Assembly: GCA_000092065.1 (NCBI GenBank)
Contig: CP000601.1
DNA from: Ostreococcus lucimarinus
Taxonomy: Eukaryota
Direction: 5' to 3' (one strand)
DNA: 64,000 nucleotides
Shown here: piece after piece, positions 1 to 64,000 of the stretch
Position numbering within the stretch: position 1 is the stretch's first letter
How the letters are laid out: each line of letters opens with the position of its first letter
Translations under genes and position numbers: made by a program
Notes under the pieces: generated by a model
The model's input: only the letters and a program-made list of their open reading frames with translations
Told to the model about the DNA's origin: nothing
Databases searched by the model: none

Positions 1-11
1 CGGGGAGTTAC

Positions 12-698
12 TTGTACGACACGTCGATTCCGCTCAAGCTGCCGTCGTTGTCGGAGAGCGTGCGCGTACCGGCGTACGTGGCACACGATTACATGCAGCG
101 CACGATGCGATTGACGGCATTTTCACGGTCGTGGCCGAGCTTGTTTGTCGCCGCGAAGAACACGCGATCGTCCCTGCACGTCGATCAGTGGCAGGGGCAC
201 TTTTTCATGGCCGTGGTGCGCGGCACGAAGCGATGGACCGTCTTCTCGCGCGAATCGCTCGCGTTTTTACGGCCGAGCTGGTCGCGCGGCACGCTCGATC
301 CCGCGATGCCACCGTTGGAGGAACAAGAAGAGATGGGAATGTTACCGCTCCCGCGTGAATTCGGCGCGCGCCGATGGGACGTCGATCTTGGCCCGGGCGA
401 GGTGCTTTTCGTGCCGGGCGGCTCGCCGCACGCCGTTCGAAACCTCGATTGCACGGTGGCGTTCGCGGGAAACTTCGTCGACGACGTCAATCTGGACCGC
501 GTGTTGGAAGATTTAAAGCTCATGGCCGCCAAAGATCCCGCGTTGATGGAGAGCTACCGAGCGCTCGACGAGGTGGATTTCGACGACGAAGGCGCCGCGC
601 TCGCGGCGGGCGACGACGACGTCCACGCGGGCGCGTTCGACGCGAACGCGCGCGTCGTGCGAGTCGCCGATTATCTCGCGGGGGGGCGACTCGTGTGA
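12..698 (+). CDS. JmjC-domain (cupin) hydroxylase/demethylase, C-terminal part; the gene begins upstream of the window
   Basis: Translation contains the JmjC Fe(II) motifs HVD (SSLHVDQWQGHFF) and a second His (VPGGSPHAVRNL) in a cupin-like context; acidic C-terminal tail; GC3-rich codon usage. The ORF runs from the window edge. Confidence 0.6.
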   Translation: MYDTSIPLKLPSLSESVRVPAYVAHDYMQRTMRLTAFSRSWPSLFVAAKNTRSSLHVDQWQGHFFMAVVRGTKRWTVFSRESLAFLRPSWSRGTLDPAMPPLEEQEEMGMLPLPREFGARRWDVDLGPGEVLFVPGGSPHAVRNLDCTVAFAGNFVDDVNLDRVLEDLKLMAAKDPALMESYRALDEVDFDDEGAALAAGDDDVHAGAFDANARVVRVADYLAGGRLV

Positions 699-810
699 TG
701 GGATGGATGTCTCGCGTCGCGTCTCGGAGTTCGGGACGAGGGGTTCGCGGCGTCGTGAAAAAGTGACAAAAAAATCAGGGAAGCCGAGCTCCCCCCATGG
801 GGGTGAATCT

Positions 811-1036
811 CACAGCGATAAATTTTTTAAAGTACTATCCGTCACCCCGAAACGACGAAAGTCACAGTGTTGTCGTGTCGCTTTTCCATCACGGACAATC
901 GGGTGTGGGAAAAAGTAAGGTGTGATGTCGACACATCTCTTCCTGCGGGTTTCGATCCCGCGGCTTCCAGATCTCTATCGGAGCAGCCGTCATATTCGAC
1001 GGAGACTTTTTCCTAACAGTCTGACACTCTACCAGC
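811..1036. repeat. 226-bp dispersed repeat, copy 1 (direct repeat partner of 6746..6971)
   Basis: Aligned by eye to 6746..6971 with 3 mismatches in 226 bp. Contains the palindrome-like core TGTCGACACATCTC (926..939) and a tRNA T-arm-like hairpin GCGGGTTTCGATCCCGC. Confidence 0.9.
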
Positions 1037-1666
1037 AAAATTGTTTACAGAGATACCGCGACGAGATTGAAGCAATACAAGGAACTCGATGGGCACCTGA
1101 TGAACGCCTCCGTGTGGGACGAGTATTTGACCCCAGAGATGCTCAGTCTGTATAATCCCGAAACAGACCAATTCGAGGAGCCCAAGCACTGGCTAAATGG
1201 GAAGCGTGTAGGAATTGCAATACTGGCGGATGATGTAAAATCGAGTCCGTTGCTGTCTAACAAAGCCTGGCGCAACCTGTGTATCAAATGCCGCCACCTT
1301 GGATCCTTCCCTGACAGTTCTCCACCAATAGGGTGCTCGATTTTCTGCGCGAGGTCAAGGACGCCGACGCGACGCTCCCAGACAAGTTGAAAGCCGAGGT
1401 ACCGACCATGCTTCAGAAAGGCGTGCGCGCGTATCTGGATTAAGCTTCACAAGTACCGTGGTGTGGGTAACATCTGGGACATCTTATCGAAATAATTCAT
1501 CGATGTTCGCCAGGAGATCGAGGAACAGGTGCCGTAAATTACGAAGAGCGTTTCGATTTACAATTTATATGATCCTCTAGCTTGAAAAATAGATCTCCGT
1601 CAGTGGCCGTGGGTGTGTTTGCCACAACTTGATTTGATAGTAATTGACATTTTTTTACCGCTCTCA

Positions 1667-3100
1667 TTAGTGCGCGTGTGCGTGTGAGTCTCCGCCACCG
1701 CCACCGCCTGTGCAATGCTTGTGGTTGAGGAGCACGAGACTGATGGCAACAACGCCGACGATGAAGGTGAGAATGCTCGTCGCGCGAAGACGAGGTGAAG
1801 TGGCGCTCACTGATACTCGGGGCATGCACTCTGCGGCGGCGATTTGCAGATAGACTCCAGCACCGAAGGCGAGCAGCAGTCCATGCCAGAAGTCGTTGTT
1901 ATTTCCCGATCCAACACTAATGAGGACGCCAAGAATGACACTCAAGCCGGAAACGAAGTTTAAAGTCAGCGTCGGCAACGGCGCGAGATCGCCCTGGAAG
2001 GGGTCTACGAGCACCAAGTAGTCAGCAAGCTCTTGAGCGATTTCGTGATAGACGGTCGCGGCGGTGATCGACCATCCCATGGTACTGTCGCAGTTCAGAA
2101 AGCCGAAGCCAATGAAAATACCATCCACTAGGTTGTGCATGAAATCTCCAAGAATGATACCACTTCGAACGCGATACTTGTGTGAGTTACAAGTACAAGT
2201 ATCACAGTCATCTTGAGCGCCTTTGACTGCAAGTTCCGCATCGGTTGTCTTCGCTGTATTTCCAAGAGTTGGGAACACGACAGAGATACCAAAGTCGATG
2301 AAGTAGGCCATGAGAAAGCCGAAGATAGAAGCGGAAGCCCACCATGCGGTCTGCTCTGCCTCATCCGAGCCAGCAGGTTTGATTAAATGCGTGGCTTCGT
2401 AGAACATCAGATAAAACGCAGCCGAAAGAAGTGCGCCGGCGGCAAACGAGTTAATTGTGCAACTCACAGTTTCAGGGTACGCTTTCTGCTTCTTAGCGAT
2501 ACTCGGGATGAGAAAGACCACACCAGAAAGTGTGACGATATTGACGATAATTGCCGCCCCAATGGCGTTGGCCCACGGTTTTGATTTCGATTCGCTCACG
2601 GTGGATGCTTCGGGAAGTGAAGCTTTTGGCACCACGTCATCTCCGTGGAGGTCCTTGAGATAGTGCGCGTCGCGCTCGAACTCGGTGGGAACGTGCTCAG
2701 CGAAGATTGAGATCGCGTCGATGCCAGTCGTATTAATCTTAAACGGCGTCGTGTGCCAGGTGTTGTCAAATTCAAGGTTGACACACCCACTATCAGGTGT
2801 CAAAACACTATCTCGTATCTTAGCCGTCGTACAAGCTCCCCCGATTGCGGTATCACCGCTATCCTCGCGGGCTTCGAGCTCGTCGTGTCCGGCGGCGATT
2901 TCGTCGTAGATGACCATTTTCATGGTATCGGCGGCGTACTTATCGGCCACCTTTTGCGCCTGCCACACGTATTCATTCTCTGGCGTCTCAAAGATTCCAG
3001 CCCATTCGAATGCGTGCGCGCCGGACGCGTGCGCGCCGCGCTGCGCGAGCGCGCTCGCGACGATCGCGATGCCACCACCGAGCGCGCTCGCGCAGCGCAT
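1667..3100 (-). CDS. ZIP-family (SLC39/ZRT-IRT-like) zinc/metal transporter
   Basis: ZIP signature in a TM helix (VYHEIAQELADYLVL, matching HExPHExGD), HNLVDG motif, multiple TM helices, N-terminal signal peptide (MRCASALGGGIAIVASALA). ORF 1667..3196 on the minus strand, with the likely start at the internal Met at 3100. Confidence 0.8.
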   Translation of the reverse strand: MRCASALGGGIAIVASALAQRGAHASGAHAFEWAGIFETPENEYVWQAQKVADKYAADTMKMVIYDEIAAGHDELEAREDSGDTAIGGACTTAKIRDSVLTPDSGCVNLEFDNTWHTTPFKINTTGIDAISIFAEHVPTEFERDAHYLKDLHGDDVVPKASLPEASTVSESKSKPWANAIGAAIIVNIVTLSGVVFLIPSIAKKQKAYPETVSCTINSFAAGALLSAAFYLMFYEATHLIKPAGSDEAEQTAWWASASIFGFLMAYFIDFGISVVFPTLGNTAKTTDAELAVKGAQDDCDTCTCNSHKYRVRSGIILGDFMHNLVDGIFIGFGFLNCDSTMGWSITAATVYHEIAQELADYLVLVDPFQGDLAPLPTLTLNFVSGLSVILGVLISVGSGNNNDFWHGLLLAFGAGVYLQIAAAECMPRVSVSATSPRLRATSILTFIVGVVAISLVLLNHKHCTGGGGGGDSHAHAH

Positions 3101-3196
3101 CGTTCGCCCTCGTCGTCGCTCGACCGTCCTCGCACCGCGTGCGCGTTCGCGCGGCGGCATCGTCGTCTTCGTGTTCTTCGTGTTTTCGTTCGTCAT

Positions 3197-3658
3197 CGTT
3201 TCCGTCGTCGTCGTCGTCTTCGCCGGCGTCGGTAAGTGCGGCTGCGCACAAACTAAAGCGGCATACGAACCGAACCGGCGCGATGGAGGGCGGTCGTTTA
3301 TAAGTCACGACTCGCGAACGACAAAATGTCGACATCCGCCGCAGTGTCGACACATCTCGGTGGTACTTGGATATGTCGAAATATGTCGACATGTGCGTCG
3401 AGACGTTTTTCGTATATAGATGCATCACGGGGTTCAATGCGTACACGCGCGTGGGTAAATATGTCGACATGCGTGTCGACATGTTTACGACGCGCGTCGC
3501 GACGCGATCCGTGATGGGCTTCGCGGGGCGTCGCGTACGACGATCCTCGACACGTGCACGACGCGAATCGTCGACACGTGCACGACGCGCGCGCATCGCC
3601 GCACTTCGCGACGCCTCTTCGGCTCGTTCGCGCGCGGAGACGTCGATCGCCGTACATC
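3197..3658. promoter_or_regulatory. Bidirectional promoter between ZIP(-) and COG0523(+) with a repeated palindromic element and two tandem G-box (CACGTG) 21-mers
   Basis: Copies of ATGTCGACAT (or its TGTCGACA core) at 3326-3335, 3344-3355, 3383-3392, 3461-3470 and 3474-3483, plus a half-site at 3371-3380. Tandem repeats TCGACACGTGCACGACGCG at 3547-3565 and 3568-3586. Confidence 0.6.
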
Positions 3659-5299
3659 ATGTCCACACCCGCCGCAATCGCCAATCATAATCGATTGCCG
3701 GTGACAACGCTGTGCGGGTTCCTCGGCGCTGGGAAGACGACAACTCTGAAACGCGTGCTCGAAGCTAAGCGAGACGCGAACGGAAAGTTTCGGTGTGCCG
3801 TCGTCGTGAACGACGTCGCGGAGTTGAACATCGACAAAAAATTAATCGATGATTCCGCTTTGCTGCAGAGCGACGAGGTGGTTGCCATGCAGAACGGATG
3901 CGTGTGCTGTTCGTTGAGCGGAGACTTTGTAAAACAAATCGGGGACATGGCCAAGAGTGGCAATTTTGACTACATGATCGTAGAGGCATCAGGAGTGTCG
4001 GAACCGGCGGAAATTGCGAAACTCTTCGCAAATTGTGAGGACGATCACGATCATGAAGCTGCGCACGTTGATGAGCATGAACATTTGAGCACACTGGCGC
4101 GGCTGGATACGTGCGTGACGGTCATCGCTGCAGGTGACTTTCTCGACATGATTGATTCTTTCAGGGCGTCAGCTGTGAACAGGCAGTCTTACTCTCAATT
4201 GTTGGCTGAACAGATAGAGTACGCGAATGTCGTCGTATTGAACAAGGTCGACACTGTCGATGACGAACAACTCGCCGAGATTAAAGCGCAGATACAACTT
4301 CTCAATTCACGTGCTGATATTCTTGAAGCTGTGAACGGCGCGATCGACGTTACGCGAATCGTCAATACAAAACTTTACAAAGAGAATGACTTTGCTGGTT
4401 TCATAACATGGGAACAAGAGATAGAAGCAACATCTGTGAAGTCATGCTGCGCCGGCGCTAGGGACAAAGGTGAGTCTCCATGCTGTAAGCGAGCTCGCAT
4501 GAGAGAAACAGCCTTAAGCGAGGTCACGCTTGCACCAAGTTCTTCCCAAACACGTCACGATAGTCGGTTCGGTATTACGTCTTTCATTTACCGAGCCAGA
4601 AGACCTTTTCATCCCAAACGGTTTTTAGGCTCATTTGTCGAGCGCTTCTTCAGCTCCCTCGAGGCCGATGACCGTGATGAAGAAAAAGATGAAGAGACAC
4701 CAAGTGTAGACTGGAGTGCAGTGAAAGATATTCGAGCGCGACAAGAAGCGATGAAACTCAAGCGCCGTAAAAGGGAAGGTGAAATTGGTGTGCTGCTACG
4801 TTCGAAGGGTGTAACGTGGCTCAGTGATGCCCACGACTTGATAATTGTTTTCAGTCAGGCTGGTAATATTTACTCTCTCGAAGGATCAAGCCGATGGACC
4901 GCGCTGAATAAAAATGCTTGGGTCGGCTCACAGGGGATAAAGCAAGAACTTCGTAAAGACTGGGAGGGGCCTTATGGTGATCGCCGACAAGAACTGGTGT
5001 TCATTGGCAAGGATCTTAAATACGATGAAATTCAATCAACGTTGGACTCTTGCCTCTTGACCGACGAAGAATTCGAAATGGGTTCTGATGGCTGGAGAGC
5101 AGTCATGGGTGATGTCTTTCTAGACGAAGACGACGAAGACGAAGACGACGAAGTCGATGACGAAGACGACGAAGAAATCGACGAAGATTTGGTCGACGAC
5201 GAGGAGATCGAAGAGGAGATCAGGCCGCAACCCACTTCAAAGTCGAAGGCAAAACCAAAGGCAAAGTCGGCGCCCTCTCAAAACGACGGCTTAGTCTGA
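3659..5299 (+). CDS. COG0523/CobW-family GTPase, ZNG1-like zinc metallochaperone
   Basis: P-loop GFLGAGKTT, the CxCC metal-binding motif (GCVCCS) and a His-rich stretch (EDDHDHEAAHVDEHEH) typical of Zn-linked COG0523; CobW_C-like C-terminus and a poly-acidic tail. The ORF opens at 3554, but the likely ATG is at 3659 (MSTPAAIANHNRLPVTT...). Confidence 0.85.
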   Translation: MSTPAAIANHNRLPVTTLCGFLGAGKTTTLKRVLEAKRDANGKFRCAVVVNDVAELNIDKKLIDDSALLQSDEVVAMQNGCVCCSLSGDFVKQIGDMAKSGNFDYMIVEASGVSEPAEIAKLFANCEDDHDHEAAHVDEHEHLSTLARLDTCVTVIAAGDFLDMIDSFRASAVNRQSYSQLLAEQIEYANVVVLNKVDTVDDEQLAEIKAQIQLLNSRADILEAVNGAIDVTRIVNTKLYKENDFAGFITWEQEIEATSVKSCCAGARDKGESPCCKRARMRETALSEVTLAPSSSQTRHDSRFGITSFIYRARRPFHPKRFLGSFVERFFSSLEADDRDEEKDEETPSVDWSAVKDIRARQEAMKLKRRKREGEIGVLLRSKGVTWLSDAHDLIIVFSQAGNIYSLEGSSRWTALNKNAWVGSQGIKQELRKDWEGPYGDRRQELVFIGKDLKYDEIQSTLDSCLLTDEEFEMGSDGWRAVMGDVFLDEDDEDEDDEVDDEDDEEIDEDLVDDEEIEEEIRPQPTSKSKAKPKAKSAPSQNDGLV

Positions 5300-5399
5300 T
5301 GTCTTTCTAGGTGACACTGAAGCGGAACAGGGTGGAGATGTGGACTCGGGCAACTCTTCCGACATGTAAGCTTGTCCTTTATAGTGAGCCCACACCGAT

Positions 5400-5696
5400 G
5401 TGAGCGCAAGTCATTTTTATGCACACAGTGACATCTTCATCGAATACCAGACGTGGTTGCCAGCGGCTGCGCGCGGTCAAGATAGCGCGACGAAGGTCGG
5501 CAATAAGCTCAAGGACTTCTTCAAGAAGGAAAAGGGCCACAGGGTCCCAATGGAAGAGGACCACCTGAGGCAAGGTAGAGACGAGAAGGGCGTCTATTGG
5601 GAAATTCACCGCGACGGGTGCTTCGAGTGGCTGAAGGACAATGGGTACACAGGGGAGACGGAGCTCGCGCCGGCGGTCGTCTGGTGCTCATACTAA
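5400..5696 (+). CDS. Hypothetical small protein (98 aa) in the lower-GC island
   Basis: Intact ORF with lower GC than its flanks. No recognisable domain. Confidence 0.3.
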   Translation: MSASHFYAHSDIFIEYQTWLPAAARGQDSATKVGNKLKDFFKKEKGHRVPMEEDHLRQGRDEKGVYWEIHRDGCFEWLKDNGYTGETELAPAVVWCSY

Positions 5697-5761
5697 TTTT
5701 GTAATTCGTACATTTGCAATATGAAGACTCAACGAGACACCAAAAAGACCATGGTTTGGAT

Positions 5762-5951
5762 CCTGACGAAATGACGAATGACGAACTGTTTTCATAAAGG
5801 TCCACACTGTTGCTTGTCATAGATCTAAAATAAAAATAAACATTAAAATATTTTAACATTTCGTCATTTTCATCATTGGTACACACAAAGTGTCACCGAA
5901 CGACGGGTTGACGAATTTGTGGACGACAAAACAAGTTCGTCATTTCGTCAG
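5762..5951. repeat. AT-rich segment flanked by 17-bp inverted repeats (CTGACGAAATGACGAAC at 5762-5785, GTTCGTCATTTCGTCAG at 5935-5951)
   Basis: The reverse complement of 5935-5951 equals 5762-5778. The roughly 150 bp between them is strongly AT-rich, in contrast to the roughly 68% GC of the surrounding sequence. Confidence 0.7.
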
Positions 5952-6130
5952 GTCTCGACGGATCACGAACGTCCAGGTGTGAAATCAGGCGGTTCGGTAT
6001 CTACATTCCGGACCTTGCAGCCCACGCAGCGATACGCGTACCTATGGTCTCTCGGATGTGACTGCAAACCGCAGGAGGAGGCACTTTTGGCAACAATATT
6101 TTCTTAGGGATAGATAGGTAACCAGGACAA

Positions 6131-6628
6131 ATGCCGTCGGGATGCGTGTACGAAATGTTTAGCGATAATGCGAAATGTAACAAAACGTACATCGGATCGA
6201 CGACGGGTTCGCTCAGAGCGCGCCTTGCCTCGCATAAATACGCACGACATCCAATCTTCACGTTTGGCGACGCGGACGTGAGAGTTCTCGAAAAGGACAT
6301 TCCAGCTGGAGAGCTCCATCAACGTAAAGGTGCCTACATGAGAGAGAAGCGTGACGGCTTATTCAACTCCCGAGCTGCTGGACGCAGCCAGAAACACGCG
6401 TGCCGCGAGAACGTGGACGAGAGTCCAGCCTACAGCAGAGCTCAATATACGCCGAAGCGGGACGGCGGCGATGGTAACTACAGACAACTCAATTATTACA
6501 AGCAGCACGCAAAAGGAATACTGCGCAAGACGTGCCTCAAGAATGCCCGAGCGCGCGGCACGCTGCCTTCGAAGCGCAGTCTCGACAAGTATCAATTTAC
6601 GGTAGATGAGTTACGCGGCTTGGCTTGA
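6131..6628 (+). CDS. GIY-YIG-like nuclease-domain protein (small, 165 aa)
   Basis: N-terminal GCVYEMF (GIY-like) followed by YIGSTTGSLRARLASH (YIG, conserved Arg, His) and a downstream Glu. GC is about 52%, well below the window average. Sits immediately upstream of repeat copy 2. Confidence 0.55.
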   Translation: MPSGCVYEMFSDNAKCNKTYIGSTTGSLRARLASHKYARHPIFTFGDADVRVLEKDIPAGELHQRKGAYMREKRDGLFNSRAAGRSQKHACRENVDESPAYSRAQYTPKRDGGDGNYRQLNYYKQHAKGILRKTCLKNARARGTLPSKRSLDKYQFTVDELRGLA

Positions 6629-6745
6629 CCACTTCACTCACACGATTGGTTCTGGAGAAATCTTACATGCGGTACATCAACGTCGATGTGCGGTTTTATC
6701 ATGTTGGGGTGCCCCAACTCAAAAAAAAAGTTTATTTTTATTACT

Positions 6746-6971
6746 CATAGCGATAAATTTTTTAAAGTACTATCCGTCACCCCGAAACGACGAAAGTCAC
6801 AGTGTTGTCGTGTCGCTTTTCCATCACGGACAATCGGGTATGGGAAAAAGTAAGGTTTGATGTCGACACATCTCTTCCTGCGGGTTTCGATCCCGCGGCT
6901 TCCAGATCTCTATCGGAGCAGCCGTCATATTCGACGGAGACTTTTTCCTAACAGTCTGACACTCTACCAGC
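6746..6971. repeat. 226-bp dispersed repeat, copy 2
   Basis: 98.7% identical to 811..1036 in the same orientation. Preceded by an A9 run (6721-6729). Confidence 0.9.
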
Positions 6972-7232
6972 TGAGTTAAGGAAGACTGTTTATGCATACG
7001 CACAACATCGCGGACATTCGACTGCCCATGCTCTTTATTTCGAGGCTTAACTCGGCGAGGTGGACGAATAATTGGTATTATACGTCGCTCGATGGTGGGT
7101 TTGCGACAGATCTTCGCGGCTTGACGCCGTCGATCCGCGATCGCGAATGTTACAGGTTGAGGGCTCGGGCGAGGACGTCGGTGGTTTTCGCGCGTTCGTT
7201 CGTTCGTCGTCACTCCGCGGTCGAATCCATCG

Positions 7233-10200
7233 GTGGATACGATGGATTCGACGCGGTGCGCGACGTGCCGGGCCGTCGTGCGCGGCGGCGCGGCGACGTG
7301 CGCGGAATGCGGGGCGCCGCAGGGCTACGATTCGGATTCGGACGCAACGATTCGCGTCGACGATGACGATGATGACGATGATTCTTCGCACTACGCCCGG
7401 GACGCCCGGGACTCGAGCGCTTCAGACGCCGACTCGAGCACTTCCGCCTCGTCCACGACTCGGCGTCGGCGGGAAGTCGAGTCGCGCGAGCGGGAGATGG
7501 AGGAATCGCCCGAGGCGTTGAAATTGTTGTACATGCTGAGTTTGTACACCGACGCGTCTCAGAAACAGTCGAAGTCGAAGTCTGCGGTTTCCAACAACAA
7601 CAACAACAAACGTTCTCCCTGGATTCGCGAGCTGCCGCTCCTGGTGCTCGTGTACGAGGGCATCGTGCGAAACGCGGTGTTCGATTACGATTACGCGCCA
7701 AAATCAGAAAAGATATTTGGAGCGTGTCCGAGGTATTTGAACGTCTCGGAAGAGGGACGAGACGATTTAGACGATTTGCGTGAGCTTGGTTTCATCACGG
7801 CGCTCAAGGTGACGAGCGAGACGTACGATCACTCGACGTTGTTGAAGATTTCCAAGAAGGGGAGCGAATTCTTGCAGAGGATGACGGCCTCGGGACGGTT
7901 CACGAGCGCGATGCGCCAGTCGGTAGATTCGTTGGTGCACGAAGCTGGTCACCTCCTCGAGGTGCGGTACGACCGCGAGTCCTCGGATTTTTTCCTCACC
8001 GTCCCCTCGATCGGGGTCCGCATCCGCTCCACCATCACGGACGTCGAAGACGTGCCGTACGTCTCGTCTCCGTACATCCCTCCGCACATGCTGAGCTCCG
8101 ATGCGTTCACACCGAACGCGTTGAACGGGCACAAAAAGGCAAAACGCGTGCTCGGCGGCGCCGTTCAAAGTAGTCGCGATATTCGCGACCCGCGCCTGAG
8201 TGAAAGTATCTTGCTCGACTCGGTGAAAATCATCGTCACCGAATACGTGCCGATGGGATCGAACGAAATGGTTTCTTTCTGTAGAAAACTCGGCACGGGA
8301 GACCGCGTCGCGGGCGGTATGTTCACCGCGGAAGCGAGCGCGACGCAGGACGAATTCAACATGGTGGTCGGGATCAACGCCGACAATAAAACCGAGCTAA
8401 AAGTCCTCGACGTCGACGAAACGCGATTCGTAAACGTCGAGGCAGACTTGCTCGCCACCGGGGCGCCCAAGAGTAACTTGGTGCAGCAGCAAATCGAGGT
8501 TTTCGGCATCAACTTTCGGGAAAACGGCGCCATCACTTACGGCATCGTCGTCAACGGCATCGCCGATCGAATTCGAAACGATATCAGCGTCGATTTACTC
8601 GCGCGCTTACTTTCCGACGTCCACGAAGACACGAGCTCGCTGGTGGGAAATTTATTTTCCGAGCGTCAGCGCTCCATGTTGAACATCACATACAAGGGCG
8701 AGCCGGACAATCGCGACAAGTTTACGTGCATCATCGCCGAGCGCGCGACGCCAAAACTGAAAGCCGCGGCGTACATGGATGGTGAAGATAACGAAAACGA
8801 GCTCAAGCAAGTCATCGGCGCGACGTTTTACGCGTACGACCTGAACGAACAAGAAGTCATCGTCTTTGGTTCACGCGGTGTCGTCGTCTTTGGTCCGCGC
8901 ACCGAACGTCATCACAAGCTTCTCGCGACATATTCAGCGTTCCAAGCTCGCTCGTTGTTCATCAAAAGTGTCTTCAGCAGTTGTTTCGCGCTGAACGACG
9001 AGTTGAAGAAGACGCGAGCGTTGATTGAAACCTATCAGATCGATCCGACGAACGTAACGCGCATTCGTTCGCGCCTCGCCGATCACACGACGACGGTGAC
9101 GATCTTGAGCGCCACTCAGCAGTTCGTGCTCGAGTCGCTCGAAAACGTCGACACGTCTCGTGAAAAGTTGAGCGCGGATATGAGCGACGGCGCGTCGCAA
9201 GTGTTGTACGACTTGTTTCAGTTGGAACCGTCGTGGAAACGCTTGCAAAGACGCGCCGTTGACTTGGAAAAAGTCATCGCGGCGTGCGTCAACGATCTCG
9301 AGTCTCTGCGAGAAATGAACGCCGTCATCGGCTCACGAAGAAAGCTCCGCATCAACGAGGCGATAGAAGGGACGACGAAAAACTTAGAGGATGCTTTCCG
9401 AGCGCAGGCGCGCAACAGCACCACGCTCGAGGTGACGCAAGTGATTTTGTCGGGGACGCTCGCGTTTGACATTCTCGATCGATTCACGGGGCAATACCTT
9501 TCGTTCACCGAGATTCGATGGGCCGTCGAAGCGGTGCAGCCGTACATAGTGAATGTTCCCGCGGTTTGGTTCATCTTGAACATGCTCGCGTGGTCGGCGT
9601 TGGGCGGTGGAATTGTTTATTTGATGCGCTACTTGGCCTACATGCATTGCAGCGTGGAGACGAAAAAGCTCACACTCAATAAACCCATTCATTTGTCGCG
9701 ATGGCGGCGATTCATCGCGACGCGCAACGTGGAGTCGACGGCTTTTAAGGAGGAGAACAACCGTCGCGTGGTGAAATACGGCTGGACCGAGCCCATCGAC
9801 GTCAAAAAGTGGAAAGGAACGCCCCCGAAGATTAACGTCACCATCGACGAGCGATACGGTTTCATCTTGCAAGCGATGATCATCATCAATAAGCGCACGT
9901 GTACGCTCTCCGGCGATGCGGTGTGGCGTCAATTTTGGAGCGATGTTTTCGTCGCTCGCAACGTCCACGATCAAAGTCGAGAGCTGTTTGACACCGACAC
10001 CGGCGACCGTTTGCAAACGGCCGAATATTCGTCAGAAGAAGAAGACGAGACTCGCCGCGACGTCACGGCCAAGATCATCGGCATCGACAACCGAAAGTCC
10101 ACGTTAAAGTGGCGCGATGGCAGGCAAATCCTCGCGCAAGACGACACCGACGACGACATCGATTCGGACGAGGAGGCGATCGCGAAGACGGGCGATTTGA

Positions 10201-10292
10201 CGTTTGAAGGCTTCGTCGCGTCCAGGTCGTTGAAACTCGCTCGAGAGGAAGAGAAGGCTAAAAAGAAACGAGCGGCAAGGATGGAAAAGTGA
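7233..10292 (+). CDS. Large hypothetical protein (1019 aa) with N-terminal CxxC...CxxC zinc ribbon, acidic and low-complexity tracts, and one predicted TM helix near residue 760
   Basis: Long uninterrupted GC3-rich ORF. No domain recognised by eye. Confidence 0.6.
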   Translation: MDTMDSTRCATCRAVVRGGAATCAECGAPQGYDSDSDATIRVDDDDDDDDSSHYARDARDSSASDADSSTSASSTTRRRREVESREREMEESPEALKLLYMLSLYTDASQKQSKSKSAVSNNNNNKRSPWIRELPLLVLVYEGIVRNAVFDYDYAPKSEKIFGACPRYLNVSEEGRDDLDDLRELGFITALKVTSETYDHSTLLKISKKGSEFLQRMTASGRFTSAMRQSVDSLVHEAGHLLEVRYDRESSDFFLTVPSIGVRIRSTITDVEDVPYVSSPYIPPHMLSSDAFTPNALNGHKKAKRVLGGAVQSSRDIRDPRLSESILLDSVKIIVTEYVPMGSNEMVSFCRKLGTGDRVAGGMFTAEASATQDEFNMVVGINADNKTELKVLDVDETRFVNVEADLLATGAPKSNLVQQQIEVFGINFRENGAITYGIVVNGIADRIRNDISVDLLARLLSDVHEDTSSLVGNLFSERQRSMLNITYKGEPDNRDKFTCIIAERATPKLKAAAYMDGEDNENELKQVIGATFYAYDLNEQEVIVFGSRGVVVFGPRTERHHKLLATYSAFQARSLFIKSVFSSCFALNDELKKTRALIETYQIDPTNVTRIRSRLADHTTTVTILSATQQFVLESLENVDTSREKLSADMSDGASQVLYDLFQLEPSWKRLQRRAVDLEKVIAACVNDLESLREMNAVIGSRRKLRINEAIEGTTKNLEDAFRAQARNSTTLEVTQVILSGTLAFDILDRFTGQYLSFTEIRWAVEAVQPYIVNVPAVWFILNMLAWSALGGGIVYLMRYLAYMHCSVETKKLTLNKPIHLSRWRRFIATRNVESTAFKEENNRRVVKYGWTEPIDVKKWKGTPPKINVTIDERYGFILQAMIIINKRTCTLSGDAVWRQFWSDVFVARNVHDQSRELFDTDTGDRLQTAEYSSEEEDETRRDVTAKIIGIDNRKSTLKWRDGRQILAQDDTDDDIDSDEEAIAKTGDLTFEGFVASRSLKLAREEEKAKKKRAARMEK

Positions 10293-10457
10293 AAGCCGCG
10301 CGATCGCGGCCGCGGTGAAGCGAGGTAGGCCGCCCGCGTCGTCGTCGTCGTCCCTCCCGTCGGGTAGAATAGACAAATTGCTACGTCACACACAGAGAAC
10401 CGACCCAAACTTCACGTCGCGACGCGCGCGAGGCGCCCGACGTCGGCGTCGATCGCC

Positions 10458-11867
10458 ATGCGCGCCGCGTGCGTGCGCGTCGTCGTCCCGGACGTCCCGT
10501 CGTCGTCGTCGTCGTCGTCGGGCGCCGCCGTCCCGACCTGGCTCCCTCCCGGCACGGGATTCGTCTCAAAAAGCCTCAAACTCGACGTCTCTCGACCCTC
10601 CCGCGCGACGCAGTGCGAATTCTACGTCGTCGGTACCTCCCACGCGAGCGCGGCGGCGGCGGCAGACGTTCGACGGGTCATACGACGCGCGAAACCGCAG
10701 GCTGTGGTGCTCGAGCTCGACCAAGAGCGCGCCGACGCCCTCGTCGCGAGCTTCGTCGAACGCGCGCGCGTGATCGACGATTCCGAATACGGGAGCGATT
10801 TGTTGACCGGTATCATCGAATCAGAGCGCGAGGACGCGCTGACGGTGTACGGGGACGTGCGGGCGAGAGGTATAGGCGAGGCGTTGGCGGCTCGCGCGTT
10901 CGGGACGAACCCTTTCGCGATCGAACGGTGGAAAACGGTGTTGGCGTACGTGAAAAACGCGTGGGATGGTGGATCCGTGGGTGTTTCGAGCGATGGCGCG
11001 CTCGCCGCGGCGGACGTGGCGAGAGCTCTCATGGACGAGCCGAGAAATCTGACGCCGCTCGCGGGACCGGCGGCGGCGTTCGTCGCGGCGACGTTGGCGA
11101 GCTTGGCGATGCCGAACGGAGCGGAGAACGGTCTCGTGGACGCAGTCGGCGTGTTCCTTGCGCTTTTATTATTTTGCCCGCTCGTGGAGACGCTGTGGAT
11201 GGAAAGAGACGAGGTGTTGTGCGCCAACGCGTTGAACGCCGTCGACGTGTGCTCGGGCATCGCTCGAGGGCGGGTACGCCGCGTGCGATTTGGGTTTTCC
11301 ACCGATCCGTCGGCGACGAAGAAGAGCATGCAAACATTCACCCCGAGTGATGCTGGCGCGGTGCCGTGCTTCACGCTGAAACGTCCGCTGAAACGGGGCG
11401 AAACGAGAAGGCTGAACTTGTGGGAGCCGCGTTGGCTAGCGCTCATGGACTCGCTCGCGGAAGCGAATGGCGGATCCCTCGTGGGCGCCGAGCTCGGGTG
11501 TTTACTCGGGCGCGCGAGACATTACGTGAGTAGTTCTTGCTTTGAGATTCTAGGCGATGCGGCTCGACGTACTGGAACCGTGGCCGTTGAGGATTCCATG
11601 CGCCGCGCACGAGTGACGCGCGTGGTGGAGGGCGAGCGCCCGACGACAAAGGCTCGGAAATTGGAGGTTTGGATCGAAGGAATGGACGAGTGCGACGTGC
11701 ACGCGTTAGAGACACATCCGGCTGGGTATTTACTCGCGAGCGCGAGCGTCGAGGCGTCGCAAGCGCCGCGGATTGATGAAGACGACGACGAAGTCGTCAC
11801 GTGCGTCATCGTCACCGGCTTGGCGCACGCGAACGGCATCGTTCGCGGCATAGCCGAGGCGCAGTAG
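10458..11867 (+). CDS. TraB/GumN-family protein with a LON-N/PUA-like C-terminal region
   Basis: EFYVVGTSHASAAAAADVRRVIRRAKPQAVVLELD matches the start of the TraB family. The C-terminal part resembles a LON substrate-binding domain. Confidence 0.55.
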   Translation: MRAACVRVVVPDVPSSSSSSSGAAVPTWLPPGTGFVSKSLKLDVSRPSRATQCEFYVVGTSHASAAAAADVRRVIRRAKPQAVVLELDQERADALVASFVERARVIDDSEYGSDLLTGIIESEREDALTVYGDVRARGIGEALAARAFGTNPFAIERWKTVLAYVKNAWDGGSVGVSSDGALAAADVARALMDEPRNLTPLAGPAAAFVAATLASLAMPNGAENGLVDAVGVFLALLLFCPLVETLWMERDEVLCANALNAVDVCSGIARGRVRRVRFGFSTDPSATKKSMQTFTPSDAGAVPCFTLKRPLKRGETRRLNLWEPRWLALMDSLAEANGGSLVGAELGCLLGRARHYVSSSCFEILGDAARRTGTVAVEDSMRRARVTRVVEGERPTTKARKLEVWIEGMDECDVHALETHPAGYLLASASVEASQAPRIDEDDDEVVTCVIVTGLAHANGIVRGIAEAQ

Positions 11868-11923
11868 AATATTGTAGTAGTATATCACACTTAGTTTATA
11901 TGTACATTCTCTGGTGTCGTGCC

Positions 11924-14188
11924 CTACGCCGCGGCGTTCTTCATGCCTAACTTCTCAACCTTCGCCGCGACGATTTCGGCGTCGAGCGGAGACGATAAAT
12001 TACGCACGACGCTCTCGCGATCATCCGGACCTTCATCACCGCTCGAGCTCGCGGGGCTGTCTAATTCAGGAGTGTGGCACGTCCCGGGATGACCTTCTTT
12101 GGGTGTCAACGCTGTGACGGAGTGTCGAACCTTGACCAAGCGCGAGTCACACAAAAAGTGCGTCCGACACAGCTTCAACGCCTTACCCACAGAGCTCAGT
12201 TCAGCGAACTCGATGAAGGCGATGGCTTGCTTCTCGCCCTTTTCGAACGCCTTGTACCAGAATAACGCCACCTCACCGCATTCCTCCTCAAACTTGTCGC
12301 GCACGAGCGTCGGTTCGATCTCAGGGTCGATATCCGTCACGTAAACCGTGCGATCCGCCTTTTCTTGCGCTACTGGATCCAATGGCCGTGTCAGGGCGCG
12401 CTTTTTGCTGTGCGAGATCTCAACTTTGAGCTGGCAATCATCCACTTCTTTGCCGTCTAAATCCAACGCGCGCTTTACCGCTTCGTTGTCCTCAAAGTCT
12501 ATGAAAGCGTACGGAAACTTACTCTTTGGGTTGGTGAGCAACTCGACGTGTCTCACTTGTCCACATTCGGAAAACATCGCCCTGAGACTCCCTGGAGATA
12601 AAGTTTTCGGAATGTTCCTCACGTAAACTTTGCACGGCGGCGACTCCGGCGTCGTCGGTTCATCACCGATGGTCCGGGTGGACGTCGAGTACGGGTAAGG
12701 GAACGGTGGCATGGTTGCGCGCTGCGATTCGGCAGACGAGTCGCCCGAAGTCGAAGCCGCGGATCCGTGATTCGTTCGTCGATGCAAACGGAGCGGCGTC
12801 TTTGACGCACTCACGCGAATCATGCGGTTTCCAAGCTGTTCACCCGTCAAATGCAGCGCGGTTCCCACGCTTTCGAGGTCGACGAACTCTACGAAGGCTA
12901 CATTCGCCACGGCGTTGTTCTTCACTTGCAAATGCAAGCGGTTGACGGGGCCGGCGCGGTCCTCGAAAAGTAACTTCAACGCGTGCGAGTCCACGGTCTT
13001 GTCGACGTTTGCGACGTAAATTGTCCTCGCGCACGATTCAACCTCTCGTTCATTCTGCGGTAGCAGTAACGGGTTCACTGGGATCACCGCGGTGTCGCTC
13101 TTCTTCACCATGATGTTTTTCCCGTGGAGCGGCGTCTTGTCCAACAATAACGCCCGATCCACCGCCTCGGCGCACTCAAACGCCACAAAGGCGTAGCTAA
13201 ACTTGTGTGTGTTCGCATCACCGCACATGCGACAGTCTATGATGCGGCCGCACGAGGCGAAAACATCCGCTAATTCGCGTTCGCTCACGCTCGCCGGCAC
13301 ATCCTTGACGAAGACGGTGTACGGCACCGCCTTTTCGTTCGCACGTCCATCGCCGAAATATCGTCCACTGGCGCCGTAGAAGCGGCCACCGACGATACCA
13401 CCGTTCACGTGCACACCATTACGCCACTGCTCGCCGCGACCTCGGCCGCCACGACCTCCCACTCGACCGCCGCGACCTCCCGGCGATCGCCTGCCGTATC
13501 CGCGACCGCCAGGGACAAAGCCCGCGCCCATGTAAGGCGGCATCACGTACCCGTAGTGGTCGTAATGATGCGCGTTATGCATGGCTGCGTAATACTCGTG
13601 CTGCGCCGCCGTCATCGCCGCGTATGCGTACTCACCGTACGCCCCCGGCGGCGCCGGCGCGCCCATCATCATCATCGGCGGCGGCACCCCGTACGCGCCC
13701 GCCGGCGCGTACGAACCGGCCGCCATCGCGTGCGGATCGTACCCCCCGTACCCCATATCCGCCACCCCAGGCGGTGACATACCCTCCCCACCCGGCATTA
13801 AGTTCACCGGCACCACCACCGGCACCGCGAACTCGTGCTGAGACACCACCTGCAACGGCGTCCCCGCCGCCGGCACCACGCCGCCGTTCGCCATCGCCGC
13901 TCGATACCACTCCATGTACGACGGCGTCATCATCGGTCGTTCGCTCGACTCGTACGACGCGCTCTGCGACGTTAAAAATCCACGTTTCGCGCCTTCGTCA
14001 GTCTCTCGCGCGCCTTCACCGCGCCCCGATCGCCCTCGCGTCTTCGCGTCCTCGCGTTTAAAAAATCTTTCAAAATCACCAGCCGTTTGAAAGATCGCCC
14101 ATCTCCCGAATGTTTCCCTCCCGTCGCCATCGCATCGCCCGTTCGCGCGTCGCGCGCACCCTCGTCGGCTCTCGAGCGGTTTTCCCAT
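11924..14188 (-). CDS. Multi-RRM RNA-binding protein with RGG and Gly/Pro/Met-rich low-complexity region
   Basis: At least four RRM-like RNP motifs (for example TVFVKDVP...CGRIIDCR, TIYVANVDK, KVYVRNIPK, TVYVTDIDP) and a GGRGGRVGGRGGRGRG tract. The ORF extends to 14476, but the Arg-rich N-terminal extension is probably not translated. Confidence 0.8.
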   Translation of the reverse strand: MGKPLESRRGCARRANGRCDGDGRETFGRWAIFQTAGDFERFFKREDAKTRGRSGRGEGARETDEGAKRGFLTSQSASYESSERPMMTPSYMEWYRAAMANGGVVPAAGTPLQVVSQHEFAVPVVVPVNLMPGGEGMSPPGVADMGYGGYDPHAMAAGSYAPAGAYGVPPPMMMMGAPAPPGAYGEYAYAAMTAAQHEYYAAMHNAHHYDHYGYVMPPYMGAGFVPGGRGYGRRSPGGRGGRVGGRGGRGRGEQWRNGVHVNGGIVGGRFYGASGRYFGDGRANEKAVPYTVFVKDVPASVSERELADVFASCGRIIDCRMCGDANTHKFSYAFVAFECAEAVDRALLLDKTPLHGKNIMVKKSDTAVIPVNPLLLPQNEREVESCARTIYVANVDKTVDSHALKLLFEDRAGPVNRLHLQVKNNAVANVAFVEFVDLESVGTALHLTGEQLGNRMIRVSASKTPLRLHRRTNHGSAASTSGDSSAESQRATMPPFPYPYSTSTRTIGDEPTTPESPPCKVYVRNIPKTLSPGSLRAMFSECGQVRHVELLTNPKSKFPYAFIDFEDNEAVKRALDLDGKEVDDCQLKVEISHSKKRALTRPLDPVAQEKADRTVYVTDIDPEIEPTLVRDKFEEECGEVALFWYKAFEKGEKQAIAFIEFAELSSVGKALKLCRTHFLCDSRLVKVRHSVTALTPKEGHPGTCHTPELDSPASSSGDEGPDDRESVVRNLSSPLDAEIVAAKVEKLGMKNAAA

Positions 14189-14493
14189 CGTTCCCGTTCG
14201 CCTCGCGCGCGTCCTCGCGCGTCGTCGACGCGCGCGCCGTTCGATTCGCATTCGCTTCATTTTCATTTTTCGCATTCGCGCGCGTGACGGCGACGCCGTC
14301 GTCTCCCGCGTCGTCGTCGCCTCGCGTCGCGCGTCTCGGCGCGGGCGCGCGCGGGGACGGGCGATCGACGTCGCGCGGCGTCGGCGGCGACATCGCGCGT
14401 CTCCCGCGTCCTCGAGCGTCGCGTCGTGCCGACGCGCGCGCGCCGTCTCCGGGCGCGCGTGGCGCCCAAAGGTCACGTCGCGCGTCGAAAGTT

Positions 14494-14611
14494 CATGGCG
14501 GTTTCGCCCCGGTGAATACGACTTTGCGCGCGTCGTTCGCGTTTATGTATACATTCGGCACGCGTCGCGATCGCGGTTTCGCCCCGGTGAATACGACTTT
14601 GCGCGCGTCGT
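14494..14611. repeat. Tandem duplicated 38-bp element (GGTTTCGCCCCGGTGAATACGACTTTGCGCGCGTCGT x2, period about 79 bp) in the RRM-gene/CDC20 intergenic region
   Basis: Exact 37-38 bp match at 14497 and 14576. Confidence 0.8.
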
Positions 14612-14897
14612 CTGCGTGTCGTGACTTAGTATCACTGTCGTCGGAAGGCGTCACACACGGATTACGACGACCGCGCGACGCGACCGCGCGACGACCGACG
14701 CACCGCGACGCGCGTCGCGCGCGACGACGACCGCTCGACCGCGCCGATCGCGAGCGGACGCGCGCTTTAACGCCGAGACGCCGAGACGCGAACCGAAAAC
14801 GCGCGCGCCGACGTCCCACGCGCGAGAAAACGGACGGGAATTGCGTCTCGGGAGCGCCGGGACGACGACGCTGATTCGCGGCGACGGCGCGCGCGGG

Positions 14898-16631
14898 ATG
14901 GCGAACGGGGGGCATCGCGGCGTGGACGTGGCGCGGCGATTGATTTTCGAGGACTCGACGCGACGCGGGACGGGCGCGCGCGATGGGAGCGCGCCGGGGA
15001 CGCCGGAGAGGGAGGGGCGGGCGAGCGCGGGACGCGGCGCGAGCGCGGGACGGGCGAACGCGGGATACAGCGATCGGTACGTGCCGTCGAGGAGCGCGAG
15101 CGCGGGATTTCGGGGTGATTTTAGTATGCTGGAGGCGTGCGCGAGCGTCGGGGTCGGGGCGACGGGAGGGGGTAGGGGTGAAGAGATCGGCGGCGCGAGC
15201 GGCGGCGGCGGCGGACGAATCGGTCGGGACGGACGCGGCGACGCCGATCGGGGACGGGAGGGGGACGCGAATCGCGATGCTGATAGCGCGGGCGCGCACA
15301 GGGGTGATGGTGGTTCGGCGCGAGCGCACGAGCGCGAGGATACGAGCGCGGCGTACGGGGCGTTGTTGCGAAGCGAGTTGCTCGGAGACGTGTGTCCGCC
15401 CGAGGCGTACGGCGTGACGCCGCCGGCGACGCCGAGCGCGGCGAGGTACCGACCGCGGACGCCGGCGACGCCGATCGATGGATCGTCGTACTCGTACTCC
15501 ACTCCCGGAAGGAACTTGTTCAAATTTCGCGACGATGGCTCGTTCGGGACGATCGCTCGAGGCGAATCGCCGTACGCGTTGAATCCAGTCGGCGACGGCG
15601 ACGGACCGCTCGGCATGACGCTTTTATCGCCGCGCCGCCGCGCGCCGCGAAAGATCGCGCGTAGTCCGTTCAAAGTACTCGACGCGCCGGCGTTGCAGGA
15701 CGATTTCTACCTCAACCTCGTCGATTGGAGTTCGAGCAACGTGTTAGCCGTCGGTTTGGGAACGTGCGTCTACCTGTGGAGCGCGTGCACTAGCAAGGTG
15801 ACCAAGCTGTGTGAGCTCGCTCCTAACGATTCCGTCGCCTCTGTGGCGTGGACGCAGCGTGGGACGTATTTGGGCGTCGGCACGAACAGCGGCGAGGTGC
15901 AGATATGGGACGTGGCCAAGTGCAAAAAGACGCGAGCGATGCTCGGGCACCGCAGTCGCGCCGGGACGTTGGCGTGGAACTCGCACACGCTCTCGAGCGG
16001 GAGTCGCGATCGCGCCATCTTGAATCGCGACATTCGATCACCGAGCGATTACTCTAGCAAGCTTCTCGGGCATAAGAGCGAGGTGTGCGGATTGAAGTGG
16101 TCTTACGACGACCAACAGCTCGCGAGCGGCGGCAACGACAATCAACTCTTCGTGTGGAATTCGCACTCGACGTCACCAATCTTGCGATGCAGCGAGCACA
16201 CCGCCGCGGTCAAGGCCATCGCGTGGTCTCCACATCAACACGGCTTACTCGCCAGCGGCGGCGGTACCGCCGACCGATGCATTCGGTTTTGGAACACCGT
16301 CACCAACACGCCGTTGCAGTGCGTCGACACCGGTTCGCAGGTGTGCAACTTGGTTTGGAGCAAGAACGTGAACGAGATCGTCAGCACGCACGGCTACAGC
16401 CAAAATCAAATCGTCGTCTGGCGTTATCCGAGTATGTCCAAGCTCACCACGCTCACGGGCCACACCCTCCGCGTGCTCTTTCTCGCCATTTCTCCCGACG
16501 GCCAAACCATCGTCACCGGCGCCGGCGACGAGACGTTGCGCTTTTGGAACGTCTTCCCCGGCATGAAGTCCCCCGTCTCGGGCGCCGGCGACAACACCGT
16601 CAGCACGCTCGCGCGCACGAGCATTCGGTGA
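14898..16631 (+). CDS. APC/C co-activator of the CDC20/CDH1 (Fizzy) family
   Basis: C-box DRYVPSRS, seven WD40 repeats with the typical Fizzy core (DAPALQDDFYLNLVDWSS..., GHKSEVCGLKWSYDDQQLASGGNDN) and a C-terminal IR tail (…TSIR*). Confidence 0.9.
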   Translation: MANGGHRGVDVARRLIFEDSTRRGTGARDGSAPGTPEREGRASAGRGASAGRANAGYSDRYVPSRSASAGFRGDFSMLEACASVGVGATGGGRGEEIGGASGGGGGRIGRDGRGDADRGREGDANRDADSAGAHRGDGGSARAHEREDTSAAYGALLRSELLGDVCPPEAYGVTPPATPSAARYRPRTPATPIDGSSYSYSTPGRNLFKFRDDGSFGTIARGESPYALNPVGDGDGPLGMTLLSPRRRAPRKIARSPFKVLDAPALQDDFYLNLVDWSSSNVLAVGLGTCVYLWSACTSKVTKLCELAPNDSVASVAWTQRGTYLGVGTNSGEVQIWDVAKCKKTRAMLGHRSRAGTLAWNSHTLSSGSRDRAILNRDIRSPSDYSSKLLGHKSEVCGLKWSYDDQQLASGGNDNQLFVWNSHSTSPILRCSEHTAAVKAIAWSPHQHGLLASGGGTADRCIRFWNTVTNTPLQCVDTGSQVCNLVWSKNVNEIVSTHGYSQNQIVVWRYPSMSKLTTLTGHTLRVLFLAISPDGQTIVTGAGDETLRFWNVFPGMKSPVSGAGDNTVSTLARTSIR

Positions 16632-16920
16632 TTCACCGCATTCTTTCTTTCGATACGAATCCGTCTGTACCGCAAACTTTTTTCATTCATTCGTCGCCGT
16701 TGTAACTCGTACCACTCGACGCGTTCGTCCCGTCGCCCGCACACCGCGCCGCCCTTCCGCGCCGCGTCGACCGTCCACCAGCGCGCGCGTCGGCGCACCG
16801 TTCGCCGCCCATCCCGCGCGCGTCGCCCTCGCCTCGCCGTCCGCGCGCGCGTCCGCGCGTCCCGAAGCCGCCGCGCGGCGTCCCGAAGCCGCCGCGCGCG
16901 CGCGCCTCGCCTCGCCTCCG

Positions 16921-17778
16921 ATGTCCGCGCCGTCGTCCGGCGACGCCGCGCCCTCGACGAGCGGACGCGCGGTCTACGACGACGTCCTGCCCACGGCCTC
17001 GCCCTGGGGCGTCGTCGGGCGTCAGGCGGTGCTCGCCGCGGTGGCGGCGTTCAGCAAGTGCGTCCTGGACGTCGCCAACGTCACGACGACGACGAATCTC
17101 GCGACGTTCGAGCGCGCCATCGCGAATCGCGATCGAGCGAACGCGCAGGGATTACTCACGGTGTGCAATCACGTGAGCACGTTCGACGACCCGGGAATGC
17201 TGAGCGCGCTGATCCCGTGGTCGGTCTTCGTCGGCGAGCCGCGGCGCGGGGGCGTGCGGTGGACGCTGTGCACGGATGAGATTTGCGCGAAAACCAAGCT
17301 GCGAGAGAGCTTTTTCTTGTGCGGTAAGGCGCTGGCGATCAAGCGAGGCGGTGGGGTGGAGCAGCCGGCGATGCGAACGGCGGCGAATCTGTTACTGAGA
17401 GGGGATTGGGTGCACTTGTTTCCCGAGGGTCGCGTCAGTCGCGACGGAGAGTTGGGAACGATGCGAAGAGGCGTGGCGAAATTGCTGTGCGACGTCGAGA
17501 TCGCGGGCGGAACGCCGCCGATGGTGCTACCGTTTTGGCACTCCGGCATGTCCGACGTAAAACCGTACGGGCGATGGGAGATTGGCGTGGGTAAGCGCGT
17601 GCACGTTACCGTCGGCGAACCGCTCGATTTGACCGACTTGACGGCCAAGTGCGCGCGCTGCGAGAAGAACGCCAAGGCGCGCGACCATCTGCACGCGCAG
17701 ATCATGCGTCGCGTGGAGACCGCGTTGAAAGATTTAGAAGCCCAAAATAGGCGCGAGCGCGGCGACGCGTCCGCTTGA
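16921..17778 (+). CDS. Tafazzin-like phospholipid/lysophospholipid acyltransferase
   Basis: HxxxxD motif in a tafazzin context (CNHVSTFDDP; compare tafazzin NHQSCMDDP) and an FPEGRVS motif. Confidence 0.75.
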   Translation: MSAPSSGDAAPSTSGRAVYDDVLPTASPWGVVGRQAVLAAVAAFSKCVLDVANVTTTTNLATFERAIANRDRANAQGLLTVCNHVSTFDDPGMLSALIPWSVFVGEPRRGGVRWTLCTDEICAKTKLRESFFLCGKALAIKRGGGVEQPAMRTAANLLLRGDWVHLFPEGRVSRDGELGTMRRGVAKLLCDVEIAGGTPPMVLPFWHSGMSDVKPYGRWEIGVGKRVHVTVGEPLDLTDLTAKCARCEKNAKARDHLHAQIMRRVETALKDLEAQNRRERGDASA

Positions 17779-17837
17779 CCTCGTATTGTAACCGTCCGCG
17801 CGCGTCCCGGGTCAGCCGCAGAGCGCGCCTCGCCGCC

Positions 17838-18455
17838 ATGTCCCACTCCCCGTGGCACCGCCTCAACGCCACGCTCACGCTCGCCGTCGCCATTTTCGCC
17901 GTCCTCGTCGCGTGCGCGTCCGTCACCGATGTCTTTCACGCCTGCGCGCCGACGTCTTCGATGCCGTTCATGTCCCGAAGCCCGATCGTTCGAGTCGTCG
18001 ACTACGAACGCTTCGCGCGCGTCGCCGACAGCCGAGACGAGGCAGTGGTGAGGCTGGAAGTAGACTACGATCTGTCGTCGTGCGCGAGCTGGAACACGAA
18101 GATGGTGTTCGCGCACGTGACGGTGTCGTGGGAGACGGAGACGCGCGGCGTCAACGAGGCGACGATTTGGGACGACGCGGTAAAGTTTGATAGATGGGAA
18201 AGCGCGGAGAGTAAGGCGAAGAAATTGAGGAAACAGGGCGTGATACGGGCGAAGTATAAGCTACGGAGCGTGGACGAGCGGTTGTCCGGACGAGGGATGG
18301 AGGTGAAATTACGGTGGGCGGTGACGCCGCGCGCGGGACGGATTTGGCGAGGCGAAACGTCGACGTCGAATGCGACGTTTCCGGTCGAATATTTGAATGT
18401 AGGTGGAGACGGACAACGCGCGAGGGCGGCGCCGCGGACGCCGGGGATGCCTTGA
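17838..18455 (+). CDS. SPCS3: Signal peptidase complex subunit 3 (SPC22/23)
   Basis: N-terminal TM anchor followed by SWNTKMVFAHVTVSWETE, matching the SPCS3 core (NWNTKQLFVYL...). ATG at 17838. Confidence 0.65.
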   Translation: MSHSPWHRLNATLTLAVAIFAVLVACASVTDVFHACAPTSSMPFMSRSPIVRVVDYERFARVADSRDEAVVRLEVDYDLSSCASWNTKMVFAHVTVSWETETRGVNEATIWDDAVKFDRWESAESKAKKLRKQGVIRAKYKLRSVDERLSGRGMEVKLRWAVTPRAGRIWRGETSTSNATFPVEYLNVGGDGQRARAAPRTPGMP

Positions 18456-18558
18456 TTCGATCAAGAGTTTAGAGATTTGATAATCGTACAGTAGTCGTCG
18501 CGTTTCGTCGAGCGTCTAAGCTGAAGCTATTTACAGTGCGCGCGCTATTCCTACGTTT

Positions 18559-20517
18559 CTACATGTCGATTAAGTTTGGGAGCTCGTCAACGTCTGCCAT
18601 CGTCGCGCCCGTGCGCTTAGACGGCGTCACGGGGGCGAGCGTGTCTCCGGCGTCGTCGAAAGACATCAAGTTCGCCATCATGTTTGCCGCGCCCGAGACT
18701 GATTCGACGCGTGGCGGCGGTGCCGACGCGAGCGTCGGAGCCGGCGTCGGTGCCGATGCGAGCGAGTCGACGATGGGCTCGCTCATCGCCACTGGTTCGT
18801 TCACTTCGACGGCTTCGCGCTCGACCACCGGTGATTGCGTCTGCGGCGGCGCGGGAACCGGCGCCTCTGCGGTCGACGCCTCGGCGAAACTCAAATTCTT
18901 CGCCGTTCCCTCGTCCGTCCACTCCGCCCATTTCGCCTGCAAATCCTCCGAACTCTTTTCTCTGAGTTTTCCTATTGAGTGTGCGAGCTGCGAACGTTTC
19001 GATGCGAACGCCTCGCGCATGCCCTGAATCGTCTTTGACGTCGAGTACGCCTTCTTCGCCTTTCGCATCGTCTCGCGAAGCGCGGAGCTTCCCACGGAGA
19101 ACGCGTGCGACGAAGCGGAGGCGAACTGCTCGGACAACGCTTGACCTCGCATCATTAAATCAGAAAGCGTCAACTCGCCCTCTTCGAGATCGAAATCGAC
19201 GATTTCGTCCCCCATGGGCACGAAGCCGGTTTTCCTCGCCACCTGGGCGCACATGCGCAATCGCTGTCGCACGAAGACTTCGTACATTTGCGTCCCTCGC
19301 ATCGCGGCGAGAATGCCGGCGTGCTTCAAGTTTCCGAGCTCGAGTCCTCGTTGGTCGAGCCATAAACTATCGGCGATGATGGCGTCTCGAGGCGGCGGAT
19401 GCGCGACGACGCCCTTGATGTGCTGCTTGTACGGCCCGAGCACGCTCGAGAAAAACGTTCGAAACACGCGCGCCACCGCTTGCGAGTCTTCACCTCGCGT
19501 GCGCTCGATCTCCCTGAGCAACCCGACGCGAAGGAGCGTGAACGGACCGGACGGAATCGCCTCGAAATCTTCCTCAAAGTACGTGAACGATCCGTCGTCG
19601 AGATTCAACGTAAAGACGTCGTCGCACGGAAGTCGCTTCGCGTCCTCCGACAGACTCGAATGCAAACCGACCAAAAACGGCATCGGCGCCGTCAAATAAT
19701 CCAAAAACGCCTCCGGAACGACGGGTAAAAATATGTGCTGCCAACTCAGCGGATACAGCGCCGCGTTCGCCGCGTGCACCGCCGCGCTCACCGCCTCCAA
19801 CCGCCCGCTCGTCAGCACCACCCGTCGCTCCGTCACCAACGCCGCGAACAGCGCCAGCACCGCCTCCACGTGCCCGCAGTCCAACAGCGCCGTAAATTTT
19901 ATCCCCCCGTTAAACTCCTTCCTCAGATCCGGCGCTCGCAGCCGCACGCTCTGCGTCGCGACGCCCGCGAACTCGGTCCACGGCAGCCCGACGTCCGCCG
20001 TCGTCCCCGCCGTCGGCGCCCGCGTCCCGATCGTTCGATCCAGGTACTCCCACAGCGCGTCCCCCCGCGCGAGTTCCCGCGTCGTCCCGCGCGCCGTCGC
20101 GTCCAGCGCCTCCATCGCGCGCGTCATCGCGTGTCGCAGGACGTCGTCGTGGTACTCGAACCGCGCCGTCCGCGTCAGCGCCGCCGCCGCCCGCCTCGCG
20201 CCGACGCGTCGCACCGCCCCGATCGTCCGCGCGCCGTCCGCGCGCGTCAGGCAAAACGTGAATCGCGTCGTCGTCGTCGCGCCGTCCGTCGTCCGCGCGC
20301 GCGCCGCGGCGCGACGCTCGGGAAACGCGAATCTCCCGTCGACGACGTTCGCGCACATCGCGCGCAGCTCCGCGGCGAGCGCGCCGTCGTCGCCCGCGAG
20401 CGTCGCGAACACCACCGTCGGAGTCCCGTCGTCGTCGTCGATCGCGACGAACGCGGCGCCGGTCGCCGCGTCGGTCGCGCGCGACATTCGCGAAGCGCCG
20501 ACGCGATGCCGCGTCAC
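18559..20517 (-). CDS. DENN-domain protein (uDENN-DENN-dDENN)
   Basis: uDENN-like FAFPERR...FTFCLTRADG, and a core DENN segment LTSGRLEAVSAAVHAANAALYPLSWQHIFLPVVPEAFLDYLTAPMPFLVGL. Confidence 0.7.
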   Translation of the reverse strand: MTRHRVGASRMSRATDAATGAAFVAIDDDDGTPTVVFATLAGDDGALAAELRAMCANVVDGRFAFPERRAAARARTTDGATTTTRFTFCLTRADGARTIGAVRRVGARRAAAALTRTARFEYHDDVLRHAMTRAMEALDATARGTTRELARGDALWEYLDRTIGTRAPTAGTTADVGLPWTEFAGVATQSVRLRAPDLRKEFNGGIKFTALLDCGHVEAVLALFAALVTERRVVLTSGRLEAVSAAVHAANAALYPLSWQHIFLPVVPEAFLDYLTAPMPFLVGLHSSLSEDAKRLPCDDVFTLNLDDGSFTYFEEDFEAIPSGPFTLLRVGLLREIERTRGEDSQAVARVFRTFFSSVLGPYKQHIKGVVAHPPPRDAIIADSLWLDQRGLELGNLKHAGILAAMRGTQMYEVFVRQRLRMCAQVARKTGFVPMGDEIVDFDLEEGELTLSDLMMRGQALSEQFASASSHAFSVGSSALRETMRKAKKAYSTSKTIQGMREAFASKRSQLAHSIGKLREKSSEDLQAKWAEWTDEGTAKNLSFAEASTAEAPVPAPPQTQSPVVEREAVEVNEPVAMSEPIVDSLASAPTPAPTLASAPPPRVESVSGAANMMANLMSFDDAGDTLAPVTPSKRTGATMADVDELPNLIDM

Positions 20518-20645
20518 AATCTGACGCCGCGCGTCGTCGCGCGGCCCCGCGAGCGCGCGCGCGCGCGCGGGATGCTCGAGCGCGACGCGCGTCGCGCGCG
20601 ACGCGCGTCGGCGACGGCGTAGGCGCGAGCGACGCGACGCGCGCG

Positions 20646-20773
20646 ATGGAGAGCGATTTCGGCTGGGACGGCGCGGTCGACGACCGAGACGACGCGCGCG
20701 CGATCGACGACGGCGACGACGACGAAGAAGAAGAAGAAGAATCGTCCGCGCTCGCGAGGTCGCGCGACGCGTT

Positions 20774-20804
<31 letters not shown>

Positions 20805-23024
20805 CGGCGACGGCGACGACGCGCGACGGGACGACGGGCGACGACGGCGGCGACGGCGTTCGAGCGAACCGTCGCGGCGTGGACGGCGAAAGACCTGACG
20901 GCGAACGCGCGGGAGGGCGAGGGCGGGCGGATGGTGGCGGCGCGCGCGACGTACGCGAGCGCGGACGCGTGGTACGCGACGTGCGAGGCGTTGGCGTACG
21001 AGGAGGCGCGGGCGACGACGGCGGCGGCGACGTCGCGAGGACGAGGCGAAGCGTTCGACGCGGAGGTGGTGGAGACGCGCGCGAGCGATGGATTCGTGGA
21101 GCTGAGCGCGCGACGCGTCGGTGGCGAGAAGACGGCGAGGCGCGGAGGCGACGACGCGGATTGGCGTCGACCGGCGACGGTGGTGCTGTTGCGTCGCGCC
21201 GACGACGAGACGCGCTCGGCGCTCGCGCTCGTGCGGGGACGCGGCGACGCGCGGGGCGCGGACGTCGTGCCGCTGTTGGCGAAACGTTCGCGCATTTTCG
21301 ACGACGTCGAGGGCGTCGAGTTTAAAGCCGTCGCGCTGGCGTCGCTCGTCTCGTATCAGCGCATGGCGCACGCGTGCTTCGTGCGACCGCGCGTGGCGTT
21401 TGCGCACCAAATCGTCGGCGCCAAACGCGCGACGCACATAAAATTTAGCGATTCCGACGAAGACGACGACGAGCGAGTCGACGGGAAAAGTGGTGTCGAG
21501 GGTGATGATGAATCCTCGTGCGACGAGCGCGAGGGCGAGTACGTTTTACCGCTGAATGCGTCGCAGCGACGGGCGTTGCGTCGATTCTTCGCGCGCGACG
21601 GGCATTTCGATCAGTTACAAATGGTTCAAGGACCGCCGGGATGTGGGAAGACGCACTTCATCGTATCGCTCCTCGCGGTGCTCGCGGCGAAGAAACAGCG
21701 CGTACTCGTGTGCGCGCCGAGCAACAAGGCTGTGTGCGTCGTGATGGAACTTTACCTGCGAACGTGCGGCGAAGACGCCGCGCCGTGCGTGCTCACGGGC
21801 GCCGAGGATACGTTGCGAGAGGCGTCGTCGGTCGACGGCGGGGCGATGGATTATTTCATTTTCGAACGTTGCAACGTCATCGCGTCGTCTTTTCGACGAT
21901 CTTTCGTTTCGGGAGGCGACGGCATTCGCGAGAGCGCGAAAGCCGCGCGGCGAGCTCTGGAATCCATAGCGCCTTCGTTTTGCAAGGGCGTCGTCGCCGA
22001 AGGTCTCTCCGCCGTCGCCGCGATGGACGACGAAGCGTCCATGCGCGCTCGAGGTGAGGAGATCGCGCGAGAAATCGAAAAGGGCTCGGGGCGCGGTGAG
22101 CGTTCGGATGAATTCGCGCGCGAAGCTTTGAATCGCGCGAGCTTGGTGTTCTGCACGCTCGCGAGCGCAGGCCAGTCGATCATGTCTTCGCTCGAGCAGC
22201 CCGACGCCCTCGTCGTGGACGAAGCCGCGCAGGCGCTCGAGCCGGAGATTGCGATTCCATTTTTGCGGTATCCAAGAAAAGCACTGCTCGTGGGCGATCC
22301 TGCGCAGTTGCCAGCCACGTTGATCTCGGAAATCGCTCGACGTCACGGCCACGCGACTTCGCTCATGGAACGATTGATGTCCGCGAACGCCGAGCGCGCG
22401 AGTTTGCTCGACACGCAATACCGAATGCATCCGTCGATCGCGAGTTGGCCTGCAGCGCAATTTTACGGTGGACGCCTCGCGAACGCCGATCACGTGTTGA
22501 CGCGAAATCTCCCGCAAGGTCTTTCATCCAGCGTGCCGTCGTACGCCTTCGTGGACGTGGCGAGCGTCGAGAGTGGCGGAGTGGGAAAATCGAAGTGGAA
22601 CCAGCGCGAGGCCGACGTCGCGTGTGCGCTGATTCGAGCGTTGAAAACCAAGTCTCCGACGCTTTTCGTCGTGTGCATTACGTTTTACAGCGCGCAAGTT
22701 CGTGCCATCGCTCGAGCTTTGCAACGAGCAGGCGTTCGCGATGTGGCGGTGCACAGCGTCGATTCGTTTCAAGGAAGCGAGGCGGACGTCGTCGTGTGTT
22801 CCGCCGTGCGAAGCAACGCAAAGGCGAACGTGGGATTTTTATCCGATAAACGTCGTCTCAACGTCGCGCTGACGCGCGCAAAATATTCCTCAATTGTCCT
22901 CGGGTCGCGCGATACGTTGTCTCGATGCGGCGTCGACGCGTTGCGTTCGCTCGTCGAAGACGCCGCGGCGCGCGACGTCATCGTCTCCGAGCATGACATC
23001 GTGCGTAGAATTATTAGAAATTAG
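20646..23024 (+). CDS. Superfamily-1B helicase (UPF1/SEN1/AAA_11-AAA_12 type)
   Basis: Walker A GPPGCGKTH, motif II VVDEAAQ, LLVGDPAQLPAT, DTQYRMHPSIASWPAAQFYGGRL, VDSFQGSEADVVV and FLSDKRRLNVALTRAK. The N-terminal poly-Asp/Glu region is low complexity. Confidence 0.85.
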
Positions 23025-23088
23025 CTACAGTAGTCGATGTAGTCGATGTAGAAGTACTAGGCTATCGCAGCGCCGACGTGTCGAAATC

Positions 23089-24039
23089 TCACGCCAACCC
23101 TTGGCTCTTCAAACGCTGGATGAACAAATTAATCGGCGACAGGAGCTGCTGCGGATCCTCCATCGTCGCCACGGTGCCGCAGCCCTCGATCTCGATCCAG
23201 CTCGTCTTGCTCGCCTTCATCAACGAATTCATCACGATCGTGTCCTTGTACCAAGGGCTGCTCGTTCCCGCCAAAATCATCGCGTCTATGTCTAACGACG
23301 CGTACACGTGCTCGTTATCCAATCGATGCAACGCCGCGTCGTAATACGCCAACGTCGCCTCCGGGTTCATCTCTCGCATCTCCCTTCGCGCCGTCTGCGC
23401 CAGATCGCTCTCGTACATCCCATTCGACCCACCAAGTCCGCGATAACTAAACATTCGCTTCAGCAAGTGTTTCAACGTCCACGGCGTCCATCCGTGACGC
23501 TTCAAATTAAACTTGCAAACCGCCCCCAACGCGTGCTCCATCGTCCTCGCTCGTCCGCAACTCGGCGACACGAATATTCCCGCCCGACACGCGCTCGAGT
23601 GTCGTCCCGCGTACAGCGCCATCACCGTCGCTCCCGCGCCGACCCCCAAGCACGTCACATCGCGCAATCCAAAGTGTTTCACGACGTCCTCGACGATCTC
23701 CGCGTGCGCGTCCAGCGTCGTCGCCGTCGTCGCCGCGTCCCCGTCCCCGCCTCGATCTCGCCCCCGCGCGCCGTCCTGGCACCCCGGGGCGTCGATGTGA
23801 TACGCGCAGAACCTGCTGACGAGGTCGCTCCGCGGTCCCGCGCACACGAACAGCGGCTGGAAGCACGTGCGGTGGTTTAAACCGACGTCGTGGTAGGTGA
23901 CGAGCGCGGGTCTCGAGCGATCGGCGCCCTGCGCGGTGACGGTGACGGGGCCGTGGCGCGTCGGCACGACGTGCGCGACGCCCGAGACGTCGAAGGACGC
24001 CGCGGGTAACAGATCGAGCCCGTCCTCGGGGAGCGACAT
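23089..24039 (-). CDS. NDRG: NDRG-family alpha/beta-hydrolase-fold protein
   Basis: TYHDVGLNHRTCFQPLF...FCAYHIDAPGCQDGA matches the Ndr family signature (HDxGLNHKxCF...HVDAPGQ). Confidence 0.8.
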   Translation of the reverse strand: MSLPEDGLDLLPAASFDVSGVAHVVPTRHGPVTVTAQGADRSRPALVTYHDVGLNHRTCFQPLFVCAGPRSDLVSRFCAYHIDAPGCQDGARGRDRGGDGDAATTATTLDAHAEIVEDVVKHFGLRDVTCLGVGAGATVMALYAGRHSSACRAGIFVSPSCGRARTMEHALGAVCKFNLKRHGWTPWTLKHLLKRMFSYRGLGGSNGMYESDLAQTARREMREMNPEATLAYYDAALHRLDNEHVYASLDIDAMILAGTSSPWYKDTIVMNSLMKASKTSWIEIEGCGTVATMEDPQQLLSPINLFIQRLKSQGLA

Positions 24040-24139
24040 GACGGGACGGCGCGCGACACGCGCGACGACGAGTGCGGCGCCGGCGGCGCGGCGAACGCGA
24101 AGGCGACGCGCGAAGCGCGCGGAATTCTCACGCGAGTTC

Positions 24140-24772
24140 TCACGCGAAGCGCGCGTTGGCGTTCAACGCCAACCCGAGCTTAAAATCTAAATCGTCTCCC
24201 GGATCGACGAGCGCGCCGCGGACGAGCGCGGCGTGGCGTTGACGCATCTCGCCCAGGAGCGCTCGACTCTCGAGCGAGAAATCGTCCGCGGAATCGAAGG
24301 GTTCGTCTGCGAACACCATGTCCTTCAAAACCTCCCGCGGCGACTTGGCGCACCCGAGGCGAGCGTCCGCGAACACGCATCCCCACGGATCGCCGTCGCG
24401 GTCGGCGTCCTTCGCGAGGACGATTTCGAGCGCGTCCGACGCGACGCTCCACGCCGTCTCGTCCGCCTTGACTCGCCGCGCGAGCGCGCCGGATAATCCC
24501 TCGACGACGCCGTGCCACGACGTCCACACCGTCAGCGCGCCGTCGTCGACCGTCACGCGCACGTCCCGCCCGCGCGTGTTCGCGGGCAGTTCGACGGTGA
24601 TCTCCACCGTCGACGTCGTTTGATTCCACAACGCAATCTCCGTCCAGCACCTCGAAGAACCGCGACACGCGGACGACCACGCGCGACGCGCGCGCGCCGA
24701 GTCGGCGTCGCCGTCGGCGCGCGCGACGCATCCGTCGCTGTCGTACCCATCGTCGGCGTCGCCGGCGCCCAT
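24140..24772 (-). CDS. CS-domain (p23/NudC-like) protein, tentative
   Basis: WNQTTSTVEITVELPANTRGRDVRVTVDDGALTVW resembles a CS/p23 beta-sandwich. The ORF extends to 25057 with an Arg-rich, unlikely leader. Confidence 0.4.
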   Translation of the reverse strand: MGAGDADDGYDSDGCVARADGDADSARARRAWSSACRGSSRCWTEIALWNQTTSTVEITVELPANTRGRDVRVTVDDGALTVWTSWHGVVEGLSGALARRVKADETAWSVASDALEIVLAKDADRDGDPWGCVFADARLGCAKSPREVLKDMVFADEPFDSADDFSLESRALLGEMRQRHAALVRGALVDPGDDLDFKLGLALNANARFA

Positions 24773-25149
24773 CGTCGCGCGCGTCGCCGTGTGACGCGTT
24801 TTCCGTCGACGTGCGTTTCGCGCTCGAGTAAAATAAAAACGGTCCGTCGCGCGCGCCGCCGTCGGCCTTCGACGCGCGTCGCGTCGCGCGCGCGTCGCGT
24901 CGCGCGCGCGGGGGCGTCGAAAACGAAGCGATCCATCGTTTTCGGCGCGTCGCGTCGCCCGTCGTCGCGCGCGTCGCGTCGCGACGCGCGCGTGCCGGCG
25001 CCGAATCGGCAAAAAAAAACGGTTTAGGTCGCGCGACGGACGGCGCGCGGCGCGCACACCGCGTCGCTTCGCGCGGCGTCGCGCGACGCTCGACGCCTCG
25101 GCGCGCGCGCGAGCGAAGGAACCGGACGACGACGCGCGCGGTCGACGCG

Positions 25150-26958
25150 ATGACGGCGTCCGGCGCGTCGGCCGCGGCGCGCGCGACGCGCGCGGACGTC
25201 GAAACGATCGGCGCCGAGGTCTTTCGAGACGCCGTCGACGACGGTTTGCACGACGCGGTGTGCGCGTGGGTCGCGGAAGAGCTCGAGCGAGGACGGCGAG
25301 GGGAGCTTGAGGGTAAGACGCACGCGCCGGTGCCGCCGAAGTGGGCGCGAAGGGATCAGTCGAGGGAGATGCTGCAGTACGGGACGTACACGCACAGTAA
25401 CCGAGTGGACGCGGAGACGCGCGTAGCGGCGATGCCGGCGATGTTTGAAGACGTGCTGGACGCGCTGGTGGCGAGAGGGGTGATCGGGAAGGATGAAAAG
25501 ATGGATTCGTGCACGGTGAACGTGTACGGGAAGGGACAGTGGATACCGCCGCACATCGATAATCCGACGTTCGCGCGGCCGTTTGTGACGGTTTCGTTGG
25601 CGAGCGCGCAGACGATGACGATGGGGCGAGGGATGCTGTGGCCGAGTGGGGACGAAAAACCGGATCCGGGGGTCGTTTATGAGGGGGAGGAGTTCAGGGT
25701 GGTGCTTCCGGCGAAATCGGCGGTGCGCATGGAGGGAAGGGCGGCGGACGAGTACGAGCACGCGATTCCGCCCGTGAGCGAGGATAGGATTTCGCTCACG
25801 TTTAGACGACGAATGGCGGCGAATACCGAAGGCGACGCGATCGCGGCGCAGATGGCGATGACGGAGCAGTTTCGAGCGATGTATAGGGAAAAGCGCGCGG
25901 TCGGTCGAGACGATTCGTTGAAGGAACCCAAGGAAGTTTCCGAGGAGCAGAGACGACGCGAGAGCATCGCCGCCGAGAGGGCGGCGATCAAGGCGGCGCG
26001 AGAGGAGCGTAAGAAGGCGAAACAGTTGCGCAAGGAAGGTAAGCGGTCGGATGCGCTCGAAATGGAAGAGGCGACGAGGAAGAATCCGTCGCCGTCCGTA
26101 AAAACGAGCGTGTCGAACGCAGGGACGACGGCGACAGAGTTGGTGAAGAAGCCGCCCAAGCGAGCGTGCGCCGTGGTGCCAGAAAATTTCATAGACGCCG
26201 CGGAAAAGGTGACAGCGATGCCCGAAGTCGAGCGCGAGCACGTGCAGAAGGTGTACGATATCGTCGCGCAGCAATGGCACGGCACGAGGTATCGCGCGTG
26301 GACCGGGGTGGAGGCTTTCGTTAGGAAACAGCCGCCCGGTTTGCTCGCCGCGGACGTCGGATGCGGCAACGGTAAGAACATTCCCGAAATCGTCAAGGGC
26401 GGTGGTTTCGCGCTCGGAAGCGACTTTAGCAGAGGCTTGATTGAAATCTGTCGCGATAGCGGATACGAGGTAATGGTGGCCGACGCCGTTATTTTGCCGT
26501 ATCGATCCGACGTGTTCGACTACGCGCTCAACATCGCCGTGTTGCATCACATATCGTCTCCCGAACGTCGCGTGGAGCTCGTAAAGGAAACGATGCGCAT
26601 CGTCAAGGTTGGTGGTGTCGCATTATTCTACGCCTGGGCGCTCGAGCAAGAGCAAGGGGGGGTTTCTGGTCACCAATTTGAAGGCCAAGACGTCTTGGTG
26701 CCGTTTCATAACAAGATCAAAGTCAAGGGCGTCGCGCCCGAGGACGAGCGAGAGCGCCAATCGCGCGTGAGCGGCGCGCCCACGCACGGTGAGGCCGATC
26801 GCGAGAAACGATCGGTTGTGTATCAGCGATATTGTCACGTGTACACCGAGGGTGAGCTTCCAAAGCTGTTTGAAAACCTTCCTTGGTGCGAGGTCACGGC
26901 GGCGTATTACGATCACGGCAACTGGTGCGTCGAGGTTTTGAAGACGTCTCGTCCTTAG
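25150..26958 (+). CDS. ALKBH8: ALKBH8-like protein: N-terminal AlkB 2OG-Fe(II) dioxygenase domain plus C-terminal Trm9-type SAM methyltransferase (tRNA wobble-uridine modification)
   Basis: AlkB-like HxD...H context (WIPPHIDNP..., RISLTFRRR) and the class I MTase motif LLAADVGCGNGKN with a Trm9-like tail (VLHHISSPERR). Confidence 0.75.
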   Translation: MTASGASAAARATRADVETIGAEVFRDAVDDGLHDAVCAWVAEELERGRRGELEGKTHAPVPPKWARRDQSREMLQYGTYTHSNRVDAETRVAAMPAMFEDVLDALVARGVIGKDEKMDSCTVNVYGKGQWIPPHIDNPTFARPFVTVSLASAQTMTMGRGMLWPSGDEKPDPGVVYEGEEFRVVLPAKSAVRMEGRAADEYEHAIPPVSEDRISLTFRRRMAANTEGDAIAAQMAMTEQFRAMYREKRAVGRDDSLKEPKEVSEEQRRRESIAAERAAIKAAREERKKAKQLRKEGKRSDALEMEEATRKNPSPSVKTSVSNAGTTATELVKKPPKRACAVVPENFIDAAEKVTAMPEVEREHVQKVYDIVAQQWHGTRYRAWTGVEAFVRKQPPGLLAADVGCGNGKNIPEIVKGGGFALGSDFSRGLIEICRDSGYEVMVADAVILPYRSDVFDYALNIAVLHHISSPERRVELVKETMRIVKVGGVALFYAWALEQEQGGVSGHQFEGQDVLVPFHNKIKVKGVAPEDERERQSRVSGAPTHGEADREKRSVVYQRYCHVYTEGELPKLFENLPWCEVTAAYYDHGNWCVEVLKTSRP

Positions 26959-27014
26959 ATGTCGTACGCGTCACCTTACAAAACTACTACTCGTACCGCG
27001 GATTGTCATCGTCA

Positions 27015-27992
27015 TCATCTGTACTCTATTCTCACCGCCTTGCGCGTTTTGTGCACCTCGTGCCTGGCCTGCTTAATTCTCCTTCGCGCGTCCTTGTAAA
27101 TTTCGTTCGCCTCCTTCCACGCCTTTTTCGCCTCGTCGAGCTCGGCTTTGGCGTTCGCGTACCGCGCGTTATTCTCCACCTGCGACAGCCTTCTCGGTCG
27201 CACGACGGAATCATCCATCATCGCCTTCATCGCGTTCCAATTCCCATCGTCGCGCACGTACCGCGCGCTCGCGTCGTCCCCGTCCACCTCCGTCACGACG
27301 GCGTCGAACGCCTCGCGCACCCGCGCCCACTCCTCAAACGTCAACGTCGCCCCCGCGTACTCCAAGTATCCGTTCACGTTCCCGCACGCCATGCGCCACT
27401 TCTCCGGTATCCCATTCACGCCGTCACCGTCACCGTCACCGTCACCGTCACCGCGCGCCTCGGACGTCGTCGCGTCGTCCGCCGCCTCGCGCGTCTCGAA
27501 CGCCTCCGTCGCCTCGATCGCCTCGTGCGCGAATCGCCGCGCGAGCGCCGTCGCCTCCGCCTCGCACTTTCCCACCTCCCTCGCCACCGCTCGCGCCGCC
27601 GCCGACCCATCCTCCGCCTCCAGCGACGCTCGCACGCGTCCCAGTCGCCCGCCGACGCGCGCGCTCCACCGTTCACAAATCTTCGCGACGCACGCCGTCT
27701 CGCCGCGCGTCGCGCGCCGACGCCGAATCGCGCCGACGTAGCACATCGCCGTCATCGCCTCCGCGTCGATCGCGCGTCGGCTTTCGCGCAGGAGCTCGAA
27801 CGCGCGCGTCGCGCGCGGCGTCGCGCGCGCGAACGCGTCGAGCGCGTCGCGGTCGTCGGCGCTCGAGCGCGTCGCGGTCGCGTCGGCGCGCGCGGCGCGG
27901 CGGCGGCGAATCGGCGCCGGTCGACGGCGCGCGACGGCGCGCGCGGGCGCGCTCGAGCGCGCGGGCGAGCGCGCGCGGGCGGCGGCGCGCAT
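27015..27992 (-). CDS. Hypothetical protein with (GD)n tract and basic/KW-rich C-terminus
   Basis: 325-aa ORF. It contains the (GTCACC)5.5 microsatellite at 27421-27453, which encodes GDGDGDGDGDG. Confidence 0.35.
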   Translation of the reverse strand: MRAAARARSPARSSAPARAVARRRPAPIRRRRAARADATATRSSADDRDALDAFARATPRATRAFELLRESRRAIDAEAMTAMCYVGAIRRRRATRGETACVAKICERWSARVGGRLGRVRASLEAEDGSAAARAVAREVGKCEAEATALARRFAHEAIEATEAFETREAADDATTSEARGDGDGDGDGDGVNGIPEKWRMACGNVNGYLEYAGATLTFEEWARVREAFDAVVTEVDGDDASARYVRDDGNWNAMKAMMDDSVVRPRRLSQVENNARYANAKAELDEAKKAWKEANEIYKDARRRIKQARHEVHKTRKAVRIEYR

Positions 27993-28066
27993 GCGTCGAC
28001 GCGCGGGCGCGCCCGACGGCGCGCGCGCGGCAGAGCGCGACGCGGTGTGCGGCGAAAGGATTCGTC

Positions 28067-30365
28067 ATGACGCGCGGTGACGGCGCGCGCGACGGCGCGT
28101 CGACGCCGCGCGCCATCGGGCGCCTGCCGAGCGACGTCGTCAATCGCGTCGCCGCGGGAGAGGTGCGTCGAGGGCCGGCGCGCGACGGCGCGCGCGATGA
28201 GAGATTGAATGTTTGAACGTCAGCTCGACGACGGACGACGCGAACGCGCGACTGACGACGCGAGACGACGCGACGACCGAACGCGCGCGCAGGTGATCCA
28301 TCGACCGTCGAACGCGCTGAAAGAGCTGGTGGAGAACTCGTTGGACGCGGGCGCGAAGTCGATCGCGGTGACGACGAGGGAGGGCGGGAATAAACTGTTG
28401 CGAGTGCAAGACGACGGACACGGAGTGCGAATAGAGGACTTGCCGCTGCTGTGCGAGCGACACGCGACGAGTAAGATTGAAAAGTTTGAGGATTTAGCGC
28501 GATGCGAGAGCTTTGGGTTTCGAGGAGAGGCGCTGGCGAGCATGAGCTACGTGGCGCACGTGTCGGCGACGACGATGGCGGCGGGGGCGACGCACGCGAC
28601 TCGAGCGACGTATACGGATGGGAAGATGGATGCGGAGGGGGCGAAACCGATCGCGGGGGTGTTAGGAACTACGATTAGCGTGGAGAACTTGTTTTATAAC
28701 GTCGTGACTCGAAGGAAGGCGTTGAAGAGCGCGTCAGAGGAGTACTCGAAAGTGCTCGAGGTGTTGCAGAGGTACGCGGCGTTGCGAACGGATGTGGCGT
28801 TCACGTGTCGGAAGCACGGTGAGTCGCGAGCGACGTTGCACACTCCCGTGGCGCAATCGCGCGTCGAGCGGTTGCAGGCGATTTACGGTCCCACGGTGGC
28901 GAGAGATTTGAAGAAGCTCGACTTCGACAGCGAGCTGTCCAAGAAAAAGTTTGATTTCAAGCTGCAAGTGGACGGTTTAGTGAGCGGTGGGAATTATCAT
29001 TCAAAGAAGACGACGTTCATTTTGTTCATCAATTCGCGTTTAGTGGAGTGCGCGCCGCTCAAGCGCGCGTGTGAGTCGGTGTACGCGGCGATACTCCCCA
29101 AGGCTGAGAAGCCGTTTGTATTCATGCACCTCCGCCTGCCGTTTGAAGACGTCGACGTCAACGTGCATCCCACGAAACAGGAGGTGCACTTTCTGCACCA
29201 AGAAGCCATTGTGGAGTTGATTCAGTCCAAACTAGAGAAGATTCTTCTCGCGACGAATTCGTCGCGAACATTCACCGTGCAAACACTGCTTCCTGGCGCG
29301 GAGAAACTGGCAAAGAAGGATGACGAAAACGACGCCGAGCGAAGCGGCGACAAGGAAAATAGCGAAAAAGCGGACGAACCGCCGGCGTCGCAGGCGAAGA
29401 CGATGCGGACACAGCGCGAACGCGCGGGTGGTGATCACAAGCTCGTTCGCACGGATGCGAATTTAGCAGCGGGGAGTTTGGACGCGTACTTGCAGCGAGC
29501 GATGAATTCCGAGGGACGCGAACACGAGAAAATAGAAGAGGTTCGACGCGCGGTGAGAGAGCGTCGAGGACAGCGCACGGAACCCGAAGACACGTACGTG
29601 TGCGAGTTGACGTCTATTCGCCAGCTTAACACCGAAATCGCCAATCGCGCGCACAAGGAGCTCGGCGACGTGATTAAAAATCACACACTCGTCGGCGCCG
29701 TGGACGCGCGCAAAGGCGTGTGGTTACTTCAGCACCAAACCAAGCTCTTCATGGTGGACGCCGTAAAGCTCACCGAGGAAATGTTCCATCAAATGGCTTT
29801 GAAGAACTTCGCCAACTTTGGGTACCAATCGCTGCAAGATCCCGCGTCTTTGGCCGAACTCGCGCTGTGCGCGCTGGAGGATAAATTCGTCGACGACGAA
29901 GAGTGGGACGCGAGCGATGGCTCCAAGGAGGAAGTCGCAGAGAAAATCGCAGAGATGCTCGTCGAAAAGGCGGACATGCTCAAGGAGTATCTCGGCGTCG
30001 TCATCGACAAGGAACGGCGTCAGATCACCGGAGTGCCGTCGATGCTTCCCGGGTACGCGCCGGAAATCGGCAAACTTCCCGAGTTCGTCCTCGCCCTCGC
30101 CGAAGACGTCGATTGGACGAGTGAAAAAGAGTGCTTCGAAACCTGCGCTCGAGTCATCGGCGCATTTTTCGCCATGGACTGCTCTTTCCACGATCCGAAA
30201 GCCGAAGAAGGCGACGCCGAGTCCGACGCTCGTCGCGTCGCTCGCCTCTGCGTCTTTCCCGCGATGAAGCGCCGTCTCGCCCCGCCTCGTCGTTTCGCCG
30301 ACGACGGCACCGTCATTCAGATCGCGTGCCTCGAGCAGTTGTACAAAATTTTCGAGCGCTGTTAG
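28067..30365 (+). CDS. MLH1: DNA mismatch repair protein MLH1 (2 exons: 28067..28162 and 28293..30365)
   Basis: Exon 1 encodes MTRGDGARDGASTPRAIGRLPSDVVNRVAAGE and exon 2 VIHRPSNALKELVENSLDAGAKSI..., matching the MLH1 N-terminus (I.RL...VVNRIAAGEVIQRP.NA.KE..EN.LDA). GHKL ATPase motifs and an MLH1 C-terminal domain follow. Confidence 0.9.
28163..28292 (+). other. MLH1: Spliceosomal intron of MLH1 (130 nt, GTGCGT...CAG)
   Basis: Removing it joins ...AAGE to VIHRP..., restoring the conserved MLH1 N-terminal motif in frame. Confidence 0.85.
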
Positions 30366-30717
30366 TCGGTCCGCGTCGTCGTCGTCGCCCTCGAACGGCG
30401 TCGGCGTTCCGAATCGTCTCGCGGCGCGTCGCCCGGTCGTAAAGCTTGAAATCGTGAACCAACCAGCCGTTCGATTCAACCGACGCGCGTCGACCGCGCG
30501 CGCCTCGGTCGTCACTCCCGCGCGCGCCACCGGCTCGACGGACGGACCGACGCGACCGACGCGACCGACGCGCGCGTTCGAATCGTGCATGCGCGCCGCG
30601 CGTCTCGTCGCCGCGCGCGTCGCCGCGAGAACGCCGACGTCATCGCGTCGCCTCGCCGCTCGAAAACTCAAAACGACGACCCGCGCGCGCGACGCCGCGA
30701 TCGCCGAGCGAGCGAGC

Positions 30718-32702
30718 ATGACGACGGGCGAACGCTCGAACGCGTCGAAGCTCGCGGCGGTGCGAGAGGCGATGGCGAAGCGAGGGGTGCGAGCGGTCGT
30801 CGTGCCGTCGCAGGATCCGCACTTTAGGCGCGTCGGCGAAGCGAAGGCGAACGAACGAAACGAGGAACGACGACGCGCGCGACGGGAAAGACTGACGAAC
30901 GGGCGAGGGCGTGTTTTTGTGGGGAACGCAGTGAGTACGTGGCGGCGTGCTTCGAGCGACGACGATGGTTGAGCGATTTTACGGGGTCGGCGGGGACGGT
31001 GGTGGTGACGGACGCGGCGGCGTTGTTGTGGACGGATGGACGGTATTTCGTGCAGGCTGAAGACGAGCTGAGCGAGGACTGGACTCTGATGCGAAGTGGG
31101 GTGAAGGATGTGCCGGACGTGAAGAAGTGGTTGTGCGCGGAGGAGGCGGGACTGGCGTTTACCGGAGCCAAGGTGGGCATCGATCCAAACGTGCACTCGG
31201 TGAGCGAGGCGCGAGGTTTGAGAGAAGCGTTGAGCGCGTGCGGGATCGAGTTGATGAGCGTCGAAGAGAACTTGGTAGATTTGGTTTGGAGCGATCGTCC
31301 ACCGTTCCCGAAGACGCCGCTCAGAGTGCACCCGATGGAGTACGCGGGGAAGAGCGTGGCGGAAAAATTGGAAAACCTTCGAGAAAAAATGAAGGAAAAC
31401 GACGCGCAGAAGCTCGTCGTGAGCTCGTTGGATGACGTCATGTGGCTATGCAATGTTCGAGGCGGTGATGCACCGTGTAATCCGGTGACGTTGTCTTACG
31501 TCTTGGTGGGTGAAAACGACGCTTCGTTTTACGTCGACACGGACAAGGCGACGCCTGAAGTCGTGGCGCATCTCGCCGAGGCAAACGTGACGATCAAGCC
31601 GTACGAAGACATGGCCAAAGACGTGTATGCCGCGGCACAGCGCGGTGAGCGACTCTGGATGGACGTCGATAAGGTCTCCATCGCCATGCTCGAACAGGCT
31701 GAAGCCGGAGCCGCCGAAGCGCCCAAGGATGCGAAAAAGGTGAAGACGGAGAGCGCGCCGTCCGCCATCAAGGAGGGCACGTGTCCGGTCCCGATCGCAA
31801 AGGCGGTGAAGAATGAGGCCGAGATGGCCGGTATGGTCGAAGCCCACCTCATGGATGGCGCTGCGATGGCTGAATTCTGGTGCGCGATCGAGCGAGACGT
31901 CGCCGAGGGGCGCGCCATTGACGAGTACGAAGCTGGCGAGAGGGTCTTGGCGTGCCGAGCCAAGCAAAACGGTTTCTTCGAAGAATCGTTCCCGACGATC
32001 GCGGGTGAAGGTCCTCATGGCGCCGTGGTGCACTACCGTGCTTCGAAAAAGAGCGCGAGGGCTATCGGTAAGGACAGCTTATTACTCTGCGACAGCGGCG
32101 GCCAGTACGCGTGTGGCACGACGGATGTCACTCGAACGGTGCACTTCGGAACGCCCACCGCTCATCAAAAGGAGTGCTACACGCGCGTGCTCCAAGGTCA
32201 CATCGCACTCGACCAAATGGTTTTCCCTGTCGGCACGAAAGGTTTCGTTCTCGACGCCTTTGCGCGATCGCACCTGTGGGCCAACGGCTTGGATTACCGT
32301 CACGGCACCGGCCACGGCGTCGGCGCGGCGCTCAACGTGCACGAAGGTCCGCAAGGAATCTCTCCGCGTTTTGGAAACATGACGCCCCTTATGCCAGGAA
32401 TGATCTTGAGCAACGAGCCGGGGTATTACGAAGACGGTGCGTTCGGTATCCGCATCGAGACGCTTCTGCAAGTGAAGGAGGCGAAGACTGCGCACAACTT
32501 CGGAGACACTGGATTTTTATGCTTTGACGTCTTGACGTTGATCCCGATTCAAACGAAACTCATGGACTTGAGCATTATGAGTGAAAAAGAAATCGCGTGG
32601 GTGAACGCGTATCACGAAAAAGTTTGGCAACAAATTTCCCCGCGAGTGTCGGGGGAGACTAAAACGTGGCTCGAACGCGCGTGTGCAAAGATTTCCAAGT
32701 AG
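30718..32702 (+). CDS. Xaa-Pro aminopeptidase P (M24B; 2 exons: 30718..30827 and 30932..32702)
   Basis: Exon 1 ...VVPSQDPHF joined to SEYVAACFERRRWLSDFTGSAGTVVV matches the APP N-terminus (PSGDAHQSEYIA..DCRR.F.SGF.GSAGT). Creatinase_N/M24 core with metal ligands (HGTGHGVG, NEPGYYEDG). Confidence 0.85.
30828..30931 (+). other. Candidate GC-AG intron of the aminopeptidase P gene (104 nt, GCGCGT...CGCAG)
   Basis: This is the only splice that restores the conserved PH-x-SEY junction in frame. The donor is GC rather than GT, and the remaining donor positions match the GYGCGT pattern of the other introns. Confidence 0.55.
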
Positions 32703-32883
32703 GCGGCGTAGATTTACGTGTTTTAATTTGATGTTGAATTCGAGGTTGTTTTCGGCGAAAATTTGAATGCGTCTCTCGTTACAACTTTATTTTAGGATCA
32801 CATTCGTTCGTTGAACACAAAAGTATGGTACGACGTATTTTCTCACTGGGACTCTATACCGCTAAGATCAAGAAGCAAAGGCT

Positions 32884-34287
32884 TTAGATGGCCTTGTACT
32901 CAACCTTGGTGATCTTACCCAACATGACGGCGGTGTTACCGTCCAAGAAAGCGATGCGGGAAAGACCTTCGCACTTCTTGAAGGAGTCGACGACGAGCGG
33001 GTGGACCGGCTCGAAGACGCACTCGGCGACTTCGTTGGACTTCAACGACATCGGGGACTCGAGCTTCTTACCGCCGGTTTCCTTGCCAACCTTGAAGTTG
33101 AGCGCGGTCAACTTGCACGCGGAGCGGCCGCATCGGACGAAACCGATGGGGCTGTAGCCCGCCTTGAGTTCACCCGGAATGTCCAAGGTTTGGATTTGCG
33201 CGGTGAACTCCTTGCACGGGGCGAGGGAGGTGTCCTTCTTGTAGATCATCACGTCACCGGTGCGCGGCATGTTGAGCTTGTCGAGACCCTTGATGTTCAT
33301 ACCGACGTTGTCACCCGGCGCGGCGGCTTCGACGCGCTTGTGGTGCATTTCGACGGTGAACACCTTACCACCGCACGGGTTGGAGGAGGTGTGGGTCGGG
33401 AGGAAGACGACGTCTTCACCCGGCTTGACGAGACCTTGCTCGACGCGACCGGCGAGGACATCACCGACACCCTTGATCTTGTAGACACCGGAAATCGGAA
33501 GGCGCATGGCGGCTTCCGTGTTGCGGTCCGGCTTGTCGACCATGTCGTTGAGGACGTTGAGGAGGCAGTCGATGTGGAACTTCTTGCCGCCGCCCATGTA
33601 GTCTTCGACGTCGACGCCGTTCCACCACGGCATCTTCGCGGACTTGGACAACAAGTTGTCGCCGTTCCAGCCAGAGATCGGGAGGACCGGGACGCTCTTC
33701 TCGACGTAATCCTTCTTCCAGCCGACCTTGATCAACATGTTCTTCATTTCGTTGCGAATTTCTTCGTAACGCTCTTGCTTGTAGCCAGCCATGTCGCAAT
33801 CCATCTTGTTGATGCCGCAAATGAGCTGCTTGACGCCGAGCAAGTTGAGAAGACGCGCGTGCTGGCGCGTTTGGCCTTGGACTTCACCAGCCTTGTGGTT
33901 ACCCTTTTGGATGGCGACCGTGAAGTTACCGTCCGCCGGCACCATGAGAAGCGCCACATCGGCTTGCGCCGCGCCGGAAATCATGTTCTTGATGAAATCG
34001 CGGTGACCCGGGGCGTCGATGATGGTGTAGTGCCACTTGTCCGTGAAGAATTCCTTGGTCGTGCAAGAAATCGTCACACCACGCTCACGCTCTTCCTTTT
34101 GGCGATCCATGTAGAACGCGAACGCGAAAGAAGACTTACCGAGCGCATCGGCTTCGGCGCGAAGCTTTTCGAGTTCGCGCTCCGGGATACCCCCGAGCTC
34201 GAATAACAAGCGACCGGTCGTCGTCGACTTACCGGAATCGACGTGACCGCAGATCACGATGGAAAGATGTTCCTTGCCTTCAGACAT
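32884..34287 (-). CDS. EFL: Elongation factor-like GTPase EFL (an EF-1alpha paralogue that replaces EF-1alpha in some lineages)
   Basis: GHVDSGKSTT, DAPGHRDF and NKMD GTPase motifs, plus EFL-specific blocks (MVPADGNFTVAIQKGNHKAGEVQGQTRQHARLLNLLGVKQLICGINKMDCDMAGY). Very strong codon bias, consistent with a highly expressed gene. Confidence 0.93.
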   Translation of the reverse strand: MSEGKEHLSIVICGHVDSGKSTTTGRLLFELGGIPERELEKLRAEADALGKSSFAFAFYMDRQKEERERGVTISCTTKEFFTDKWHYTIIDAPGHRDFIKNMISGAAQADVALLMVPADGNFTVAIQKGNHKAGEVQGQTRQHARLLNLLGVKQLICGINKMDCDMAGYKQERYEEIRNEMKNMLIKVGWKKDYVEKSVPVLPISGWNGDNLLSKSAKMPWWNGVDVEDYMGGGKKFHIDCLLNVLNDMVDKPDRNTEAAMRLPISGVYKIKGVGDVLAGRVEQGLVKPGEDVVFLPTHTSSNPCGGKVFTVEMHHKRVEAAAPGDNVGMNIKGLDKLNMPRTGDVMIYKKDTSLAPCKEFTAQIQTLDIPGELKAGYSPIGFVRCGRSACKLTALNFKVGKETGGKKLESPMSLKSNEVAECVFEPVHPLVVDSFKKCEGLSRIAFLDGNTAVMLGKITKVEYKAI

Positions 34288-34901
34288 TGTGCGTTTATTT
34301 CAACTGTTTCGAGCCACGCGCGCATCGTCAGTCCCCCTTCCTCTCGTCTCGCCTCGTCCCGCGTCCAAACCTCCCGCCATCGCGCCGCCATCGGATCGCG
34401 ATCGTCAACCTCGCCCCCCCCCCTCGCTCGCGACCCTCGCGCGCGTCCCGCGCCGCCCGATCCATCGCGCGCGTATTCCTCCCGATCGTTTCCATCCGCG
34501 ACCGACGCCTCGCGCGTCGCATCGCGGCGTCACCGCGTCCGATCGTCGTCCGCGCGCCGTCCGCGATCGATCGTCGTCCGCGATCGATCGCGCGGCGCCC
34601 GCATCGCCTCGCCCTCGCGTCGTCGCGCGCCCTCGCGCGCGCGCCGCGACGCGCGCGAATATTTCCCACCGCCGCGTCCGTCGATCGCCGTCGCGCGCGC
34701 GTCGTTCGCCGCGCGCGGGCGCACCTTTGACCGTCGAAGAATGGCGCCGCCGCCGTCCTGGGGTCTTCGCGAGGATGCGTCGACGCGTGCGTTTCGTCGA
34801 CGGTTCATGACTCAAGAGTATGTGTCTTCGTATGGGTAAACAGTGTGAGTATCAGCAGAACGCCGCCCAGCCTCGACGGCCCGCGCGGCGGACGCCGCAG
34901 C

Positions 34902-35894
34902 ATGGCGCGCGCGCGCGCCGACGCGCGCGACGCGCGCGCGAGCGATTGGCGCGCGTTCGTCGCCGGCGTCGCGGGCGGCGCGTCGAGCACGCTCGCGCTG
35001 CACCCGCTCGACGTCGTGAAGACGCGGCTGCAGGTGCAGGACGACCCGGACGCGCGACGCGCGCGGTACGCGGGCGCGTGGCGAGGCGCGCGACGGATCG
35101 TCGCCGAGGAAGGCGCGCGCGGGATCTACGCGGGCGCCGCGCCGGCGATCGTCGGGAGCGCGGTGAGCTGGGGGGCGTATTTCGCGTGGTACGACGGCGC
35201 GCGGGCGCGGTACGCGGACGCGCTCGGACGAGAGCGAAACGGGGCGCTGCCGGCGGGCGCGAACATGATGGCGGCCACGGAGGCGGGGGTGGTGACGACG
35301 GTGCTGACGAACCCGATTTGGGTGGTGAAGACGCGGTTGCAGTTGCAGAGAGGAGGAGGATTAGGGGACGCGGCGAGCGAAGCGGCGAAGAGCGGCGAAA
35401 AGCGATACGCGGGATTCGTCGACGCGTTGGCGACGATCGCGCGAAAGGAAGGGTTGAGAGGGTTATACAAGGGACTCGTGCCGTCGATATGGCTCGTCTC
35501 GCACGGTTCGATACAGTTGACGGCGTACGAGTGGTTGAAGGAAATCGCGGCGAGCGGCAGAGCGAGACGCGCGCGAGGGGGCGCGGCGGACGTCGCCCCG
35601 GTCGAGGCTGGCGCCCTGGGCTTGGCGTCGAAATTCATCGCCGTGACCGCGACTTATCCAATTCAAGTCGTGCGCGCGCGCATTCAACAGCGCTCGGACG
35701 TCGGTAGACCCGCGGACGCCCCGACGTACGCGCGCTTCGGCGAAGCCGTCTCGCGCACCTTCGCTCGCGAGGGCGTTCGCGGCTTCTACAAGGGCTTCGC
35801 CCCCAACGTCGTTCGCGTGTTACCGAGTTCGGCCATCACGTTCGCCGCGTACGAGGGCGTTTTAGGCGTATTAAACGACGATCCCGTCGCGTAG
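34902..35894 (+). CDS. Mitochondrial carrier family protein (folate/FAD/NAD-transporter-like)
   Basis: Three Mito_carr repeats with signatures PLDVVKTRLQ, NPIWVVKTRLQ and YPIQVVRARIQ. Confidence 0.85.
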   Translation: MARARADARDARASDWRAFVAGVAGGASSTLALHPLDVVKTRLQVQDDPDARRARYAGAWRGARRIVAEEGARGIYAGAAPAIVGSAVSWGAYFAWYDGARARYADALGRERNGALPAGANMMAATEAGVVTTVLTNPIWVVKTRLQLQRGGGLGDAASEAAKSGEKRYAGFVDALATIARKEGLRGLYKGLVPSIWLVSHGSIQLTAYEWLKEIAASGRARRARGGAADVAPVEAGALGLASKFIAVTATYPIQVVRARIQQRSDVGRPADAPTYARFGEAVSRTFAREGVRGFYKGFAPNVVRVLPSSAITFAAYEGVLGVLNDDPVA

Positions 35895-35920
35895 CGTAGC
35901 GTAGCGTAGCGTAGCGTAGC
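35891..35920. repeat. (GTAGC)5 pentanucleotide microsatellite at or after the carrier stop codon
   Basis: cgtagcgtagcgtagcgtagcgtagc. The first TAG unit is the stop codon of the carrier gene. Confidence 0.9.
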
Positions 35921-36003
35921 CGTTTGCAACGCGTCCTCGCGCGAGGGCGCCTCGAAACGACGATTGGCTTCGCCGACCGACGCCTCGCGCACTTCGCGAC
36001 GCG

Positions 36004-37260
36004 ATGTCGCGCGCGCCCGACGTCGCGAGCGAGCGACGCGACGCGTCGCGCGTGTCCATGCCGTTCGCGCCCGGCGCGATCCCGCGAAGCGAGAGCTACG
36101 ACGCGTTCGTCGCGTCGGTGCCCGACTCGCGCGCGTCGCCGGTGAAATCGCTCGCGCGCGCGCGCGATGCCTCCGCGAGCGCGACGACGGGCGACGACGA
36201 GCGACCGCGCGTGATGCTGCTCCACTGCGGCGGCACGCTCGGGATGGGGGTGGAGTCGTTCGAGCTGCGAGAGGCGGACGTCGTCCCGCGCGCGGGTGGC
36301 AAGTACAGACCGCTGGGGGCGTCGAAATATCTGTTGGACGTGCAGGAGGTGATACCCGAGCTGCGAGATTTCGCGCGGCTGGACGTGGAGGTGTTGATGA
36401 ATAAAGACTCGAGCGAGATGGACGGAAAGGATTGGGTGACGCTCGCGCGGGCGCTGCACGAGAGGAGGGAGGAGTACTCGGCGTTCGTCGTGGCGCACGG
36501 AACGGATACGATGGCGTACGCGGCGAGCGCGCTGTCGTTGATGCTGGTTGGGTTCGGAAAGCCGATCGTGTTGACGGGCTCGCAGTTGCCTCTGTCGTTC
36601 GCGCGATCGGACGCGCGCCAAAATTTGATTGACGCCCTGACGTGCTGTTGCGCGAGTCGAAGCTGCGGAGGTACCGTGGATTTCGCGGAGGTGGCGATTT
36701 GTTTCGGCGGTAAGCTTTTACGCGGGAATCGCGCGTCAAAGACGAGCGCGACGGTGTACGCGGCGTTTAGTTCACCTTCGTATCCAGCGCTCGCGAGATT
36801 AGGAGTGGGGGTCGATTGGAACCACGCGCGTTTGTTACGGCCGGCGCCAGAGTACGCGCCGCAATTTGAGTTGAATTCGAACGTCATACGCGTCCCGGTG
36901 ATTCCTGGCTTAGACATCGAAAAGGCGTACGGCGATTTGTACGGTCGAGGCGTGCGAGGCATCATCTTGGAAGCGTTCGGCGTGGGAAACTTCCCGCAGA
37001 GCCTCGTCCCTTGGCTCACCAGCCAAGCGTCGCGCGGATTGCAAATCTACCTATCGACGCAGTGTCAAAGCGGCGAATTACGACCGGAGCTCTACGCCGC
37101 CGGTCTCGGCGCGTTAGCCGTAGGGGCCAAATCTGGCCCGGTCATGACCAGCGAGTGCGCCGTGGTCAAAATGATGCTCCACATCGCGAATCCCGAGCTC
37201 GAGCTCCACGTATCGTACTCTGGCGAAGCCGGCGACGTCGATTTTTGCGACATCAAGTGA
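36004..37260 (+). CDS. L-asparaginase (type I/cytosolic; N-terminal domain of 60-kDa lysophospholipase type)
   Basis: VMLLHCGGTLGM (Thr catalytic motif), VVAHGTDTMAYAAS and KPIVLTGSQLP. Confidence 0.8.
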   Translation: MSRAPDVASERRDASRVSMPFAPGAIPRSESYDAFVASVPDSRASPVKSLARARDASASATTGDDERPRVMLLHCGGTLGMGVESFELREADVVPRAGGKYRPLGASKYLLDVQEVIPELRDFARLDVEVLMNKDSSEMDGKDWVTLARALHERREEYSAFVVAHGTDTMAYAASALSLMLVGFGKPIVLTGSQLPLSFARSDARQNLIDALTCCCASRSCGGTVDFAEVAICFGGKLLRGNRASKTSATVYAAFSSPSYPALARLGVGVDWNHARLLRPAPEYAPQFELNSNVIRVPVIPGLDIEKAYGDLYGRGVRGIILEAFGVGNFPQSLVPWLTSQASRGLQIYLSTQCQSGELRPELYAAGLGALAVGAKSGPVMTSECAVVKMMLHIANPELELHVSYSGEAGDVDFCDIK

Positions 37261-37518
37261 CCGCTCGCGCCTCGTTCCACGCACTATCCAAACCTAAAAG
37301 TAGCCCTTTTAATTTTAGCCACCGCGCGCCGAATCGACCGACCGCGCCGGCGTCGGGGCCACGGTCAAAATCGCGAACCGCCGCTGGACTCGCGAATGGC
37401 GACTTTGGATGGATGACTTTGGTCGGCATCAGATCGCGACGCGTCCACGACGCACGCGCGCATCGATCTCCCTTTGGACGCGCACACGCGCGCGTGAACG
37501 TGATCCCACGCCGTCGCG

Positions 37519-39286
37519 ATGTCGCTCAAGTCCATCAACCCCAACGCCGAGCTCATGAACGCCGATGCCGCGCTGTTCATGAACATCAACGCCGCCAAGG
37601 GTCTCCAAGACGTGATGAAGACGAATTTAGGCCCGAAAGGGACGATCAAGATGCTCGTCGACGGTGCTGGAGGTGCGTGTACGATCGTTTCGTCGATACA
37701 TCGCGGTTTCGCGCGTCACGGCGGCGCGTGAGAGATGCGCGGTGACGGTGATCTGTTGGATTTCGCGCGAACGCGGCGCGGCGTTGACTCTGTTGACCGA
37801 ACGACTGACGGCGATGTTGAAATCGATGTGCGTAGGTTTGAAGCTCACGAAGGATGGGAACGTGCTGCTGAGAGAGATGCAGATTCAAAACCCGACGGCG
37901 ATCATGATCGCGAGGACGGCGGTGGCGCAGGATGATATCACCGGGGACGGGACGACGACGACGGTGCTCGTCATCGGAGAGTTGTTGAAGCAAGCGGAGC
38001 GGTATTTGAATGAGGGTTTGCATCCGAGAGTGATCGTGGAGGGATTCGATGTGGCGAAACGCGAGTCGCTGAAGTTTTTGGAAACGTTCAAGCGCGCGGC
38101 GCCGGGTGTGGAAGCGCCGGATCGAGAAATGTTGTTGTGCGTGGCGCGCACGGCGTTGCGAACAAAGTTGCGGGAAGAGTTGGCTGATAAGTTGACGACG
38201 ATCGTCGTCGACGCTGTGTTGTGCATCGCCAAACCGGAAGAGTCGATCGATTTGCACATGGTGGAGATCATGACCATGAAGCATCAGACGGATGACGAAA
38301 CCAAATTGATTCAGGGTTTGGTCCTCGACCACGGGGCGAGACATCCGGATATGAAGAGATACGTGGAGGACGCGTTCGTGTTGACGTGTAACATCAGCCT
38401 GGAATACGAACGATCGGAGGTGAACTCGACGTTCATGTACACCGATGCGGAACAGCGCGAGAAGATGGTCGCCGCCGAGCGCGCGTACACCGATGAAACC
38501 GTGCGCAAGGTGATCGCGCTCAAGAAGCAGGTGTGCGACGGCAACGACAAGGGTTTCGTCGTCATCACACAAAAGGGGATCGACCCAATCTCTCTGGACA
38601 TGCTCTGTAAGGAAGGCATTATGGGACTTCGTCGCGCCAAGCGCCGAAACATGGAGCGTCTCGTCCTCGCATGTGGTGGTCAATGCATCAACTCTGTTGA
38701 GGAACTCTCGCCGGAAATTTTGGGCCACGCCGGCGAAGTGTACGAGTACGTCTTGGGCGAGGAAAAGTACACTTTTGTGGAAAAAGTCGTCAACCCGACG
38801 TCGTGCACGGTACTTTTAAAAGGCTCGAACGATCACACCATCGCACAGCTCAAGGATGCGGTGCGAGATGGCTTGCGGGCGGTGAAGAATGTGTTGACCG
38901 ACAAGGCCGTGGTTCCGGGCGCGGGTGCGTTTGAGATGGCCTTGAACAAGCACTTGAAGGAGAACGTCACCAAGATGGTCGAAGGTCGCGCGAAACGCGG
39001 CGTCGAGGCGTTTGCGGAAGCCATGCTCGTGGTCCCGAAGACACTCGCGGAGAACAGCGGTTACGATCCGCAAGACGCCATCATCGACATGCAAGAGGAG
39101 CACGACAGAGGCAACGTCGTCGGTTTCGATATCAGCATCGGCGAGCCCTTCGACCCCACCATGAGTGGTATCTACGACAACTTTCTCGTCAAACAGCAAA
39201 TTCTGCACTCTGCGCCCATCATCGCCACGCAGTTACTCTGCACGGATGAGGTTCTCAGAGCGGGCGTGAACATGCGCAAGCGATGA
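37519..39286 (+). CDS. CCT6: T-complex chaperonin subunit zeta (CCT6; 2 exons: 37519..37672 and 37836..39286)
   Basis: Exon 1 [51 protein letters not shown], joined after a G codon to [40 protein letters not shown]..., aligns colinearly with CCT6. Confidence 0.9.
37673..37835 (+). other. CCT6: Spliceosomal intron of CCT6 (163 nt, GTGCGT...GTAG)
   Basis: The splice restores ...[15 protein letters not shown], which is conserved in CCT zeta. Confidence 0.85.
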
Positions 39287-39324
39287 TCGACGCGAGTCAG
39301 AAACTTATAGAATTTAGTGGTGGT

Positions 39325-39336
39325 GCGTACGCACGT
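39325..39336. repeat. 12-bp perfect palindrome GTGCGTACGCAC between the convergent CCT6 and fibrillin 3' ends
   Basis: Self-complementary 12-mer in the 95-bp space between the two stop codons. Confidence 0.5.
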
Positions 39337-39380
39337 ACGTAGTAGCAGCGTGTGTGAATCTACAAGGAAAGAATTGCTAA

Positions 39381-40340
39381 TTAAGCGCGCGTGAAAATGT
39401 ATATTCCGCCCGCGGCGGCGCGTCCGATCAACATGTCCTCGTCGCAAAACGTGAGATGATACGTGCCCACGGCGGCGCCAGCTTCTCCGCCGCCCATGGA
39501 CGTCAGAGCGCCCCGAAGCGGAAACTTCAGCTCGAGCTCTTTGATAAACATCAGCACTTGATGATTCAGCGACGACCGAGGCAAAATCGCCGGCGCCAAC
39601 AACGTCTCGGCGAGCGGCGAAATACTAATCTCGCTCACCTGCGCCTCTTGAAACGTCAACGCGATGCGCCGCCGCCCGACATCCTTAAAACTCGCCTGCA
39701 CGCGCAATCCGACGCCTCCCGGCGCGCCAACCTTCGCCTCGCTCAACAAAAACGGCACGCTCAGGCGTATCTCGTTCGTGATCCCCGTATTCGTCCCGTT
39801 CGCGCACCCGAAGCTCTGAAAAATATCCCCCACCTCGGGCACCCCCAACCTCTGCGACGCCATCAACAGCCCCAGCACGTCCGCCGCGTTCGTGTACGCC
39901 AACCGCCACTTCCCATCCAGCGCATCCCACTCGATCGTCTCGCTCGTCGTCAGCCGCTCGAGCGCGCCCGCCGCCGCCATGATCTCCGCCGCGTCGTCGC
40001 GCGTCGCCAGCGCCCCGCGATACGTCCCCGCGCACGCCTCCCGCAGCCGCGCCCTCGCGCGCGCGCGCGCCTCGTCCGCGCGCGCCTCCGCGTCGACGTC
40101 ACCACCCTTTCCTCGCGCGCGCGCGTCGTCGATCGCGCGCGTCGTCGTCGCGCGCGCCCGCTCGAACCTCGAACCGACCCCCGTCGACGTCGTCCTTCGC
40201 GGCGACGCCGCCGCGCGCGCGCGCGCGCGCGTCGCGTCCGCGCGCGCGACGGCGACGCGCATCGTCGCGATCGCGTCCCGTTCGCCCGAGCGCCGCGAAC
40301 TCGCGTCGCGCGCGCGTCGCGCGATTGTGACGCGCCACAT
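39381..40340 (-). CDS. Plastid lipid-associated protein / fibrillin (PAP) family
   Basis: LDGKWRLAYTNAADV... and C-terminal YHLTFCDEDMLIGRAAAGGIYIFTRA match the PAP_fibrillin core. The N-terminus is Ala/Arg-rich and transit-peptide-like. Confidence 0.65.
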   Translation of the reverse strand: MWRVTIARRARDASSRRSGERDAIATMRVAVARADATRARARAAASPRRTTSTGVGSRFERARATTTRAIDDARARGKGGDVDAEARADEARARARARLREACAGTYRGALATRDDAAEIMAAAGALERLTTSETIEWDALDGKWRLAYTNAADVLGLLMASQRLGVPEVGDIFQSFGCANGTNTGITNEIRLSVPFLLSEAKVGAPGGVGLRVQASFKDVGRRRIALTFQEAQVSEISISPLAETLLAPAILPRSSLNHQVLMFIKELELKFPLRGALTSMGGGEAGAAVGTYHLTFCDEDMLIGRAAAGGIYIFTRA

Positions 40341-40366
40341 CGCGCGCGATCGTATTCTCGACGCGA

Positions 40367-41302
40367 ATGCCGCCGCGCCCTCGCGCGGACGCGTCGGTGG
40401 ACCTCGCGCGCGCGCGCGCGAGCGCGGACGACGTCTCGCATCGCCTGTCGGACACGCGCGCGCGCACGGTGCAGGCGGTGGAGCTCACGGAGCGCGCGCT
40501 GAGGGAATTCAGAGACGCGGACGCGCGCGACGCATCGAAACCGCGATCGACGCTCGTCTCGCCGTACGACGGCGAGGAGGACGAGGAGGGCGGAGATAAC
40601 GAACTCACGGCGCTGGTGCGGCAGCTGGAGTCGTTCGCGGAGAAACGAACGGGGACGGGACAGGCGCCGCGAGGGGCGAACGGGACGAGCGGGACGACGC
40701 GCGGCGAACGGGAACGAGAACGGGAACGAGGAGGGGATAAATGGAGCGTGAAGAGCGGAGATAGCGGCGATGGACGATCGATGAACGATGAAAATTCGTT
40801 GGTCGGGTACTCGATGATGTACGGGAGCACGGTGGACGACGATGGGAGCGCGGCGGACGCGGATGAGCTCGCGAGCGAGTTTTCGGTTGATTTTTCGCTG
40901 CCGAGCGAACGCGTGGCTGGGGGTGCGACGGCGAGGAACGATAAAAAGAGCGAGCTCGGGAGCGTGAGTGGGCGGATAAACGCGGTGAGCGATAGTTTAA
41001 CGACGAGCAAGTCGCGATTGCACGAGAGCATCGCGAGCTTGGAGCTCGAAGCCGGGTTGACTGAAAACGGCGCCGAGATGGATTTCGAGCAGTACAAGGA
41101 CGACATGCCCGTGGTCGGGAACACGAAGACCGGTCAGGTCGTCATCGATTTAGCCGCGAGAGGCGTGAACTCGCTCAGTCGATCGAGTTCGCAGTTCATG
41201 GGCGAAGGCAAAGGCGGTCGGGGCGGCGACGGCGCCGAGCTCAGTCCGCTTGTGCGAATGTTCAATAGCGTGTGCGGCGGTTGTTGCGCCCTGCGCAAGT
41301 GA
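40367..41302 (+). CDS. Hypothetical acidic protein ending in a Cys cluster (…CGGCCALRK)
   Basis: Intact GC3-rich ORF. No domain recognised. Confidence 0.4.
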   Translation: MPPRPRADASVDLARARASADDVSHRLSDTRARTVQAVELTERALREFRDADARDASKPRSTLVSPYDGEEDEEGGDNELTALVRQLESFAEKRTGTGQAPRGANGTSGTTRGERERERERGGDKWSVKSGDSGDGRSMNDENSLVGYSMMYGSTVDDDGSAADADELASEFSVDFSLPSERVAGGATARNDKKSELGSVSGRINAVSDSLTTSKSRLHESIASLELEAGLTENGAEMDFEQYKDDMPVVGNTKTGQVVIDLAARGVNSLSRSSSQFMGEGKGGRGGDGAELSPLVRMFNSVCGGCCALRK

Positions 41303-41460
41303 CGCCGCGCGCGAGATGACAACCACCACTAGCTACGGTGGGTGCGTGTAAAACTAAACAGCGCAGCGCGACGCGATTCGACGCGACGCGCGCGCTCGAA
41401 TCGAGACGAGCGTCTCTCGGCGCCGCCGCCGCCCTCGCGCGTCACTTCGAGCCCGCCCGC

Positions 41461-42610
41461 CATGCCGCGACTCCTCTCTCCACGCGCCCTCGCGTCGTCG
41501 CGACTCTCCCTCGAAGCGACGGTGCTTCCGGGTCGTCGCGCGCGCGCCTCGCCGCGCGCGCGCGTCGCCGTCGCGCGGGCGTCCTCGCTGACCATCGCTC
41601 GACCGGACGACTGGCACCTGCACGTCCGCGACGCCTCAAAGCTCGCCGACGTCGTCCCGTTCACGTCGAAGACGTTCAAGCGCGCGCTGGTGATGCCGAA
41701 CCTGACGCCGCCCGTGCGCACGGCGAGCGAGGCTGAAAAGTACCGGGAACTCATCGCGAAGGCGGCGCCGGCGAGCGACGGATTCGAACCGCACATGACG
41801 CTGTATCTCACGGATAACACCACGGTAGAGCAAGTCGAGGAAGCGCACGCGTGTGGATTCGTGCGAGGGTATAAGCTGTACCCGGCAGGGGCGACGACGA
41901 ACAGTGAATTTGGGGTGACGGATGTGGCGAACGTGGCGAAGGCGACGAAACGCATGGCGGAACTGGGGCTGACGTTGCAAGTGCACGGAGAAGTGACGCA
42001 CGCGAGCGTGGACGTGTTCGATCGAGAGGCGAGATTCATTCAGGACGTTTTGATGCCGCTGTTGGATAGATCTCCGGATTTGAGGGTGGTGATGGAACAC
42101 ATCACGACGCGCGACGCCGCCGAGTTTGTCGCCGCGGCGGGGCCGAACGTCGCAGCGTCAGTGACGCCGCAACACGTGCTGTTCAATCGTAACGCCCTTT
42201 TCAAGGGTGGTTTAAGACCACATTTCTATTGCTTGCCCATCTTAAAGCGTGAGGAGCATCGCGAAGCCGTGCTCGCGGCGGCGACGAGCGGGAGCGGCAA
42301 GTTTTTCCTCGGCACCGACAGCGCGCCGCACCCCAAAGGCGCAAAGGAGGCCGCGTGCGGGTGCGCGGGTATCTTCTCTGCGCATGCCGCGTTGCCACTC
42401 TACGCCATGGCTTTCGAATCCGTCGACGCGCTCGACAAGCTCGAGGCGTTTGCGTCGCACAACGGAGCCGACTTTTACCGCGTCCCGCGTAACACCGAGA
42501 CGGTGACGTTGGAGAAGAAGGCTTGGAAAGTGCCGGATGAGTACAAGTTTGGTGACACTACGGTGGTGCCATTTTACGCGGGTGAGGAAATTCCGTGGAG
42601 CGTGGTGTAA
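41461..42610 (+). CDS. Dihydroorotase, type II (PyrC; plant/bacterial class), probably organelle-targeted
   Basis: DDWHLHVRD metal-binding motif and colinear similarity to type II DHOase. Arg/Ser-rich N-terminal presequence (MPRLLSPRALASSRLSL...). Confidence 0.88.
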
Positions 42611-42658
42611 TTAAAATCGACAACAAATTGTAGGAGACGCGGCGAAGATAATCAGCCA

Positions 42659-43651
42659 TTACAAATTGTACGCCTCGCAGCTCTTGACGCCGTTCTCCTT
42701 GCAAAACTCGATGCTCAAATCCCAAAGCTTCGCGTTAGACTCGGCGTTTTTCGCGCGCGGCGCCATGGCATCGGCGCCGAAACCGGCGAACGCTTTGGAT
42801 AAGAGAGGCATGCCGAACATGTACGTCGCGCTCTTGTGCATCTTGAACAGCTTGGACATTTTAATCTTGAACGGCATGTAAAGCGTCGCCTTTGTTATGG
42901 ACGGCAGCGACGCCGCGTTCACGCTCGTCATCGCTCCTTGCGCGGGCGTCAAGGCCAAGATGCTCATGATCTTTCGCAAAACCGGGTTGTAATCTCTCCA
43001 AATGTTGCTCGCCACGAAGCCCGGATCTGCGGCGGCGCAGACGATCTTGTTATCCGGATACGCCGCATCCAATCGTCGCTGCAGCTCCACCGTCATCGCC
43101 AAACACGCCAACTTGCTCGACCCGTAGTTCCCCTTCGTCTTACTCGCACCCTTGTAGTAGTACTGATACTTGTTTGACCCGAACCACGTCGTCACCGAAC
43201 TCAACGCCACCACCCTCGCGCCGTCGCTCTTCATCAACTGCGGCAACAACAACGACGTGAGCATGAAGTGTCCGAGATAATTCACCCCCATGCATATGTC
43301 GTACCCTTGTTTCGTCGTCTTCGGTCCACTGTATCCGCTCGCCCCGTTCAATCCCGCGTTATTCACCAAGACGTCCAATTTTTCATACTCCTTCCCAAAC
43401 TTTTCCGCGAACGCCCTGACGCTCGCGGCGTCGCTCAGATCGAGCGCCATCACCGCCACGTCGTTCGCGCCCCCGTTTGACGCGTACTCGAGCGCCGCCC
43501 TCGCTCTGTCGATCGAGCGACACGCCATGACGACGCGCGCGCCGGCGTCCGCGAGCAACCTGGCCGTCTGCAACCCGATCCCGGTGTTCGCGCCGGTGAC
43601 CACGGCGATCTTACCGCGCATGTCCACCGCGCACGCGGCGCGAATGCCCAT
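42659..43651 (-). CDS. Short-chain dehydrogenase/reductase (RDH/WWOX/POR-like SDR)
   Basis: TGANTGIG cofactor motif (KIAVVTGANTGIGLQTARLLADAGARVVMACR) and YxxxK context (YGSSKLAC). Confidence 0.85.
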   Translation of the reverse strand: MGIRAACAVDMRGKIAVVTGANTGIGLQTARLLADAGARVVMACRSIDRARAALEYASNGGANDVAVMALDLSDAASVRAFAEKFGKEYEKLDVLVNNAGLNGASGYSGPKTTKQGYDICMGVNYLGHFMLTSLLLPQLMKSDGARVVALSSVTTWFGSNKYQYYYKGASKTKGNYGSSKLACLAMTVELQRRLDAAYPDNKIVCAAADPGFVASNIWRDYNPVLRKIMSILALTPAQGAMTSVNAASLPSITKATLYMPFKIKMSKLFKMHKSATYMFGMPLLSKAFAGFGADAMAPRAKNAESNAKLWDLSIEFCKENGVKSCEAYNL

Positions 43652-43860
43652 GGCGCTTCGTTGGACGACGTCGACGACGGTCGGGCGCGATCGCGCGCGC
43701 GACGCGACGTCGCGGCGGAGTGACGACTTTATCCACTTCGCTCGGGACACTTTTCGGCGCGACTCCGAGGCGCGACGCGCACGTCGCGACGCGCCGACGC
43801 GCTTCGACCGGTCGCGCGCGCGCGGACGAGCGACGATAGACGCGGGCGATCGTCGAGACG

Positions 43861-44505
43861 ATGCCGGCGCCGACGCGACCGCCGACGCGACACCACCACT
43901 TCGAGACTGGGACGTACAAACCGAGCGGGCTGTTCCTGCCGGACGACGAGTACGGACGCGCTTTGGACGCGCTGGTGAAGGGCTGCGTCGATTGCTTGCT
44001 GACGAACGAAAAGGGAGAGGTTTTGCTCGGGCTGCGCAAGCACGAACCGGCGAAAGGGACGTGGTGGTACATCGGTGGACGGATGCGCACGGGGGAGACG
44101 GTGGAGGAGACGGCGAGACGGCACGCGAAGCGAGACATCGGGATCGAGATCGACACGGAGCGGTTTCGATTCGTGACCACGAGCACGATGAATTGGGAAT
44201 TTCGAGTGCAGGAGCCGGCGGGGAACGGGACGTGCGATATTAACGTGGTCCTCGCGGCGACGCTGACGGAGGAGGAAATCGCGCGCAAGACGATGTGCGC
44301 CGACGAATATTTAGATCAAAAATTTTGGTCCGTGGAGGACATCTTAGCCGTGACGGACGAAAAAGTGATTTTACCGCCGATTCACATCTCTGCAAAGAAA
44401 ATGGTGTGGTCTGAACGCGAGGATGCGATGTACGCGGCGGTGGCTCGCGGCGCGGACGACGCGGAAATCGCCCGACTCGCGCGCCGCGCGTACGAGTTCG
44501 CGTGA
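43861..44505 (+). CDS. Nudix hydrolase
   Basis: Nudix box GGRMRTGETVEETARRHAKRDIGI (Gx5Ex7REUxEExGU). Confidence 0.75.
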   Translation: MPAPTRPPTRHHHFETGTYKPSGLFLPDDEYGRALDALVKGCVDCLLTNEKGEVLLGLRKHEPAKGTWWYIGGRMRTGETVEETARRHAKRDIGIEIDTERFRFVTTSTMNWEFRVQEPAGNGTCDINVVLAATLTEEEIARKTMCADEYLDQKFWSVEDILAVTDEKVILPPIHISAKKMVWSEREDAMYAAVARGADDAEIARLARRAYEFA

Positions 44506-44726
44506 AGCGTTCGACGTGGCGGACGCGGGCTTTCGCGAAGCCATAGTTAGACGCAATTGTTTTAATGATTGATGCGCAAATGTTTTCGTGTTGTTACACT
44601 AACTGACTAAGTAAGAAGTCTTCGATCATCGTCGTGAAAATTGGCGCGGCGGAGCGCACATCGTTAGCGCTGCCCATCCTTGCTTGAAAAAATGTTGTTT
44701 GTTTATCTTTGTCCGATATCGTTCGA

Positions 44727-45383
44727 TTAGAACAGCGCGGAGCCGCCCATGATCTTTTCGACGATCGGCAACGCGACGAGACCGATCATCGCACCGCGAC
44801 CGTTCGTCATCTCCGCCTCCGCGCGGAACGGCCCGAACGCCTCGGGCGCCTCGTCCAAGCCGTTCGGCGACGACTTCTTGAGCGCCGGCGCCAAAGAGGA
44901 CGCCAAGGTCAAGATCACGCAGGCCGGCACGAGGAAGAACCCGGCCGCCGGGTACGTGGACGTGCGCGTGATGCCGTCCGCGAGCGTGAACGTGCGTTCG
45001 TTGAACAATTGGTGCATGAAGCTCGTGTTCGACGTCAGCTCCACGTAGAGCGCCGCCGTCCACCCAATCATCGCCGCGCGACCGTTGATCGTCTCCACCG
45101 CGCGCGAGTCCTTGAACGCGAGCATGACGGAGTCGAGCATGGAGTTATCGTTCCCGAGCGGCGCCGCTTCGGCGATGGAGCCGTCGGCCGGGTCGATCGC
45201 GTCGACGCGCATCGTCGGCTGCTTGGACGCCGCGTCGGCATCCTTCCACTCGGAGTTCGCCTCTTCGACCGCCTTGGAGACGTCGTTTTCGGCGCGGACC
45301 GCGACGGAGGCGCGGCGGTGCGCGCGCTGCGTCTTGACGACGGCGCGGGCGGCGAGTTGGGGGCGAGTCGTGACGGCGAACAT
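44727..45383 (-). CDS. Light-harvesting-like (ELIP/SEP-type) two-helix chlorophyll-binding-motif protein, plastid-targeted
   Basis: Two copies of the LHC motif ExxNGRxAMxG (ETINGRAAMIGW and EMTNGRGAMIGL). Basic N-terminal presequence. Confidence 0.6.
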   Translation of the reverse strand: MFAVTTRPQLAARAVVKTQRAHRRASVAVRAENDVSKAVEEANSEWKDADAASKQPTMRVDAIDPADGSIAEAAPLGNDNSMLDSVMLAFKDSRAVETINGRAAMIGWTAALYVELTSNTSFMHQLFNERTFTLADGITRTSTYPAAGFFLVPACVILTLASSLAPALKKSSPNGLDEAPEAFGPFRAEAEMTNGRGAMIGLVALPIVEKIMGGSALF

Positions 45384-45766
45384 GTCGTGCGTGCGTGTGC
45401 GAGAGTGACGCGATGCGGCGCGCCGTCGACGGTGACGTCGAATTTTGTCATTTTCGCGCGTCACTGTTTACGCATACGAGCGGTCGGTCGCGCGACACGA
45501 ATCGTCGACGTCGACGGTTCGCGCGTGACGTCACGCGACCGCGCGACGAAACGCGCGGTCGCCGCGGTCGACGCGGTCGACGCGCGCGCGGTCGGAGGCG
45601 AGGCGTCGGCGTCGGCGTCGCGCGCGACGCGCGAAGCCCGCGGGGCGCGCGGCGAAGGGCGCGGCGAGACGCGACGGTGCGCGCGACGACGCGATGGACG
45701 CTTTATGACTTTATGGGTCCTCGGGACGAGGGGGCGAATGTTACAAGTTTGAGCGATGCGCGCGAT

Positions 45767-47947
45767 TCATCGCCCGTCGCAGACGTCCGCGACGTCGTCC
45801 GGTCGTCCGACGATGACGTCTTCGCGGTCGATGGTGACCATGCCGAGCCTGGCGCCCTTGGGCTTTTTCACGTACTTAGGAGACGTGTACGAAACGTTGA
45901 CTTTGCCGCCCGTTCTCACTTTCGAATGAAAGCTCGCGACGTTGGCGGCGAATTGGATGTCGTCGTCTGAGGCGGTTTCGCCTGGTTGTTGGCGAAGGAT
46001 GACGTGCGCGCCCGGGGCGCCGCGAACGTGAAACCACACGTCTTGGTCTTGTCCGAAGAAAAGCGAAACCGCTTCGTTTCCGCGGCTATTTCTTCCGCAG
46101 TACACCTCCTTTCCACTCGGCGCGGTATAGATGCGAATGGCGTTCATCATCTCTTGCTTACGCGCTTGCTTACCGGTTTTCGGCTTCGCGCCGCCGCCCT
46201 TCTTCGCCGCCGCCATCGCGCGCGTCTTCGCGTCGGCGCCCTTGCCCGTGGGCTTTAAGAATCCACCGTCCACGAGTTCGGCGCCAATTTCCTCGATGAA
46301 CAATAAATCGTCGCGCGATTTGAACTCGCTGACTTCGAGAATACTAAATTCGACGCCCTCTAAATACTCAATCTCGCTCGCATTTTGTTCGATGAGCGGC
46401 TCGACGGCGTCGGCGGTGCGACGCAGCTTTCTCGTCTTTTTGTACAGCGCCTCGGCGGTGCCCACAGGACCTTTCTCGGGATCTACTTTAAACATCACTG
46501 TCTCGCCCGTGGTGAAGTCTTGACCCTCAAGCTCGCTCGAACCAGGCTTATAGTTGTAACTGTACGCCATCAACGCGTCGGCGAGCAGTTGAATTTCTTC
46601 GTGCCCGCTCGCCGCCTCTAATTGCTTGCGGAACCCAACGTCTTTGCTCGCCAACTTTTTCAGACGCGCGCGCACGGCTTGTAAAATGCGCGAGCGTTCG
46701 CGCTCGAACACGTCGGTTTCGCCCGCTTCGCCGTACACAGCGCCGAAAAGAGCGCCGATCGGCCCGCCGGCAACGCTCAAATCGTCGGCGGCGGGCGGCA
46801 AGACGACGCCCGCGGACGACGGGTGCAATAACAACTGCCCGAACTCTTCGCACCACGTGGCGTTTGCGAGCGTACCCGCACTGTCGGCATCACTTGAAAC
46901 GCTCGCAATCCATCGCATGAACTCATCGTACACGGCGACCCAATCGCTCGCACTCGCGGTTTCGACGCGCTCGCCATCGGCGACGCCCGCGCCGCGAATC
47001 AACGCCTTGGCCAAAGCCGGTGACACCCCTCGAAACGCGCGCACCATGCACTCATCCAAACGCGCTTCGCCCATATCACCACTGCGACCGCGTGCGACGT
47101 CGCGCAACACCGCGGTCCATCCGTCCACGCCCCCTTCAACCCCGGTCGTGGGATCGATCCCGGGCGCCGAGGGCGGCGGCTCGTACGCGTACCCGATCGC
47201 CAATCGCCGCACACTCGTCTGTTTCTCCCCAACCTGATACCCACACGCTAAAACTTCATCATTATTTTTACTATCAAGCAAGAACGCGTTGCTGTACCGC
47301 CCCATGACCTCACACAACAGCTCGTACTCTGCCTCACCTCCCGGCCTATCGCCGAATCGCAACCGACACGCGCGTTCCCACGCCGTCCCCACGCGCGCAT
47401 CCAGCAGCACCTTCCCCTTGAGCAGCGCGTTCGCGCTCTCGCCAAAACTAAGATTCATCCCCTTCTCCACCTTGGCCCCGCGCGCGCTCATCGCGACGTG
47501 CGCGGTCACCGGGTGCCAACTCACTCGCACGCTCCGCCGTCCATCCGCCGCGCGCGCGTCCAGCGTCATCGAGTGCGCGTCCACCTGCGCGCACGCGTCG
47601 ATCTTCACCGGCGTCGACAGCGCGTTTATCTCCCGCACGCTCGCGACGAGGGCGGTGTAATCGAACGTCGCGGGCGTCGCGCGCGCGGCGCGAACGACGA
47701 CGAGCGAGCGGCGGTGACGCGGCGACGGCGCGCGCCGCGGCGACGCGAGCGACGCGATGCGCCAACGCGCGCGCGCGGGGATGCGTGACGCGCGGTACAT
47801 GACGCCGAGCGCGGGCGCGGGCGGGCCGCGGGCGCGCCGCGGGCGGACGCGCGCGAGGGAAAGTGAGGACGCGGCGCGAGCGGGACGCGAAGCGTCTCGG
47901 CGAAAGGTTCGGCGCGCGAATGAATATCTGGCGATGAGCGTTGACAC
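45767..47947 (-). CDS. NFACT-family protein (RqcH/NEMF/Tae2/FbpA-like)
   Basis: NFACT-N/FbpA region plus an NFACT-R (DUF814) block DVWFHVRGAPGAHVILRQQPGE...NVASFHSKVRTGGKVNVSYTSPKYVKK. Confidence 0.8.
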   Translation of the reverse strand: MSTLIARYSFARRTFRRDASRPARAASSLSLARVRPRRARGPPAPALGVMYRASRIPARARWRIASLASPRRAPSPRHRRSLVVVRAARATPATFDYTALVASVREINALSTPVKIDACAQVDAHSMTLDARAADGRRSVRVSWHPVTAHVAMSARGAKVEKGMNLSFGESANALLKGKVLLDARVGTAWERACRLRFGDRPGGEAEYELLCEVMGRYSNAFLLDSKNNDEVLACGYQVGEKQTSVRRLAIGYAYEPPPSAPGIDPTTGVEGGVDGWTAVLRDVARGRSGDMGEARLDECMVRAFRGVSPALAKALIRGAGVADGERVETASASDWVAVYDEFMRWIASVSSDADSAGTLANATWCEEFGQLLLHPSSAGVVLPPAADDLSVAGGPIGALFGAVYGEAGETDVFERERSRILQAVRARLKKLASKDVGFRKQLEAASGHEEIQLLADALMAYSYNYKPGSSELEGQDFTTGETVMFKVDPEKGPVGTAEALYKKTRKLRRTADAVEPLIEQNASEIEYLEGVEFSILEVSEFKSRDDLLFIEEIGAELVDGGFLKPTGKGADAKTRAMAAAKKGGGAKPKTGKQARKQEMMNAIRIYTAPSGKEVYCGRNSRGNEAVSLFFGQDQDVWFHVRGAPGAHVILRQQPGETASDDDIQFAANVASFHSKVRTGGKVNVSYTSPKYVKKPKGARLGMVTIDREDVIVGRPDDVADVCDGR

Positions 47948-47977
47948 GCGCGCGCGTTCGTTCGGTCGGTCGTTTGT

Positions 47978-49108
47978 CTAGGATGTCTTGGCCGATTTCG
48001 GGGTGACTTCCTCGGCGCGCGTCTCGCGAAGGAAGACGCGGTCTTCGGGCTTGTTGTTCTCTCGCTCTTCGTGCGCGTACGAAGACGCGATGGCGAGCAA
48101 GGACCCACAAGGACTGAAAGCGAGCGCTGAGATGGAGGTGGGGTAGCGGGGCGACTGAAAAAGTCGCTTTTTAGCGTCGCCATCCCAAAAATTGACGTAA
48201 CCGTCGCCGCCGCCCGTGGCGAATGTGCCGTGGACGGGATGAAACGCCACCGCGTGGACGGGATAAACAATCTCACCCACGCTCGCGTCATCGGTTTTGC
48301 GATGACACTTGAACGCATATTTTCGCTTGTCGTTCTCTTCATCGCGTATGAACTCCACCGCTACGCGTCCCTCGACGCTCGCGGCCACGAATCCATCGCC
48401 TCGGATATTTGCTGCGATGGCGCGCGTTTGAAACCGCATGCTCGAACGTCTATTTATCAACGGACGCGGCGGCGCTTCCGACGCGCGTCGTCCGTCATCA
48501 CCATCCACACCGCGCACTAAATCTCGCGTCTCGTACGCCAAAACTTGCCCATCGCTCGTCGCCACGAAAATCTTACCGTCTCTCAAATCCGCCGCGTAGC
48601 ACTTCCCAGCCGTCTTCGTCGTCGACACCGCGCGCCCTCGCTCGTCCTTCGTCAAATCCCACGCCCTAATCGTTCGATCCCAGCCAAACGTAAACAATTT
48701 CTTCGTCGCATCATCGTACTCCACCGCCGACACCGCGCCGTCGTCGTGCGCGCCGACGACGCGAAACGCGCCAGTTTTAAAATCGACGAGGCGCACCGAC
48801 CCGTCGAGGCATCCCACGCACGCCGCGTCCTCATCCGTCCCGACGAACGTCCCGCACAGCGCGGGCGCGCCCAAATCGATCGAGTTCAACGATTTCACGT
48901 CCCCGATCTCGCGCGCGCGGCACGCGTACCGCCGCGCGGTCCCGTCCCAGGACGTCACCAGGAGCGTCAACCGTCGCGCCATCCCATCGTCGTCGTCGTC
49001 GCGACCCTCTCCCGCGCTGACCGCGCAGAACCGCACCGCGCTGACGCCGTCGCCGAACGCCGCGCCTCCGGCCCCTCGCACGTCGCGACCGAGGTCTCGA
49101 TGCGCCAT
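47978..49108 (-). CDS. BUB3: Mitotic checkpoint protein BUB3 (WD40)
   Basis: YAFKCHRK...VYPVHAVAFHPVHGTFATGGGDGYVNFWDGDAKKRLFQSPRYPTSISALAFSPCGSLLAIASSY...EDRVFLR matches the BUB3 C-terminal blades almost motif for motif. Confidence 0.85.
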   Translation of the reverse strand: MAHRDLGRDVRGAGGAAFGDGVSAVRFCAVSAGEGRDDDDDGMARRLTLLVTSWDGTARRYACRAREIGDVKSLNSIDLGAPALCGTFVGTDEDAACVGCLDGSVRLVDFKTGAFRVVGAHDDGAVSAVEYDDATKKLFTFGWDRTIRAWDLTKDERGRAVSTTKTAGKCYAADLRDGKIFVATSDGQVLAYETRDLVRGVDGDDGRRASEAPPRPLINRRSSMRFQTRAIAANIRGDGFVAASVEGRVAVEFIRDEENDKRKYAFKCHRKTDDASVGEIVYPVHAVAFHPVHGTFATGGGDGYVNFWDGDAKKRLFQSPRYPTSISALAFSPCGSLLAIASSYAHEERENNKPEDRVFLRETRAEEVTPKSAKTS

Positions 49109-49324
49109 CGCGCGCGCGCGTCTCGCGCGCGCACCGCGCGCGCGTCCCGACCGTCACCGCGACGACGTCGTCGTCGCCCGCGCGCGCATCGGTTTATCGC
49201 CGATCGACGACGGTCAAACGCGCGTTCGGGCGCCGTCTCGATCCATGTGCGATCGCGATGACGCGCGCATAAATAATCATCGCCGCGACCGAACGCGCAT
49301 TGCGACGCGCGCGAACGCCGTGTC

Positions 49325-52300
49325 GTGCGAGCGCGTCTCGCGCGGGCGTCGCGCGCGCACCGCATTTCGCGACGGCGGTCGATGCGGGCCCCGTCGCGCG
49401 CGCCGTGCGCGTCCGCGCGCCCGGAGGCCGGCGTCGTCGACGCCCTCGATGATCTCGCCGCCGTCGACGCCCGCGCGTGCGGCATCGGCAAGCTCACGAT
49501 CGCGCACGACGACGACGACGACGACGCGCGAGGTCTCCGCCATCGCGACCGCGGCGCGTTCGCCCTCGATTTGCGCGCGTGGTCGTTCACCGCGCGCACG
49601 CAGCCGGTCCGCGCGCTCGGGGCGTGCGCGCGAGACGCGTCCGTCGACATGCGCGTGCCGTTCAGGGACGAATACGAGCGACACAGGGCGTCGCGACCGG
49701 ACGAACGCGCGCCGCGAGGGGCGAGTTGGCGCATCCATCGAGTGCGAGGATGGCGCTTCGACCTGCGCGCGCTGTACGAGGAGGTGAAAAGACGCGGTGG
49801 CGCGGACGCGATCGATGGAAATCAAGGCTGGCGCGAGGTCGCGGAGGCGATCGGGGCGCACGGACGCGGATGCGCGGCGGGACACGCGGCGAGAGCGCTG
49901 CACGGGGCGTGGCTGGAGGCGTTCGCGCGCGACGCCAAGCGAAGAGAAGACGCGGTGAAGAGCGCGCAGTTCGACGCGGTGAAGGGAGAGATCGAACAAG
50001 ATGACGCGCTGGCGATCGATGCGCTGTGTGGGCTCGAATTTGGGGCGTCGGGCGCGCCCGAACGGCGAGTCAAGGTGGAAAATGTGCGTAATTCGTGCCA
50101 TATCTTCTTCGCGCGGGACCGGGATGACGGCGAATCGCACGCGTTCGCGGCGCGTGCGACGCGCGCGCGCGATGATGGGCGTCGCGATGACGTGCGACTG
50201 ACTTTTACGGCGCGTGTTTTCGCGACGCAGGGCCTCGATCTCGTCGCCTCGCAGCTCGCGGACGCGCCCGAGGGCGACGCCGACTGCGACGTGTGCGGCG
50301 CGAGCGGGAACGAAGACGCGATGATCCTGTGCGATGGGTGCGATCGAGGGTGCGTATACGACAATGCCACGCGAGAACGCGCGCGTGAAAATTATCTCGA
50401 TCGTTCGGACGCGCGTTCGGGGAGAGAGAGCGCTCGCGCGGCGCGCGAGGGCGCGGCGAACGCGCGCGTGGGCGACGGTTAGACGTGGGGTTTAGAGGCG
50501 CGCGGGGGAGAAGGAGCCGCGAAGGAGCGACGAGACTGACGAATGATGCGCGCGTAGGTCACATATGTACTGCTTAACGCCGAAGATGACTGAAGTGCCG
50601 AGTGGAGAGTGGTTTTGTGGACGATGCGAAGAGATTGACGCGGAGGTGGAGCGATTGAGCGCGGATGAAGGGACGCAGTTTACGCTCGGCGATTTCAACG
50701 AGGCGTGCATAGAATTTGATACGGCGTTCTTTGGCGAGGACGCCAAGCGAACTGGGATCGATATGCAGGTGATTGAGGAGTGTTTCTGGCGAATGGTTGA
50801 AGATGCGAGCTCGGTGGATGATGTTTGCGAGGTCAAATGCGGCACGGCGATTGACACGACAAAGTACGGAAGCGGGTTCCCGAGACACGGCGAAGCGCTT
50901 CAGGTAAAGATTGACGGCGTGAGCCCGGAATCTATCAAGCGCTGGTCAGAGTCGAAATGGAATCTCAACAACGTCGCGCGCGCGAGTGGGGAAAAGTCGT
51001 CGCTACTGGGCGCGTTGAAGGATGACGTGGCGGGCGTGACGACGCCATTCTTAGAAGTCGGAAGCACGTTTAGTTCCACGACTTGGCGTCGAGAAGAGCA
51101 TAACATGTACAGTATCACTTACAATCACTGGGGTGCCGCGAAACTGTGGTACTGCGTGCCGGCGAGTGCAGCGGACAAGTTGGAAGAATGCTTCCAGAAG
51201 GTGATGCCCGACGTCTACGAGGCGCACGTCAACGATTTGGGAAGCGTCTTTACGATGCTCTCGCCGAGCTTCTTGATGAGCGCGGGAGTGCCCGTGCACA
51301 CGTTGGAGCAATTCCCAGGAGAATACGTGGTGACGTATCCCGGGGCGTACTACGCGTCGTTCAACTGTGGATTGAACTGCACGGAGAGCGTCAACTTTGT
51401 GCCCGCTGACTGGCTCCCAGAGGGCTCGGCGAGCGTGGAGAGAAACCGATCGTACGCCAAGCGTTCATTGTTTAGTCACGACGAGTTGGTTTGCAGAGTA
51501 GCAAACAATCCTAGTTCGAGCATAGCGCCGCACTTGTGGCCCGAGATTGCGCGCTTGTACGCTGAAGAGGCAAACGGTCGCGCCGAGCTTTTCGCGTCTG
51601 GCGTGACGCGCAGCGCGCAAATGACGTCAGCAGACGACGACGACGACGACGATGGCTGCGAAAAGCCTCGTAAAGTACGATCTAGGTTTGACGATGCATC
51701 GAACTCTGGATCCGATGAGTGCGTTGTTTGTCGACACATTTTGTACTCGTCTGGCGTCGGGTGCTCGTGCGACGAGACGCGCAAGGCGTGCTTGCGACAC
51801 GTCAACGACTTGTGCAAATGTGCGATGTCGAAGAAGACGATGTTTTACAGAGAAACAGTGGCTGATTTAGAAAGTCTGGTGAAGAAGACGGAGAAGGCGC
51901 TTTCTCAGAAGGAACTAGCCAGCTTAAAATCCAAGCACAGCGACTTGGACTCAGTCACAGTGAACAAGAATCTCGTCAAGAAGGCTCAGGCTTGGGTGAA
52001 ACGAGTGGGCGAAGAGCTCGTCAAACCACCTTTGCCGCCGCTGGACAAGATGAGAAATTTACTCGCTGCGGGTGAAGAGTTTATTTGGGGTGGTGCTGAT
52101 ATGAAGGCGGCTCGAGAAGCGTACACTCGCGTGACGAACGCCGTCGCGTGGCAGACGAGTCTTGTGGCGCTGAAGCAAAGGCTTGGATCCAGTGCTGGTG
52201 CCGAGGCCGCGCACGATGACGCTGGTGAAGCGCGATTGAGATTGAACAGACTAAAAGAGCTCCTTGACAACCCACCGGTACCGATGCCTAAGGCTGATAC

Positions 52301-55300
52301 TCAACCTTTCCGCGATTTGCTCGCGGCGGGCTTGAAATTGGAGGAACGCATCAAGGCGGCTCTCGCCGAGGTACCGAATCCATCTCCTCGCGCTTGTACG
52401 ACGCTTCAAACTGAAGCGAATAAGTTTGGTGTGGAAGTCCCTTCATATAAAAAGCTGAAGGACGTCATCGTTAGAGCAGGCGCGTGGTCCACGAAGGTGC
52501 GCGGCGCGCTTCCAGGACGACGACAACTCCCGCCGCGCGAGGAACTAGCGAATGCTCGAGAGATCGAGGCGTTATACGAAGAGGCGCATGGATTACCCGT
52601 TCAGCAGAGCGAACTCTTGACTTTGCGCAAATCTTTAGAAGAGTTGAATTTTTGGCGCGCAAAGTCTGAGTCGCTGTTCGTCGCCAAGGTTGACGTGGAA
52701 GAAGCCGAGGCGCTTCTCAAGGAGGGCATGGCGTTGTCAACAAAACTCGACGAGGTCGACAGACTAGCCGATCAAATCAAAGCTGTCAAAGTGTGGGCCG
52801 ATCATGCTCGAGCGAGTGATTATCCGGGAGCAAGAGTGACGGATTTGCACATGCTTCTCGTCGAGGGTGAAAAGTTTAGCGTGCGAGTGGACGAAGTCGA
52901 GTGGTTGCGAAACCGTATCGTCGTCCGGGAGCTGGCAGAGAAATTGAAGGACATGGTTTCATCGAAGAAATATCCGCTCGCCGAAGTCGAAGCGGCCGTG
53001 CGGGCGGGTAACGAGTTCCTCGACTCCGAAGATAAAGAGGTTGCCCCAGATGAAGAAGCGCTGCTGGCGCAGTGCGAGAGCCACATCAACGCGGCGAAGA
53101 AGTGGAACGAGCGCGCGGCGGTGATGCTCAAATCTCTCGATAGTAAGGACCGACCGTCACTCGAAGACGCCGCGTCGCTCATCCGCGAAGGAAGCTCGAT
53201 TCCAATCTTTCTGAATGGATTCGACGTGCTTTCAGAAGCGGTCAATGTAGCCAAGTCTTGGTTGGATCGTGCACAACCTTGTTTGAAGGGAAAGCAGCTC
53301 ACTCGTCGCGGTGTGTCAAATCCGATTCCGCCGCTTTCCGAGGCGCAAGAGCTCATGAAAGAGTCTTCGAACTTGAAATTGTTTGTCAAGGAAGTTGAAG
53401 CTTTGGAAGAACGCGTCGAAGCCGCAGAAGAGTGGGACGTGGACGCGAAGGACGCCATCGAGCGCTGGCGAGAAGACGGCGCCGAGGTGACGTTGACCGA
53501 GCTTGAACTTTCGCACGAAGACTTTGGATTAGAATTACCAGCCATGGAGACAGTTCGCATTCGTTTAAAGTCGCTCAAGTGGGAAGAACGCGTCGCTAAG
53601 ATCATTGCACCCAAGGCGAAGCTCGTCGAGGACACCGTTTTGGACGAGCTCAGGGAAGAAATCGACGTGCTTCAAGACTTGAAAGAGGATCTTGTCGCTG
53701 AAATCATGAAACGGTACACGATTGTGGACGAATGGCGCAAGAAAGCGGATCGTTTGCTCGATCCTCCTCTCCTTGAAGACGGTCGATTGGCTCCGAGTGC
53801 ATCACCGGAGGAAATAGACGCCCTCATCGCCGAAGGCAAGGCACTTCCCGCTGACGTCTCGAAGGTAGAAGACCTCGAGGCGTCGTTGGCGGATCACGCA
53901 CAGTGGGTCGACACCGTTCGTAAGTGCTTGAACAGTGTCGCTGAAGGTCGATCTCGCCCTTCGATTGACGAATTATACGATCTTCTAGCGGAGGTGGAAG
54001 ATTTGACCTTCAAGTGCTCAGAGAGACAAGCGCTCACAAATGCGTGCAACGCCGCCACGGCGTGGACGGAGAGGCTCAACGCGTTGCTCTGGGCAAACGA
54101 TCAGGGTGAAGTCAAACAAGAAAAAACGCTTATCGAAATGTTGAGCAATGTTCTTGATTCCATCAAAGCTGGTGTGGAAGACATCACCGGGACTGGCGAA
54201 CCGCCGGAGACGGAGGAGGGTTAGTTCTGCCTTTGTCGACAAGCTGGAGGAATTCAAATGGTTGGATGTGATGATTGCGGTGACTGGTATCACTTAAAAT
54301 GTATCAATGTGACGCCTACTATGGCAAAGACGATGCACAATTACATCTGTCCGCCATGCATCGCGAAGAGTGGCAAGGCGAGCGCACTCTCGTTGGATAC
54401 GTATCGCTCGGTGCATCGCACCAATCGCCCAAACGTCATGCTTTTGCGAGAACTCCTCGGTGAAGCGCAGCGATTTCCTGGAGAAGTGCCAGAAGAAGCC
54501 GTGTTGAATCAAGTCATCAATACTCACGACGCGTGGCGATTGGAAGTACGAAAGACTTTGCATAGAAAGAGTATGAAGGAAGCACACGACAACGCCATCA
54601 GTCAAGCTTCGAAGATTGCCCAAGAAGCAGCGATGAGAGAATCTGAGGAACGCACACGACGAATCGCCGAAGCGTCGCTCGCGGCGACTGCAGAGAACCC
54701 CAATCCTCCAGCTTCTCTCACGCCATTACAGCAAGTCATGCTGATGGGTCAAGCTGTCACGTTCGCCGCAACGCAGCGCACGCACGCGTTGAACATTTCG
54801 CCGTGTTCGCAGGAGATTTCAGATGTCGTCACAAAGCAGCTCGGGCAACTTCAACAGCTCGCCATGCAACTCGCGATGTGCCAAGCTCAAATTCACATGG
54901 CTCCAGTTCGGTCTAGGCCCCACATCCTCCACGTCTTGATGATGCAGCAACAGCATCTAAAGATGACAAACGAGCACGAGGAAGAGCTGGCAAATGTTGG
55001 CGCTAGCAACTGGCTCATGGAAGCGACTCTGCAACTATCTGGAATGTCTGGCATGATGCCGCCGCCGACGGCGCAAGACACCGGCAAAGAACCTTCAACA
55101 TCCACGGGTCATGGTAGTCCAAGCGATATGTCTGCTCAGTTGAAGACGAACGAACCGATGATGGTTCCGCAGCAGTTCATGTTGCAACCGGCCATGCCAT
55201 CGCTTGTCGGCGACGCGTCTGGAATGCCCAAGCAAGAGATGGATTACACGTATGACATTCCTCGAAAAGATAATGTCGATCCAGCGCTGCAAGTGTACGC

Positions 55301-56087
55301 GGGCATGAAGGGTGCTCTGGCGATGGAGCTGGAACCTGTTGAGGAGACGCTCGCGTTGATGCGCGAAGTGTGCGGTCCGGCGTGGAGAGAACAAGCCACG
55401 CGGCTCATGACTGGTGCGCCGTTCCCGAGGTTGATCAAGCTTCACGAGCTCAAGGAATCTGCCATGGCTGCTGGTCTTTGCCCTGGTGCCGGCATTGATC
55501 CTTTGGCCGATCGCGCGCACGCGTTGGAGGTTGCTGGACAAATCTGGCTCGAACGCGCCGCCGCCGTCGTGCAAGACAAAACGATTCCTATCGAGGCGGC
55601 GCAGTTGCTGCTTCAAGAGGGTCGATCTTTGCCTTTATACTTGAAGGAGGAGCTCGAGGAGTTGGGAGAGCGATGCGAACTGTATTGCGTTTGCCGAAGC
55701 GCGTACGACGCTCTCAGGCCGATGATTTGCTGCGATCGATGCGATGGTTGGTTTCATTACGAGTGCATCGGCATGCAGTCGCCGGCGCCGGGCGAGGAAG
55801 ACGAAAACGCCGAAAACGTCAAGTTTGCCTGCCCAGAGTGCTGCGCGGCGCAAGGTATTCCGTACGTTCCGTTCCGTCCAGCGCCGAAGGACACGGACAA
55901 AGCGCCGGAGCGAGCCGCGCCTCCGCCGGCTGAAGAAGCTCCGGAGCCGCCAAAGACGGAAGAAGAAGCGAAGCCGCCCGCTAAACCAGAACCGGAAGTC
56001 GCGGACAACAAGAAGAAACGAAAAACGGTGGAGCCGACTCCGCCTGCTAATAAAAGTACCTCTAGTCGCAGCAGAAGACGAAAGTAG
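49325..56087 (+). CDS. KDM5: KDM5/JARID1-type JmjC histone demethylase (ARID-PHD1-JmjC-C5HC2 ZnF-PLU1-PHD2-PHD3), interrupted by one clear intron (50350..50556) and an in-frame TAG at 54222..54224
   Basis: ARID block FDLRALYEEVKRRGGADAIDGNQGWREVAEAIG. PHD1 is split by the intron (CDVCGASGNEDAMILCDGCDRG | SHMYCLTPKMTEVPSGEWFCGRCEE). JmjC core HNMYSITYNHWGAAKLWYCVP...FNCGLNCTESVNF, then a C5HC2 zinc finger. Downstream PHD fingers FCLCRQAGGIQMVGCDDCGDWYHLKC...CPPC and CVCRSAYDALRPMICCDRCDGWFHYEC...CPEC. Confidence 0.8.
50350..50556 (+). other. KDM5: Spliceosomal intron of the KDM5 gene (207 nt, GTGCGT...GTAG), splitting PHD1
   Basis: Splicing gives CDGCDRG-SHMYCL, a canonical C-x4-H-x2-C PHD spacing, in frame. 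Confidence 0.8.
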
Positions 56088-56135
56088 TTCTCTAGATTTA
56101 CAACATTTGACACAATAAACAACAACTTCAATAAT

Positions 56136-57362
56136 TCAACCGTCCAGGTGCTCGTCCCATCCCAGGTCTCGTTTCGGCTTGCGCCTACCGACCAACTTGG
56201 CCGCGTCCAGTTCGGTCAACAATTCAATTTCGTCGAGTGTTTCCTCGCTCACATCGATGTCGTCCGTCACCGCGAGCTTTTGACCCTTTCTATGACGCTC
56301 GACGAGTTCTTCGAGATATCCTTGCTTTGCGTAGTTCGGTATCAACCTAGACATGTACACGCCGCGCAAAATACGTTTTTCTTCCTCAGTCAAATCGCCG
56401 TGAAACCCTCGGCGGTTGATCCGGTCCGTCACGGCGTGCGACATCACGAGCGCGGCGGCGACGGAAATGTTCAAAGACTCGGTGAAGCCAAACATCGGAA
56501 TGTACACGGCGCCATCCCGCAGCGCTCGCGCCTCGTCCGAAACCCCCTCGCGCTCGTTCCCAAACACCACCGCCGTGGGCACGGTCCAATCGTAATGCGA
56601 CAGCGGCTGCGCGCCGTCAAACTCAGTCGTAAGAACGCGGTATCCTTTCGCCTTCGCGACTCTGAGCGCGCGTTCCGACGTCTCAAACTGCTCCACGTGT
56701 TGCCACTTCAGCGCCCCTCCCGACGTCCTCCCGCTCGCCTTGAACGACAGCCCCTTCGAGCTCACGATCGACGCGCACCCGATCCCCAGCGCCTCCGTCG
56801 TCCGACACACCGCCAAGATATTGCCGACGTCGTAGACGCCCTCTAGAATCGGCAGCAACGAAAAACTTCTATGCTCCAAAACGTTTTCCAGCCGCATGCG
56901 TCGCTCTTCCCCGACCATCGCCGTCGCGAGCGCCACCATCGTCTCCGTCTCGCACGTCGCCCTCGCGAACGCGAATCCATCGCCGTACGGGAATCTTTCC
57001 CTCTCGTCCTCGTTCGCGCGCGTCCCCAAATCTTCCCGCCGCGCCCGCACCAGCCCGTGAAACTCCAGCGCGTCCGGCGCCCACGCGCGCTGCCTTCGGT
57101 GCGCCTTCGCGCTCTTCGTCGCCACCGCGCCCGTGCGCGCCACCGCGCGCGTCGGTCGCGGCGTCGTGCGCTTCACGACGACGTCGTGCGGGCCGGCGTG
57201 CGCGCGCGACCCCGGTTCCGACACCGATTCCGATTCCGCCGCGTCGTCGTCGCGCGCGCGTCGCGTCGCCGGTCGAGCGACGCGCGCGGCGCGCTCGCGA
57301 GCGTCGCGTCGATTCGCGTCGATTCGCGATCCCGCGCCCGCGATCGCGCGCGTCGACGCCAT
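56136..57362 (-). CDS. SpoU/TrmH-family RNA 2'-O-ribose methyltransferase
   Basis: SPOUT motifs VVFGNEREGVSDEARAL...YIPMFGFTESLNISVAAALV. N-terminal presequence-like region. Confidence 0.78.
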   Translation of the reverse strand: MASTRAIAGAGSRIDANRRDARERAARVARPATRRARDDDAAESESVSEPGSRAHAGPHDVVVKRTTPRPTRAVARTGAVATKSAKAHRRQRAWAPDALEFHGLVRARREDLGTRANEDERERFPYGDGFAFARATCETETMVALATAMVGEERRMRLENVLEHRSFSLLPILEGVYDVGNILAVCRTTEALGIGCASIVSSKGLSFKASGRTSGGALKWQHVEQFETSERALRVAKAKGYRVLTTEFDGAQPLSHYDWTVPTAVVFGNEREGVSDEARALRDGAVYIPMFGFTESLNISVAAALVMSHAVTDRINRRGFHGDLTEEEKRILRGVYMSRLIPNYAKQGYLEELVERHRKGQKLAVTDDIDVSEETLDEIELLTELDAAKLVGRRKPKRDLGWDEHLDG

Positions 57363-57520
57363 TCGAATCGCCGCGCGACGCGAAGTGTCGACATCGCGTC
57401 GCGCGGCGATTCGAATCGCGTCGCGCTCGAACGGCGTCGCGTCCTCGCGACGCGCGCGCGATGACGCGCGAACGTCGCGCGCGCGCCGCGCGGTCGCGGG
57501 GCGCGCGCGCGCGCGAGACG

Positions 57521-59032
57521 ATGGCGGCGGTGACGCTCGGGACGTTTTTGGTGTTGGGACGCGCGGGCGCGTTTCGCGGCGCGAGCGCGCGGCGCGCGCC
57601 GCTACAGGCGATGGACGCGGGCGCGGGAAGCGCGGGAGGGACGGCGTCGCGGCCGGCGCGGCGATGGATGACGCACCTGCTGCGCGATCACCCGGAGATG
57701 CGATGCACGCAGATTCCGAGCAAGCCGGTGATCGTCGGCGGCGACGGCGGCGGCGCGGGAAAGCCGCTGATGGAATTCCTGAGGGATTCGAACGCGGTGA
57801 CGTTCGGACCGACGGATAAGGATGGGAACAGCGACGCGGAGCGGTTGAGCGGGTTGGATGACATGGTGGTGGACGTCATGGCGTTTTCGAAGCGGTTGCT
57901 GTACGAACCGGATGATTTGCCGATGGATTTGCAAGCGGATTTAGCGAAACATTTGTGCGATATGTTTGCGAGACAGGAGAAGTGGTTGCACCCGGGATTG
58001 ACGATGAATGGGATACAACACGATCAAGAGGTCGGGCGGTGGGGATGGAAGGATCCGTTGGCGATGTATTTGGTGCCGATTTGGAGAGACGTGTACGGGC
58101 CGTCGGTGACGTACGTGCACTTGGTGCGGGATCCGCGGACGCTGCCGCTCGGGAATTTGCACGACAAGGAGCGGGATTTACAAAAGGCGTACTTTGGTCA
58201 AGAGCGATGGGAGCAGTTGACGGCAAAATTTGAATCCGAGTGGGCGCATCTCTCCCAGCACCAGTCGATGACGAGCGTGAAGAAGGACGACGTGATTGAT
58301 TTATTGCGCACGACGGCGTACTGGACGTCCATCAACTTTGAGCTCGGGGCGCTCATCAAGGGCCCGCTCAAGAACTACGCCACGGTGCTCCGGGCGGAGG
58401 ATTTGGTGCAACCGGACATGGATCACTTCCGACGCGACGCCACCGGGAAAAAACCGGAAAAGTACCAAGCCGCGCAAAAAGTCATGCAAGAGCTCACGAC
58501 GCTCCTCAAGCTCCCGGCGAAACTTTCCAACACGCTGGGAAGCCACGAACACATGAAGCAAAACCTCCGACGGTTCACGATCCACCGCGAAAAGTTCGTC
58601 TACCGCACCGACTCCCCCATCATCGAAGTCCAAACCCGCATCGCCGAGAAGACGTTGGAACTCTTCGGCTACTCCGCCGACGCCGCGCTCTTCGTCTCGC
58701 GGCACCCGTCGTCGAGCGAGCCCCACGGCCATCGTCTCACCCCCGAGGGCGAGTACATGCACGAGGAGCACAGGTATACTCCCGACGATTTCGAGCCCAC
58801 GATCGAACCCGCGTCGGAGGGCGATCTTCCCGGCATCACCAACCACGTCCTCGGCGCTCAGCTCAAGTACACCGACCGCGTCGAGCTCGAGCGCGCCAAG
58901 ACGCGCGCGCCCGACACGGAGCAATCTCGCGCCGTCGAGGCCCAGCTCATGGAGGCTAAGAAGAAGACCTTTTTGCTCGAAACCACCAAAATCGACGGCA
59001 AGTCTCTCAAGGACGTCATCGACCATCTGTGA
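57521..59032 (+). CDS. Hypothetical secreted protein (signal peptide; weak sulfotransferase-like RDPR motif)
   Basis: MAAVTLGTFLVLGRAGA signal-like start. HLVRDPRTL resembles the sulfotransferase 3'-phosphate-binding motif, but no convincing 5'PSB motif is present. Confidence 0.45.
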   Translation: MAAVTLGTFLVLGRAGAFRGASARRAPLQAMDAGAGSAGGTASRPARRWMTHLLRDHPEMRCTQIPSKPVIVGGDGGGAGKPLMEFLRDSNAVTFGPTDKDGNSDAERLSGLDDMVVDVMAFSKRLLYEPDDLPMDLQADLAKHLCDMFARQEKWLHPGLTMNGIQHDQEVGRWGWKDPLAMYLVPIWRDVYGPSVTYVHLVRDPRTLPLGNLHDKERDLQKAYFGQERWEQLTAKFESEWAHLSQHQSMTSVKKDDVIDLLRTTAYWTSINFELGALIKGPLKNYATVLRAEDLVQPDMDHFRRDATGKKPEKYQAAQKVMQELTTLLKLPAKLSNTLGSHEHMKQNLRRFTIHREKFVYRTDSPIIEVQTRIAEKTLELFGYSADAALFVSRHPSSSEPHGHRLTPEGEYMHEEHRYTPDDFEPTIEPASEGDLPGITNHVLGAQLKYTDRVELERAKTRAPDTEQSRAVEAQLMEAKKKTFLLETTKIDGKSLKDVIDHL

Positions 59033-59135
59033 GGTGTAATTAAAACCAAACGCGCCTCGCGCGTCCCGCCGCGTCGCGAACGACCGTTCAAACCCGCGCG
59101 CTGGATGTGCGTCACATCGCGCCCGGTCGTCCGTC

Positions 59136-61355
59136 ATGGACGCCCCCGAGCTCGCGATCGCGCTGGACGAGCTCGCCATCTTACCTCCCGCGTCGCTCGC
59201 GCACGTTCCCACCCTGCGCGCCGCGCACGCCGCGCTCCGGTCGTCCCAGTGTCCCGGCGTCGCCGCCGCGCCCGCGCGCGACGTCGCCGACGCGCCCGAA
59301 CAGCTCGACGTCGACCGCCTCCACGACGTCTTCGACGCGTGCGCGCGCGCGGGGTGCGCGTCGGTGATCGCGCACTACGTCGACGAAGTGTGCCTGAGCG
59401 ACGATGGAAGGTTCTCGAGCGACGACGGCGCGGAGGCGTACGCGCGGGACGGGGCGTGCGCGAGCGCGTGGGCGCGAAGAGCGACGAGACGAGCGAGCGA
59501 AAGAGTGCACGCGAGCGCGGGAAGACCGCGAGAGGCGAGAGTGGCGGCGGTGGAGGACGCGATGCGAACGCTGGAGGCGGCGCGAAGGACGGTGGAGGCG
59601 CTGGGAGGATGGAGAGAGGACGGGGACGAGGCGAACGCGGAGCGAGAGGCGCTGCGAGCGACGGCGGATGAAGTGGTGACGAGACAGCTGCAGGCGGAGG
59701 CGCTGCTGTGGGCGGCGAGAGAGGGATTGAGTGATGCGGTGGGGGCGCGATACGGTGGACCGGCGGCGTGGGCGGGGGCGGTGCAACGGCGAAGGAGCGC
59801 GGCGGCGAACGGGGACGCGCGATTCGGAGGCGCAAACGCGACGACGTTTTTAGATGATTTACTCGCGGGGGTGGGCGAGCATCAGCCAGCGTATCCGTTC
59901 AAGACGGTGACGGATGCGGCGAAGTGCGTGTTCGTGGACGGGAGCGCGTCGCCGGCGGCGCTCGTGGCGAAGAAGTGTTTGTTTCTGTACTTTTTGCTCG
60001 ATTCCGGCTTGCCGCACGACGGGTCGCCGATGGAGTACGCGCGACAAGCGCGTATTCATCCGAGGTTGTTTCAAGAAACGCGCGCAGCGGTATTGCTCGA
60101 TGACTCAGAGAACGAGGCGTCGCTCGACGAGGCGTGCGCGCTCTTACCTCGCGTCGCGCATCCGTTGTTGCCGGTGAAGTTTATCGCGAGTTTAGCTCGA
60201 CGCGGTCGCGCGACGACGGCGTTAATGGTGGCGCGCGCGCGCGCGCCTTCGTCCTCGGACACCGAGGCCATAGGTTTAGATGTTTCAATCCGTCTCGCGT
60301 GCGGTCTCATCGCCGAGGCGTTTATCGCCGTCAGAGACGCGTTCAAGACGTTTCCCGAATTGCGCGGCGATTCAAAATCAGGCGCATACCTCGTGAGTCT
60401 GTTGTTAGATCACGGCGTCGAGAAGCTTTGCCTGGACAAGGTCCTCGAGCTTCCGTTTTACGGCGAGATGGAGAAGTTACTGCTCGACCTCTTGTGGGCG
60501 CGACGCTCGGAAGTTCCCGTGGAGACTGGAATTTTGTACTTGCTCAACCGAGGACGCGCGCTCGAGGCGTCCGAGTTGTTCTCCAAAGCCAGAAGTGAAG
60601 GGCGTTTAGAAGACGAGCACGCCGCGAAACTCGTGAAGCGAATGCAGGAGAGTTTGTCACGCTTGCCGGTGCCGCAAAAAGTACTCGTGGCGGAAGCCGC
60701 GAGGCAAAGAGGCGACGACGACGCCTTGTTGGCTCGCTCGCTCGTCGTGCGGGACGCATCGGAGGACGCTTTGGCCACCACCGCGAGCGCACTGTTGATC
60801 GATGAAGTCAAGGAATTCGAGGCCGTGTTGAAGAGCGAAGACGCCGCCGTCGGCATCTTGCCGTTTCTCAAACCACCCATCGAACTTGCGCGCGAGCGGC
60901 GAGAGCCGTCGATCGACAGCGCGACGGCGGCGTTGGCCACGACGATGTTGGTAAGCCCGGGCAAACCTTTGACGTTCGTTCGACCGCACGACGCGAAGGC
61001 CGATCGTCGCAGCGCGCTCGAACGCGGTCCGTCGTCCTCACCCGCTGGCATCAAATCTCTGATGACTCCGTCGGGCGCGCGAACTTCGAGCTACACGGTT
61101 CCCGAACCGACCATGTACGCCTCACCGTTCGGTGCGCGTCGTCGACCATCACTGGACGAGCCCACCGTCGCACCGCCGCCGAAGGATCACACCGCGTCTT
61201 TGCTGTTCGGCGCGCGTCCGACGCCGCTTCCCGGCGGAGACTTCCCATCCTTCCTCTCGCCCGCGCCCAAGCGCGCCGCGCGTGCATCGACGCGCGACGA
61301 ACGCGGCGATCCCTCCGACTCTCCTCGGCGTCGAAGCTCACGACTCGCGAAATAA
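59136..61355 (+). CDS. Hypothetical 739-aa protein, no recognisable domain
   Basis: Long intact GC3-rich ORF with an Ala/Arg/Leu-rich helical composition. Confidence 0.5.
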   Translation: MDAPELAIALDELAILPPASLAHVPTLRAAHAALRSSQCPGVAAAPARDVADAPEQLDVDRLHDVFDACARAGCASVIAHYVDEVCLSDDGRFSSDDGAEAYARDGACASAWARRATRRASERVHASAGRPREARVAAVEDAMRTLEAARRTVEALGGWREDGDEANAEREALRATADEVVTRQLQAEALLWAAREGLSDAVGARYGGPAAWAGAVQRRRSAAANGDARFGGANATTFLDDLLAGVGEHQPAYPFKTVTDAAKCVFVDGSASPAALVAKKCLFLYFLLDSGLPHDGSPMEYARQARIHPRLFQETRAAVLLDDSENEASLDEACALLPRVAHPLLPVKFIASLARRGRATTALMVARARAPSSSDTEAIGLDVSIRLACGLIAEAFIAVRDAFKTFPELRGDSKSGAYLVSLLLDHGVEKLCLDKVLELPFYGEMEKLLLDLLWARRSEVPVETGILYLLNRGRALEASELFSKARSEGRLEDEHAAKLVKRMQESLSRLPVPQKVLVAEAARQRGDDDALLARSLVVRDASEDALATTASALLIDEVKEFEAVLKSEDAAVGILPFLKPPIELARERREPSIDSATAALATTMLVSPGKPLTFVRPHDAKADRRSALERGPSSSPAGIKSLMTPSGARTSSYTVPEPTMYASPFGARRRPSLDEPTVAPPPKDHTASLLFGARPTPLPGGDFPSFLSPAPKRAARASTRDERGDPSDSPRRRSSRLAK

Positions 61356-61569
61356 CGATCGATCGACTGTATTTGAAACGTTTCCATTCGACGCGCGCGT
61401 TCCCGCCCGACCGCGCGAACCGCCCGACCGACGCGCGAACCGTCGCGGTTCCGTCTCGCGCTCTGGGCAACGGTCAGTGCGCGGGACATCGCCAGACGCC
61501 GACGCGCGCGCGGCGCGTCCGCGACGCGGCTCGCGTCGAACGAAAGAAAGCGCATCGTGGCGTCGTCAC

Positions 61570-64000
61570 ATGCCGTCGCGCGCGAGAGACGTCGCGCGAA
61601 CGACGCGCGACGTCGCCGCGAAAGAGATTGGATTGTTGAGCTCTGGAGCCACCACCGCGGAGCGAAGTTTTTGGGACGTCGTCGGCGCCGCCGTCGTTTC
61701 CGCGGACGATGACGACGCTTCGCGAGAGGACTCGAACGCGCCGCTGCGCGCGGGAAGCTGCGTGGCGATGTACGCGCTCGGGGCGAGGGAAGGACGAGGG
61801 ATGTACGCGGCGCGGGACGGCGGCGGTCGGTCGACGCGCGCGAACGACGCGCCGGCGGCGACGGAGGGGAAGCGCGCGCTGGAGTTTTCGTGCGCGACGC
61901 TTCGGCGAGACGGAGTTTCAACGTCGACGTCGGCGAGTGGGGGTGGCGCGGACATCGATTCGTTGATGCTCACGGCGAGAGACGCGTCGACGCAGTTGGT
62001 GGTGCTGAGATTTGGCGAATTCTACGGGTTTCGTTCGCACGCGGCGGGGGGGAAGCTTTTGCAAGCGAGACGCAAGGCTGCGAGCGAGCTGTGCTTTTAC
62101 AACTACAACTTTGGAGTGTGCGAACAATGGGAACTGGTGAGCGTCGATCACGAGCGTGCGACGTACGGACGGGCGATGCTGTTTAGGAATAGACGCTTCG
62201 AGCACGTGACGATCAACGCCGCGGTGGTGGAGGTGCCGAAGGAGTTTTTGCCAAAGTATGCGTTGGATGATATGAGTCTCTACGACGATGATTTGGCGTA
62301 CGTGGAATATGGGACGTCGTACTACGGCAGTGACACGGAATCCGAATCGTCGGTGCTCAATCTAAAACCTTTGGCGGCGCCACCGAGTCCGAGCGCCGCA
62401 GCAAACGCGTCGCCGTCGAAGCCAAAATCGAAACAGAAGCGAGTCGAACAGCAACCCGTGTTGATCGAGCCACCGAAACCGGCCGAGTCTGCACCAAGTT
62501 GGCTTTCCGCCGCCATAGTAGAAAAGTGGACGCGCATATTCAAAGACGAAATTGAAATCCGTCGCGGTGTGGAGCGGGAGCTGGAAGGTTTGCGAGAAGA
62601 GCTGAAAATAGTGGAGAAGAGCTGGATGAACTCGGTACAAACGGTACAGTTAGAGTTTGAGTCTATCAACAATGAAGCTTTGAAGACAATGCGCAAGACG
62701 ATGCAGCAAAAGATGCGAAAGCGCGTTCAAGCGGTTCAGGTGAAAGCGATAGAGCGCATGACGCGGACGTCTGCACGCGCGTTCAGGGATGAAACTTTTA
62801 AAAGGTGGAGAGCGTTTGCGGATAAGGAACGTCGAAAGCGCGTCGGCGTCGTTCGGTTCTTATTACGGGCTGATAGACGAGGTCTCGGCGCGGCGTTTGA
62901 TGCTTGGAAGAATTACGCGAACACTCGAAAGTTGAAGCGCGAGAGGGACGCGCTGTTGAGCGCGAGGCGACGCGAGAGTCTTGCTCGACAATTCTTTGAT
63001 AGATGGAAGTCGTGTGCTTCGGAATCAAATCAAACGCGTCGAATAGCCGCGAGGGCGCATAGACGTGCGTTGACTGATAAATCCAGAGAGCTGAAGCAAA
63101 AAGTGTTCGTATCGTGGTATTTGTACGCGAAACGAGGGAAGCATGTCGCAAAGATTCAGCGTCTCGCGGTGCACAAGATGCGTGAGCGTCTGATGTTTGA
63201 CGCGTTTGAGTGTTGGAAGAACCGAGCGGAAGAGAGAAAAAGTTTCACTCAACGTCTGATGCGGACGTTCGCGCGCTGGGATAACCGCACCGCATGCGCA
63301 GCGTTTTTGAAGTGGAAAGAAGTCGTGGACGATTCACGTCATGCAAAGAAGACGTACAACGGCGTGTTACTGTGCTGGAACAAGGACTCACGCAAGACGC
63401 TGACGAAGCTTCACTTTTTCGCATGGAGAACGACTGCTCGATTCGTACGGGTGCATCGCGAAAAGATGTATGCCGTCACGCGGGAACGCATGAAAAATAA
63501 CACAACGCGAATCGTCTTCCATAATTGGAAAATGCTGAGTGCGCGACGGCAGCGCGAGGAACAACATCAGAGAGGCGTCGTGCACGCGATGGCGTCGTTG
63601 CGGTTCAAATATATTCGAGCGAATTTCGACGCTTGGCGATCACAAACGATCAAGTCTGCGTTCCGTAAACACACTGTCTCAAAGTTTATGAACAAACTAC
63701 GTCGTTACGAACTGTTGAGAGCGTTCCAAGGCTGGAGATACCGCACGCATACGTTGAGAACGCAGAGACGAAGCGTAGCGGCGACGCTAACGAGATGGCG
63801 TCAACGTGTGTTGTTGAGTTCGTGGAACCAATGGAAGTTCGCCACTCAAGAGCACTCTAAGTTGATCGCTGTGAGCGCGTTAGCCATCTTTAACCGCCAA
63901 CGACAGTCTCGACTGCGCCGAAGTTTCGCGATTTGGCGCGGCATGTGGCGGGCGCAAATGGTCGCTCTCGTCAAGATGCGCGCGTCGCACCAGTTCGCCA
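61570..64000 (+). CDS. SFI1: Sfi1-like centrin-binding repeat protein (partial; continues beyond the window end)
   Basis: Open frame without stops from at least 61570 to 64000. It is absent from the ORF track because it has no stop within the window. At least 14 repeats of a roughly 23-33 aa unit with the conserved [F/L]xxW[K/R] core (AFDAWKNY, FFDRWKSC, AFECWKNR, AFLKWKEV, FFAWRTT, NFDAWRSQ, AFQGWRYR, LTRWRQR, FAIWRGMW). Confidence 0.6.
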   Translation, partial: MPSRARDVARTTRDVAAKEIGLLSSGATTAERSFWDVVGAAVVSADDDDASREDSNAPLRAGSCVAMYALGAREGRGMYAARDGGGRSTRANDAPAATEGKRALEFSCATLRRDGVSTSTSASGGGADIDSLMLTARDASTQLVVLRFGEFYGFRSHAAGGKLLQARRKAASELCFYNYNFGVCEQWELVSVDHERATYGRAMLFRNRRFEHVTINAAVVEVPKEFLPKYALDDMSLYDDDLAYVEYGTSYYGSDTESESSVLNLKPLAAPPSPSAAANASPSKPKSKQKRVEQQPVLIEPPKPAESAPSWLSAAIVEKWTRIFKDEIEIRRGVERELEGLREELKIVEKSWMNSVQTVQLEFESINNEALKTMRKTMQQKMRKRVQAVQVKAIERMTRTSARAFRDETFKRWRAFADKERRKRVGVVRFLLRADRRGLGAAFDAWKNYANTRKLKRERDALLSARRRESLARQFFDRWKSCASESNQTRRIAARAHRRALTDKSRELKQKVFVSWYLYAKRGKHVAKIQRLAVHKMRERLMFDAFECWKNRAEERKSFTQRLMRTFARWDNRTACAAFLKWKEVVDDSRHAKKTYNGVLLCWNKDSRKTLTKLHFFAWRTTARFVRVHREKMYAVTRERMKNNTTRIVFHNWKMLSARRQREEQHQRGVVHAMASLRFKYIRANFDAWRSQTIKSAFRKHTVSKFMNKLRRYELLRAFQGWRYRTHTLRTQRRSVAATLTRWRQRVLLSSWNQWKFATQEHSKLIAVSALAIFNRQRQSRLRRSFAIWRGMWRAQMVALVKMRASHQFA

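What the first reader, a model, noticed from the sequence alone, without database searches (positions are those of the whole stretch)
30828..30931. Probable GC-AG intron in the aminopeptidase P gene
Joining ...VVPSQDPHF to SEYVAACFERRRWLSDFTGSAGT... reproduces the aminopeptidase P N-terminal motif exactly (PSGDAHQSEYIA..DCRR.F.SGF.GSAGT). Only the boundaries 30827|30828 and 30931|30932 do this in frame. The donor there is GCGCGT rather than GTGCGT, a non-canonical GC-AG intron. If real, it shows that GC donors are tolerated within the GYGCGT context in this GC-rich genome.
Basis: inference. Interest (0 to 1): 0.5.

Follow-up and report, generated by a model that had tools for sequence, protein, structure and literature searches.

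The report
Real GC-AG intron, misplaced in annotation

Summary
The window is from Ostreococcus lucimarinus CCE9901. The gene is Xaa-Pro aminopeptidase P (XP_001421129.1 / UniProt A4S6Q1).

The sequence is as described. Exon 1 ends ...CAC TTT AG at 30827. The intron 30828-30931 begins GCGCGTC, carries the species' extended branch motif GACTGACG (30890-30897) and ends CGCAG.

The public protein is exactly the rival canonical model: a GT-AG intron at 30832-30935, giving HF-RR-YV. The GC-AG model gives HF-SE-YV. S-E is invariant in 116 of 116 homologues and in the human and worm structures.

The strongest evidence is a 3,039-base contig from an independent sequencing run (Logan SRR28369218). It joins 30827 directly to 30932. 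It is otherwise identical, apart from 1 SNP, to metagenome contigs that carry the intron, so it is almost certainly spliced RNA. Its 669-aa product is on record. The GT-AG equivalent is not.

Five independent genomic contigs from two haplotypes all read GC, so this is not a base-call error.

The intron is absent from every related alga examined, so it is probably a lineage-specific gain.

GC donors in an AG|GYGCGT context are already documented in the sister genus Micromonas. This is a correct but ordinary finding. Its practical value is a correction to a RefSeq/UniProt entry.

The parts
30589..30717 (+). In-frame upstream ATG plus 43 codons. Possible N-terminal targeting presequence that is not in the public model.
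   Evidence: The 669-aa product called on L008 starts here. The extension is kept in frame, with a 4-codon indel, in the type-B strain. It resembles the R/A/S/T-rich presequences of relatives.
30718..30827 (+). Exon 1 of the aminopeptidase P gene as annotated (ATG 30718). Ends ...CAC TTT AG, phase 2.
   Evidence: Encodes KLAAVREAMAKRGVRAVVVPSQDPHF, which matches homologues.
30828..30931 (+). GC-AG spliceosomal intron, 104 nt
   Evidence: Exactly this segment is absent from contig L008. It evolves faster than the exons and carries indels that are not multiples of 3.
30828..30834 (+). 5' splice site AG|GCGCGTC (consensus AG|GTGCGTG; C instead of T at +2)
   Evidence: Consensus from PMC2483917. 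Identical to the MLH1 intron donor GTGCGTCG except at +2. Conserved in 5 contigs.
30890..30897 (+). Branch-site motif GACTGACG. Presumed branch A at 30895, 36 nt from the 3' splice junction.
   Evidence: The motif is found in 66.5% of EST-confirmed non-chromosome-2 introns.
30914..30918 (+). T-run whose length varies (4 to 7 T) among environmental contigs
   Evidence: Frameshifting length changes are tolerated, so the segment 30908-30931 is non-coding.
30927..30931 (+). 3' splice site CGCAG|T
   Evidence: All five window introns end in YAG.
30932..32702 (+). Exon 2 (T GAG TAC ... TAG stop). Encodes the rest of the M24B aminopeptidase P.
   Evidence: Pfam PF01321, PF16189, PF00557 and PF16188 on relatives.
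30832..30935 (+). Intron as placed in the public annotation (GT-AG, shifted by 4 nt). Judged wrong.
   Evidence: The product HFRRYV is exactly XP_001421129.1. It is contradicted by L008 and by residue conservation.

Best explanation
Window 30828-30931 is a U2-type spliceosomal intron with a GC 5' splice site, in the Xaa-Pro aminopeptidase P gene of Ostreococcus lucimarinus.

The pre-mRNA is cut after ...TTTAG (30827) and rejoined to TGAGTAC... (30932). The lariat forms at the A of GACTGACG (about 30895). This restores the conserved HF-S-E-YV sequence.

The C at +2 costs one base pair with U1 snRNA. It is tolerated because every other donor position (-2A, -1G, +1G, +3G, +4C, +5G, +6T) matches this species' unusually strong consensus AG|GTGCGT. 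This compensation step is inferred from general knowledge of GC-AG introns and was not tested here.

The public model (XP_001421129.1, A4S6Q1) forced a GT-AG pair 4 nt downstream at both ends, so it carries R-R where the real protein has S-E.

The intron is specific to the O. lucimarinus lineage.
For: Shown:
- (1) Contig L008 (Logan SRR28369218_66516) aligns to window 29604-30827 and 30932-32749 with exactly the 104 nt missing. Its 669-aa product with HFSEYV is on record. The HFRRYV equivalent is not.
- (2) L008 is 100% identical over 1,820 nt, and differs by 1 SNP over 1,221 nt, from metagenome contigs L006 and L007, which contain the intron. L008 is therefore best read as the spliced RNA of the same genotype.
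- (3) S-E is present in 116 of 116 homologues and in human XPNPEP1 (3CTZ) and C. elegans APP-1 (4S2R). A family HMM scores SE at 155.0 bits, RR at 148.3 and the 8-aa insertion at 141.7.
- (4) The intronless syntenic orthologue reads CAC TTT AGC GAA TAC. The GC-AG spliced sequence reads CAC TTT AGT GAG TAC, which differs only synonymously.
- (5) The donor GCGCGTC matches the EST-derived consensus GTGCGTG at +1 and +3 to +6, and the branch site GACTGACG is the consensus (PMC2483917). The other window introns (MLH1, CCT6 and two in a PHD-finger gene) have GTGCGT donors, ACTGAC branch sites 18-37 nt from the 3' end, and YAG acceptors.
- (6) Five independent genomic contigs from two haplotypes keep GC.
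- (7) The intron diverges about 12% between haplotypes, against about 3% for the exons. Its length is 101, 104 or 105 nt.
- (8) Positive control: the annotated CCT6 intron is likewise recovered as a spliced Logan contig.
Against: - The library type of SRR28369218 could not be checked, so L008 is inferred rather than proven to be RNA.
- There is only one spliced contig. There are no read counts, so a minor GT-AG isoform cannot be excluded.
- A junction-pattern scan of JGI metagenome contigs found nothing. A search with the N-terminal protein sequence found only intron read-through ORFs.
- Pfam Creatinase_N does not discriminate SE from RR.
- Both candidate donor/acceptor pairs are equally conserved between the two haplotypes.
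Confidence: 0.93

Rival explanations
1. The public annotation is right: a canonical GT-AG intron at 30832-30935 (donor CGC|GTCGGC, acceptor GTGAG|TAC) gives a protein with HF-RR-YV.
For: It is in frame, has the same 104-nt length and uses canonical dinucleotides. It is the deposited RefSeq/UniProt model. Both of its sites are conserved between haplotypes.
Against: - The donor matches the GTGCGT consensus at only one of positions +3 to +6. The acceptor is GAG, and a CAG lies 4 nt upstream of it. All five window introns use YAG.
- R-R replaces residues that are invariant in 116 of 116 homologues. The family HMM score drops by 6.7 bits.
- The spliced contig L008 shows the other junction. The 669-aa RR product is absent from a collection of 15 billion proteins.
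Confidence: 0.03
2. L008 is genomic DNA from an allele that lost, or never had, the intron. The evidence would then be an intron presence/absence polymorphism rather than a transcript.
For: The run type is unknown. L008 starts inside the neighbouring MLH1 gene and carries no poly(A) tail.
Against: - L008 is essentially identical to contigs L006 and L007, which carry the intron.
- All five DNA contigs from two haplotypes have the intron.
- L008 ends 47 nt after the stop codon, as a short 3' UTR would.
- Even if this rival were true, a precise deletion of 30828-30931 would still mark these as the intron boundaries.
Confidence: 0.05
3. The GC donor is used with the first downstream AG (30906-30907). 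This would give an 80-nt intron and an 8-residue insertion (HF-RACFCGER-SEYV).
For: It is in frame, and it is the first AG after the branch site.
Against: - That AG is only 11-12 nt from the branch A and is a GAG. A similarly close AG is skipped in the MLH1 intron.
- The segment 30908-30931 varies in length by 1, 2 and 3 nt among strains.
- No homologue has the insertion, and the HMM score drops by 13 bits.
- L008 lacks the segment.
Confidence: 0.01
4. The C at 30829 is a sequencing or assembly error, and the real donor is GTGCGT.
For: A single T-to-C change would produce it.
Against: The C is present in the window and in four independent assemblies from different samples and two haplotypes.
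Confidence: 0.005

Closest known systems
GC-AG (U2-type) spliceosomal introns, as documented in the sister genus Micromonas (donor AG|GYGCGT; 25.6% GC donors in M. pusilla CCMP1545, 1.5% in M. commoda RCC299)
   Same: Same donor context, AG|G[C]GCGT. Same class of branch motif (NCTGAC / GACTGACG). Same history: GC donors were missed by first-generation gene predictors that required GT (PMC4815162; PMC3879977).
   Different: Different genus. I found no paper reporting GC donors in Ostreococcus. Most Micromonas GC donors sit in repeated introner elements, whereas this intron has no detectable copies in the 64-kb window.
Canonical O. lucimarinus non-chromosome-2 introns (5' GTGCGTG, branch GACTGACG; Irimia and Roy 2008)
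   Same: Length about 100-200 nt. Identical branch motif and spacing (36 nt here, 18-37 nt in the window's other introns). YAG acceptor. Donor positions +3 to +6 identical.
   Different: C instead of T at donor position +2. That study removed non-canonical introns by eye, so such cases were not counted.
Public gene model XP_001421129.1 / ABO99422.1 / UniProt A4S6Q1
   Same: Same gene, same start codon and same stop. 624 of 626 residues are identical.
   Different: The intron is shifted 4 nt downstream at both ends, giving R-R instead of S-E at residues 37-38. The model may also lack a 43-residue N-terminal extension.

Membership tests
U2-type GC-AG spliceosomal intron | Precise removal from RNA between a 5' GC and a 3' AG | tested here: met
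   L008 joins 30827 to 30932. It is identical to intron-bearing genomic contigs elsewhere. The RNA nature of the run is inferred, not verified.
U2-type GC-AG spliceosomal intron | Apart from +2, the donor matches the species' U2-type 5' splice-site consensus | tested here: met
   TAG|GCGCGTC compared with AG|GTGCGTG: -2, -1, +1 and +3 to +6 all match.
U2-type GC-AG spliceosomal intron | Branch-site motif at a suitable distance upstream of the 3' AG | tested here: met
   GACTGACG at 30890-30897, 36 nt from the junction. Other window introns have 18-37 nt.
U2-type GC-AG spliceosomal intron | Splicing restores an open reading frame colinear with homologues | tested here: met
   HFSEYV restored. 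S-E is present in 116 of 116 homologues. The sequence is colinear codon for codon with the intronless orthologue.
U2-type GC-AG spliceosomal intron | Lariat formation at the predicted branch A; dependence on U1/U2 | not testable with these tools
   Needs lariat sequencing or biochemistry.
U12-type (minor spliceosome) intron | Donor /RTATCCTT and branch site TCCTTAAC | tested here: not met
   The donor is GCGCGTCG and no TCCTT occurs in the intron.
Introner element (repeated intron family, as in Micromonas) | Many sequence-similar copies in other introns of the same genome | tested here: inconclusive
   The 64-kb window shows no similarity beyond low-complexity CG repeats and the 11-nt branch motif. 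The whole genome could not be searched.
Canonical GT-AG intron as annotated (30832-30935) | The RNA junction and the protein are consistent with GT...AG boundaries | tested here: not met
   L008 has the other junction. The RR product is absent except as the annotation itself.
M24B Xaa-Pro aminopeptidase P (host gene) | Creatinase_N, Creatinase_N_2, Peptidase_M24 and Peptidase_M24_C domains, with homology to XPNPEP1 | tested here: met
   All four Pfam domains are precomputed on the near-identical protein (99% identity) P0001. The N-terminus hits 3CTZ at E = 3.5e-26 and PF01321 at 59.7 bits.

The most novel reading that the evidence does not exclude
The intron is a recent gain in the O. lucimarinus lineage. 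It is absent from all six closest relatives and from three Micromonas-like sequences, whereas the neighbouring MLH1 intron is shared. It may have been born with, or quickly acquired, a GC donor.

If so, it could be one visible member of a larger, unannotated set of GC-AG introns in Ostreococcus, possibly introner-like. The 2007 gene models would have shifted these systematically onto nearby GT-AG pairs, leaving small local errors in many deposited proteins.
Probability: 0.3. Interest if true: 0.4.

Novelty: new member of a known kind. Interest (0 to 1): 0.22.

Why it matters
The result corrects a RefSeq/UniProt protein (XP_001421129.1, A4S6Q1). The deposited model replaces two universally conserved residues (S-E) with R-R, and it may also miss an N-terminal targeting peptide.

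It shows that the very strict splice signals of this intron-poor alga still tolerate a C at donor position +2, as in Micromonas.

Gene models built with GT-only predictors in Ostreococcus may hide more such cases.

It does not change any concept. GC-AG introns make up roughly 1% of introns in most eukaryotes and are well documented in this algal class.

Tried and rejected
- **Junction scan.** An exact scan for either spliced junction in JGI metagenome contigs gave 0 hits.
- **Annotated protein look-up.** The annotated protein could not be located on a contig with exon structure.
- **N-terminal protein search.** It returned only relatives and ORFs that read through the intron, and no spliced product. 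P0129 (704 aa) looked like a spliced product but is a read-through in a contig with one extra T.
- **Pfam.** Creatinase_N gives 59.7 bits for both SE and RR, so it is uninformative.
- **Literature.** Searches for GC-AG in Ostreococcus found nothing specific.
- **Repeat family.** The intron was searched against the window for introner-like copies. Only CG-rich low-complexity matches turned up.
- **A second GC-AG intron in the window.**
  - The candidate at 14233(-) has a better GT donor at 14159 (GTGCGC).
  - The EF1A 5'UTR intron has a conserved AAG|GTGCG donor.
  - GACTGACG at 17433-17440(-) was judged a probable chance match, because the flagged coding ORFs there lie on the + strand. About 4.2 copies are expected by chance and 7 were found.
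- **False positive.** The motif hit GTGCGT...CTAAC...CAG at 15764-15857 lies inside continuous CDC20-like coding sequence.
- **Population variation.** It does not separate the GC-AG and GT-AG models, because both pairs of sites are conserved.

Full report
**What is in the sequence.** On the + strand an ORF opens at ATG 30718 and reads MTTGERSNASKLAAVREAMAKRGVRAVVVPSQDPHF. It runs up to ...CAC TTT AG at 30827. From 30932 a second frame reads (AG)T GAG TAC GTG... = SEYVAACFERRRWLSDFTGSAGT... and continues for 590 codons to the TAG at 32700-32702. The 104 bases between them start GCGCGTCG and end GGGAACGCAG.

One claim is too strong. An enumeration of donor/acceptor pairs found 94 in-frame combinations nearby. 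Two matter:
- A canonical GT-AG pair shifted 4 nt downstream at both ends: CGC|GTCGGC at 30832 and GTGAG|TAC at 30935. It is also 104 nt and gives HF-RR-YV.
- The same GC donor paired with an earlier AG at 30907. This gives an 8-residue insertion.

**Organism and public annotation.** An exact-sequence look-up showed that the GT-AG product (HFRRYV, 626 aa) is the deposited protein of Ostreococcus lucimarinus CCE9901: XP_001421129.1 / ABO99422.1 / UniProt A4S6Q1. The 626-aa GC-AG product is not in a collection of about 15 billion proteins. The finding is therefore a proposed 4-nt correction of a public gene model. My reconstructions of two neighbouring intron-containing genes reproduce the deposited proteins exactly. 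These are MLH1 (intron 28163-28292, XP_001421130.1) and CCT zeta (intron 37673-37835, XP_001421126.1). This validates the way I read introns in this window.

**Direct evidence for the junction.** ORF callers on a spliced transcript would start at the in-frame upstream ATG (30589). I therefore looked up the 669-aa products of both models. The GC-AG version (…HFSEYV…) is on record (P0170, Logan assembly of run SRR28369218). The GT-AG version is not.

The contig that encodes P0170 is L008, 3,039 nt. It aligns to window 29604-30827 and 30932-32749, with exactly 30828-30931 missing. A 2-nt AG ambiguity allows three placements of the gap. Only the GC...AG placement has spliceosomal ends.

L008 is 100% identical over 1,820 nt, and differs by one SNP over 1,221 nt, from metagenome contigs L006 and L007, which carry the intron. 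L008 also ends 47 nt after the stop codon. The simplest reading is that L008 is the spliced mRNA of the same genotype. I could not check the library type of the run, so this step is inferred. Even if L008 were DNA, a precise deletion of these 104 nt would mark the same boundaries. As a positive control, the annotated CCT zeta intron is recovered in the same way as a spliced Logan contig (SRR847308).

**Indirect evidence: protein conservation.**
- All 116 homologues that cover this region have S-E at the two disputed residues. So do human XPNPEP1 (3CTZ: PSGDAHQSEYIA) and C. elegans APP-1 (4S2R).
- A profile built from the 116 homologues scores SE at 155.0 bits, RR at 148.3 bits and the 8-residue insertion at 141.7 bits.
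- A syntenic relative (MLH1 / aminopeptidase P / EF-1alpha in the same order, 76% identity) has no intron here. It reads CAC TTT AGC GAA TAC, against the GC-AG spliced CAC TTT AGT GAG TAC. The differences are synonymous only.

**Indirect evidence: splice signals.** Irimia and Roy (PMC2483917) used 319 EST-confirmed O. lucimarinus introns outside chromosome 2. They reported the 5' consensus GTGCGTG (4.8 bits), ACTGAC in 87% and GACTGACG in 66.5%. They excluded non-canonical introns by eye.
- The donor here is GCGCGTC, a match at +1 and +3 to +6. The branch site is exactly GACTGACG (30890-30897), 36 nt from the 3' junction.
- Four other window introns show GTGCGT donors, ACTGAC 18-37 nt from the 3' end, and CAG or TAG acceptors. 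MLH1 and CCT zeta are confirmed by exact match to the deposited proteins. One PHD-finger intron is confirmed by motif continuity. The second PHD-finger intron is only probable.
- The MLH1 donor GTGCGTCG differs from this donor only at +2.
- The annotated donor GTCGGC matches one of the four positions +3 to +6. Its acceptor is a GAG that lies 4 nt after a CAG.

**Not a sequencing error; the segment is non-coding.** Five independent genomic contigs all read GCGCGT. They are the window, L001 from a Logan run, and L005-L007 from JGI metagenomes, and they represent two haplotypes. The haplotypes differ by about 12% in the intron and about 3% in the flanking exons. The type-B haplotype has a TGA in the exon-1 frame inside the intron. 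The intron is 101, 104 or 105 nt long. Its T-run (30914-30918) has 4, 5, 6 or 7 T in different contigs. This rules out coding use of 30908-31, and so rules out the 30907 acceptor as the main form.

**Evolution.** None of six close relatives (73-79% identity) or three Micromonas-like sequences has an intron at this site. Their proteins are uninterrupted ORFs through PSQDPHFSEYV. The relative in L003 does share the MLH1 intron at the same position: GAG|GTACGA...TGACTGACGA...CGCAG|G. The aminopeptidase intron is therefore most simply a gain in the O. lucimarinus lineage, older than the split of its two haplotypes. No similar sequence occurs elsewhere in the window, so there is no sign of an introner family. 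Only 64 kb could be searched.

**Comparison with what is known.** GC-AG introns are a well-known minority class of U2-type introns.
- In the sister genus Micromonas, RNA-seq showed 25.6% GC donors in CCMP1545 and 1.5% in RCC299. They were largely absent from the first predictions because the predictors required GT (PMC4815162).
- The donor motif was written as AG|GYGCGT (PMC3879977).
- I found no paper reporting GC donors in Ostreococcus.

This is a new, previously misannotated member of a known kind.

**Verdict.** Observation confirmed and interpretation supported (confidence about 0.93). Interest is low (0.22). The practical value is a correction to a public protein record and a hint that other Ostreococcus models may carry the same kind of 4-nt-type shift.

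Noticed in passing
window 30589-30717 (+): An in-frame ATG 43 codons upstream of the annotated start adds MRAARLVAARVAARTPTSSRRLAARKLKTTTRARDAAIAERAS. The extension is kept in frame, with a 4-codon indel, in the divergent type-B strain. It resembles the R/A/S/T-rich presequences of relatives (P0002-4, P0007-10). The real protein may be 669 aa with an organelle-targeting peptide.
   Followed up: partly
window 30914-30918 (+): The T-run inside the intron has 4, 5, 6 or 7 T in different environmental contigs. In some contigs ORF callers then read straight through the intron (P0129, P0167).
   Followed up: yes
window 28163-28292 (+): The MLH1 intron (GAG|GTGCGTCG ... GACTGACG ... GCGCAG|G) contains the ATG at 28209. 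Prokaryote-style ORF callers use that ATG, so metagenome databases hold a 718-aa MLH1 instead of the real 722-aa protein. An AG 8 nt after the branch A is skipped.
   Followed up: yes
window 32884-34287 (-) and 34305-34724 (-): The EF-1alpha gene occurs twice on the ~530-kb chromosome, at about 153 kb and 375 kb on long contigs. The copy in this window has a ~400-nt 5'UTR intron. Its branch site GACTGACG is at 34326-34333. Its donor AAG|GTGCGC is at 34724 and is conserved in the type-B strain.
   Followed up: partly
window 6872-6985 (-): Rfam tRNA match of 114 nt (49 bits), probably an intron-containing tRNA. ARAGORN reported no tRNA in the window.
   Followed up: no
window 50547-56843 (+): Three long ORFs (50547-54221, 54225-56084, 56088-56843) lie in one reading frame, separated only by single stop codons, in a lower-GC stretch. 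They could be one large gene with short stop-containing introns, or separate genes.
   Followed up: no
window 15764-15857 (+): A perfect-looking GTGCGT...CTAAC...CAG 'intron' lies inside continuous CDC20/Fizzy-like coding sequence. It is a false positive, which shows that motif-only intron calling is unsafe in this genome.
   Followed up: yes
window ~14500-14612 (-): A ~39-nt sequence (acgacgcgcgcaaagtcgtattcaccggggcgaaaccgc) is directly repeated about 70 nt apart, upstream of the gene on the minus strand.
   Followed up: no

What the first reader, a model, noticed from the sequence alone, without database searches (positions are those of the whole stretch)
54150..54260. Single in-frame TAG splits the KDM5 gene between the PLU-1 tail and PHD2/PHD3
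The 1219-aa ORF (JmjC, C5HC2, PLU-1 region) ends at TAG 54222-54224. The same reading frame continues immediately with FCLCRQAGGIQMVGCDDCGDWYHLKC...CPPC, a complete PHD finger whose first Cys pair starts only one codon after the TAG, and then a further PHD finger. This is exactly the domain order of KDM5 proteins. The AG of the TAG could be a 3' splice site, but no in-frame GT donor at a plausible distance is evident, and the candidates would give 51-53-nt introns. Alternatives are a sequencing or assembly error, a recent nonsense mutation, programmed read-through, or an atypical micro-intron.
Basis: seen in the sequence. Interest (0 to 1): 0.55.

Follow-up and report, generated by a model that had tools for sequence, protein, structure and literature searches.

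The report
Strain-private nonsense mutation truncating KDM5 gene
The in-frame TAG is real, but it is an ordinary single-base (CAG to TAG, Gln to stop) mutation private to the sequenced Ostreococcus lucimarinus CCE9901 strain, and it made the reference annotation split one KDM5-type histone demethylase gene into two "predicted proteins".

Summary
TAG at 54222-54224 ends a 1219-codon ORF (JmjC, C5HC2, PLU-1), and the same frame continues straight into a complete PHD finger, a helical region and a second PHD finger.

The window is Ostreococcus lucimarinus CCE9901. The reference annotation holds exactly these two pieces as separate genes: XP_001421122.1 (1544 aa, ending ...PETEEG at the TAG) and XP_001421121.1 (609 aa, starting at ATG 54258 inside the PHD finger).

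- **Wild relatives:** fifteen environmental contigs, 99.1-99.8% identical to the window, all carry CAG (Gln) at this codon and one uninterrupted 1841-codon ORF. Three more distant relatives also have Gln there.
- **No intron:** the flanks are collinear with no length change. The 17 codons before the TAG diverge like coding sequence.
- **Not an assembly error:** the T is reproduced in a separate read-set assembly (SRR1179203) that is 100% identical to the window over 11.5 kb.
- **No read-through signal:** TAG is a normal terminator here, the context (UAG-U) is not leaky, and no RNA structure follows.

Verdict: a derived C-to-T nonsense mutation private to the reference strain. It predicts a KDM5 lacking its last 621 residues (PHD2, helical region, PHD3). 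Interest is low beyond an annotation and strain-background caveat.

The parts
49382..50349 (+). Exon 1 of the KDM5-type gene. It holds a divergent N-terminus, ARID (49739-49924) and the first half of PHD1.
   Evidence: Splicing this exon to 50558 and reading to the TAG gives exactly XP_001421122.1, 1544 aa. Pfam finds ARID.
50350..50557 (+). Canonical 208-nt GT..AG intron inside PHD1 (gtgcgt...gcgcgtag).
   Evidence: Removing it restores CDGCDRGSHMYC, the C-x2-C-x4-H-x2-C spacing. The spliced product equals the reference protein exactly. Pfam then calls PHD1 at residues 302-346.
50558..54221 (+). Exon 2, the part still translated in this strain. It holds the second half of PHD1, JmjC (51051-51398), KDM5_C-hel (51408-51515), C5HC2 (51720-51878) and PLU-1 (best stretch 53103-54086).
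   Evidence: Pfam hits; coordinates converted.
54222..54224 (+). Premature stop codon TAG (Gln1545 to stop in the 2165-aa reconstructed protein). It is a C-to-T change at 54222.
   Evidence: Fifteen wild conspecific contigs have CAG. Another Ostreococcus species has CAA. P0049 and P0051 have Gln. The Logan assembly of SRR1179203 has TAG. The reference protein ends immediately before it.
54225..54359 (+). PHD2 finger (FCLC...CPPC), now downstream of the stop.
   Evidence: Pfam PHD. It aligns from two residues before the first Cys with the Spp1, CFP1, BPTF and ING PHD fingers.
54360..55682 (+). Helical and low-complexity region between PHD2 and PHD3, with weak PLU-1-like similarity near its start.
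   Evidence: Weak Pfam PLU-1 match at residues 66-142 of the C-terminal part. It is conserved in relatives. No non-synonymous polymorphism occurs anywhere downstream of the site in wild haplotypes.
55683..55841 (+). PHD3 finger (YCVCRS...CPEC).
   Evidence: Pfam reports PHD stretches. The motif was located.
56085..56087 (+). Natural stop codon of the gene, also TAG.
   Evidence: All wild ORFs end at the same place.
54258..56087 (+). Reference gene model XP_001421121.1 (609 aa, 'predicted protein'). It starts at the first ATG after the premature stop and lacks the first Cys pair of PHD2, so it is most likely an annotation by-product.
   Evidence: Exact match to the NCBI and UniRef entries. The PHD alignment shows the missing Cys-x-Cys.

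Best explanation
The TAG is a genuine, derived single-nucleotide nonsense mutation (CAG Gln to TAG, C-to-T at 54222) carried by the sequenced strain O. lucimarinus CCE9901. It was not seen in any wild population sampled here.

Shown: the wild-type gene is one KDM5/JARID-type H3K4 demethylase gene of two exons, encoding about 2165 aa (ARID, PHD1, JmjC, C5HC2, PLU-1, PHD2, helical region, PHD3).

Inferred: in this strain translation stops after residue 1544. That gives a protein that keeps the catalytic core and the PLU-1 region but lacks the last 621 residues, including both C-terminal PHD fingers. PHD2 resembles H3K4me3-reader fingers. The long 3' region after the stop may instead lower mRNA levels through nonsense-mediated decay. 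The 609-aa downstream 'gene' of the reference annotation is a gene-caller by-product of this mutation, not an independent gene.
For: 1. Species and annotation: the 609-aa ORF equals XP_001421121.1. My spliced product ending at the TAG equals XP_001421122.1. The published reference therefore has the stop.
2. A Logan assembly of run SRR1179203 is 100% identical to the window over 47565-59087, TAG included. Every wild contig differs from the window at 14 or more sites, so that run comes from the same strain.
3. Fifteen distinct environmental contigs (Tara, ENA, JGI, Logan), 99.07-99.81% identical, all have CAG and an uninterrupted 1841-codon exon-2 ORF. The cluster listing shows full-length 1841-aa ORFs on at least 53 contigs.
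4. Outgroups: L001 has CAA. P0049 (75% id) and P0051 (33% id) read GEPPE[TS]EEGQ|FCLCRQ within single JmjC...PLU-1...PHD...PHD ORFs. Gln is therefore ancestral.
5. The downstream part is under purifying selection in the wild: 9 synonymous and 0 non-synonymous polymorphic codons.
6. TAG is an ordinary terminator in this window, including this gene's own stop.
Against: - I could not find out what SRR1179203 is, so its independence from the reference is inferred. The inference rests on its accession type and on the published annotation already containing the stop.
- No transcript or protein data were available. Truncation, nonsense-mediated decay and the absence of read-through are inferred, not shown.
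- Metagenome contigs are population consensus sequences, so a low-frequency TAG allele in nature is not excluded.
- The downstream 1.86 kb has no further disabling change. This fits a recent mutation, but it would also fit residual function.
Confidence: 0.9

Rival explanations
1. Sequencing or base-calling error: the strain really has CAG and an intact gene.
For: Only one base differs from the wild type. The identity of run SRR1179203 could not be verified.
Against: The stop is in the published annotation, where both gene models are bounded by it. It is also in a separate read-set assembly that is 100% identical over 11.5 kb. The window carries other private substitutions in the same region, so it is a distinct haplotype and not a wild-type sequence with one error.
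Confidence: 0.03
2. Atypical micro-intron: a 51-53-nt interval ending at the AG of the TAG (or an intron starting at GTTAGT 54220) is spliced out and restores one ORF.
For: GT at 54172 and 54174 and AG at 54223-54224 exist, and the 51-nt candidate is in frame. Short 40-65-bp non-canonical introns are known in Ostreococcus, but on chromosome 2 (PMC2367439).
Against: - The wild-type alleles have the same length and a sense codon, so no splicing is needed.
- The 17 codons before the TAG differ from L001 mainly at third positions and keep the amino acids. They are also conserved as GEPPE[TS]EEGQ in P0049 and P0051.
- In-frame acceptors after a donor at 54220 would give 24- or 30-nt introns that delete the first Cys pair.
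- The gene's real intron is 208 nt, and the genome mean is about 188 nt.
Confidence: 0.01
3. Programmed stop-codon read-through or TAG decoded as Gln: a full-length protein is still made efficiently.
For: The stop replaces a Gln codon. TAG=Gln is the usual meaning where TAG is reassigned in other lineages (my own knowledge). The downstream ORF is still intact.
Against: - The stop is not conserved in any conspecific or related sequence, so it cannot be an evolved signal.
- TAG terminates this gene itself, the neighbouring WD40 (BUB3-like) gene and other long ORFs in the window.
- The context UAG-UUC-UGC matches none of the known leaky contexts, such as UAG-CARYYA or UGA-CUAG (my own knowledge).
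- The 120 nt after the stop fold no better than shuffles, z = +0.9.
- CAG to TAG is simply the one-step transition.
Confidence: 0.03
4. Functional gene fission: the C-terminal PHD-helical-PHD part is expressed on its own from an internal promoter, or by reinitiation at ATG 54258. The strain would then have a separate demethylase and reader protein.
For: The reference annotates a 609-aa protein. An ATG lies 34 nt after the stop. The downstream ORF is intact.
Against: - The product from ATG 54258 lacks the first Cys-x-Cys of PHD2, so that finger cannot bind its first zinc.
- Reinitiation after a 1544-codon ORF is very inefficient in eukaryotes (established knowledge).
- There is no intergenic spacer for a promoter.
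- No wild sequence shows such an arrangement.
Confidence: 0.04

Closest known systems
Strain-specific premature termination codon (nonsense polymorphism or incipient pseudogenisation) in a reference or culture strain
   Same: A single-base change turns a sense codon that is conserved in conspecifics and outgroups into a stop. The flanks are collinear, the downstream ORF is still intact, and gene callers split the gene into two models.
   Different: Nothing unusual. The only special point is that the affected genome is the species reference, and that the locus lies in the segment duplicated onto chromosome 21, so it is annotated twice.
KDM5/JARID1 H3K4 demethylases (human KDM5A-D, Drosophila Lid, Arabidopsis JMJ14-18 group)
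   Same: ARID, PHD1, JmjC, KDM5 C-terminal helical domain, C5HC2 zinc finger, PLU-1 region, then PHD2 and a C-terminal PHD3, in that order. UniProt names the N-terminal model [histone H3]-trimethyl-L-lysine(4) demethylase.
   Different: JmjN was not detected by Pfam or by comparison with solved structures. The PLU-1 region is long. In this strain the protein ends before PHD2.
Short non-canonical introns (40-65 bp) of the Ostreococcus chromosome 2 low-GC region
   Different: The candidate interval here is conserved coding sequence and is present in intact wild-type ORFs. The locus is not on chromosome 2, judging by the double annotation on Chr 9 or 13 and Chr 21.

Membership tests
Nonsense (premature stop) polymorphism | The stop codon aligns with a sense codon in conspecifics and outgroups and differs by one base. 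| tested here: met
   TAG versus CAG in 15 wild contigs. CAA in L001. Gln in P0049 and P0051.
Nonsense (premature stop) polymorphism | The flanking sequence is collinear, with no indel or frameshift at the site. | tested here: met
   Alignments. The only length difference in the ORF is a 3-nt deletion 2.6 kb upstream, in a poly-Asp run.
Nonsense (premature stop) polymorphism | The variant is real in the organism and reproducible in independent data. | tested here: met
   The published gene models are bounded by the stop. The Logan assembly of SRR1179203 is identical. Caveat: the nature of that run is unknown.
Nonsense (premature stop) polymorphism | A truncated protein or decayed mRNA is produced. 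| not testable with these tools
   No transcript or proteome data for this strain were reachable.
Spliceosomal intron | Bounded by GT..AG, restores the frame, evolves as non-coding sequence, and its length is free to vary between relatives. | tested here: not met
   GT..AG candidates exist. However, the interval shows codon-wise conservation and identical length in relatives, and the wild-type ORF is continuous without splicing.
Programmed stop-codon read-through | The stop codon and its 3' context or structure are conserved among relatives. | tested here: not met
   No relative has a stop. The +4 base is U. Downstream folding gives z = +0.9.
Stop-codon reassignment (TAG = Gln) | TAG is not used as a terminator, and in-frame TAGs are widespread at Gln positions. 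| tested here: not met
   TAG ends 14 of 56 long ORFs in the window, including this gene's own end and the neighbouring WD40 (BUB3-like) gene. The conspecific ORFs have no internal TAG.
KDM5/JARID1 demethylase | JmjC catalytic domain with the KDM5 C-terminal helical domain and the C5HC2 zinc finger. | tested here: met
   Pfam: JmjC 2.8e-31, KDM5_C-hel 7.3e-07, zf-C5HC2 5.6e-14.
KDM5/JARID1 demethylase | ARID and PHD1 inserted before JmjC. | tested here: met
   ARID at residues 120-181 and PHD1 at 302-346 after removal of the intron.
KDM5/JARID1 demethylase | JmjN domain at the N-terminus. | tested here: inconclusive
   No Pfam hit at E<=1 and no match to solved KDM5 N-termini. By eye, residues ~14-41 (PEAGVVDALDDL...GIGKLTI) loosely resemble the JmjN motif. 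The tests were by sequence only, on a GC-rich divergent N-terminus.
KDM5/JARID1 demethylase | PLU-1 region followed by C-terminal PHD fingers in the same polypeptide. | tested here: met
   Met for the wild-type allele and for relatives. Not met for the CCE9901 allele, where the stop separates them.
KDM5/JARID1 demethylase | H3K4me2/3 demethylase activity. | not testable with these tools
   Needs an enzyme assay or ChIP.

The most novel reading that the evidence does not exclude
The species' reference strain carries a real truncation of a KDM5-type demethylase in both copies of the duplicated locus. Either the truncated enzyme, stripped of its C-terminal PHD reader fingers, gives the strain an altered H3K4 methylation landscape, or the severed PHD-helical-PHD module is still expressed separately. 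The second case would be a gene fission caught at its first step. In either case chromatin work in CCE9901 would be done on a mutant background.
Probability: 0.08. Interest if true: 0.4.

Novelty: new member of a known kind. Interest (0 to 1): 0.15.

Why it matters
- **Annotation:** XP_001421122.1 and XP_001421121.1, and their chromosome-21 duplicates XP_001422832.1 and XP_001422833.1, are two halves of one gene. UniProt and EukProt propagate a 609-aa 'PHD-type domain-containing protein' that begins inside a PHD finger.
- **Strain background:** the reference strain of an ecologically important picoalga probably lacks the C-terminal reader module of a KDM5-type H3K4 demethylase that wild populations keep under purifying selection. 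This is worth knowing for epigenomic or comparative-genomic use of this genome.

It does not reveal any new mechanism.

Tried and rejected
- **Homologue search:** The search for homologous proteins with a 580-aa junction-spanning query returned only one protein, P0001, although the 90% cluster holds 265 members. Progress came from exact look-ups.
- **Identity of the run:** a literature search for SRR1179203 found nothing. The paper that mentions CCE9901 and resequencing concerns viruses, not the host.
- **Palenik et al. 2007:** not held under the two ids I tried. The chromosome-21 statement therefore comes from PMC2367439.
- **Metagenome pattern scan:** the Y-degenerate 38-mer gave only two contigs, both CAG, one of them already known.
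- **Relaxed selection in the reference lineage:** the window-private changes in the gene are R137 (wild K), a one-Asp deletion, the stop, S (wild A) and I (wild L), with no synonymous change. Downstream of the site the wild contigs show 9 synonymous and 0 non-synonymous polymorphic codons. By hand, 2:0 versus 0:9 gives Fisher p of about 0.02. I do not rely on this. The neighbouring genes show 2 non-synonymous and 2 synonymous private changes, the numbers are tiny, and consensus contigs hide rare variants.
- **Read-through structure:** none found.
- **JmjN:** not found.
- **Literature on KDM5 in Ostreococcus:** none surfaced among the listed results of one search of the held library.

Full report
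**1. Observation**

The sequence shows GAG GAG GGT TAG TTC TGC CTT TGT, with TAG at 54222-54224. This TAG closes the ORF 50565-54224 (1219 aa). The same frame continues FCLCRQAGGIQMVGCDDCGDWYHLKC...CPPC and stays open to 56087.

Pfam places JmjC, KDM5_C-hel, zf-C5HC2 and PLU-1 in the upstream ORF. It places two PHD fingers plus a weak PLU-1-like stretch downstream. An ORF in another frame just upstream carries ARID and the first half of PHD1. The description is accurate.

**2. Organism and public annotation**

Exact look-ups show that the 609-aa ORF from ATG 54258 is XP_001421121.1 / ABO99414.1, a 'predicted protein' of Ostreococcus lucimarinus CCE9901.

I found a canonical 208-nt GT..AG intron at 50350-50557 inside PHD1. 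Removing it restores CDGCDRGSHMYC. The product ATG 49382...50349 + 50558...54221 is exactly XP_001421122.1 / ABO99415.1. It is 1544 aa, and UniProt names it [histone H3]-trimethyl-L-lysine(4) demethylase.

The published reference therefore contains this stop and annotates the two halves as adjacent genes. Each protein has a second accession pair (ABP01191.1 and ABP01192.1). This fits the reported origin of chromosome 21 as a fusion of duplicated pieces of chromosomes 9 and 13 (PMC2367439). Both copies apparently carry the stop.

**3. Is the TAG an artefact?**

A Logan assembly of run SRR1179203 contains an 18.9-kb contig that is 100% identical to the window over 47565-59087. The TAG, the intron and the intergenic DNA are all included. 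Every environmental contig differs from the window at 14 or more positions over the same span. That run therefore comes from the same strain. I could not find what the run is. Together with the published gene models, an assembly or base-calling error is unlikely.

**4. What relatives have at this position**

The same 90% cluster contains uninterrupted 1841-aa ORFs, seen on at least 53 contigs in the listing. All the listed proteins that span the site read ...PETEEGQFCLCRQ....

I retrieved 15 distinct contigs from Tara, ENA, JGI and Logan samples. They are 99.07-99.81% identical to the window. All have GGT CAG TTC at the site and a 1841-codon ORF.

More distant relatives agree:
- A contig from another Ostreococcus species (L001; its protein is 83% identical) is collinear and has CAA.
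- P0049 (1809 aa, 75% identical) and P0051 (2285 aa, 33% identical) both read GEPPE[TS]EEGQ|FCLCRQ. Each is a single ORF with JmjC, C5HC2, PLU-1 and two PHD fingers.

Gln is therefore ancestral, and the window's TAG is a derived C-to-T transition.

**5. Alternatives**

*Micro-intron.* The candidates ending at the AG of the TAG (54172 or 54174 to 54224) exist. However, the interval differs from L001 mainly at third codon positions, and its peptide is conserved in distant relatives. The wild-type alleles have the same length and need no splicing. A donor at GTTAGT (54220) would need a 24- or 30-nt intron that removes the first Cys pair. Genuine introns here are much longer: 208 nt in this gene, with a genome mean of about 188 nt. 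The 40-65-bp non-canonical class is a chromosome 2 feature.

*Read-through or reassignment.* The stop is not conserved. TAG ends this gene itself, the neighbouring WD40 (BUB3-like) gene and 14 of 56 long ORFs in the window. The context UAG-U is not a known leaky context (my own knowledge). The following 120 nt fold no better than shuffled sequence, z = +0.9.

*Gene fission.* The 609-aa model begins at MVGCDDC. Alignment with the Spp1, CFP1, BPTF and ING PHD fingers shows that the domain starts at (Q)FCLC. That model therefore lacks two zinc ligands.

**6. Consequence (inferred)**

The reconstructed wild-type protein is 2165 aa:

| Domain | Residues |
|---|---|
| ARID | 120-181 |
| PHD1 | 302-346 |
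| JmjC | 488-603 |
| KDM5_C-hel | 607-642 |
| C5HC2 | 711-763 |
| PLU-1 | up to 1499 |
| PHD2 | 1546-1590 |
| PHD3 | 2032-2084 |

The CCE9901 allele stops after residue 1544. It keeps the catalytic core and removes 621 residues, including both C-terminal PHD fingers.

In wild haplotypes this C-terminal part shows 9 synonymous and 0 non-synonymous polymorphic codons. The upstream part shows 10 and 4. The C-terminal part is therefore functionally constrained in nature, and its loss is probably a partial loss of function.

The only intron lies upstream of the stop. Any nonsense-mediated decay would therefore have to be of the long-3'-UTR type. This is inference.

The downstream ORF carries no further disabling change, which suggests the mutation is recent. 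The window has two private non-synonymous changes downstream (A to S at 54675, L to I at 55434) and none that are synonymous. The numbers and the controls are too weak to claim relaxed selection.

**7. Comparison with what is known, and verdict**

This is an ordinary strain-private nonsense mutation in a KDM5/JARID-type gene. The gene meets the KDM5 architecture except that JmjN was not detectable by sequence. No paper on this gene in Ostreococcus surfaced in the one search of the held library.

The finding matters as an annotation correction, because two 'predicted proteins', each annotated twice, are really one gene. It also matters as a strain-background caveat. It is not a new mechanism. 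Interest is low.

Noticed in passing
window 49382-56087 (whole locus): Both reference gene models have two accession sets (ABO99414/5 and ABP01191/2; XP_0014211xx and XP_0014228xx). The locus is therefore annotated twice in the CCE9901 genome. This fits chromosome 21 being a fusion of duplicated parts of chromosomes 9 and 13 (PMC2367439). Both copies yield identical stop-bounded products, so either the nonsense mutation predates the duplication or the duplication is an assembly feature.
   Followed up: partly
window 49382-50349 versus 50558-56084: Composition differs sharply within one gene. Exon 1 has GC 0.705 and GC3 0.80. Exon 2 has GC about 0.55 and GC3 0.59-0.63. The neighbouring genes have GC3 0.74-0.79. 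Other low-GC stretches occur in the window at 4001-6000 and 62001-64000.
   Followed up: no
window 51633-51653: The poly-Asp run (DDDDDDD) is one codon shorter in the window than in all 14 wild contigs. This is a private in-frame 3-nt deletion, reported after position 51632.
   Followed up: partly
window 50350-50557: The PHD1 intron position seems conserved. The prokaryote-style ORF calls of the relatives P0049, P0051 and P0060 all place JmjC at about residue 163, as in the window's exon-2 ORF.
   Followed up: partly
window 49601-49696 (residues 74-105 of XP_001421122.1): A 31-residue stretch between the N-terminus and ARID (QPVRALGACARDASVDMRVPFRDEYERHRASR) matches the N-terminus of ribosomal protein uL22/L17 from several PDB entries at E about 0.003-0.008. 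This is probably a chance match in Arg/Ala-rich sequence. It was not examined further.
   Followed up: no
window 49382-49738: No JmjN domain is detectable upstream of ARID by Pfam (E<=1) or against solved structures. By eye there is only a loose PEAGVVDALDDL...GIGKLTI resemblance. Either the domain is very divergent or the 5' end of the gene model is incomplete.
   Followed up: partly
L001 10180-10760 and the whole locus: The related-species metagenome contig (JGI 3300046170, Ga0494229_05909) carries several 1-nt indels relative to the window within 580 nt. Its KDM5 is called as many small ORFs. It looks like an error-rich assembly, so its frameshifts should not be read as biology.
   Followed up: partly
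window 54222-54230 and 56085-56093: The premature stop and the natural stop of the gene share the same immediate context, TAG TTC T. This is probably coincidence. It does show that this context terminates translation normally in this gene.
   Followed up: no
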